Positions 1 to 64,000 of a stretch of DNA of 64,000 bases are shown in pieces (position 1 is the first letter of the stretch; every line of letters begins with the position of its first letter). This stretch comes from Azolla caroliniana. Its lineage: Eukaryota > Plantae > Polypodiophyta. Both the position numbers and the translations under genes were made by a program. The stretch spans positions 16,182,001-16,246,000 of the forward strand of contig JBHGNT010000008.1 of the NCBI GenBank assembly GCA_043228905.1, written 5' to 3'. Under the pieces are notes generated by a model that worked only from the letters and a program-made list of their open reading frames with translations, searched no databases and had not been told where the DNA came from.

Positions 1-361
1 TTGTGTGCATTACTTTGTACTTTACACATTGTGTTTTCAATCTATGTGGCACATGATGAAGCATTTCTAGGAATTTGCATATGATGTTTAATGTTGATTC
101 ATAATTTTGCAAGTCATCAATTGTAAAGATAGTCATTGATCCCTTCTAGGATTAGAAACTATGTGTGCATGTATATTTTATATGTAAGGGTATTTGAAAT
201 GGGTGGTTATCAAAAAATATATTGGTAATAAGGGGTATTTTTTTTAATCTTTTTTTCTACACAAGGGTCACTAAAATATTAAAAAACATACGTATAAGGG
301 GTTTATAAATGATGTCATGAACGCACGTGATACAACCTTCTTATATATAGTGGAGTCCCCG

Positions 362-3129
362 GGGTGCCACCCTTTTGTTGCTGCAAGCGCGATCACAGTT
401 CGAACTGTAGTCATCTTTGCTACAGGGGCAAAGGTCTCTTCGTAGTCAACACCGTATGTCTACATACCCCTTTGCCACAAGTCGGGCCTTGTACCGATGG
501 AAAGTGTCATCAGTGTTGTGCTTTACCTTGAAAATCCACCGGCATCCAATTGCCTTTTGGTGGTTTGAAGAAGGGACGAGATCTCATGTCTCGTTCTTGG
601 ACAGTGTTTGCATCTCCTCATTCATCATTTTGACCCATCTAGGGTCCTTCGTGCCTTTGGATTAGTTTTCCGGTTCTCAGACTATCGACACCTTCATTAT
701 GAATGCATAATGATATACCATGTAGTCGTGTAGCTGAATCGACGTGGTTCTCCTGGTGTCCTTATGATAGGCACATCCAATCTACCAAACTCACATCCAA
801 AAGTGAGTCATTTCATTTCCAACTGAGTCTTCATACTCAAGCATTTTGGCCTTCCCTTTGTCCTGTTTCAGACTCAGCCGCGACGTGCTTTGGTCGCCTT
901 GAGGCTCGAACAAGTGAGTCGATTCATTTCCAACTGAGTCTTCGTACTCAGGCATTTTGGCCTTCCCTTTGTCCTGTTTCGGACTTGGCCGCGACGTGCT
1001 TTGGTCACCTTGAGGCTCTTGTGGTCCACTCAACTTGGTTGAGATTGGACTTTCCTCTAATGTGAACCTCAGTCGATCATCCTCCTCCGCATCTCTGTCG
1101 AACTTGGTTTCGATTGTGTCAAATGGGGCTGATTCGACTGTATACCAGGATGCTGACTCGTCAAATACTACATCCCTACTCACTCGTGCCTTCTTGGTGG
1201 AAGGGTTGAAGCACTTATACCATTTTTCCTCGAGTGAGTACCTTACAAGTATACATTTCTCTGACTTGAGATCGAGCTTCTACCACATGTCATCGGGAAT
1301 ATGTACATATGCAATTGAATCGAATATCCTAACATGAAATAGATCTGGTTTCTTCCCATAGAACTTTTCGCAGGGGTTAACTTCGTGCACTCTTGATGTT
1401 GTGCAACGATTCATCAGCTAAACAGCCACATTCACCGCTTCGGCCCAATATGACTTTGGCACATGTTTCTTATTCATCATTGCCCTTGCCACCTCGAGTA
1501 TGTGCCGATTCTTGCGTTCGGCTACTCCGTTTTGCTGAGGTGTGTGTCGGCAAGTAAACTCCCGCCGAATTCCTTCTTGTGGAAGGTATGTTGTAAAGGC
1601 GGCGGAGAAGTACTACTTGCCGTCATCCGATCGAAGGCATCGGACATGCCGACCAGTTGCCTTTTCGACTTTATTTTTGAACCTTTGGAAGTGTCCAAAC
1701 ACTTCGCTCTTCTGCCGCATGGGGTAGATCCATGTATGTGTGGAGAAGTCGTCGATGAACGTTACGTAGTACAGGCAACCACCGGATGTTGTCGTCTAGG
1801 TTGGACCCCATACATTTGAATGTATTACATCCAGGATCCCTTTGCTTGTGTTCCTCTCCTTTGGGAATGGTTGTCGGTGTTGTTTGCCGAATTGACAAGC
1901 TTCGCAAACGTGTGCAATTTCCTTTCCAATGAAAGTTGGGAGTCCGGTGACAACTCCTTTCGACTGCATTCCCTTGAGCTTTTGGAGATTGATGTAGCAT
2001 ATCCTCTTGTGCCATAGCTCTATGTCGGCGTCGGCTCTCTAGGCCTTCGCATACATTGCCGAGATCATCCCATGAGAGTCGAGGATGAACATCCGACCTT
2101 CTCTCGGGCCGCGAGCGATAAGTCGGCCTTCTTTTTCAATGAAGCAACCTACATCGTTGAAGCAGACTTGCATGCCTTGTTTGACTATCTGGCCAACTGA
2201 GACCAAGTTCTTTGTTATTGTAGGAACATGCAGAACATTCTTGATGTATGTTTGATTTCCTTCTTACCCAAATGGGACATTGCGGATATGCTAAATGGGG
2301 TGAATTGTGTCATCCCCAGTTTCCGCATAGCCGGGTCGTTCGGGCTTCCATAGCTCCTTGAACCAATCCTCGTGGGATGTCCTGTGGTCGATGCGCTCGA
2401 GTCGACAAACCATACATCTTCTGGTTTGGAGGTGTTGGTCGGGTTTGAGGCTGTCATCGAGTGTGTTATGTGCCTCATCACAAACATTCCACCACTATTG
2501 TCGTAGTCTGAGTTGGAGGCATAGTTTGTGAGTTGTCAGCTTGTGGAGGCCGACTCACTCTTCTTTTCCCGACACTCTACCTCATAGTGGCTGAATTTAC
2601 CACAATATCCACACTAAGCGAGATTTTTTTGTCAGCTGGGTCCATCTTGATTACTCCCCCTTCTTCCGGACGCTCCGTCTCGCACGTTCGAGATGCCTTG
2701 TCGGTAATAGAAGTTGTGTTCTCGGGGTTGCTCTTGGTTGTGTCGGCCTTGGCCAAATCGGCCTCTTCTTCCCCGACCTTGTCCTCTTCCTCCATCGAAG
2801 TTCAAATAGAGAATTTTTCCTTGTTGCGTATTGCTACTTGTTCGAACATGTTTCTCCTCGACCAGCAACATCGACTGGAGATCAAAGAAGGAGGGAGGAT
2901 TCTCCCTCGCGAGGAAAGCCAACCGGATGGCCCTAAACTGAGGTGCTAAGCCTCCGAGGCAAATGTGCACCATTTCATCATCATCAATGCTAACATTGAT
3001 CGACCCGAGGGCATCGCACAACTCCTTGATGTTCAAGGTGTAGTTGTCGATTGACATGTTCGTGTGTTGTATACCGTTCAACTCTTGATGGAGTTGAAGC
3101 TTTCTTGCGGTTGTGTTGGCCACGAAAAT
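362..3129 (-). pseudogene. Copia A gag-pol, distal part (gag C-terminus, PR, INT, start of RT), with stops and frameshifts
   Basis: ORF fragments 2632-3123, 2215-2487, 791-1183 carry Copia motifs in different frames. Confidence 0.9.
801..1019. repeat. 111-bp in-frame tandem duplication in the INT-RT linker of Copia A
   Basis: AAGTGAGTC recurs at 801 and 912. The peptide EPQGDQSTSR..KQDKGKAKM.EYEDSVGNE.TH appears twice. Confidence 0.9.
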
Positions 3130-3512
3130 TGTAAAAGATTATGTGCGGAAGCAATAGAAAACCAAACACACAGAAAACACGCAGGTTTAATGGAGAGCTT
3201 GAGTATACACAGTACACAGGAGGGACAGAGAGAGAACAAACAAAGAACTTAATTCAAAAATGCTAACTCTGTCTGTACATACACCGTGCTCAGTGAGCAC
3301 CTTTTATACAAGCCCTGACAATCGGGCTGACATAAGTACTGACAGTACTTGACTGCTCATAAATGAGCCTTGACACTCACTCCCAAAACTATTCCTTACG
3401 AGGAATATCTCTCTAACGGCCTTTCGGTTTACGCACCGATACGGCCTCTCGTTACGCATCGGTCCTTGGCTTGCTCAGCCGATCCGGCCGATGTTGAGCT
3501 TGTCTCTCAACA
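3130..3512 (-). repeat. 3' LTR of Copia B (383 bp)
   Basis: Matches 8397-8837 apart from substitutions and a ~58-bp indel; adjacent to PPT. Confidence 0.95.
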
Positions 3513-3757
3513 CTCCCCCTCAAGCTCAACTTGAGGCTCTTCCGGATCTTCCAGATCACCGCTCCTGTTCCTCCTGGCTCCACGCGTCACTCGCGTTCCT
3601 CGGCCTATTCGACTCCGCACGCTTCGACCCTTCCGTTCGGCTTGTCTGCTCCCTTGTTGTCGCAGTGTTGGCACTTCTCCCGCTCCCTTCTTTTCCGCTT
3701 GGCCCTTGGTTGATTCAGCGTATCTGAATCAAACATCTGAACCGACTCGGCTACCTC

Positions 3758-6700
3758 CTATTGGTTTTTGCTCTCGTCCGAGTTGGCTGTCTCCAACTCG
3801 TCTTCGGTCTTCTCGCCCTTGACGACGTCATCTCCCCCATGCTTGGTTGGCTTCAGCTCTTTCTTTTGGCTGCTCCCCTTATGTCCGCTTTCGGACTCTT
3901 CCGCGGATCCGCCCTCAGCGTCTTCAACAGGTCCGAAGTCAAATTCCTCATTCGACTCGGCGTCACGGTCTTTTCCGCTCCTTTCCTGCTCCCTTTCGTG
4001 GTCATCCGGGACGTCACTCCCCCTCAAGTTCGGCATGTCGAGGTGACGCAACCCAAGTGCACCCGAGAATTGCTGCAACTTGTCCAGACCAAGAGGCTTG
4101 GTGAAGATGTCGGCGGTCTGCCGATCCGTCGGAACATACTGAAGTTAGACTTCACCAAAAAGGACAAGCTCATGGACAAAATGGTAGTGCACCTCAATGT
4201 GCTTGGTCCGTGCGTGCAAAATGGGGTTCTTCATGAGTTGGATGCTGCTAAGGTTGTCGCAGTAGATCGGCGTCGGATCGGACACCTCCTCTTGCAGGTC
4301 CCTAAGTAGCCGCTTCAACCATATGGCTTTGCATGTCGCGACAACCGCTCCTCTATACTCGGCTTCGGTGCTCGACAGTGCAACTGTCGGCTCCTTCTTA
4401 CTGCTCCACGCTATCGCGGCACTTCCAACAGAGAACGTGTATCCGGACGTGGATCGACGATCGGCGGCGTTGCCAGCCCAATCAGCATCAGTGTAGCCGA
4501 CCAAGTGCGAGGTTGTATCGGTCCGATATAGCAGTCCCCGGTCCTTAGTGCCGCTTACGTACCGGAGTACGCGTTGTGCGCACTGAAGGTGTTCCTCGGT
4601 CAGTCGTGCCATGAACTGACTAATCACCCCAACCGGGTAGCTGAGATCTGGTCGGGTGATGGTCAAGTATATAAGGCTACCGACTATCTGTCGGAACCTC
4701 GTCGGGTCGCATACCTTTCCGGACTCAGGGCGAAGCTTGACGGTTCTATTCAGAGGAGTCAAGACGGACTTACAGTCGGCCATCCCGAATTTGAAGAGCA
4801 TATTCAGCACGTAATGACGTTGGCTAATCAGCCTTCAGGGGTGCGGATCAATTTGATCCCGAGGAAGTAATGAAGATCCCCCAGATCCTTCATGTCGAAC
4901 GACGCCGCAAGCTGGAGCTTCACGCGGTCGATTTCACCTAGGTCGGCGCTGGTGATGACCTAGTCATCAACATATATTAGAATACTAACCGGCCCGGGTC
5001 AACCTTTCCGGATGAACAGTGAGGAGTCTGATTTCGACGTCGCAAAGCCCATCCGACGTAGTTGCTATGTGATCTTCACGTTCCATGCACGCAGGGCTTG
5101 CTTTTGTCCGTAAAGGGACTTCTTCAATCGGCACACCGCCGAGGTGTTCGGTCCGGAGTGAAATCCGGGGGTTGTACCATGTACACCTGTTCCTCAAGCT
5201 CACCTTGCAAGAACGCATTCTTTACATCCATCTGATGTAAGTGCCACCCCTTTGCTGCAGCTACCGCGAGCAAAACACGGACGAGCGTCATCTTCGCGAC
5301 CGGCGCAAACATCTCACCATAGTCGATGTCGTGTTTCTACGCGTAGCCTTTCGCTACTAACCGGGCCTTGTATCGGTTGACCGAGCCGTCGGTGTTGTAC
5401 TTGACCTTGTACACCCACCTACATCTGATTGGCTTCACACCCTTCGATGCGTCAACCAGGTCCCAGGTCTCGTTTTCCGCCAATGCGTGCATCTCTTCCT
5501 CCATCGCGGCGCGCCAATTCGCGTCCTTAGCCGCTTCTGCTTAGCTCTCCGGCTCACGCACTTCCACTACATGGGTCATGTACACGTAATGGTGCGCCAT
5601 GTACTCATTATAACCGAACCGCACAACAGGGTTCTTCTGGCGGGTTGATTGGCATAATTGCTCATTAGCCGAGGTTGAGGCTTTCTTAGCCGATGTGGAC
5701 TTCGTCCTCGAGACCCATCATCGCTTCCCTCGAAGTTTGGCTCGTGTTGATCCAACTCGCTCCCATCCGTGCCGTAATCCGACACCTTTTTCTTCCCTTT
5801 TTCCTTGTGCATAAGCCATCTCCTCGGCTTCCTGCACGGGGAATGCACGATTGAGTCTCCACTACTCACTGGCTCTTCATCGGACTGGTTGAACCGACTC
5901 AGTCGTCCATTCGGTCCACTTAACCGAAACGAAATCGGACTCTCTTCGCGAGTCCCGATTTCAGGCTCATCCGGAGGCATCTCGGCCTCGCTGACCTCAT
6001 CGTCAAAACTTGGATTGGAGGTGAGGTCTGGAGTCAGAGGCAAGTACCAGGACGCGAACTCGTCAAATACAACATCGCGGCTCACGCGCGCTTGTTTGGT
6101 GCGAGGGTTATAACACTTATAACCCTTCTGCTCGTCCGAGTAGCCTACCAAGATACACTTCTCGGTTTTCGCATCCAACTTCCTCCTTTTCTCCTTCGGC
6201 ACATGCACATACGCAATGCTACCGAAAACTCTCAAGTGTCATAGGTTCGGCTTTCTTCCGAAATACAGCTCATGCGCTGACACTTTTTCTCCGATCCGAT
6301 TCTGGATGTATACCGCGGTTCTTACCGCCTCGGCCCAGTAGAACTTGGGCAAGCTCTTCTCCTCCAGCATTGCCCATGCCGCTTCCACAACCGACCGATT
6401 TTTCCTCTCGGCCACGCCGTTTTGCTCCGGCGTGTATCTACAACTGAATTCGCGCCGAATTCCCATCTGTTGTAGATAACCGTTGAGTTGACCGGAAAAA
6501 TACTCTTTTCTGCCATCCGACCTCAGGCACTTGATCTTTTTTTCTGTTTCCATTTCCACGAACCCTTTGAGGTCCCAGAAACAGTCGAAGACTTCGCTCT
6601 TCCTCTCAATGAGGTAGATCCACGTGTGCCGTGTGTAGTCGTCGATGAAGGAGACGAAATATTGGCCCCCGCCAAGGCTATTTTTTTTGTGTCGGCCCCC

Positions 6701-8300
6701 ACACATCGGAGTGTATCAAGTCGAGCTTGTTCCAGCTCCGGTTACGCTCGTTGGGGAAAGGAATTCGGTGTTGCTTCCCAAGTTGGCAGGCTTCACAAAT
6801 TTGTGCCTTCCGGCCACTAAATTTGGGCAATCCGAACACCACTTGTTTCGATTGCAGGTCTTGAAACCGATGGTAGTTGATGTGGCCTATCCGCTTGTGC
6901 CATAAGTCGATGTCCGACTCGACTTTTTGTCCCTTCGCGAACATTGCGGTGTCACCATCAGTGGAATCGAGGATGAACATCCTCCCATCTCTGCGCCCTT
7001 GCGCAATAACACGGCCTTCTTCCTCAATGAAGCACCCGAGGTGTGTAAACCGGACCTCCATCCCTTGGTCGTCGATCTGTCCGACCGATACCAAGTTCTT
7101 CGTGATTGTCAGAATGTGTAGCACGTTCATGAGTTTCCCTTTCTGCCCGACATGGCTCAAGGGAGCTTCTCCGACATTCGCGATCGGATGCGGAGTGTCG
7201 TCTCCGGTTGCGACTACTCCCGGTTGCATCGGTTTTTCCAGGTACGAGAACCACTCCTTATGGCTCCTCATGTGATTTGACGTGCCAGAGTTGACGTACC
7301 ACACCTCCTCCGACTTCGGGGTGATCTTCTTCATCGAGTTTGCTTTGTGTCTCCTCACGAAGACTGACCCTTTTCCGGCTTCTCCGGATCCTTTGGCGTA
7401 GTGCGATCGTTGCCGATTTCCTTTGTCGATCTGTCCGGAACCTATTCCAGACCCGGTTCTCTCCGAATCAGCGCGCTTTTTCCAGCACTCACTCTCCCTG
7501 TGGCCTTTCTTGCCACAGTACCAGCATTCCGCAGCGGATTTCCCTTGCCGGTTCTCGTCGCCTCGACTCCCCCTGTTTCCGGAGGGTCCGGAATTATTGT
7601 CGGCATCACTTCGGTGCCTTCTTCCTTGATCTCGTCGGCCGCCTCCATTGCGTACCGACTCGCCTTGTCCGCCACGATCACAGGGCCTATCTCCCTCCGT
7701 GTACAGCATCTTGTTGTCGGCATCCATGCTTGTCGACGCACCCGCGAGGTTCTCCTCTATAAGGAGCATCAACTGTAAGTCGAAAAACGACGGCGTATTC
7801 TCCCATGTACACATAGCAGTTCGGAATGTTCCGAACTTTAACACCAAACCCCCGAGACAGATCTAGACCATATCGCTTTCCTCGATGTTCACATCGATGG
7901 AAGCTAAGGAGTCGCATATGTCCTTGATCTTCCAGGTATAGTCAGCCACCGACAAATCGCGTTGTTGTAGGTTGCTCAACTCCAGTCGGAGCTTAAGCTT
8001 CCTGGCTATGGTGCTCGCGGCGAAGATCTTCTTCAGATTTTCCCACACACCCTTTGGCGTTTTTGCATCCCGAACATAGCTTAATAGTTGTTCGCCCACA
8101 CAAGACGCGAAACAGTACAACACTCTGCTCACCGATTGTTCCCACGCCAGGAAGTCTTTGTGTGTCGAATCGAGTGCTGTGTCATTTGCTCCATTGACAT
8201 AGCTCCAGTAACCGTGTCCGAGCAGGTACTGGTGCATCTTGTAAGACCAAGACGCGTAGTTGTTTCTGTTGAGCTTCTCCATCGGAAGCGAGCTAGCCAT
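3758..8300 (-). pseudogene. Copia B gag-pol (gag CCHC, PR, INT, RT, RNase H, charged tail), disrupted
   Basis: ORFs 7863-8351, 6678-7847 (CWYCGKKGHRESEC), 6239-6706 (RSDG, PEQNGVAER), 5124-5312 ([10 protein letters not shown]), 4145-4810 (TDADWAG, RTKHIEV). Confidence 0.93.
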
Positions 8301-8396
8301 ACCTCTATCCATCAGTTTTACCTGTTCTTCTCGGTTGGTTTTTCTTTTCAAGCTATGTCGGCTGTAGAGGTTCTCAACCCTCGCGCTCTGATACCA

Positions 8397-8837
8397 TGTA
8401 AAAGATTATGTGCGGAAGCAATAGAAAACCAAACACACAGAAAACACGCAGGTTTAATGTAGAGCTTGAGTATACACAGTACGCGGGAGGGACAGAGAGA
8501 GAACAAACAAAGAACTTAATTCAAAAATGCTAACTCTGTCTGTACATACACCGTGCTCAGTGAGCACCTTTTATACAAGCCCTGACAATCGGGCTGACAC
8601 AAGTACTGACAGTACTTGACTACTCATAAATGAGCCTCGACACTGACTCCCAAAACTATTCCTTATGAGGAATATCTCTCTAACGGCCTTTCGGTTTACG
8701 CACCGATACGGCCTCTCGTTATGCACCGGTTTGTGTATCCGTTTTACGCACCGGTCCGGCCTAACCGATCAGTCCCAACCGATCCGGTCCTCGGCTTGCT
8801 CAACCGATCCGGCCGATGTTAAGCTTGTCTCTCAACA
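8397..8837 (-). repeat. 5' LTR of Copia B (441 bp)
   Basis: Directly adjacent to PBS GCTCTGATACCA (8385-8396). Confidence 0.95.
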
Positions 8838-9115
8838 AAAATCTTCTTGAGGTTCCCCCACGCCTCCTTCGGCGTTTTGGCCTCTCGAATGTAACCGAGC
8901 ATGTGACCATGGACGTGTGATCCAAGGCAGTACAACACACGACTCGACGCTTTCTCCCAAGCTAGGTAGTCGGCATGTGTTGGGTTGGGTTGATTCTCGT
9001 TTGCCCCTTCAACATAACTCCAATAGCCTTGGTCGACAAGGTATTGGTGCATCTTGTACTCCCAAGATGCAAAGTTGTTTCTATCGAGCTTTTCGGTAGG
9101 AAGAGTGCTTCCCAT
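8838..9115 (-). pseudogene. Copia A gag N-terminus
   Basis: MGSTLPTEKLDRNNFASWEYKMHQYL...NLKKIF, continuous with 3123 once B is removed. Confidence 0.9.
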
Positions 9116-9279
9116 CTATGTGTTCATGTTGAGCTTCTTCTTCTTCTTCTTCTTGATGTGAACTATGCAAATGACTGCTATAGCGATCAGTCAGCTCTTG
9201 TCAAACGCAGAATCGGGCACAAAACACACAGAGGCTATGGGCTTTGATCAAGCAACCACGCGCTCTGATACCATGTAAA

Positions 9280-9971
9280 TGTTGGGTTTTTCGGTCCCTC
9301 CGGATGGGATGTCCGGAGATGAATGACGGCAGGCCTGGTTGCGGTTACGGAACCGGAGGATGAAGAGTACCCGGTTACGGAACCGGAGGATGAAGACCCC
9401 GGCTACGGAGCCGGATGACGAAGACCCGGCTACGGAGCCGGATGATGAAGACCCCGGCAACGGAGCCGGATGACGAGGACCCGGCTACGGGGCCGGATGA
9501 TGAAGACCCCGGTTACGGAGCCGGATGACGAAGTACCCGGAGAGAGAGATCCGGATGCGGAGACTATATTTGTAAATAGCCCGAAAGTCATATGTGTATA
9601 AATATGACTTAGGGCAAACAGTTTAGTTGTTGCTCATTTTCTGTTTTCCACTTAGAGAGAGTGAAGAGAGCAGCCGAGAGAGAGAGAGAGTGAGAGAAAG
9701 ACGAAGAGGTCGTTGCCTCTGTGTATTACCGCCGCCTGTGGCGAAGACAGTGAGCTCAAGGTTGTTGCCTTGTGGCTTCACCATTGTACATCTCTGTTCA
9801 TAGTGATAGTTGGAGTTTGAGGACTCCCGTGGTTTTTTCCCATTTAGGGTTTTCCACGTAAAACATCCTGTGTATTTTTCTCTCTATTGTCTTCGTGCAT
9901 TTTTTTTTGTATTTCCCGTTTTCTGGAGTTGGTCCTATTCCTCGATTGCGGCCGAGCACTGTTGTTCAACA
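9280..9971 (+). repeat. 5' LTR of Copia C
   Basis: TGTTG...CAACA termini; TATAAATA near 9597; GA-rich tract. Confidence 0.97.
9342..9540 (+). repeat. Seven 27-30-bp tandem units (CGGYTACGGARCCGGAKGAYGAAGACCC) in U3 of C LTR; repeated at 14148-14346
   Basis: Units read directly from the sequence. Confidence 0.92.
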
Positions 9972-10001
9972 AGTGGTATCAGAGCACGGTTAACACAGAA
10001 A

Positions 10002-13000
10002 ATGGAAGGCGGCGGTAGTGGGCCTCCGGGCATGATGGTGTTGAACTCACAGAACTACGCCGACTGGAAGATAAAGATGGAAGACCTTCTCATCGTCCGA
10101 GACCTGTACGAACCGATCGACAATGCCGAGATACCCAAGGGGGTAATAGAGTCGGAGTGGAAGCTCCTGAACCGGAAAGCCGTAGCGACGATCCGGCAAT
10201 ATGTAGATGTAAGTGTTCTGCAACATGTGGCGAACGACACCAACGCATATGAGATGTGGAAGAAGCTGTCGGGCCTCTACAAGAGGAAGAATGCGTTGAA
10301 CCGGACCTCCCTGATGAGGAAGATAGTGAACCTCAAGTACCGGGACGGCGAGAATATGGTGGAACACGTGAGCACGTTCATGGGATTCGTGAACCAGCTT
10401 ACGGCGATCAAGTTCCCGTTGGAGGATGCAATGCAAGCCATCATTCTGATGTGTACATTGCTGGAAAGCTGGGAGAACTTGGTGGTGACTCTCAGCACCT
10501 CCTGCACCGAAGATAACTTGTCTCTACAAACGGTAAAGACAAGCATTTTGAACGAAGAAGCGCGTCGGAGAGATAAAGAACCGGCCTCCGATCCGAAGAT
10601 GCTGCTTACCGAATCGGATCGGGGAAGACAATGGAACCGGAGTCCGCAAAGACGGGAGAAGTCGGGGACCCGGTCGCAGTCAAGAGGAAGACCCACATGC
10701 TTCCACTGTGGGAAGCCGGGGCACTTCCGGAAGAATTGTCGGCATTACCGAAAGGACAACGGAGCCGACGACACCGATTCGAAGAAGTCACCGGAGAGAA
10801 ACGGTGCATACCGGGGAGCCACGGACCGGAGAGGTCCGGATCGGCGAGGGCAGGACCGGAAAGGAACGACGGCACTCGCGGCAAGTGAAGAAGAGATAAT
10901 GCTCATTACCGAAGAGAGGGAGCTGAACCTTGCCGGTGTAGAGATGACCTGGGTGGTCGATTCCGGAGCGTCGTTCCACCTGACCCCGGATAAGAAATAC
11001 TTCTCATCCTACACAGCCGGTGAGCACGGCTGTGTCCGGATGGGAAATGAAGGCACATGTCGGATTGCCGGCATAGGAGACGTGTGGCTGATGACATCAA
11101 CCGGATGCAAGATGCTGCTGAAGGATGTACGACACGTTCCGGAGGTCCGATTGAACCTGATTTCGGCCGGGAGGCTAGACGATGAAGGCTACACGGGTAG
11201 CATACGGAACGGTGTCATGAAGTTCAGCAAAGGGAGCCTGATAGTGGCTCGGGCCCGGAAGGTCAACACACTGTACCTGATGAATTCCCGGCTATGTCCG
11301 GAGGAGCTGAACGTGGCAGCCGACACTGCCGGTGAGCTGTGGCACAAGAGACTGTGTCACATGAGTGAGAAGGGGATGAAGAGGCTTGCAGAAGACAACC
11401 TTATTCCAGTGAAGCATGTGCACCTGGAGAAGTGCACCGATTGCCTGGCCGGTAAACAGAACCGAACCTCCTTCCACTCAAGGCCACCGACGAGACGTAG
11501 TGTACCATTGGAGTTGGTACACACTGATGTGTGTCAGGTAGAAACGAAGTCACATGGCGGAGCCCAGTACTTCGTAACATTCATACATGACCATAGCCGG
11601 AAGCTGTGGACGGCACCGTTGAAGACAAAGGACCAAGTATTGTCCGTCTTCAAAGAACTCCACGCGAGAGTGGAAAGGGAATCCGGCAAGGAGCTGAAAG
11701 CGATACGAGCGGATAACGGAGGGGAATACCGGGGGCAGTTCGAGGAGTACTGTCGCTCGAAGGGAATCCGGCTCGAGTTTACTGTGCCGAAGACGCCGAA
11801 ACTGAACGGGCTGGCCGAGAGGATGAACCGGACCATAATGGAGAGGGTCCGGAGTATGCTGGCGCATGCGAAATTACCCAAGGGGTTTTGGGCTGAGGCA
11901 ATGTCGACGGCGACATACGTGATAAACAGATCACCCTCAGTACCTTTGGACGGAGACACGCCGCAGAGAGTGTGGACCGGTAGGGAAGTATCCTACCGGC
12001 ATCTGAAGGTGTTCGGGTGTCTCGCATACGTGCATGTGGCAAAGGACCGGAGAGGAAAGTTAGACCCAAAGACCCGGCCATGCATATTCCTCGGTTACGG
12101 CGACGACGAGTTCGGCTACCGAGTATGGGACCCGGTCGACAAGAAGATATTCAGGAGTCGAGATATCATCTTCATGGAGGACAAGACACTCGCCGACTGG
12201 GAGTCGGAGAAGAAGATGAAGAGCTCCAAGTCGACCGGTGAGGATCAACTCTACGAGGAGCAGTCCCGACCGACAAGGGACCGGTTAGCACTGGAGGATC
12301 CGGCCGAAGACGGTGAAGAAACAGAACCGGCCGAGGAAGATGAAACTGATACCGGAACCGGCCCCGATCCCGAAATGGATTCGGATGAAGAGGAAACGGA
12401 GGAGCCGGTTACCGAAGCTCCGGAATGGAGATATCCTCTAAGAGAGAGAAGGGCCCCCCGGAGATTTCCGGAACCAGAGCACGTGCTACTAACCGACGAG
12501 GGGGAGCCGGAGAGTTTTGAAGAAGCAAAGCTTGACACCCATAGCCGCAGGTGGTTAAGTGCCATGCAGGAGGAGATGGATTCCCTGCATGAGAACCACA
12601 CATATGAACTTGTGGAGTTGCCGAAAGGAAAGCGGGCACTTCGAAACAAGTGGGTGTTCAAGCTGAAACCGGGAGATGCCGGAAACCCCCCGAGATACAA
12701 AGCCAGGATCGTGGTGAAGGGGTTCCAGCAGAAGAAGGGCGTCGACTTCGACGAGATATTTGCCCCGGTAGTGAAGATGACCTCCATCCGGACGGTGCTG
12801 AGCATAGCGGCAAGCATGGACCTCGAGGTAGAACAGATGGACGTGAAGACGGCATTCCTTCACGGTGACCTCGAAGAAGAGATCTACATGCAGCAACCGG
12901 AAGGATTCGAGAAGAAAGGGAAGGAGCACCTGGTATGCCGGTTGAAGAAGAGCCTTTACGGTCTGAAGCAGGCTCCCCGGCAATGGTACCGGAAGTTCGA

Positions 13001-14075
13001 CTCCTTCATGACAGACGAAGGGTACCACAAAACGCAGTCCGATCACTGCGTGTTTGTGAAGAAGTTCGAAGGAGGAGACTTTCTAATACTCCTCCTGTAC
13101 GTGGACGACATGTTGATCGTCGGACGAGACCAGGTCAAGATACGGATGCTGAAGAAGGCTCTTCACCGAACCTTCTCAATGAAGGACCTGGGTCCGGCGA
13201 GGCAAATACTAGGGATGCACATCATCCGGGACCGGAAGAAGAAGCAGTTGTGGCTGTCACAGGAGAAGTACGTGACAAAGGTGCTTCACCGGTTCAACAT
13301 GTTGGAAGCAAGACCGGTCGGGTCAACACTCCCGGCAAACTGCAAGCTGTCCAGCAAGCAAAACCCCAAGACAAAGGCTGAGAAGGAGGACATGATGAAA
13401 GTACCATATGCCTCTGCCGTCGGGAGCTTGATGTACGCAATGGTGTGTACAAGACCGGACATAGGATATGCAGTTGGAGTGGTGAGCCGGTATATGAGTA
13501 ATCCCGGCAAGGAGCACTGGAACGCGGTCAAATGGATACTCCGATACTTAAAGGGCACTTCGAACATGTGCCTCCGATTCGGCTCCGGTAAACCCGAACT
13601 CGATGGATTTACCGATTCGGATATGTCGGCTGATGCGGATACCAGCCGGTCTACATCTGGGTATGTAATGACATATGCAGGGGGAGCCGTTTCGTGGCAG
13701 TCGAGGTTGCAGAAGACGGTTGCGTTGTCAACCACGGAGGCGGAGTACATGGCGGCTGTTGAAGCCGGCAAGGAAATAATATGGATGAAGGACTTCATTA
13801 GAGAGCTCGGTATCCGGCATGAGGAGTACCGACTCTACTGCGACAATCAGAGTGCCATCCACCTTGCGAAGAATGCGGCCTATCACTCCCGGACGAAGCA
13901 CATCCAGCGTAGATACCACTGGATCCGGGAAAGGATAGAAGACAAGGAGTTCGTGCTGACGAAGATCCACACGGACGAGAACGGGTCGGATATGCTGACC
14001 AAGGTACTTACACCCGACAAGCTGGAAGCATGCCGGAAGAGGATCGGATTGGAGAGACATCCCATGCCGAAGTGA
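10002..14075 (+). CDS. Copia gag-pol polyprotein (1357 aa)
   Basis: First ATG after the PBS. CFHCGKPGHFRKNC knuckle, WVVDSGAS protease, HKRLCH/CTDC, integrase VHTDV-RADNGGEY-NGLAERMN, RT QMDVKTAFL and LYVDD, RNase H FTDSD/RTKHI. Confidence 0.96.
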   Translation: MEGGGSGPPGMMVLNSQNYADWKIKMEDLLIVRDLYEPIDNAEIPKGVIESEWKLLNRKAVATIRQYVDVSVLQHVANDTNAYEMWKKLSGLYKRKNALNRTSLMRKIVNLKYRDGENMVEHVSTFMGFVNQLTAIKFPLEDAMQAIILMCTLLESWENLVVTLSTSCTEDNLSLQTVKTSILNEEARRRDKEPASDPKMLLTESDRGRQWNRSPQRREKSGTRSQSRGRPTCFHCGKPGHFRKNCRHYRKDNGADDTDSKKSPERNGAYRGATDRRGPDRRGQDRKGTTALAASEEEIMLITEERELNLAGVEMTWVVDSGASFHLTPDKKYFSSYTAGEHGCVRMGNEGTCRIAGIGDVWLMTSTGCKMLLKDVRHVPEVRLNLISAGRLDDEGYTGSIRNGVMKFSKGSLIVARARKVNTLYLMNSRLCPEELNVAADTAGELWHKRLCHMSEKGMKRLAEDNLIPVKHVHLEKCTDCLAGKQNRTSFHSRPPTRRSVPLELVHTDVCQVETKSHGGAQYFVTFIHDHSRKLWTAPLKTKDQVLSVFKELHARVERESGKELKAIRADNGGEYRGQFEEYCRSKGIRLEFTVPKTPKLNGLAERMNRTIMERVRSMLAHAKLPKGFWAEAMSTATYVINRSPSVPLDGDTPQRVWTGREVSYRHLKVFGCLAYVHVAKDRRGKLDPKTRPCIFLGYGDDEFGYRVWDPVDKKIFRSRDIIFMEDKTLADWESEKKMKSSKSTGEDQLYEEQSRPTRDRLALEDPAEDGEETEPAEEDETDTGTGPDPEMDSDEEETEEPVTEAPEWRYPLRERRAPRRFPEPEHVLLTDEGEPESFEEAKLDTHSRRWLSAMQEEMDSLHENHTYELVELPKGKRALRNKWVFKLKPGDAGNPPRYKARIVVKGFQQKKGVDFDEIFAPVVKMTSIRTVLSIAASMDLEVEQMDVKTAFLHGDLEEEIYMQQPEGFEKKGKEHLVCRLKKSLYGLKQAPRQWYRKFDSFMTDEGYHKTQSDHCVFVKKFEGGDFLILLLYVDDMLIVGRDQVKIRMLKKALHRTFSMKDLGPARQILGMHIIRDRKKKQLWLSQEKYVTKVLHRFNMLEARPVGSTLPANCKLSSKQNPKTKAEKEDMMKVPYASAVGSLMYAMVCTRPDIGYAVGVVSRYMSNPGKEHWNAVKWILRYLKGTSNMCLRFGSGKPELDGFTDSDMSADADTSRSTSGYVMTYAGGAVSWQSRLQKTVALSTTEAEYMAAVEAGKEIIWMKDFIRELGIRHEEYRLYCDNQSAIHLAKNAAYHSRTKHIQRRYHWIRERIEDKEFVLTKIHTDENGSDMLTKVLTPDKLEACRKRIGLERHPMPK

Positions 14076-14085
14076 AGGGGGAGTT

Positions 14086-14777
14086 TGTTGGGTTTTTCGG
14101 TCCCTCCGAATGGGATGTCCGGAGATGAATGACGGCAGGCCTGGTTGCGGTTACGGAACCGGAGGATGAAGAGTACCCGGTTACGGAACCGGAGGATGAA
14201 GACCCCGGCTACGGAGCCGGATGACGAAGACCCGGCTACGGAGCCGGATGATGAAGACCCCGGCAACGGAGCCGGATGACGAGGACCCGGCTACGGGGCC
14301 GGATGATGAAGACCCCGGTTACGGAGCCGGATGACGAAGTACCCGGAGAGAGAGATCCGGATGCGGAGACTATATTTGTAAATAGCCCGAAAGTCATATG
14401 TGTATAAATATGACTTAGGGCAAACAGTTTAGTTGTTGCTCATTTTCTGTTTTCCACTTAGAGAGAGTGAAGAGAGCAGCCGAGAGAGAGAGAGAGTGAG
14501 AGAAAGACGAAGAGGTCGTTGCCTCTGTGTATTACCGCCGCCTGTGGCGAAGACAGTGAGCTCAAGGTTGTTGCCTTGTGGCTTCACCATTGTACATCTC
14601 TGTTCATAGTGATAGTTGGAGTTTGAGGACTCCCGTGGTTTTTTCCCATTTAGGGTTTTCCACGTAAAACATCCTGTGTATTTTTCTCTCTATTGTCTTC
14701 GTGCATTTTTTTTTGTATTTCCCGTTTTCTGGAGTTGGTCCTATTCCTCGGTTGCGGCCGAGCACTGTTGTTCAACA
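14086..14777 (+). repeat. 3' LTR of Copia C
   Basis: Same length as the 5' LTR; preceded by PPT. Confidence 0.97.
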
Positions 14778-14782
14778 GTAAA

Positions 14783-15174
14783 GAATCGGATGCATTCTGT
14801 ATAGTAGAAGAAGTGCAACGGAAGAACTGTGTGTGTGTGTGTGTGTGTCTCTGTGTGTGTGTGTAGCGAGAGAGAAAGAGGGGCAGAGCTCACAATTACA
14901 GAAAATTAGAAAAACTGTATTACAAACGAAGCAAGAATTACCAACATTTACAAAGAGAGGGAGAGGGTGCTTATGTAGTCACCTTCTCTCTAAGTTCTTT
15001 CACTAGTACCGCCTCTTGGGAAAGAGGTCATGTCTTAACTACTTAAAGAATATGTGTCATAGGACATTAACTTCTATGACACACTAGTTACTATACAAGG
15101 AGGTGTGGTGTTCACAAACTAGAGTATCCTAGAGTGTGATCCCACACACAGGAAGTTGACTTTGATTCTCAACA
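14783..15174 (-). repeat. Main part of the 5' LTR of Copia A
   Basis: Minus-strand start TGTTGAGAATCAAAGTCAACTTCC resembles the LTR start of element E (TGTTGAGAATCGAACTCAACTTCC). Contains CA/CT microsatellites like E. Confidence 0.88.
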
Positions 15175-16742
15175 GGAAGAGATTTGGCAACAAAAGGATT
15201 GGGAAGATTGGGTGCGCTCTCAAATCAACCAACGCCTAAAGCAGAAAACGGAAGACTTCGAGAAGCTACACAATGACCATAAGCAACTCGAAGTGGAACA
15301 TAACAAGCTAGGGTCAAATTATGACCGGCAGCAAGAAAAGCTTAAGGAGGTCCGGACGGAGTTGAAGGAAAAAACGGAGGCGCTAACAGATCAAGGTAAA
15401 ATGATGGCTTAGATGACGACAAAGGTGATGGAGGAAGCAGCGAAAGAAAGAATGGAACTCCAATCGCAGCACTATGAGGAAGTGCAATGGGCAAAGATGG
15501 TTTTGGATAGGTTGCAAATGACCTACTAGACCCAATTTATGGAGTATGAAGTACAAGCAAAGGTGGCTGCCAAACTCATCAAACAGCTCAAGAACGAGAA
15601 GGAGGCCATGGAGAACAAGATGAAGCTCGGCATCAAAAGAATTCGAATGCTTGTCGAAGCATGGAAGGACCGAACGAAGACAAATCGACGATTGTTCATT
15701 GTCGGTATGGAATGAATGGTTCCGACAAGCGGTGGAACTCCAAATACTCCGGGCTAATGCGGAAAATCGGGAAAAGGCCGGCGACAATTTCTACAAGATG
15801 GATGAAGAAAGCATTGTCACCATTCGGGAGGAATTGTCGGATGATTTTTTTGCCTTGGTTGAAAATCACCTAGACAGTGTGCCAAAGCTCATCAAAAGGC
15901 TCGAAGACAATCAACTAGACATGCCACTGCAATTCGAGCAATACGAGTGGGAGCGACTGCAGAAAGAGGCGGAAAAACGAGCAGAGGCCATAAACATCAA
16001 CAATGAGGAACAATCTGCGAAGCCACAACCACAACATGAAGACTAGTCGGATCAATAGAAGGAAGTAGCCGAAACGGAGCAAACAGAGAAAGCTGGAAGT
16101 AAGGGGGACGGAACGACCAGCCGGAGGGAGTCAAAGCAAGGCAACAACAACAGCGGCAATCGGAGGAGTGACAACAGCAGCAACAGAATGAAGAACCACT
16201 CAAACCCTTGGATGAAAGCATATTGGACATAGTCGACGAAGAGTGACGGAGATAACCCGTGGGTTCGACGTGTAAAATATTGCCCCACATGGACCAGAGG
16301 GTTAATATGTACAAGGACAAGTCAGGGAATAATATTATCATAATTATTAGGAAATATTATAGGAATGGACGGAATCAGAATAGTTGTACCGATCCAGATC
16401 CGAACTGATTGATAGTTGGTGAATGGTAAGGCACCGTTTCGTATTTCCAACCGAATGACTATAAAAGGATCTGGGAATCGATGTAATTAACAGCCGAAGT
16501 AATACAAGTTTGAGCGTTCTAATTTAATTCTATTGTGTCTCTTGTCTACTTTCGCTTTCATTCATACTCTTACACGTGTTTTCATTAATCGGTTGTGTAT
16601 TAACCATCCGGAGAGTATCCGAAAATACCCGGATTTGAATCGGATCTGTGTCGGATAATATCATTACCTTAACCACCCCTTTGGTGAAGTGTCCGGAATG
16701 GACACCCCTGTGTTTGTGGCTATGTCCAACCTAGAGTAAACA
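15175..16742 (+). mobile_element. Probable 3' end of an LTR element (H): decayed coiled-coil ORF followed by an LTR-like segment 16271-16742
   Basis: E/K/Q-rich heptad-like reading frames 15212-16046 with stops. The segment TGTAAAA...GTAAACA holds CTATAAAAGG and AATACAAG. No partner LTR or clear PPT. Confidence 0.5.
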
Positions 16743-18021
16743 TTCGTCAACTCATCCAATGTCTAACCGTCAACCCCGTTACCTGGAACCGGGCCCGACT
16801 CGAGACATCTTTGCGTTTCGTTCAATTGAGTCGGAACCTCCTCCGTTGTTCGTCTCATGACTAAGCCGGTCGGCGACGACCCTTCATCGTTCCATTCCCA
16901 TCATTTATCGAACCAACCGCAAACCCGCTTCACCATGGCCCAATTGGTTGTGAGCCCTTCGTCCATTTCCAGCAAGAGACCGACCTTCTCTCAATCAAGA
17001 GGATCGACTAACTTGATGAAAAGGAGGACCTTGCAGCCGCGCAAATTGCTTCTCAAACTCTTGGAGAAGCATGGATGTGTTCCGCCCCTTACCGGGGAGC
17101 TCAACCAACTCCGTAAGCTCCCTCTTTGACAACCGGAGTGAGTCGTCGAGTCCATATCTTTCGAGGAGTCGCTCCTTGAAGTCCTGCCAACTATGGCAAT
17201 CAACCTGCACCTAGAGCACCTCAGCGTGGATGCTTGGTGTAACCACCCGAGGAAATCTAAACAGTCTTCGATCTTCCGGTATGTACCGCATAAGCATTGT
17301 GACCGTGTAGGGCTCCAAGTAGTTGGTGGTGTCCCTGCCATTGAATCGGCCCGTAGTGCCGACTATCGTTTTGATGACTCTATCGACCCCCGACGAGTTT
17401 TCACGAGCATTCACGAGCTCACCCCTCTCACTATCCTGACTCCTTTGCCGCCCTTTTCACGTTGGGTTCACCAAAGATGTCACGGTAATCCACGTGGATG
17501 TGTCAGATCGGGGCAGGACCACGGGGTTCTTGAATGAAGAAGCCTAAAGGGAACAAGAGGGGTTGAAGTGTTTGTCCAAATTGGTTTCTGGATATCCTCA
17601 CCATCACATGGGCTCGGGCCTCCTATGCGAACAGAGGCCTCACCGACTCTCAACGAACACACAAGACAGAAAACCGAAGATCGAAAACTTGTAGATCACA
17701 GAAAACCGACAGTGCTTCCGCTTCCAAAACGATGGATCCCCTCTTCCGTCTTCTCTCCCCTTTTTTATAGCTCAAGGAGAGAGAGAAGTCGTTACATCAA
17801 GTTGTTTAAGACAACCGCTTTTCTGTCCTCCCATCAATCACAATTATTCTCCCTATGCGTGTCTCTTTAAAGTATCTATTATACACTTCTTCCTAGTACT
17901 CAATGACACATAATCATTTACATATGTTTGTACATAATGACTACTTCGTGTGCATCCGTGCACACCCCCATTCACTCGCAGTCGGTGAGTTTTCTCCTAG
18001 TAGTCGGAATCCTCCACGACA
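16743..18021 (-). mobile_element. Decayed Gypsy element G (relative of D): 5' LTR, tRNA-Trp PBS, gag start
   Basis: LTR 17478-18021 (minus TGTCGTGG...CGTGACA). PBS TGGTGAACCCAACGTGAA 17456-17473. gag GRFNGRDTTNYL...SWQDFKERLLERYGLDDS aligns with D gag GQFNGKDVSRYL...TWEAFEEALKTTFAIEDS. Confidence 0.82.
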
Positions 18022-18810
18022 ATGTCTCTTTAAATCTGTAGACCCAGTTGCACGGAAGAGCACGTCGATTTTTCGATAGTTCAACTAAGTCTCACATCTT
18101 GTTTTCCCGAATGAAGTTCATTTCTGACTCCATGGCCAAACGCCAAGTGGACAAATCGGCTGATGTCGATGCTTCTTCATATGACGTCGGTTCTTTGGCA
18201 TCCGTGAAGAAGACTCCAGGGGAGTACCTCTCTAGGGGTTGCAACAGTCTCTCGGATCTTTGAGGTAGGACGAGACTAGTCGCATCGGGTGTCAGAGTCG
18301 GATGGTCCAAAGCCGAATCATTCGGTTGTGCCGAGTCGGGCATTGTCGAGTTGGTTCGAGAGGATTCGGCTACCCGTGAAGTCAACCTCGTGTTATGGCT
18401 TGGGCCATCATGAAGGGCTAGTACCCTTCGGACTCAGTTGAACACAATTGCTCTCGGAAGTACACTAACTCCCACAAGTGCATCCGAATGATGGCCCGGA
18501 CGATTCTATCTAGCTTCTGCCACTCATTCGGCTTGTATCCTTCTGGAGCATTTTCAGTCTCGATTGGGTCGATCTAACCCTTGACTATTAGATAGTCCTG
18601 CATTTGCTCCTTCCAGAAATTAAAGTTCAATCGAATCAAATATATCTTTATGGCAACAACCTTCTTTTCGTAAGTGTCTAAAAGTGTCTTCCATAGTTGA
18701 AAGGCAGATGAACACGATTGCACTGTGAAGTACACTGACTCCAACAAGTGCATCCGAATGGTGGCGTGGACGATTCTATCCAGCTTCTGCCACTCATTCA
18801 ACTTTAGTTG
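18022..18810 (-). pseudogene. Rearranged Copia fragments (INT-RT linker and gag pieces)
   Basis: FTDAKEPTSYEEA...WRLAMESEMNFIREN; NFNFWKEQMQDYLIVKG; EWQKLDRIV.ATIRMHL. Confidence 0.75.
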
Positions 18811-18960
18811 CTAAGGTGGAATCCCACTAGAAGTTGTGGGTCTACGGTAGTTGCCCCCTCACGGAACTAGAATAGGACCCAGGGGATTTTAGGTGGAAAC
18901 ACAGCGGCAGACTATACTACTTTGATTACAACATTGAATTGGGTCGAGCTATAAAATTAC

Positions 18961-19975
18961 AGTAGGAAGGTCCGTTATGCAATGATTGGCAGAGATTGGG
19001 CATCCTTGACAAGGTGCTTGATACCTTTTGGAAGGTTCTCTGGCATTTCCACAAGCTTGAGAAGATCAAGCAATTTTGGTGGCAAATCGGCCATTAATGT
19101 GGTCCCTTTTGGCAAATGATAGGTAAAGGAGGATGCTCAATAGCTTGCCCACCTTGTTTTGCACCTATCGAGACTCTGAAACACTATTTGTGGGATTGCC
19201 CTCAAGCTCAAAGGGTGTGGGAAACGAGTGACACACCTCCTAACTGCTACCAAAGTGAATGGGACAACATCGTGGAGTACAGTGGCCTAGATCAATCTCT
19301 CGGTTGATAGCTGGACAGACACCTTCAACGCAGGCTACTGGTGCTATGAATGCATGTCAAGAGGTAAATTGGTCAAGACCCGATTTAAGAGAGGCTTGAA
19401 GATTGCATCCCCTCGTTTCCGAGAGATTTGGATGTTGATTGCAAGCTTCACCCTTTAGTATATGTGGAAAGTACGTTGCCTAAAGGTCTTCCAAGATCTC
19501 GTACACCCCTTGGAGGAATTGATCATGGATGTTTGGTTCGCGGTTATCAGTTGCCTATGAGGGCAGTTGGACGAGGTTTGCGACCACTCCGATGAGGTGA
19601 TCACTGCCCACTTACACTTTTGGCAGAAATTGAGGAACACGTTGATGGTGACGCAAGGAGGAAACAGTCCGTGGTGGAACCACCAACCCCCACGCTGGTT
19701 GTTTCTTAATCTCCTCCCACCCTCCCTACATTGAAGGTTAGAGGATCGGGCTCTTGTTGGGCGGCGATGATTATCACTAATTTATAGCTCTAGGTACCTA
19801 CTTACATCAAGTAGAAAGTATAAGAGGATATGTACGCAGCCTCATATTCTTGAACTCGGTCAGGGGGTGATTCCCCGATTTATATATGAACCACCTTGTA
19901 TAGTCTTTTTGTAAAAATCTCTCCTAACTAATGGGAAAGTAGCTCCTTTTTTGGGAAAAGAAAAAGAATAAAGAA
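18961..19975 (+). mobile_element. 5'-truncated L1-type LINE (ORF2 zinc-finger/C-terminus, 3' UTR, A-rich tail)
   Basis: ETLKHYLWDCPQAQRVW and WNHQPPRWLF-type motifs homologous to the end of the ORF2 at 49634-53977. A-rich tail ~19955-19975. Degraded GAGCTA(T/C)AAAA TSD candidate. Confidence 0.8.
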
Positions 19976-20477
19976 GAGCTACAAAAGTCACTAAATGGTA
20001 AGTTTTATAGCTTTTTACAATGAGGTTGGGCTCCTTTCACATTACGGTAACCATTTCTAGTGTTGATGGAAGCCCTTGCATTTCTAGGGTAACCATTTCT
20101 AGGGCTCTTTTAAGAGAAATTAGAAATGCTCATTGTATTTGATGAACTCTTTATTAGTGGTATATTCCCAATATGATTAAATTTTATTATTTGTAAAAAA
20201 AATGACTAATATATTTTTGTGTCGCTCTAACATAATATAAACATCAATATGAAAAATGATGACAAATATCATATGAGGATTATTAGGAGTTAGATTTTAT
20301 TTGAGAGAGAATATGAAGTATATATATTAGTTTGATTTGATCTTAAGATCTTTTTGTATCAACTCTTTCCTTATCTATGCTTTTTTAGCCTTTTATTTAT
20401 AACCAACATTTTAGAAACAAACTTACACATTATTTTTAGGAGTTTGCGACAAACTTAAAAAGTATTTGTGGGGGTCT

Positions 20478-22072
20478 TTCGCTTACTTTAGGCCATGAAA
20501 AGGGGTCAATTGGGCACCCCAAACGGGATGGATTGTAAACATGGATCTCAAACCTAGTTTCTCCCACCAATTGGAGGATAGATTCAGTGCATCCATGTGG
20601 AAGGCATGGTGTGACATTAGACGAGGGTTCAAGTGTGATCAACCGAGTTTTGAACCTACCTAGCTCAGTCAACGTATCCTATAGAACCCATGTATCAAGG
20701 ATGAATATAATCAACTACTGGGATCACGTAAGGGGTTGTCATGGGGATACATTGCAGAAGGTCCAAGAAAAAGTAAAGAATGTTGGCGACAGTTTATGTC
20801 ACTGCCACTACAAGATCAAGCCAGCACACTCCATGGAATCAGGGGCAAATGGACTATGAGATCGGAAATCATTAACTCTCTACTAATTAGGGAAACTGTT
20901 ACTCAAAGGATGACAATGGAGAAATGGATAGGCCACGAGGAGGAGGGATCTCTGATCCTGAGAGGTAGGGGAACACCAGACAAGATCAAAGGCTCTGAAT
21001 TGCGAGACACTAAGACACCAACATAGAATAATGCAATTCGAGTACTCGCGTATACTGGTCATAAATGGATTGTAGATCATGATCCGATCAAAGTACAACC
21101 CGATTGGCACATATGTACTCATGAAAACACATGGCTACGTAAGTTCAGTTGGGACCCTTTGCAATGGACATGGCCTGATCCTTACGTGAGGCAAGAAAGC
21201 AAACCCATCCCTTTCTTCCAATTCACAACTAGATTGGGTCGCCACATTCTAGCTGCTCAAACCACCCGACAGTCGGCTGCTGCGAAGGTCTAGCACACAT
21301 TTCAAGTTCCTCCCACAATTATCACCAAGTTTTGGCAGAAAATCTAGAAACAACAACACGCGAGGCGAATTACCACGTTCCAATGGATATTAATACATAA
21401 AGTCCCTACCAGTGGGAGCATGGCAACGTGGGAACCTTAGCTCTCCTAATTGTGTAGAGTGCCCAATGTAGTAGAATCAATATGACACACTCTGTGGGAC
21501 TGCCCAACATCCCATCGAATATGGCGGGGGGTTGGACACTTGTTGCAATTATGCCAGGTGCAAGGCTCAATCAAGTGGGGAAATATATGTTGGCTATCAT
21601 GGCAAGCCCAATTGGTAGATACGAGCATCAGGAGGAGGGGATGACTTTGGTGATAAAACCACAATAGGGTTTTTTCTCCACCAGCGGCAATGTCCACTCA
21701 ACTCCTCTTAATGACAAATCTCAAGTTGTGTTGGAATTGGTCAGCCCAATAACTCTTTGGATTCTATGGAAACAACAGTATAGACGTGTCTTCTCCAACC
21801 AAACTGTGCATCCAGCAAGGTTAGTGCAAGAGATATGGAGTGAAATTGTAGCCACTTAAAGAGCCAATATGATGGCCTTAAGGGCGGCTCCTATGGAGTT
21901 GAAAGACAACGAATAGCCTTCATCCAACAATGGCCGTCCTCTCCCTTTCTTGAGTCAGTGGGCATCCATATAAGATGGAACTATCGCGTCCCTATAGGGA
22001 TTTGTACATAATCGTCTCATTTGTAAAATTTTATAACTAATGGAAGGAGTATTTTTTGGGGAAAAAAAAAAG
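20478..22072 (+). mobile_element. 5'-truncated L1-type LINE with 20-bp TSD
   Basis: TSD AAAAGTATTTGTGGGGGTCT at 20458-20477 and 22073-22092, at a TT/AAAAA site. Poly(A) from 22062. Decayed ORF2 C-half (WDPLQWTWPDPY, HTLWDCP). Confidence 0.9.
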
Positions 22073-24537
22073 AAAAGTATTTGTGGGGGTCTACCCTTTC
22101 TATTATTTTTTTCTAGAGTGAGATTTAAAGTCTTTCATGGGGTAAGGCTCCTATCTATCAAAGGTGTCGAAAAATAAATGTGAATTCCACCACCTTTTGT
22201 AGACGACATTGGAACTCCTAGCTATATAACAAACGAGATTCGTTTCTTTTTACTAATTATACAACACTATTAATTGATACTTCGACAAAAGGAAAAGGTT
22301 TTTATAGTGATGTCATTGGATTAAATTCACAAATACCACATACAATTGTTATGTTTGGGATTATCATGTGTACTGATAAAAAGGGCTTGAGTGAACATGA
22401 AGATATAGACGCCATCTTCTTTGAGTCTATAGTTGCAAATTGACAACAAATGCCATCTCTATCACCCACTCCTTATCGCTATTAAGGTAAATGTGACAGT
22501 AAAACACAAGAAGAAAAAATAAACATTTACAAAGAGGAGCCTCCAAGCAATATATATGTCAAAAGGTAATCAAGAAGCACACAAGTTGGTAAAATCCATA
22601 ATATTCTGACTTTTATTGAAAAACAACAACAAGACGGACATGACTCTTTCATTGATCAATGTGACGATGCAAGCAAATTTTGGGTGCAAAGAAATAGTGA
22701 ATCACGAAATAACCTAATTCAAGAATGGGAGATAGATATCTCAAGACAAGTTGTCCCCCATGTTCAAATTTTGAAATTTTATATCCCTTGGCGACAAACC
22801 ACAAGTGGATGTGTGCAAAAACTAAAACAGTAGCAAGGTATTGAACAAAAATGCAATGAAACCAAAGAGACATTAAGCTCTTAGACTATGTTGATACCAT
22901 GTAATGGAAACTAAAGACATATGTTTATTCCTATGATTCCTCATGAATCAAAGAAATGGATATTATCTATCCAAATCGACATCTCCAATGGAAAAGAGCT
23001 GCCAAAACTTGTACAAGAAAGAGATTCTGAATCTTATCATTGGAATCAACTAGAATAGTCGCAAGAATGAGTCCCCAGTAATGATTGGTGCTAACACATT
23101 GAAAAGAACCTTGTCACCAAATAAGAAAGCAGTGGTAAGACCAAGAATGATGTACAAGACTCTCATGAGAAAAAGAATATAGTCACAACGCAATGAGTTT
23201 ACCTCTTCCACAAGAAACCTACAAGATCAATATAATGCACTTTAAACGGGGAAACGATGACATTAATGGGGATTTTGATTGACGAACATATGTGAACATA
23301 TGTTCAATCCTTATATACCCACTTCAATGAGGCCCAAATACAAGCCATAACCTCAAGGAAGTCATGGATGGCCAATGCTTTGTTGCTAACATAGCCTAGG
23401 AGGCTTGCTTCATATAATAATTAGGAATTAGCAATGGCTCAACTCAAGCCTAAACCAAACCATTAAACCATTTTTTAAACAGTTCGGTTGTTCGGTTTGG
23501 TTTAGTTTAGGGTTCAGTTTCCTTAACCGATGTGAGCTCTGTTTGGGATTGCTCAAATTGATTACCAAGTTATTTAATGCTTAATTGGCTTGGTTTAACT
23601 GGTGTGGCGATTCCAAATAATGGTAACAAAAATTGGATCAAACTCATCTAAAATTGTAGACACAAGAATATGGGTTCTACCTTACTATCATAGTGGCACT
23701 ACATTCACAAAACTCTCCCAATGGTAAAGCTCAAACCATAACTTTCCAAACAAATATTGTAGCTTGTAGCATGAATCGAGAATACCAACATATTATGGTC
23801 AAATGAGAGCACCAAATAATTGCCTTGAGAAAACCTCATACATATATAACTCTTTCTTCCATCCACTTATGTTTTTCAATTAACTTGTGATAAGCAGCAT
23901 TTGTTGATATCATAGTCAATCAAGTTCTTCACATCCACCATCGAATCAAGAATTGGGTCATGCGGCAACACTAATCCGTGCAACTTATCCCAAATAATCT
24001 ACCTTTGATCACATCCACTTATCCTTTCAACACAACCTCAACCAAACCCAATCCTTAGATTAATTTCTCTCACTATCACAATGTTCACACTTAATTACAA
24101 CATTCATTACTAAAGTTCTTGAACATCAAGAGTGACTTCTAACTTTCACGTGTATTACACGTAAATATTATATTCCTAGTCTCAAATGGTGCAATCATGG
24201 AAACAATATTTAGTATATAAACATAGTAACATGATAAAAGAGCCACTAACCAAGTTGACTTCAGAATGAAATACTCCATAACATATTTCCTCATTGCCCT
24301 CTAGGTGAAAATGGGAGAGAGTTATTCAAGGGAGAAACGTTTTTAATTGTTACTTTGTGGATTTCCAAGAAAATCGTCCAATAGAATGCCATGAATGGAA
24401 CTAATACCAAACTGTGGTGTTTGCAATTATCAGCTACCTATGAGGGCAGTTTGACGAGGTTGGCAGCCACTCCAACCACGTGGTCATTGCCCGCGTATAC
24501 TTTTGGCAAAAATGGAGGAACACATTGATGCTGACGC

Positions 24538-25406
24538 TGTCGTAGTGTAGGTTGCACACTATGTGGAAATTATATTTTTGTCCCTCCGGATAGAGAATGG
24601 AGTGCTCGGTGAGAACCGGAAGAAAACGGCATACCGGCAAGGAGGAAAACGGCATACCGTCAAGGAGGAAAACGGCATACCGGCAAGGAAGAAAACGGCA
24701 TACCGGCAAGGAGGAAAACGGCATACCGACAAGGAAGAAAACGGCATACCGGCAAATGTAAAAAGAAAGAGACATAAATGTAAAAAGAAAGGAAATACTC
24801 ACTACTGCGCAGGGCGTGATTCGAACTCTGCACCTCCACGTTGACAAACCCCAACCTTACCATTACATTAACTTATCTTAAGTGTTTTAAATATAGATTT
24901 AATACGTATAAGACTTTTATTTATGCATACCTTTATTAAAAGGTAAATCGTGTATTTCTTTTAATATATGAAAAAGAAAAACGCGAGACACTAAAAATAA
25001 CTCATGCACATCTAGCGTGCATGAGCCCTATACTTAGGAAATAAAAAAGCAACACATGCACATTTAGTGTGCATGAACATATGAGAAAAAGCATGTAGCT
25101 ACGCTTAGTCTCTCCCATCACTATATAAGGATGGGGAGCACATTGTAGTGGTTGTTGATTTTTTTGGATTAAGAATTAATCAATACAAAAATTATTCGTG
25201 GGATTCACGATTTATACATCTACTTCTCTCTTAACACCCTAAGTACCAATTAATATAGTATACTCGTGTGATTCACGAGTTTCTTATCTTTCTCTTTGCT
25301 ATTTACTCATAATTAATCTCTATCTCACGAACTTCTTTCTCCTAGTCCAAGACCTCTGTGGTTCCCACCCGACTCACGCAACGATCCGGAGCCGAAAGGC
25401 ACGACA
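24538..25406 (+). repeat. 5' LTR of Gypsy D
   Basis: Matches 31074-31942 (offset 6536). Confidence 0.97.
24618..24755 (+). repeat. Six 23-bp tandem units GGARGAAAACGGCATACCGDCAA in D LTR (also 31154-31291)
   Basis: Units read directly from the sequence. Confidence 0.95.
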
Positions 25407-25410
25407 CAGT

Positions 25411-25428
25411 TGGTGAACCCGACGTGAA
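25411..25428 (+). promoter_or_regulatory. Primer-binding site complementary to tRNA-Trp
   Basis: TGGTGAACCCGACGTGAA is the reverse complement of the plant cytosolic tRNA-Trp 3' end (...TTCACGTCGGGTTCACCA, recalled). Confidence 0.88.
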
Positions 25429-25444
25429 AACGGGTGGCAAGGAG

Positions 25445-27484
25445 ATGGAGGCTCAACAAGCTAACAATATGATGGCGATGTTCGAACGGATGCTTCAAGA
25501 ACAACGCACGATGTCGGAGATTTCGGCATCAGTAGAGCGGCTCGTGCAACGGAACGGGCAATTTAATGGTAAGGATGTGTCGCGATATTTGCAGGACTAC
25601 AAGGCGGAGATGCTCCGGTGCCGGGCTTCGGAAGGACTGCAAGTGACATCCTTTAACCGGGTGGCGACCGACGGGCTTCAATGGAGTATCCACGGGTTGC
25701 AACAACAAAATCCGACGTGGGAAGCATTCGAAGAGGCGTTAAAGACCACGTTTGCCATCGAGGACTCCTCCAAGGCAACGCGGAGGGGATTCGAGGATTG
25801 GGTGGAAACGTCAGGTAAGGGGCTGAAGGTCCTCGAAGTGTTTTCGACATTCGAAAGTCGGTTCGGGAGGTTGTCCGCGAAAGATCAAACTATTCTTGCA
25901 CCGGACAAAGTCATCATGTTTTTGCGAGCTGTGGACGTCCGGGACCGGAAAGATCTCGGAGTGCTTCTTGAGGACACGACCACCGAAAGTGGCCTCACCG
26001 AAACATGGGAAAGCGTGCGGGATATCGTCGCGCGGTACACGAAGAGGGGGCAATGGCTTGCCAACGAAGAAAAGAGGGTTTCGGAACCGATTCCGAAACC
26101 GAGAACGGGACTGGAAGACCATCAACCGAGGGCTCGGGAGATTACGGCCGAGAAGGGAGTCGACGCGTCTACGGTGGAGCAGCTGCTGAAGGAGATGGAG
26201 AATCTAAAGATCGCGATGGTGAAGAAGTCGGATGACCGCCCCACAAGCTCCAAATATACGGATCGACGGTGCATATGGTGCGATAGCGCCGAACACGATC
26301 GGAGGGATTGCGACGACCATAAGGAGGCGCTACGACGGGATCTCATCTACTACGAGGGAAACCGGATTCATTCGATGGATTCTCGGAAGCCACTCCGACC
26401 GAACTTCCGGAAAGGCGGCATGAAGAAGGTGCTCGAGGAGGAGTTAGCGGCAAGAAGCAACTATGCGACAACCGCGGGAATATGTGTCGGGGAGTCAACG
26501 GGAGCGAAGGCGTCTTTCTGGCCGGAGGTGCTAAGAAACACCGAGAAAACCGACTCCAACGATATCCGAAACACCGCGGAAGGCGTCCGGGAAGCTACGG
26601 GATGGGAGTGCCCTGTCGACAAGAATAGCATATACGCCCTTTGTCAATTACATGAGGTGTATGTGGACGAGAAACGACGGCGCACGGAGGATGCGGCCGG
26701 ACCATCGAAGATACCGGAAAGCTGGAACTCCGGAGGAAAGGTAAAAGAGAAGGCGACTCCGGCATTCAAGCTCGCCTCGGACATAGAACAACAAACCGAC
26801 TTGAAAAGAGTGTTCGAGGAAAGAATCTTGGATAGCCGGGTAGATTTTTCGCTGCGGGAACTACTCGGAATAGCGAAGAAGGAGTTTCACGATCTTCTTG
26901 TGGATCTCGTAAAAAGGAAGAGACAAAGTACGGAGGAAAATGCTCCAAGGGTGAATGCAAATACCGTTTCAATGAACGACACCGAAGTGGAAGGCGAAAT
27001 TCCGAACTCCCACTATACAAGGCCACACTGGGCACGTGCGACTACGGAGACTCCGGTCCGAATCGGCAACATCAAAGAACCCGTGCTAGCATTGATTGAT
27101 CACGGATCGGAGATCAACTTGATGTCCAAGGAGTTCTACCGAAAGGGGAAGTGGCCTATAAACACCAACCATGGATGGAAGATTCGGGCAGCCACGAAAA
27201 CGACAGAAGACTTATTTGCGGCTTGTCCGGATGTGACGGTAAAGATCGGGGATGTCGAAATTGACCAAAATTTCTTTGTGCAGGATGAGGTTTCACATTC
27301 TGTCATCCTCGGCCAACCCTTTATCACGGCTTCACGGATGGAGACGAAGGTGCTCGATAGTGGTGCGGCTTTTGCGCGAATTCGGAGCCAAAACGGAGGG
27401 AAATCCGTCCAATTCCTAACGGTGCCGGCAAATCACGAAAGGAACAAGAGGGAACTCTTGTCCCAAGTGAGAATGGATTTTTAA
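25445..27484 (+). CDS. Gypsy D ORF1: Gag + zinc knuckle + aspartic protease (679 aa)
   Basis: First ATG after the PBS. CIWCDSAEHDRRDC knuckle; ALIDHGSEINLM and VILGQPF protease motifs. Confidence 0.92.
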   Translation: MEAQQANNMMAMFERMLQEQRTMSEISASVERLVQRNGQFNGKDVSRYLQDYKAEMLRCRASEGLQVTSFNRVATDGLQWSIHGLQQQNPTWEAFEEALKTTFAIEDSSKATRRGFEDWVETSGKGLKVLEVFSTFESRFGRLSAKDQTILAPDKVIMFLRAVDVRDRKDLGVLLEDTTTESGLTETWESVRDIVARYTKRGQWLANEEKRVSEPIPKPRTGLEDHQPRAREITAEKGVDASTVEQLLKEMENLKIAMVKKSDDRPTSSKYTDRRCIWCDSAEHDRRDCDDHKEALRRDLIYYEGNRIHSMDSRKPLRPNFRKGGMKKVLEEELAARSNYATTAGICVGESTGAKASFWPEVLRNTEKTDSNDIRNTAEGVREATGWECPVDKNSIYALCQLHEVYVDEKRRRTEDAAGPSKIPESWNSGGKVKEKATPAFKLASDIEQQTDLKRVFEERILDSRVDFSLRELLGIAKKEFHDLLVDLVKRKRQSTEENAPRVNANTVSMNDTEVEGEIPNSHYTRPHWARATTETPVRIGNIKEPVLALIDHGSEINLMSKEFYRKGKWPINTNHGWKIRAATKTTEDLFAACPDVTVKIGDVEIDQNFFVQDEVSHSVILGQPFITASRMETKVLDSGAAFARIRSQNGGKSVQFLTVPANHERNKRELLSQVRMDF

Positions 27485-27538
27485 AGCGGACTGTTGCGGA
27501 GTGGGGAAGTGATAGTCCGAGAAGCCCTGATACCCCAC
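27475..27538 (+). promoter_or_regulatory. Predicted -1 ribosomal frameshift signal (G_GAU_UUU + H-type pseudoknot)
   Basis: Heptamer 27475-27481 in correct phase just before the ORF1 stop. Stem 1 27487-27497/27509-27519; stem 2 GTGGGG 27501-27506/CCCCAC 27533-27538. Confidence 0.82.
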
Positions 27539-30500
27539 ACAGGAAGAAACCTCTCGGAGCAAAACAAGTACGAATCGGCCCGGATGGGGCATCTACGTAC
27601 ACGGCCGTAACCGGAGGAATGAAGAAACAATACCGACAAGTGGAGGATAAGTTACGGTCGGCATCAATAATAAAAGAGGACGAAGAAATCGTGGGAGTGA
27701 TCGAGGAAGTGTTCTATGGGAATACACTACAACGGCTTGAAGAGCTTGCGGAAGATAAAAGCCAAGGGAACCGGGTAGTCCCGGTGGAATCGGTCGAGAT
27801 GTACGAGATCGTTGCGAAAATGGGGCCGGATGCGCTCCGCAAAGAAGAAGCAATGGTAAGTACGAAATACAAGACCGTGGAGAAGAAGGTGAAACCGGCC
27901 GCGGGACCACTACCCGCCGATAGCGAACAAAAGAAGAAAGAAGTCTCGGGAGATCCGACACTTCGGAAGTCCGTGGATATCGGACATGCCTTCACAGACG
28001 AGACCCGGAAGAAACTTCGGATCGGTGGAGGTGGGTTCCTCTTACAAGAAGAAGAAAAACGGTTTCGAGAGATGTTGGAGCAACATGGCAAAGCATTCGC
28101 GTTCACATCGAGGGAGATCGGATGCATTAATCCAAAGATAGTGGAGCCGATGGTGATTTTCACGATTGATCATGTACCGTGGAACTTGAAGCCGATTCCG
28201 GTGCCACGGGCGCATATTCCGAAAGTCATCGACTTGCTCAAGGAGAAGGTGGCGATGGGGATTCTAGAGCCATCAAGTGCTCCGTACTCAAATCGATGGT
28301 TTACGGTTCCGAAGAAGAATGGGTCACTCCGATTCATCCAAGACTTGCAACCGGTGAACAAGGTCACGATCCGGAACTCGGGAGTCGGTCCGATAGTGGA
28401 CGAATTCGCGGAAGCTTTTGCCGGACGTGCGATATACTCCATCGGGGACCTATACTCGGGGTATGATCAATTCCAACTAGCCGTGGAGAGCCGAGACATC
28501 ACTACCATGCGGACACCGATAGGACTAGTTCGAATGTGCACACTACCACAAGGAGCGACAAACTCGGTTGCACATATGATGAACGCGATGAACAAGGTGC
28601 TTCGAGATTGCATCCCGGAGATAACGATGCCGTTTCTAGATGACATTCCGATGAAAGGATGCGCGGTGGAAGCAAAAGATGAGACTATGGATGATCGGGG
28701 ATGCCGAAAGTTCGTGGTCGACCATATTCATGATTGCGAGAAAGTGTTACGAAAACTAGAAGATGTGCACCTAACACTTTCCGGGGAGAAATCGGCATTC
28801 GGGCAAGAAGAAATATTGGTGGTCGGACATCTATGTGGACCCTACGGCCGAAGACCGTCACCAACAAAGATCGATGCGATTCAAGCTATGAAGGAAGTAT
28901 GTGAGTCAACATCGGAAGTCCGAAGGTTTCTGGGTGCGTGTGCATTCTATCACATATGGATTCCGCACTATGCACATATAGCGGACCCGCTCTATCACTT
29001 GTTGCGGAAAGGTAAGAAATTCGAGTGGAAACCGGAACACACTAAAGCCATGAGGAAGCTCAAGAAGACACTATGGAGGGCGGAATCACTTAGGAAGCCA
29101 AGCTACGAGCGGCCAATCATAGTAACGGTTGATACAAGTCCAACCGGTATCGGGTGGGTCATCAATCAAGCCGAATCGGATGGTTCGCGGTATCCGATCC
29201 GATTTGGAGCAAAGGTCCTCAACGAAAGGCAACGCGGATATGCACAAGTCAAAAGAGAATTGTGGGGAGTCGTGTCGGCGATAAAATCGGATCGGGATTA
29301 TTTGATCGGAGCTGAAGTGGTGATCGAGACGGATTGTCTTCCGATACTCGGGATGATGCGGTGTTGTACGATACCGGATGTGGCTATGCTAAGGTGGATT
29401 GCATATGTCAAGTCACTTAATCCGGAGGTTCGACACATCTCGGGGAAGGACAACGCGGTAGCAGACATGTTATCGAGGGCGCGGTTTGAAGACGACATAA
29501 CCGAATCAGATAATGAAGAAGTTTCCGAAGACTACTTCACGTCAGAACACATATGCCGAGTGAACGTGATCCGAGAATTCCGGGAAGAAGAATACGAGGG
29601 GGAAACCTTGATGATCGGGAAGATGCTACAAGAGGTCGAGGATTCAACCAATGATAAAGAAAGGAGAGCCGAGATCCGAAGGAAGAAGAGGCAAGTCCAA
29701 AAGTTCTTCTTGGAAAACGGTTTAATATGGAGGACGCCGAAAAGACCGGATGGGATACCACTTCGAGTAGTCGGGACGAAAGAGCAACGAAACCGGATAA
29801 TGTCCGAGTTCCACGAATCCGATTGGGCTGGACATCGAGGAACATGGGCAACTTTTGTGAAAATCAAGCAAAGATATTGGTGGAAGAACATGTATAAAGA
29901 TGTCGCGGAGTTCACAGAAAGCTGCGAGAAATGTCAAGTCTACTCCGGGGTCCGACACCGAGATGAGCTGCATCCGACATTCTCACCGACAATCAACTTC
30001 AAGTGGATGGTCGACATTGTAGCTATGCCGACCGGGATTGGACAAAAGAAATACTTGGTGTTAGCTCGAGAAGATCTCACAAACCAAGTTGAAGGTCGAG
30101 CGCTTCGGAGGAAAACGTGTGCCGCGGTGTGCCAATTTCTTTTGGAAGAAGTGTTTTGTAGGTACGGCTGCGTAGGACAAGTGATTGCGGACCGGGGAGA
30201 ACTCGACTCGGACAAAGCTAGGGGATTCTTCGCCAAACATGGAGTTCGGTTAACGTTGACAACGGCCTACAATCCGGAGGCCAACGGGAAGATCGAACGA
30301 GGACATAGTCCGATCGTGAAAGCACTTGCGAAGGCATGCGACGGAAGGGTGAAGGATTGGCCACAAATGCTTCCGTATGCACTATGGGCGGATCGGACGA
30401 CGCATAGCTCCGTGACCGGTTACATGCCGGCAGAACTCATGACCGGACAAGCACCGGTAATGCCAACGGAAACCGCAATCGCGACATGGACAATACTACC

Positions 30501-31086
30501 GTGGAAGGAAGAGATGAGCCGGGAAGAACTACTAGCGGTCCGGATACGACAACTGGAGGGAAGACCGAAAGATGTAGCGGAAGCGTCACGCCGACAACAA
30601 GAAGCACGGTTCCGGAACAAAAGCCGGTTCGACACAAAGCACCGACTACGACCGAGGAGGATTGAAGAAGGAGATTGGGTGATCGTATATGATAGTAGCT
30701 TGGACCATCAGCATACAACGATGCGGAAATTCGCGAAAAGGTGGTTCGGGCCGTACGAGGTTCGGAAGGTCTTCGACAACGGGACGTACCGACTGTCCGA
30801 GTTGGATGGAACAATACTACGAGTGCCTATAGCCGGGAAGCGGGTGAAGATTTTCAAGAAGCGGACCGACGACAAACCTTATGTGATCCAAGTCGAGGCC
30901 GACAACGAGGAGCAATCGGACGAAGACCACAATGATGCGGGAAGCGAAGAAAGTGGATTACAACTCATAGTCGACATAAGGGGAGAATCGGAGGAAGCTT
31001 CGGATGAAGACGGATACGAAGAATCAAGAACTTCGGCACATACCGGAGGATGTGCGGGTTTGGAGGGGGCGAGTGTCGTAGTGTAG
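27481..31086 (+). CDS. Gypsy D ORF2: RT-RNase H-integrase, -1 frame relative to ORF1 (first ATG 27619)
   Basis: Frame open from 27361. YSNRWFTVPKKNGSLRFIQDLQ, LPQG, PFLDD (RT); VDTSP, ETDC, ADMLSR (RH); H..GH..CEKC, VDI/ADRGE/KIER, GPY (INT). No chromodomain; stop inside the 3' LTR. Confidence 0.95.
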   Translation, partial: LKRTVAEWGSDSPRSPDTPHRKKPLGAKQVRIGPDGASTYTAVTGGMKKQYRQVEDKLRSASIIKEDEEIVGVIEEVFYGNTLQRLEELAEDKSQGNRVVPVESVEMYEIVAKMGPDALRKEEAMVSTKYKTVEKKVKPAAGPLPADSEQKKKEVSGDPTLRKSVDIGHAFTDETRKKLRIGGGGFLLQEEEKRFREMLEQHGKAFAFTSREIGCINPKIVEPMVIFTIDHVPWNLKPIPVPRAHIPKVIDLLKEKVAMGILEPSSAPYSNRWFTVPKKNGSLRFIQDLQPVNKVTIRNSGVGPIVDEFAEAFAGRAIYSIGDLYSGYDQFQLAVESRDITTMRTPIGLVRMCTLPQGATNSVAHMMNAMNKVLRDCIPEITMPFLDDIPMKGCAVEAKDETMDDRGCRKFVVDHIHDCEKVLRKLEDVHLTLSGEKSAFGQEEILVVGHLCGPYGRRPSPTKIDAIQAMKEVCESTSEVRRFLGACAFYHIWIPHYAHIADPLYHLLRKGKKFEWKPEHTKAMRKLKKTLWRAESLRKPSYERPIIVTVDTSPTGIGWVINQAESDGSRYPIRFGAKVLNERQRGYAQVKRELWGVVSAIKSDRDYLIGAEVVIETDCLPILGMMRCCTIPDVAMLRWIAYVKSLNPEVRHISGKDNAVADMLSRARFEDDITESDNEEVSEDYFTSEHICRVNVIREFREEEYEGETLMIGKMLQEVEDSTNDKERRAEIRRKKRQVQKFFLENGLIWRTPKRPDGIPLRVVGTKEQRNRIMSEFHESDWAGHRGTWATFVKIKQRYWWKNMYKDVAEFTESCEKCQVYSGVRHRDELHPTFSPTINFKWMVDIVAMPTGIGQKKYLVLAREDLTNQVEGRALRRKTCAAVCQFLLEEVFCRYGCVGQVIADRGELDSDKARGFFAKHGVRLTLTTAYNPEANGKIERGHSPIVKALAKACDGRVKDWPQMLPYALWADRTTHSSVTGYMPAELMTGQAPVMPTETAIATWTILPWKEEMSREELLAVRIRQLEGRPKDVAEASRRQQEARFRNKSRFDTKHRLRPRRIEEGDWVIVYDSSLDHQHTTMRKFAKRWFGPYEVRKVFDNGTYRLSELDGTILRVPIAGKRVKIFKKRTDDKPYVIQVEADNEEQSDEDHNDAGSEESGLQLIVDIRGESEEASDEDGYEESRTSAHTGGCAGLEGASVVV

Positions 31087-31942
31087 GTTGCACACTATGT
31101 GGAAATTATATTTTTGTCCCTCCGGATAGAGAATGGAGTGCTCGGTGAGAACCGGAAGAAAACGGCATACCGGCAAGGAGGAAAACGGCATACCGTCAAG
31201 GAGGAAAACGGCATACCGGCAAGGAAGAAAACGGCATACCGGCAAGGAGGAAAACGGCATACCGACAAGGAAGAAAACGGCATACCGGCAAATGTAAAAA
31301 GAAAGAGACATAAATGTAAAAAGAAAGGAAATACTCACTACTGCGCAGGGCGTGATTCGAACTCTGCACCTCCACGTTGACAAACCCCAACCTTACCATT
31401 ACATTAACTTATCTTAAGTGTTTTAAATATAGATTTAATACGTATAAGACTTTTATTTATGCATACCTTTATTAAAAGGTAAATCGTGTATTTCTTTTAA
31501 TATATGAAAAAGAAAAACGCGAGACACTAAAAATAACTCATGCACATCTAGCGTGCATGAGCCCTATACTTAGGAAATAAAAAAGCAACACATGCACATT
31601 TAGTGTGCATGAACATATGAGAAAAAGCATGTAGCTACGCTTAGTCTCTCCCATCACTATATAAGGATGGGGAGCACATTGTAGTGGTTGTTGATTTTTT
31701 TGGATTAAGAATTAATCAATACAAAAATTATTCGTGGGATTCACGATTTATACATCTACTTCTCTCTTAACACCCTAAGTACCAATTAATATAGTATACT
31801 CGTGTGATTCACGAGTTTCTTATCTTTCTCTTTGCTATTTACTCATAATTAATCTCTATCTCACGAACTTCTTTCTCCTAGTCCAAGACCTCTGTGGTTC
31901 CCACCCGACTCACGCAACGATCCGGAGCCGAAAGGCACGACA
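31074..31942 (+). repeat. 3' LTR of Gypsy D
   Basis: Follows the PPT and matches the 5' LTR. Confidence 0.97.
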
Positions 31943-34900
31943 ACGCGAGGAAACGACCCGAGGTGGAACTACCAAGCCCCACGTTGGTTGTTTCCTACTC
32001 ACCTCCCACCCTCCCACTGTTGAAGGCCAAAGGATCAGGCTCGTGTTGGCCGGCTATGATTGTCACTAGTTTATAGCTCTAGATACCTACTTAAGTAGAA
32101 AGTATGAGAGGATACGTACGTAGTCTCATAGTCTTGAACTCAATCGGGGGGTGGTTCCTTGATTTATATACAAGCCATCTTGTATAGTCTTTCTGTAAAA
32201 ATCTCTCCTAACTAGTGGGGAAGTAGCTCCATTTTTGGAGAAAAAAAAAATTCTAAGCTGTAGTGATGCATTGTTAGAAGCAAATTGTCAAATAATGTTG
32301 GAATCAATCTCGGTGTAAAGCTAGGTTTGGGTCCCTATCACCTACTTTGGTTTATTTGGCCTATCATTTATCTCATAAATGTTAGCACACCCCTTTCCGT
32401 CATTTCAACATTCATTATCAATTCACCTCATCACATCATATGTTATTCCCTAGAATCATATCAAAGCATATTTGGTATTGTTTCAATAAATATCATCTAA
32501 GACTTAAGTATGCACAATATGAAACCCATTCATACTAGCTAGGTGTGTATTAAACTTACACCCAAGACTTGTCAAGTCTCTAGAATAAAAGGAAAATTTG
32601 GAAAAATCTTCACAATGGTCAATATCTAGACCATTAAAATTTCAGTCACTCTTAATTAGTAATTAATGCAATAACTTATCATTATAAAACGATAGTGCAA
32701 ACCAAATCCATATTTATTACAAATGTTTTTTCTCGGCGACATTATGTATTTTCATAATACAAGCAATAATTGGAAAGCTAGGATCAATAACCTTTAAAAA
32801 TATGTTGTCCTGACTCCTACTCATTGTGCTAAAGAAAAAAAAAAAATCTAAATAGAGCTGAATATCAACGAGTCAAAAGGAACTTAGCAATATCTTTGCA
32901 CTAAACTTGTTGTCAAAATCAACCACCTCTTTTACTTGTGGTGCTTTCAAACATAGATATGTTGATTAACCTTCTCTTTAACAATGTTCATGTATCTCTT
33001 CTTAAGAAATGGTTCCATCATTACTATGATACAGAACCAAAAATATATATATACATAAATTAAGCACTTGCTTAAAATATGACCATAAGAAGTAGAATTT
33101 GAAATTGCACATTGTACTAATATGATGAGTAGTTCAACCCATCCGGTCATCCCTATGTTGTTTTAATCTCAATCTCTCTATTTCTTGATCTGTAATATCA
33201 TAATCATAACTCTCCCATAAGAATTCTAAATCAAGTCAAGTAAATGCTTTAAAATATCACAAATTGTATCCTATACAAGTCAAGCAAACCAAACCTTTAA
33301 CTTTATTCTTCAAACAACTAAAAATTCTATACTTCATGAGTATTTATAGATTAAAACAACATATTTCAGCTGCGTTTTTTAAATATAGAGTCTCTACTTG
33401 GCATAGAGTGATCTTAAGGAATGGATGTGAACCCTTTTGTTAAACCTCTCACATTAGTAGAGGAAATTCTATTGTATTGTTTTTTTTTTAATTCTATGGG
33501 TTATATTATGGTTTCCGTAGGATGTTAAAATATCATCTCTCTCTCCATTAAAAGCTAGTTGCTCGTAGCTAGAAAGTCCACACCGCTTGCCCTCTTAGAG
33601 ACGCATGCTCAAGTTATATTTGCACTTTTGGAGATAAGATATAATATTCTTTCACTTCAAGATGTGTCATGTTTATGTACTCACAAATGACCTTGTGGTC
33701 CAAACAAGTTTATTACAATAAAGTGAGGACTATGGCTTACTCAACAACCTTTCTTTCTCCATCTCTCTCAAAATTAACCTTTACATTTAATGTCAGGTTG
33801 AATGTGACTTAACATGATGCAAAGATTGGGATAAAGGGTTCGGAGAGTCGAGACATTAGAGAAATGGGCTCATTAGCATTCTAGGGAGATTGAGACATAC
33901 AAGAGAAAAAGCATGTCATACAACCACTAGGGGGGTTGAATGAAAGTGTGAGAGAGGCAAAATAATGGAAGTGGAGAGGATTCCCCACTAGCACTATTGG
34001 ATGTATGAAAGGTTAAAATATGTCCATGGACATTTAAAAAGGTTTAACCATTTTAGGAGAGTTATTTTTCTTTGAGAATCTCTTAAATTTCTAGATATAT
34101 TTCACCTTCTTTTTTGTCGGTTTTTAACATTTCCAAGCAAACTAATGATTTCCTTTTGTCATAAGATGCCAACCTTCATTGCTTTTATTTACAAACCTTT
34201 TTTGTATTGTCTATGGTAAAGGGGTTTCTCATTGTTCATGTAATTGCTTGTCCCTCGATATTCCGCAAAGCCTATGCAACTAGACTATCGCTACACAAAA
34301 TACTCACATAAAGGGATTTGTGCTTTGCTTGTATAGCTCCAACAATGCTAAATGCAAGCTGAGCAGAATAAAATGAATTAAAAGGATATAAGACACACAT
34401 GGGTTAGTAACAATGTAGACTCAAAAAACCACATAATTCCAAAACCATAACTTTATTCACATGAAACATATGTAATTTGCACTAGTATTGTGCAATGTAC
34501 CCCCACATAAAATATCTTTAGCACCCGCCGACAAAATTTTGGCTCAAAAATACCATATAACTTAGTAAGGCTTTGGCATATGTTCCTTACGAGATCCATG
34601 CCATGCCATGCTAGCATTTAGGTTTTTTATATATGTATATTTCATTTTGTAATCTAAAATCAATTTATGACATTGCAGCCCAATTGTTCGAATTTTAACC
34701 AATCTAGCATGTTTATTCCCTTATTGCAAATCAATTTCTACATACTTGGGTTTTGTTAGTATGAAAAGAATCTAACGAATTGGATAATTATATAACATTT
34801 TCACATTCATATCATAAATGTATTTCCTATTTCTTTTCTCTTTGATGGCCCTATTTTTTTTCACAGTATTTAGTTCTTCTCTTTCATTAATGCTGGTAAA

Positions 34901-47833: not shown

Positions 47834-49633
47834 ATGGCTGACACGGTACACCAGGGGAACTCTCACGCAGCGCCCCCGACAACTCCTCCACGGTCGGCCT
47901 TCACTGTCGTCTTCACACCGGAAGAAGAAGAGATATTGAAAAGAGAGGTAAGTCGTCTACATTCCTACTCAATAGTGTGTAGGATTATAGGTTTAAGGCC
48001 AAATAGAGGAGATTTGAGAGATCTCCTACAAGCGGCTTTCCAACATAGGATCGGAAAAATCGTCGATGTGCAATTTCTTGGACATGCTTTCTATCATTTA
48101 GAATTGGATACCACTGAATCCGTTGTGGTAATGTTGAATGCAAATACGATTAACATTCGAAATGCAATAGCTTGTTTTATGCCGTGGAAATCGGGCTTTG
48201 ATCCCGTCGAAATGTTGAATTCGGGGCATCGTTTGACCCCGATTTCCGTGGTTTTCCCGAGAATCCCTAAGGAATACATGGCTGTACTCCCATCAATTGC
48301 AGCAAGAATCGGCACGATTCTTCCTCCTCGAGAGGAGACAATAGGAATGAAATTAACGGGATACCCATCAATTCGAATACTAGTTTCCTCAATAGAAAAT
48401 TTACCTACTCAGGTACTTTTACCATCGCTTACCGGGAACTCGACATTCATGCAAAAATTGGAGTATATAGGTATGCGTGGACAATGCTTTTATTGTAAAC
48501 AGCAAGGCCATGTTTTGAAAGATTGCCCAAAAAAGAAGAACGGGGTTAGACCCTAGAATGGTACAAATAACGTGTATACAGACGTTAACCATGTTAATCT
48601 GGATAAGAAGCAACAATCTCATTTAGGTGGAGGAAGTGGAAAGGGGAAAAATGTTCAGCCATCCAAGGATGAAAAAGGGAAAAATATCCAAACATTCGAG
48701 GATGAGATATGGAAACCAATTGAAAAACGGCACTCAATACCCAATAAATGCATTGAATCTAAGGGTGCTCACGTAAGTATAGGCCGTTATGATGCCATAC
48801 AGGAACTAGATAACTCTTTGTCTCAAAATGATGTTCAGATATGCCAAATTAGTAATGTTTCTGAACAATCTACTCCTAATAGAGAAGGGACTGAATCAGT
48901 TAATAATCTTGTTATGGCCACTCAGAGCAAAACAATGGAATCAAGTAAACAACATTTGAACTTGAGTAATGTATCGCGAAACCTTCACAGATCTACAAAA
49001 CGTTCGTCTAGCTTGAGAGGGTTAAATGCGAACTTCATTCGCACAATCCCGATAAATTCTCAAGTAGAAAGTACTAGTGATTTTGCAATCAATCGATGGA
49101 ATGCCACATATGGGTTTGAGTTTTTGAAATTTTTGGGAGACATAGTTGATAATGGCAGTGCATCAATACATGTTCATGTTCTTTTCAAGACTATGCAATC
49201 TTTTGTAGGATTTTCTTTCCCTTTTTGTGGATATGATAAACAAACATGGGTGGCAGCGGATGTTAGATTGGTTATTAGACAACAAACACTACACTTCGCA
49301 AAATATGTTAATTGTGACAATTTTGGGGAAGTATTATTAAGGGGACTAGAGGCAGCAACTATACAACTCTTGCCAGTGTCTGATGTGATGGGGCGAAGGC
49401 AAGTGGTGGTATCCTTAGATGCTGCGATCCTTCCAAATTGTGGATATACCTATATCCATGAAGATGGACTATCGGAAGGTCAAATATTGGCTAAAGCTCA
49501 TCATCATTATAGAATGGTACGCAATACGATACCTTTACAATCGAAAAGTGGTGAACAAGATGGTAGTGAGGCCAATCTTGAGCCGTTAGCGAAAAACATG
49601 AAAATGGCATCACAGCAACCTAAGTTCCCTTAA
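47834..49633 (+). CDS. LINE ORF1 (RRM/DUF4283-like region, CCHC knuckle, long C-terminal part) with one in-frame TAG at 48554-48556
   Basis: ORFs 47834-48556 and 48572-49633 are in the same frame; CFYCKQQGHVLKDC. Confidence 0.8.
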
Positions 49634-52600
49634 ATGCGAGTGATGTCATGGAATGTTCAGGGGTTAGGGGGCCCCTTATATAGACGATACAAGTATCGTC
49701 TCCGTCAAGAAATCAACAAATGCATAGTGGGTGGATCCCTCGACTTTCTTTTAATACAAGAACATCATTTAAATACTTTTAGAATTTCTCGGTATGGTTC
49801 TATTTTATCTGGAAATTGGGACATGTTTTGGTCCCCCGCGATAGGCAACACGGAAGTCCGTGGTGGGGTTTGTATGGCTATTTCTCAGAGGTGGATTCCA
49901 TCCATTATACAAAAACAAGTGATCATTCCTGGAAGGGCTCAATATGTTATTATGCAAGAGGGGGAGATTATATGGGGACTCTTGAATATATATGCTCCTA
50001 ATACTGCTTCTGCTAGGCAACAATTTTGGAAAGAATTATTAGAGAATCTGCCTTCCCTTGATCATTGGTGTATCGCTGGTGACTTCAATATGCTTGAGGA
50101 CCCCATTGATAGAATGGGAGGTAGCTCAACTACGATACATGGCCATGAATTAGCAATGTGGGAACAATTGGTGTTCTCCTTACAAATTTTAGATGCTTGG
50201 CATGCTCCTTCGATGGTTCATACAAATACCTCTCTTTTATTTTCAAGATCAGATAGACGTGTAAATGGTACTAACTTAGCTCGATTGGATAGATTCTATG
50301 TATCTGGCAAATTTATTTCAGCAACTGGTACAATACATATAATGCCAGGGACTACCTTCTCTGATCATGCTCCAGTGATTCTTTCAATATCAACCCAAAA
50401 CCTTAAAGAATTCTCCAATATGAAGATTCCTGAAAATCTGCTGTTAGACAATAGCTTTTCCTTACAAGTGGCTCAATTATGGTCACAAAAGGATGTTGTA
50501 CAGGAATCAATGGCGGTGCGGGTAGCTAATGGCTTACGATGTATTTCAGAATTTTTTAGGGGTAAATCTAAGGAGAGGTTCTCTATGATCCAAGAAAAGG
50601 AGAAACGGTCTCGTACTTCTCTTGTTTCTCTACAACGATTACAAGAACGTTATCCACACTGTACTTGGATTGCTGAGAAAATTGGGTCAGCAAAACAAGA
50701 ACTTGCTGTACTATTAGAAAAGCGTGCAGAATTTCAATACCATAATAGGGCATCTAGTTGGACCCAAATGGGTGATAAATGTACAGCTGAATTTTTTCAT
50801 GCAATGAGACCCAATCATAATGCGGTTTCAATCAAACAACTACAAGATGAGAATGGGACCATCTCATCTGACCCTAAAGTGATGAGAGAAATAGCCACAC
50901 GATACTATTCCAACCTACTATCAGCTATTTCATTCTCCGATGAGGATTTAATAAGTCGGTCTTGTGTATGGAATAAAATGAGTTCAAGAATAACACAAGA
51001 TATGAATGCCAGTCTTCAAGACGTTCTTACTCATGAGGAATTGAGTGAAGCACTCCAAGCTTTGCCTAAGAATACTTGTCCAGGTATGGATGGATTAACC
51101 CCATCATTTTTCATTAAATATTGGGACTTGTTTAAATCAGATTTATGTACAACATTCCAACAAATTCTTCGAGAGGGCATTATGCCTTCACATTTTACAG
51201 AAGGAATAATTTACCTTATCCCTAAATCAGAAGGTCCTTCATTGGACATCAAGAAATGGCGCCCAATTACATTACTGAATACGGTGTATAAAATCCTAGC
51301 TAAAGCGCTTAGTATAAGACTTGGTACTATAATGCCTATAGTTATACATCCGTCGCAAACAGGATTTATTCAGGAAAGGAGCATATTGGATAATGTGTAT
51401 ACATTTTGGGAATCTGCTGCCTTGGCAGCCAAATCTAATCAAGAGTTGGCCATTGTTATGCTTGATTTTGAGAAAGCTTATGACCGTGTTGACTGGGAAT
51501 TTTTACAAGGTGTACTGGCTCGTTTTGGTTTCTCGAAAGAATGGATAAAAGGTATTTCTTCATTATATAATTCGGCACAAAGCAGAGTCTTACTGGTTGG
51601 GAATTATGGACCTTTGTTTACTATTTCTCGATCAGTTCGACAGGGTTGTCCTTTAGCTCCTTTCTTGTTTCTGTTTTTTGCTGAGGCAATGATTTCCTTT
51701 TTGAATGCTGGTGATATTGGTATACGCGGAATACGCATCCCATTCTCACATATAGAAGTAAGGGACGCTGAATTTGCAGATGACACTGCCCTATATTTAA
51801 AAGGTGATTTGGAAAATCTGCAGAAAACAGAATTGGCCATATCCACATTTTGTAAGGCTTCGGGTGCACTGGTTAATTGGAACAAGTCCTTTGCATTTTG
51901 GGTGGGGGATGTAGAGCCTCCACTATGGAGTCCACACCCGCAATTTCGATGGATACCATCAGGTTGTCCAGTTCGATACTTAGGGTGTACGATAGGTATT
52001 GATCTTTCAATGGAAAATCAAGTGGCACCCCTCCTATTGTCACTGCGGAAAAAGTTGTTGTTATGGAGTTCAGCCAAGCTATCTTTTGCTGGTCGGATTG
52101 TAGTGGCTAATCAGGTTTTATTGGCTTCAACATGGTATGTTTTGTCATGTTGGATATTCTCCAAGTCATGTATTCTGAAAATACGTAGATTGGTTCGTAA
52201 CTTCTTGTGGTCCGGTAAAACAGAAGGCAATGCTCGGTCCAAAGTGAAATGGGATGTTATTACCTTACCTCGCTCTAAAGGAGGATTAAGTATTATTGAT
52301 CCAGTGGACCAATCAAGAGCATTGTTAAGTAAGTTGCTCGTTAGAGGATTTATGCCGGGGCAAGAGATATGGAAAGTATTATTGCTTGACCGTTGCTCAG
52401 ATTGCTTTCCTCGTTTAGGTGCTCCCTGGTCGAAGGATGTGAATTGGATATTTAGGGAAAATTTCCGAGTACCTTCAGCCACTAGATGGGAAGACAAATT
52501 TATTAGGACATTATTTGCAGCATGGAAACAAGTACTACCTGGTTTGCTTCGCAATAAACCGAACCCCAAACATTATCTTGAGTATCTCAGACAAAAGATA

Positions 52601-53977
52601 GTTTGGAACCCGTTGTTTACAACATCAGATGGTTTTGTGTTGGGTTCTAGACAATGGTTATCGTGGGGAAAAATGACAGAAGGTCCCGCGAAAACAGTTC
52701 AGACTTGGAAAGAATTTTTATCGCGATCGTTGGAAGAACAAAAAGAAATCTTACGTAATATGCATGGCGGACATATAATGTACCAACAAATTCAAGAAGC
52801 TATGAGTAGACAACCCATACCACCCAATAACACTAACCATAGATGGATTGGGTTTTTTTCAAGATTGGAAGTACTCTTGGCTATTAAGGGTTATTCAAAT
52901 GATAAGACATACCGGTTGTTTGAGGTGGATGAAACAAATCAATTGTCTCAGTCCGGGGAAATGGTGATAGATTACCCCTATGCCATTGAGCACAAGATAA
53001 GGATAATTGGATATGCCGATCGTAAATGGTATATTGATCCAATGATAGAGGAAATAAAGACACATTGGAAGCTGTGGGTGTTAGCTAAAAGACCGGTATT
53101 CAGATTAGATTGGGACCCAATTGACTATCATTGGACAGATCCTTACACGGGTAACAAGTTCAATTTCTTCCAATATTCTGTACAGTTGGGAAGACATGTA
53201 CTTTCAGATACACGTGATGTGGTACCAGCTGCATCTCAATATTGGAATCAACAAGGTATTACTCCCCAATTCCTTGCAAAATTCTGGGCTATCTTATGGG
53301 CAAGAAAACAGCAACACAAAATATTACATGTACAGTGGTTAGTTGTACACAAGGCGTTGCCGGTTGGCACATGGTTGCATAGGATGGGAGTGTCTTCATG
53401 TTGTACTCGATGTCATTTACAAACGGAAACTCAAAAACATTGTTTATGGGAATGCATTGATTCTCAACAGATATGGCAACGGCTCCTTAGAATTTTCGCT
53501 AATTATTTTCCCCCGTTGGTTCTCACTTGGGGCATGGTCGTTTGGACATCACTTGCCCGTGATGTGTTCCATTATGGCATCGAATCTATGGACCATGGGT
53601 TTTACACTAAAAATGGAAGTGTTCGTACATTATCACTGATGTCATTACAGTTTTCAGGACTAAGGAAGGAAGTTCAGCCAATATGGGAGATATTGAGTAG
53701 TACCACTGTCTATCACATTTGGAAAGCTCGGTGTTCTCTCGTTTTCCATAATCTGAAAACACCACCTGCTGAAGTGATTTCAAATATTTGGTTAGAGATA
53801 GTTCATGCTTTGAAGGGTCAATGGGATGGTATAGTGGGAGATTCTGATGCTAAAATTGCTCAACGGCATGAGTTTCTTATTATCTGGACAGCTACTCCAT
53901 TTGTGACATCCAGGTACACTACTCCTTATTGGCATTTTCAGCCACCGAAATGGTTGTTTCCCCCGCCGATTACATAG
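49634..53977 (+). CDS. LINE ORF2: APE endonuclease, RT, zinc finger (1447 aa, intact)
   Basis: SWNVQGL, IQEH, GDFN, RLDRFY, SDH; PGMDG, WRPITLLN, DFEKAYD, RQGCPL, FADD; CTRC...HCLWEC. Confidence 0.97.
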   Translation: MRVMSWNVQGLGGPLYRRYKYRLRQEINKCIVGGSLDFLLIQEHHLNTFRISRYGSILSGNWDMFWSPAIGNTEVRGGVCMAISQRWIPSIIQKQVIIPGRAQYVIMQEGEIIWGLLNIYAPNTASARQQFWKELLENLPSLDHWCIAGDFNMLEDPIDRMGGSSTTIHGHELAMWEQLVFSLQILDAWHAPSMVHTNTSLLFSRSDRRVNGTNLARLDRFYVSGKFISATGTIHIMPGTTFSDHAPVILSISTQNLKEFSNMKIPENLLLDNSFSLQVAQLWSQKDVVQESMAVRVANGLRCISEFFRGKSKERFSMIQEKEKRSRTSLVSLQRLQERYPHCTWIAEKIGSAKQELAVLLEKRAEFQYHNRASSWTQMGDKCTAEFFHAMRPNHNAVSIKQLQDENGTISSDPKVMREIATRYYSNLLSAISFSDEDLISRSCVWNKMSSRITQDMNASLQDVLTHEELSEALQALPKNTCPGMDGLTPSFFIKYWDLFKSDLCTTFQQILREGIMPSHFTEGIIYLIPKSEGPSLDIKKWRPITLLNTVYKILAKALSIRLGTIMPIVIHPSQTGFIQERSILDNVYTFWESAALAAKSNQELAIVMLDFEKAYDRVDWEFLQGVLARFGFSKEWIKGISSLYNSAQSRVLLVGNYGPLFTISRSVRQGCPLAPFLFLFFAEAMISFLNAGDIGIRGIRIPFSHIEVRDAEFADDTALYLKGDLENLQKTELAISTFCKASGALVNWNKSFAFWVGDVEPPLWSPHPQFRWIPSGCPVRYLGCTIGIDLSMENQVAPLLLSLRKKLLLWSSAKLSFAGRIVVANQVLLASTWYVLSCWIFSKSCILKIRRLVRNFLWSGKTEGNARSKVKWDVITLPRSKGGLSIIDPVDQSRALLSKLLVRGFMPGQEIWKVLLLDRCSDCFPRLGAPWSKDVNWIFRENFRVPSATRWEDKFIRTLFAAWKQVLPGLLRNKPNPKHYLEYLRQKIVWNPLFTTSDGFVLGSRQWLSWGKMTEGPAKTVQTWKEFLSRSLEEQKEILRNMHGGHIMYQQIQEAMSRQPIPPNNTNHRWIGFFSRLEVLLAIKGYSNDKTYRLFEVDETNQLSQSGEMVIDYPYAIEHKIRIIGYADRKWYIDPMIEEIKTHWKLWVLAKRPVFRLDWDPIDYHWTDPYTGNKFNFFQYSVQLGRHVLSDTRDVVPAASQYWNQQGITPQFLAKFWAILWARKQQHKILHVQWLVVHKALPVGTWLHRMGVSSCCTRCHLQTETQKHCLWECIDSQQIWQRLLRIFANYFPPLVLTWGMVVWTSLARDVFHYGIESMDHGFYTKNGSVRTLSLMSLQFSGLRKEVQPIWEILSSTTVYHIWKARCSLVFHNLKTPPAEVISNIWLEIVHALKGQWDGIVGDSDAKIAQRHEFLIIWTATPFVTSRYTTPYWHFQPPKWLFPPPIT

Positions 53978-54232
53978 AGGTTTAAAATCTTGTAATTTGT
54001 TTATACTAATGACAGGATATCTTCTTTAAAAAAAAAAAAAAACCTTCATTTAAAACATTTTGCTTCCATTTTCTCTTTGCTTTACACATAGCCATAGATT
54101 GACATATTCGCATTCATGGGGTTTCCCATTCAAATGAAAACGAATATGTATACGAATGCATGGTCAAGTATTCGTTTAACAAAAGAGAGAGAGAGAGAGA
54201 GTATATGAACTCCCTCCTTTTTAGTTTCCTAG

Positions 54233-57200
54233 TGTTAGGTAGTGGAGCAAGAATGGGTCTGGTTCGCTAGGTGAAGCACCAAGAAGTTAAAGATGTAACT
54301 AACACGATTATAAATAGAAACAAAGGAGGTCCAATGAGGACACTTTTTGGAGCCTACTCTATGTATGTTACATTGGTGGAGATGACAGGCTCTTGCCACG
54401 CCGTCGGAGGGTGTAGAGTAGTCCAACCGACTTCTTGAAGGAGCACAGTAGGCCGGCAACCAACTCTTCCCATTAGCAGCCAATAATCACCGTCGGGTCA
54501 CCATCCACGACACAAAGATCTCATACACCATGCAACAATCGGAAGCGGATAACACTGTCAACATGCAACCTGAATTCATAGAACACGCACAGGTTAACCC
54601 TGCCATGGAGCGGATGTTTCAGGCGATGTCAACAATGACGATGCAAGGAAATCATACAAACCAAACACTTATGACATGGCTTACAAATCAGTCTGCTGGT
54701 GCAACGACCAACAAACAGAAAGATTTAAGAATCCACCCAAGATCCTTCTCAGGTCTTCCAACAGAAGATGTTCTAGCATGGTTGGATCATTTCGACAATG
54801 TGGCGAGTTACCATGAATGGCGTGACGAAAGTGCGTGCTGGAGTATGTTGCCGCCACTTGGTTCATTCAACAACCCCGTGGAAATCAAACAGAATTGGAC
54901 CTACTTACGCGAGCAACTCATACAACACTTCGCAAACAACGATGTCACACAAACACCCCTCCAACAATTAAACAATCTACATCAACAAGCACATGAACCA
55001 GTGGCACAATTCGTTGTCAAAATGAAATAGTTATTACTGCGTGTCGACCCCAATATGAAGGAAACCATGAAGCTCTATTTTCTACTACCACGATTACGCC
55101 ATGACATATACTGTCGTGTCAAAGACCAAGGCCCAACGACATTCCAGATGGTTGTGCAAATCGCACAACGAATTGAGGCACCGGATTACATCGACCTATC
55201 ACAACCGACACCACCTGCAAATAACAATATTCAAAAGACAACAATTGAGCCGACCGATGGCCCAATGAACATAGACGTCCAAAATGTACAATTCAGCACT
55301 AAAAAGAACTAAGTACCAGATAGAGACAATCATGGTAAGCCCCGTTGTTTCTATTGTAATGGGTTGGCCATGTTAAAAAATATTGTAGGAAGTTTGTAGC
55401 CTCTAGACATCATCAAAATGCACAAATCCAATTGGCCGACACTACATCACTTGCCATGGAACAGGGAAACAACCAAGCGGGACGTTGACGGAAGAGCAGC
55501 TCCCGCACATTCAAGCCGCAACCTCTTCCGGATGGATGGTATGTTTCACAATAACACAAATAGATAACACATCACATGAAGCCCTTTTAGATTCAGGAAG
55601 CACCATATCTTCAATTAGACTTGTAGATTTAGTTTAGTAACTGAATTTACCTACTTCACCCGCAGCGCCAATTCAGGTCATCTTTGGCGATAAGCAAAAA
55701 ATATACCAATCCGCTAGACACGCACATTGTACATTCACCCTTGCTGAACACACCTTTTTTCATTCCTTCTACGTCTTACTGCACCAACTATTTCTAATGA
55801 CGTTAGGTTGTAATTGGTTTATAAAGAATGGCGCACAACTGCACGTTGATACACAAACATTAGTTTTACCTAATACAAAGCCATTAGCCACAATTCCATT
55901 ACTTAACACTCCACAATTTAGCCCACACATCTTGCACACACAAATTCACCTAGAACCACCACAAGTATGCTAGTTGCAATTCGTAGTATCCTTTGGCAGT
56001 TCCCCGACCTATTTCACATGTCTACAAAGACAACCAAGATCAATCTTCTGGTGCAACATTCTATTCCCACAATCAATTCAAAACCAGTTCGAACCGCCCC
56101 CTGATGACGATCACCGTTAGATAATCATCGAATCCATCAAGCAGTACAAGGCATGCTAGAGAAAGACATCATCAAGCCATCAAGTAGCGATTGGATTTCA
56201 GAGCCACATCTCGTCCGTAAGGATGATGGTACGTTCCGTTTTTGCATCGATTTCAGGCCCTTGAACAAGATCACGAAGCATGATCTCTATCTATTGCCAC
56301 GCATCGATGACTTGTTAGATCAAGTCGGGAAGTCAAGTTATTTCACATCACTAGATCTTGCGTCAGGGTACTGGCAGATCCCAAAACAACTTTTCGCACA
56401 CAACATGGTTTATTCCAATTTAAAAGAATGTCATTCGTTCTATTTGATTCTGGAAGCACGTTCCAAAGAATGGCAAATACAATCTTTCAAGACCTCATCA
56501 ATGAGGGTGTGGTGCTGGTGCACCTTGATGATATCCTGATCCATACTTCTGCAATTGCAATGGAAGAAATGTCAACGGGGTGCGGCATCGTTGAAGTTCT
56601 TGGGATTTATCATTTCAACCACCGGCATTAGCATGGATCCTGCAAAAATCAAAGCCATAACAGATTATCCAACCCCAACTAACGTCAAAACATTACAAAG
56701 TTTCCTAGGACTAGTGAATTTTTCACTACGGTATATACCACAGTTGGCCACGGTCACACAGTCGCTTCGAATGCTTTTGAAGAAGGGAACCCAATTTACG
56801 CGGTCCACCGCCTACATAAATAGTTTTAATGAAATAAAAAAGCTCATCAGCGATGCAGCCACATTAGCTTTTCCTGATTTTAGCCGGACATTCTGGGTAC
56901 AGACAAATGCGTCTAATTTAGTAATAGGTGCAGTATTGTTACAACAAGACCACACAAATGAATGGTGACCTATTGCTTACATCAATCGAGCACTCACAAA
57001 TGCAGAACAAAATACTCAACCACAGAGAAGGAATTCTTGGCAGTGATCTAGCCCTTACAGAAATTCCACCCTTATTTGCACGGTACCACAGTGCAAGTCG
57101 AGATAGACCATCAGCAACTCCTCTCCTTGATCAACAAAAGTCATCCACTAGGACGACTACTCATGTGGGCCTTGGCAATGTAGGAATACAAATTTACCCT

Positions 57201-57416
57201 AACTTACCACCGAGGCATCACGAATATAGTCGCGGATTCCTTATCCCGAATTGAGCATCAAGTCTCCCAACTCAGCATACAAAAAGATGAGCCCCCTGTT
57301 CACCCCCAACAAATCGTGGAGCTACAACAACAAGGCCCTACTATTGAAGAGTTAATCCTACAAATCAAAGGAGGTAGGAAAAGTCACATCCATCGTAACT
57401 TTATAATTATTGTCAA
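54233..57416 (+). mobile_element. Decayed Ty3/Gypsy element (gag, PR, RT, RNase H), cut by the LTR at 57417
   Basis: Candidate short LTR 54233-54372. PBS TGGTGGAGATG (tRNA-Ala-like) 54374-54384. gag FSGLPTEDVLAWLDHF, CFYC..GH...C; PR ALLDSGST; RT RFCIDFRPLN, LDLASGYWQI, HLDDILI; RH QTNAS...GAVLLQ. Confidence 0.85.
55464..55506 (+). promoter_or_regulatory. Predicted -1 frameshift site G_GGA_AAC + hairpin at the gag/protease junction
   Basis: Heptamer in gag phase, gag stop at 55486-55488, stem GCGGGA/TCCCGC 6 nt downstream, -1 frame open into ALLDSGST. Confidence 0.72.
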
Positions 57417-58110
57417 TGTTAACGTGCGGAAGCGTTAGACAGAACCGGCTCAACCGAGTAGCAACAGAGAATAAGATGAAGGTTTAATGGAGAAGCTTAA
57501 TACACAAAGAGTATACGTGGGAGAGACAGAGAGAGCAGAACGTAAACATAGATTCAAAAATGAAGACACTCTGTAACTCCGTACCTACAACGTCCTAAAC
57601 AACACTATTTATACAAGTCCTCAAAAGGATTGACAGAAGTATTATGTACTTCAGTGCTCATACAAGTGACTAACACTAACAACGAGACAATGATTACCTA
57701 GTAGTCTAGGCTACTACTAGGCTTTAGGTTCGCTCTCGACTCCGGCACTCCGATCCGTCTCCTCGATCCGGCTGGTTGTTTCCGGATACCGATCTGGCTC
57801 TGGCTTATTCAACCGATACGGATCCGATTGAGCTTGCTCGCTCAACACTCCCCCTCAAGCTCAACTTGAGGTCGGATCGTGGTGTTAATGTCTGTGGCAG
57901 TATCTGGTCCTTTCCTCCGGCTTCTTCTAACGTCCTCCCAACTTGCTCGCGCTCCTCGTCCGGTCCGGTTCTGCTTCCCGTGACCCGTCTGGTACTACGC
58001 ACCTCAACCTTGTCTTCTCAACATGCCCATTTAAGCTCCTTCGCTGTTATGACTTCGGCGCTTGTTGATCCATCGGTTCCTCCGCGTCGGTGTCGACTTC
58101 CGGTGTTGTT
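57417..58110 (-). mobile_element. 3' LTR (57417-57847), PPT and short internal piece of a Copia related to B
   Basis: TGTTAAC...CTCAACA followed by CTCCCCCTCAAGCTCAACTTGAGG, the same junction as B at 3513. Confidence 0.85.
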
Positions 58111-58114
58111 ACAG

Positions 58115-58655
58115 GCTTGACCATATAATATCCTGTGGTGAGAATTTACCATAATATTCAATACATGTGGATAAGTGTGAGGGTTAAACGAGAGTGTAAA
58201 GATGGGGAGGATTACTTTTAATCCTCGGGATAGAGACAACCTATTAGGCCAAGTGTGAACTTGCCTGGGGGCCTTGGGTATCACTATAAATAAGAGGCCT
58301 AGCTACCCTCATTTCATCATCTTTTGACTACGTCGAGACTCTGTTTCATGGTGGTTCAACTCTTGCACTAGGTACGGCTCGACGCCACGACGGTGGTATG
58401 GGACACCGATCAAGGCTCGAGTCCGTCTCGATCCCTTCGCTCGGGGGTGGTCGGGTGGATCGACACCCTTCTTTCTCTCTCTCCTTTCTATCTATCTATC
58501 TATCATTCTTTTATCCTTATCATATGCTTACATTAGGGCATATCTCTAATAGTTGGTTTCAGAACTCATGTTCTAATGTTTCTTTTGTTGTCTTTTGTCT
58601 TCTTGATTAATGGTGATTGATCGATGTACGGTCGGCCTTGATCCAGACAACAATC
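58115..58655 (+). mobile_element. LTR-like remnant hosting element E (may end ...GATCAACA at 63785)
   Basis: CTATAAATAAG, CT-rich tract, and a CAACA terminus after removing E; no partner copy. Confidence 0.4.
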
Positions 58656-59063
58656 TTTTGAGAATCGAACTCAACTTCCCATAGATAGGTTTCACACTAG
58701 CTCATGGACACTCCATGCTAGTTTTGAAAATAGTAGAAAGGGCACTTGCCCTAGCTTAGTTGGTATATAAACCAACTCATTGTACCTTAGTCACTGTTGG
58801 ATGTATCTCGTTTTGTTAATATCATATATACTTTTTTCTATCTCTGTCTCTTGTGCTCTCTCTCTCTCTCTCTCTGCTGTTATACACACACACACATACG
58901 CTCACCTTCCGCTGCATTACAACCACTCTTGCCATTCCATTTCTTAACATGGTATCAGAGCGTGTGGTTGCCTGATCAAGCATTTTTTGACTATGTTGTG
59001 CTGCACGTCGACGATCAATAGAGCCAACCCATCGATAGAGAAGAAATCACCATGAATAATCAA

Positions 59064-62000
59064 ATGAGAAGCGCTCTTCCTACCGAGAAGCTTGACAGAA
59101 CGAACTTTGCATCTTGGGAATACAAGATGCATCAATATCTTGTCGGACAAGGCTACTAGAGCTACATCGAAGGAGCTCACGAATCACACCCCAACCCAAC
59201 ACACGCTGACTATCCCGCTTGGGAGCAGGACACAAGCCGTGTGTTGTATTGCCTTGCATCATGCGTTCATGATCATATGTGTGGCTACATTCGAGAGGCT
59301 AAAGCGCCGAAGCAGGCATGGGAGAACCTCAAGAAGATCTTTGCAGCCAATATAGTCACACAAAAGCTCCAACTTCGATAGGAGCTGAACAATCTTCAAC
59401 AAAGGGACATGTGAATTGGCAACTATACCTTGAAGATCAAGGAGCTATGTGACGCCCTCGGATCGATCAACGTCGTCATTGATGATGAAAAATTGGTGTA
59501 TATATGCCTCGAAGGCTTAGCACCGCGTTTCGGCGCAATTAGATCGGCTATTCTCGCAAGGGAGAACCCTCCCTCCTTCTTCGACCTTCAATCGATATTG
59601 TTGGTCGAAGAGAATCATGCCCAACAGAGGAACAACGCATCAGATGGTCATTTGCTGTACTCCCAGTCGGATAATAGAAGAGATTTCGGCCATGGAAACA
59701 AAGGTTGTTTCGGACAAGGCCATAATGATCGGCGGAATCAAGGGCGTAACTCCCACCAGTGGCAAGCGGACAAGAATGGGCTCAGAGAGTTCGACGGAAG
59801 GGGGGGTCATCACGTCGGACCAAGCAACCGTAGGAACCTAGTTGAGTGCGGGTACTGCAGAAAACCCGGCCACTACGAACAGGAATGTCGGAAGAAGAAG
59901 CGTGAGCAAGGCTGACAACTAACAAATTACGCCATGAACTCCGACTACGGCGACCGCGGCGGAATGTTCATAATGAAGCACGAAGCGCACTCAATGTCTG
60001 CACTTGCGTCAATTACCACCTCCACTCTGAACAAAGTATGGTTTTTCGATTCGGGAGCTTCCAATCACATGACTTCCCATGAAGATTGGTTCTGGGAATT
60101 ACGGAAGCCCGAATGTCCCCGATATGTCGAAACAGGTGATGATATGACTCATCCAATACAACATATCGGGAATGTCCCATTCGGAAACGACGGCGAACAG
60201 ACCTACCTCAAGAACATACTACATGTTCCCACCATCACGAAAAATCTGGTCTCGGTCGGCCAGATTGTCAAACAAGGAATGCAGGTACGCTTCAACAATG
60301 ATGGGCGCTTCATTGATAAAGGCAATCAAATCATAGCTCACGGCAGACGAGAAGGTCGTATGTTCATCCTCGAGTCGAGCGAAGTAAAGTCGGCTATGTA
60401 TGCAAAAGGCCAGAAAGTTGAAACTGACTTAAAGTTGTGGCACAAGAGAATCAGCCACATCAATCTCCAGAAGCTTCAGAACATGCAGACAAAAGGAGTC
60501 GTAGTTGGACTCCCGAACTTTACTGAAAGGAGATCACGGGCGTGTGCGAAGCATGCCAATTCGGAAAGCAACGCCGTCATCCATTCCCAAAAGAGTGGAA
60601 TGTAAGCAAAGGGATCCTGGATGTCATACATTCAGACGTATGGGGACCAGCCCAAACAACTACTTTCGGCGGATGCCGTTACTATGTCACGTTCATCGAT
60701 GACTTCTCCAGAAATACCTGGATTTATCCGATGAAGCAAAAGAGTGAAGTGTTCGGCCACTTCCAGAAGTTCAAAGCCGAAGTGGAAAAAGCCACAGGCC
60801 GGCATGTACGCTGCCTTCGATCAGATGGAGGCAAAGAATATTTTTCGGATGAGTTCTCGGCATATCTCCGCAAGGAAGGAGTCCGATGAGAGTTCTCGTG
60901 TCGACATACACCTCAGCAAAACGGCGTAGCTGAGCGTAAAAACCGCCACATAGTAGAAGTCGCACGAGCCATGATGAACGAGAAGCACCTGCCGAAATCA
61001 TACTGGGCAGAAGCGGCAAATACGGCTGTATACCTCATGAACAGGTGCACAACCTCAGGAGTACATGTCATAACTCCGCATGAGAAGTTTTTCAGGAAGA
61101 AACCGAACTTATCGCATGTCCGCATGTTCGGTTCAATCGCCTACGTACATATTCCCGACGATACACGACAAAAGCTCGATCCAAAGTCGGAGAAATGTAT
61201 CCCCGTAGGATACTCGCTCGAACAAAAGGGGTACAAGTGCTTCAACCCATCTACTCATAAGGTTCGAACAAGTCGAGACGTAGTCTTCGTCGAATACGCA
61301 TCCTGGTACGCACCAGAGAACACTTCGACTCCAACCCCACTCGACGCGGATGACATTGAAATAGAAATAGAAGCTGAGGATCAGCTCACACAGATGTTAG
61401 AAGACAGCCCAATTACGACACGGCTGAGTGGGCCATCAGAGCTGCCGAGCGATGAAAGCACATCTCGGCCGAGTCCGAAGCTGGACAAATGCAAGGAAAA
61501 AATGCAGGAGTATGAAGATCATTTCGATCTCGACAGTGAGTTCGATGACCTTGATATCCACATGGACGGCGTGAAGAATCCCCTAGAATCCGCAAATGAC
61601 AAGCCATGCCGATCCACGCGCGAGAAGAACCCCGTAAACCGCTACGGCTACGACGAATACATGGCGTATCATTATGCATTCATGATGAAGGTAGCGTTAG
61701 TACGGGAACCGGAAACGCTTTCCGAAGCCGCAAAGGATCTGCGATGGGTCAACGCGATGAATGAGGAGATGGAAGCGTTATGCAAAAATGAGACATGGGA
61801 TCTCGTTCCTCTCCCCCCGAACAAGAAACCAATTGGTTGCAGGTGGATTTACAAGGTGAAGCACAATGTTGATGGTTCCGTAAATCGCTTCAAAGCACGG
61901 CTCGTTGCAACGGGCTACGCACAGACACACGATGTAGACTACGAAGAAACCTTTGCCCCAGTGGCAAAGATGACGATAGTACAGACCGTAATCGTGCTAG

Positions 62001-63250
62001 CAACAGCAAAAGGGTGGCACCTCCATCAGATGGACGTGAAAAACGCTTTCCTCCAAGGAGAGCTAGAAGAAGAGGTGTATATGACACAACCACCCGGATT
62101 CGAATCGCGTAATCATCCACACGCCATATGCCGACTCAACAATCCATTGTACGGCCTCAAACAAGCACCGTGTGCTTGGCATTCGAAGATCACGCAGTAT
62201 CTTCATCAAGTCGAATTTCAGATGTCAAAATCCGACACTTTCCTGTACATCCGAAACGAGTCGGATAGCCCGATAATCATCATCTTGTACATGGATGATT
62301 TGGTAATCAAAGGAAAGGATCTCGCTGAGATTAGCAAAGTTAAATCACTTCTTTCCGGTAGACTCGAAATGAAAGACCTGCATGAACTTCCTTACTTCCT
62401 AGGTATTGAAGTAATTCGGACACCAGTCAGGATAATGATCTCACAACGGCACTACATCTTCAACCTCCTGTACAAATTCGGAATGACAGAGTGCAAATCT
62501 GTGCCTAAACCTCTTGATCGCAATATCAAGATTGATGCCAGTTCCGTCACGGTCGAGACTAAACTAACTTAGTATCGCCAACTGATCGGTAGCTTGATCT
62601 ATCTCACCATTATGCAACTCGACCTAAGTTATTCGGTCAGCCTACTCAGCCAATTCATGCAGAATCCGCGTAACCTTCATCTCGATTGTGCTAAGAGGAT
62701 ACTACAGTATGTCAGTACAACAATGGATCACAACATCCTGTATAAGTCGAATACGACCATTCGACTTGAAGGGTACATAGACGCAGACTGGGCAGGATAG
62801 AAAGCGGATAGACGATCCACATCCGGATTCGTCTTCTCCCTCGGCAGCGGAGCGATCTCCTGGAGCAGCAAGAAATAGCTGATAGTCGCACTGTCGAGCA
62901 CTGAAGCCGAATACAGGGGCGCAACAGTCGCCGCATGCGAAGCTGTATGGCTTAGGCGTATACAAAAAGATCTGGGCGTACCCATCAAATATCCAATAAG
63001 CCTATACTGTGACAACATGAGTAGTATCTACCTCGCGCGTAACCCTGTATTTCACGCGCGGACTAAACACATCGAAGTGCACTACCACTTCATCCGCGAG
63101 CACGTCCAGGCCAGAGAAATTAACCTCCAACACATCAGCACGCACCACAAGTCACTGATATCTTTACGAAGGCCTTAGGCATCGACAAGCTCAGGCAATT
63201 TGCATCGGATCTTGGTCTCACATCGTCCACATTGCCGAGCTTGAGGGGGA
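59064..63250 (+). pseudogene. Copia E gag-pol, disrupted
   Basis: [76 protein letters not shown]. Confidence 0.92.
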
Positions 63251-63260
63251 GTATGCAAAG

Positions 63261-63410
63261 GCAACACGGATAGGCTACGCAATACGCAACACGGATAGGA
63301 GATGAAGGAGTACGCAGACGCAACATGGATAGGCTACACAATACGCAACACGGATAGGAGACGAAGGAGTACGCAGATGCAACACGGATAAGCTACGCAA
63401 TACGCAACAC
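63261..63410 (+). repeat. ~2.5 copies of a 59-bp unit (25+34-bp subunits, both starting GCAACACGGATAGG) in the 3' region of E
   Basis: Read directly. Confidence 0.88.
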
Positions 63411-64000
63411 AACCGACGAGACAAGTCGAAGTACAAACCAAACGACTTTCCGAAAGATGGAAGTTGTGTTCGAAGGGGCGTGTTGAGAATCGAACTCAAC
63501 TTCCCATAGATAGGTTTCACACTAGCTCATGGACACTCCAGGCTAGTTTTGAAAATAGTAGAAAGGGCGCTTGCCCTAGCATAGTTGGTATATAAACCAA
63601 CTCATTGTACCTTAGTCACTGTTGGATGTATCTCATTTTGTTAATATCATATATACTTTTGTCTATCTCTGTCTCTTGTGCTCTCTCTCTCTCTCTCTCT
63701 CTACTGTTATACACACACACACATATGGTCACCTTCCGCTGCATTACAACCACTCTTGCCATTCCATTTCTTAACACGATCAACAAAGGAACTTCGGTAT
63801 TCTTTCTTGTTTTTTTATTTATTTTTTCTTCTCCCTTCTAATCATGTATATAGTCATATGTAATTTTTTTATATTAATTCAATGATGTTGTAGTGTTAAT
63901 TAATTGGTTATATAAAACGTTTACATATGTGCACGAGGTCAATACCTCATTTGACATATATTGTGATTAGTGTTGTATGCGTACGAGGTTAATACCTCAA

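Follow-up and report, generated by a model that had tools for sequence, protein, structure and literature searches.

Stimulation of -1 ribosomal frameshifting by a pseudoknot is textbook knowledge for retroviruses and is common in animal LTR elements. In Rous sarcoma virus the protease is located within Gag, and tRNA-Trp serves as primer. Much less of this kind has been described for plants: a survey from 2003, as reported in PMC5009743, found only two types of plant elements with split gag and pol, both with a +1 shift (here and below, statements are taken from excerpts of the papers cited). A separation of Gag-protease from reverse transcriptase (RT) is already known in plants from Ogre elements, where it is achieved by splicing (PMC6317226). 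The same excerpts describe the Phygy lineage of REXdb, with a 4-bp target duplication of the type NCGN, priming by tRNA-Trp in 81% and no extra domains. Shifts by two bases are also on record. The arterivirus PRRSV shifts by -2 at GG_GUU_UUU, and shorter spacers favor -2 (PMC4937337); with pseudoknots, -2 shifting is optimal at a spacer 1-2 nt shorter (PMC3458567). In the literature searched, with figures, supplements, Repbase and subscription papers beyond its scope, there was no description of a frameshift signal between protease and RT in plant retrotransposons, and the excerpts of PMC7466625, PMC2864245 and PMC6786969 do not mention frameshifting.

Here we analyze a Gypsy element in a stretch of 64,000 nucleotides from the fern Azolla caroliniana (in the following, the window). 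We consider it highly probable that the polymerase of this element is expressed by a programmed -1 ribosomal frameshift between protease and RT, at the heptamer G_GAU_UUU followed by a predicted H-type pseudoknot. This reading is based on anatomy, reading frames, conservation, covariation and the coding constraint on the linker, and the steps of the mechanism are inferred from these.

Anatomy of the element

The features of the element, all on the plus strand, are the following.

24534-24537, plus strand: left target-site duplication ACGC (NCGN type), same four bases at 31943-31946
24538-25406, plus strand: 5' LTR, 869 bp, TG...CA, identical to the 3' LTR
25411-25426, plus strand: primer-binding site, putative tRNA-Trp, found unchanged or with one base altered in 41 of 81 sequences
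25445-27484, plus strand: ORF1, 679 aa, Gag (CCHC knuckle, DUF4100) and aspartic protease, ending MDF-stop
27361-31086, plus strand: ORF2 in the -1 frame, linker of ~127 codons, RT, RNase H and integrase, no chromodomain; entry predicted at the heptamer
27475-27481, plus strand: slippery heptamer G_GAU_UUU in the phase of ORF1 (GGATTTT)
27482-27486, plus strand: spacer, its first 3 nt being the ORF1 stop TAA (27482-27484)
27487-27519, plus strand: predicted pseudoknot stem 1, CGGACTGTTGC (27487-27497) with GTGATAGTCCG (27509-27519)
27501-27538, plus strand: predicted pseudoknot stem 2, GTGGGG (27501-27506) with CCCCAC (27533-27538), loop 3 of 13 nt
31062-31073, plus strand: polypurine tract
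31074-31942, plus strand: 3' LTR, 869 bp
31943-31946, plus strand: right target-site duplication ACGC

The two LTRs are identical over 869 bp and are flanked by ACGC on both sides, which indicates a very recent insertion. As in Phygy, the duplication is of the 4-bp NCGN type, and a chromodomain, an extra RNase H and an extra ORF are lacking, with RT, RT-RNase H and integrase as the only Pfam domains of ORF2. The coding region fills the interior, ORF1 and ORF2 spanning 25445-31086 of 25407-31073. The primer-binding site begins with TGG and is putatively that of tRNA-Trp. Close or named homologs of the element proteins come from Physcomitrium, Riccia, Adiantum and Calypogeia. Judged by this anatomy, the element is an intact Ty3/Gypsy retrotransposon of the Phygy type, a lineage that an earlier note on this DNA had missed, as it had missed the fern host and the sub-group in the -2 frame described below.

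The protease domain of ORF1 gave a weak Pfam match (E 0.004, below the Pfam cut-off). At about 27095-27115, its catalytic motif is D-H-G-S in place of D-T/S-G, without variation among 60 aligned homologs. An exact look-up of the proteins of the window gave no match, and relatives of the element were absent from the viral contigs and prokaryote genome contigs searched. A scan against Rfam returned two weak DicF matches in the LTRs (E 4.7) and none at the ORF1/ORF2 junction. The LTR interior, at about 24620-24755 and in the 3' LTR copy, carries a short tandem array with units of ~23 nt. An older direct repeat (82-86%) is found at 19536-19965, 24419-24537 and 31947-32249; one copy of it appears to have been the insertion target, and the repeat is likely the LTR of an older element.

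Besides this element, the window holds an intact Copia element at 9280-14385, with a single ORF of 1421 aa and terminal repeats that are 100% identical over the 300 bases compared, and an intact LINE-type ORF at 49634-53977 (1447 aa, endonuclease, RT and zinc domain). A gene for phenylalanine ammonia-lyase (PAL) occupies 37214-39553 on the minus strand in one open frame. Its protein is 88% identical to that of Ceratopteris and 87% to that of Adiantum, and at most 73% to named seed-plant and moss proteins among the matches listed, which by itself makes a fern host likely. PAL is well expressed in a related species, as judged by poly(A) RNA-seq.

Reading frames and slip site among relatives

The earlier note had proposed the frameshift from the layout of the junction, and the layout was reproduced exactly to the base, including the heptamer, the TAA, both stems and loops of 3, 2 and 13 nt. 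ORF1 ends in ATG GAT TTT TAA as claimed, and the frame of RT, RNase H and integrase is indeed -1 and free of stops over 27361-31086. The fusion of Gag-PR-Pol, given there as ~1880 aa, follows by arithmetic (679 + 1201 = 1880 aa). A viral precedent that it had named for G_GAU_UUU is borne out by PMC5009743, in excerpts of which the heptamer is the site of PEMV and G_GA is a tolerated first triplet in umbraviruses and dianthoviruses.

For comparison, the best 80 of 176 metagenome matches were used, of which 77 reach the ORF1 stop and 61 have RT on the contig. Nearly all of these loci come from one series of assemblies and hence sample families rather than many hosts. A classical -1 signal has a heptamer X_XXY_YYZ in the phase of the 0 frame; G_GA is a non-canonical first triplet that is tolerated. 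Conservation of the heptamer across copies, which the earlier note had named as a check, was found in 71 of the 77 loci that reach the ORF1 stop, all with the heptamer in frame and 65 of them with G_GAU_UUY. The individual variants are GGATTTT (59 loci), GGATTTC (6), GGTTTTT (3), GGGTTTT (2) and GGTTTTC (1), so that the departures from GGATTTT are themselves slippery. Six loci lack an in-frame heptamer, and two of these, L064 and L066, carry it out of frame.

The frame of pol relative to the protease is -1 in 58 of the 61 loci with RT, +1 in three and identical in none. From the heptamer to RT this frame is open in 60 loci and broken in one, L032. In eight loci the pol frame has a stop one codon 5' of the heptamer. 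There, the two ORFs overlap by 13 nt, little besides the heptamer itself, and the change of frame must be confined to this overlap. Copies with one continuous ORF, which the earlier note would have counted against its reading, were not seen among the 61 loci with DNA, whereas a distant decayed protein, P0219, does join protease to RT. P0219 is a single protein; it lacks the Gag start, has protease and RT in one frame and runs out of frame in the integrase, and it may be a decayed copy or represent a single-ORF branch. Eleven longer fused homologs were rejected as evidence for a single ORF, all being gene models from Riccia or Physcomitrium, with a locatable junction in 6 of 11.

The same site can be followed in proteins. 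Of 220 ORF1 homologs, the best 120 were compared: 70 terminate in DF-stop, in 22 the DF lies five residues from the end, and 16 have no DF-type motif in the last 12 residues. In each of the 70 DF-stop homologs, DF is preceded by a residue that a codon with final G can encode, compared to an upstream background of 74% (P about 6e-10, the rows not being independent), as is required by G_GAU_UUU. In a search with 50% representatives the motif was missing from 20 of 45 classifiable ends, and many of these 20 look truncated, out of frame or joined by gene models.

A stop codon follows the heptamer directly in 61 of the 71 loci, with TAA, TAG and TGA all occurring, and an AUG precedes RT in every representative. 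Both facts would suit a pol that is reached by termination and reinitiation, or by internal initiation at a downstream AUG, with the fold serving initiation or packaging. We regard this as very unlikely, since the first AUG is found anywhere between codons 3 and 111, and the one in the window, at 27619, is not kept in close copies (L002; T>G at 27620). Moreover, the pol frame is already open and set to -1 before any AUG occurs, in keeping with a classical -1 signal, where the downstream ORF is open and has no conserved start. A free Pol would also lack the link to Gag that is normally needed to package it.

In most families, the adjacent stop further provides a fifth U, and in PEMV a nearby stop is needed for the shift (PMC5009743, in excerpt). 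The -1 frame might consequently arise by slippage of a single peptidyl-tRNA-Phe on U_UUU with the stop in the A site, or by slippage of RNA polymerase on the run of U. Single-tRNA slippage has no need of the G_GA triplet and its slippery variants, yet these are conserved, and in nine intact loci the stop lies 1 or 5 codons beyond the heptamer. In six families (L050, L051, L062, L063, L071 and L076) ORF1 continues five codons past the heptamer and ends inside stem 1; by comparison of these sequences, the adjacent stop is dispensable. Polymerase slippage, in turn, would have to act on a U run only 4-6 long that is broken in the families with G_GAU_UUC, and it does not call for a structure at ribosome spacing. 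Slippage of either type is therefore most improbable, and the conserved heptamer is better read as the site of a -1 frameshift with two tRNAs re-pairing.

The linker between heptamer and RT measures 118-155 codons and contains no stop in the pol frame in 32 of 32 representatives, compared to 3-24 stops in the other frames. Pooled over 14 pairs in the pol frame, pS and pN are 0.17 and 0.15 in the cassette, 0.40 and 0.21 in the linker, and 0.50 and 0.09 in RT-RH-IN. Synonymous change is suppressed in the cassette compared to the linker and RT-RH-IN, which points to a constraint on the RNA and not on the peptide. The linker itself behaves as coding sequence under constraint rather than as an intron.

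These data bear directly on splicing. In Ogre the same division into Gag-PR and RT-RH-IN is bridged by an intron (PMC6317226, in excerpt), and removal of the junction by splicing could likewise give access to pol of the present element. In the window, a donor-like AA/GTGAGA lies 8 nt 5' of the heptamer, but the relatives do not have it in common: between -60 and +30, a donor-like motif is missing from 18 of 32 representatives, and in the others such motifs are scattered. Likewise, where the Ogre type has a non-coding gap and a conserved donor, one ORF here overlaps the other, and the linker has no stop and a pN lower than its pS. Gene models from Riccia and Physcomitrium do yield fused proteins; in those with a locatable junction, however, the cassette-encoded peptide is missing and the length of the junction varies, which is what predicted introns bridging a frameshift would produce. 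An intron would also leave the slippery heptamer and the covarying pseudoknot unexplained. On these grounds, splicing is an extremely unlikely route. Three poly(A) RNA-seq runs from a related species (PAL identity mostly 90-95%) had a depth below 1 on the junction bin, with no joint seen at the junction and one read pair crossing it unspliced; coverage this low says little about splicing either way. If pol is instead entered by frameshifting, this suggests that fused gene models of mosses and liverworts in the databases contain false introns.

The predicted pseudoknot

In the window, stem 1 is the minimum-energy fold (-18.9 kcal/mol). Compared to shuffled sequences, stem 1 alone reaches a modest to borderline z of -1.79, with 11 of 200 shuffles as good, and the fold of 141 nt around the site is not significant (z -0.49). 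On these models, thermodynamics alone gives no support for a structure at the junction. The pseudoknot including stem 2 has a score of 41 in our own scoring, which was reached by 0 of 100 dinucleotide shuffles and at 10 of 18,266 sampled positions of the window. It ranks first among the 625 slippery-like heptamers of the window.

Stem covariation across relatives, also named as a check in the earlier note, was observed in both stems, in stem 2 less cleanly on a fixed alignment. For this analysis we aligned 34 hand-picked representatives of 54 distinct junctions, having dropped near-duplicates and four short or decayed sequences. The protease identity among the 34 is 41-97%, with a median of 57%. 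Over stem 1 the alignment is free of internal gaps and was thus not fitted to the structure. In stem 1, 83% of the cells are paired, compared to 27-45% in slid registers. Two-sided changes occur in 9 of the 11 pairs, with 44 such cells against 18.9 in shuffled data. Mapped on the protease tree, stem 1 accumulated 9.9 pair-preserving double changes on single branches, whereas eight slid registers gave at most 1.1. Only 12 of the 34 sequences form the outermost pair, and the conserved part starts 6 nt 3' of the heptamer.

With a floating register, stem 2 scores 16.1 with its own partner and 13.4 with swapped partners, the own-partner value being reached in 0 of 10,000 permutations, kinship being ignored; windows further downstream score 7.1-9.3. 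The pairing is kept through swaps of the sequence such as GCGAGA:TCTCGC, CAAGG:CCTTG and ATGAGGGT:ACCCTCAT. On the fixed alignment the signal is less clean, as the length of loop 3 ranges over 10-17 nt: 131 of 500 shuffles reached the number of covarying pairs, and a slide by +2 scores nearly the same. In some families stem 2 has only 4-5 bp, and in L076 no such pseudoknot fold was found.

Near-identical copies from other runs show four variant sites in the 64-nt cassette (40 of 41 rows listed), namely the stop TAA changed to TAG, one base of the spacer, a U-G pair that becomes U-A and one base of a loop. By these listed sites, the heptamer is untouched and no pair is broken. Where a classical -1 signal has its structure 5-9 nt downstream of the heptamer, a covarying predicted pseudoknot is found here after a spacer of 5-6 nt. 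Just 5' of the slip site, at 27441-27464, there is a further predicted hairpin that recalls the 5' stem-loop of luteoviruses and dianthoviruses.

Taken together, the interpretation of the earlier note, a frameshift between protease and RT, is supported. According to this interpretation, most ribosomes would stop at the UAA directly 3' of the heptamer and release the 679-aa Gag-protease. A minority would pause at the pseudoknot 5-6 nt downstream of the heptamer and slip back by one base, with tRNA-Asp moving from GAU to GGA and tRNA-Phe from UUU to UUU, to make the 1880-aa Gag-PR-linker-RT-RH-IN. The protease would thereby be made at the level of the capsid, with Gag-protease in excess, and only RT and integrase would be rationed. 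The adjacent stop may assist the shift, as in PEMV, and would not be essential, given the nine intact loci in which it comes later. If this holds true, a conserved -1 signal adds ribosomal frameshifting to the biology of plant retrotransposons, at the unusual place after the protease, and the family offers dozens of natural pseudoknot variants for plant ribosomes.

A candidate -2 branch and comparison with known systems

Two loci, L048 (2835-2906) and L053 (2497-2568), carry a different site, AG_GTT_TTT, and both read CAG GTT TTT (G/T)AC TAG. The spacer before the conserved stem is one base shorter, and a strong pseudoknot is kept. The two are sisters (100/100) inside a tree that is otherwise -1. 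Their -1 frame meets a stop within 1 and 5 codons, respectively, while the +1/-2 frame, which encodes RT, RNase H and integrase and brings back the register of the family peptide, runs without a stop for 1154 and 1101 codons. A comparison of L048 with L053 gives dN/dS of 0.15/0.85 for the linker and 0.093/1.23 for RT-RH-IN, indicating that the frame offset is old and selected and not a fresh lesion. Proteins ending in QVFD (six listed proteins of one cluster) and in QVFY (two of another) argue against an assembly slip. A distant liverwort homolog, P0284 (CAM6118263.1, Calypogeia fissa), ends in KVFY-stop like L053 and, from this end, is possibly a further element of the -2 type.

As in the arterivirus type of -2 shift, L048 and L053 have G_GUU_UUU and an essential ORF in the -2 frame; the C-rich CCCANCUCC that arteriviruses have ~10 nt downstream in place of an RNA structure is not found, and the pseudoknot of the family occupies this position. 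A +1 shift could give access to the same frame, but no shared re-pairing was seen for it. From the two DNA loci, a -2 shift driven by the predicted pseudoknot is probably used. In this branch, one base of the spacer would have been lost and the site changed to AG_GUU_UUU, with the same pseudoknot retained. On balance, we lean toward the wider view that a lineage of Gypsy elements in seed-free plants rations its polymerase by a pseudoknot-driven frameshift between protease and RT, and that one branch of it switched from -1 to -2.

If true, L048 and L053 would represent a natural pseudoknot-driven -2 shift that is needed for an essential polymerase, and a natural -1/-2 pair would test the mRNA-tension model of frameshift direction. 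In the literature searched, the effect of the spacer on -1/-2 direction comes from engineered spacers only. Compared with their -1 relatives, the two loci are a ready-made experiment on how spacer length sets this direction.

With PRRSV and its relatives, in the nsp2TF shift at GG_GUU_UUU, the -2 branch shares the G_GUU_UUU core and access to the -2 frame; in the arteriviruses the shift depends on a protein complex at a C-rich motif and not on an RNA structure, where L048 and L053 have a predicted pseudoknot (PMC4937337, in excerpt). Spacer-dependent -2 shifting is also favored by a shorter spacer, as is found in both loci, but the structure-driven case in the excerpts of PMC3458567 is a U6A reporter and the two loci are natural.

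As for the -1 signal, umbraviruses and dianthoviruses (PEMV RNA2, RCNMV) have the same heptamer, a nearby stop in the 0 frame and plant ribosomes as their host machinery. Their structure is a bulged stem-loop with a long-range partner (PMC5009743, in excerpt), in contrast to the local H-type pseudoknot predicted here. The alpharetrovirus Rous sarcoma virus resembles the element in a -1 shift with a pseudoknot as stimulator (same excerpts). Its protease likewise lies upstream of the shift and its RT-IN downstream. The element differs in having no env, another heptamer, a compact pseudoknot of 52 nt and a linker of ~125 codons before RT, and the resemblance of a plant Ty3/Gypsy element to an alpharetrovirus is most likely convergent.

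Among plant elements, Ogre and Bianca also have two ORFs, and in Ogre the split is likewise between Gag-PR and RT-RH-IN. Their ORFs are separated by gaps of ~274 and 172 bp, with an intron in Ogre (PMC6317226, in excerpt), whereas the present element has overlapping ORFs and a coding linker. With Phygy, the element shares the 4-bp NCGN duplication, a putative tRNA-Trp site, the lack of a chromodomain, a filled interior and close homologs in Physcomitrium. At 7.4 kb, it is just under the 7.66-9.97 kb listed for Phygy, which is defined in these excerpts from Physcomitrium only and with its ORF organization given as 'ND' (PMC6317226). In contrast, the present element resides in a fern, has homologs in Riccia, Calypogeia and Adiantum, and combines a fixed layout of two ORFs with a putative recoding signal.
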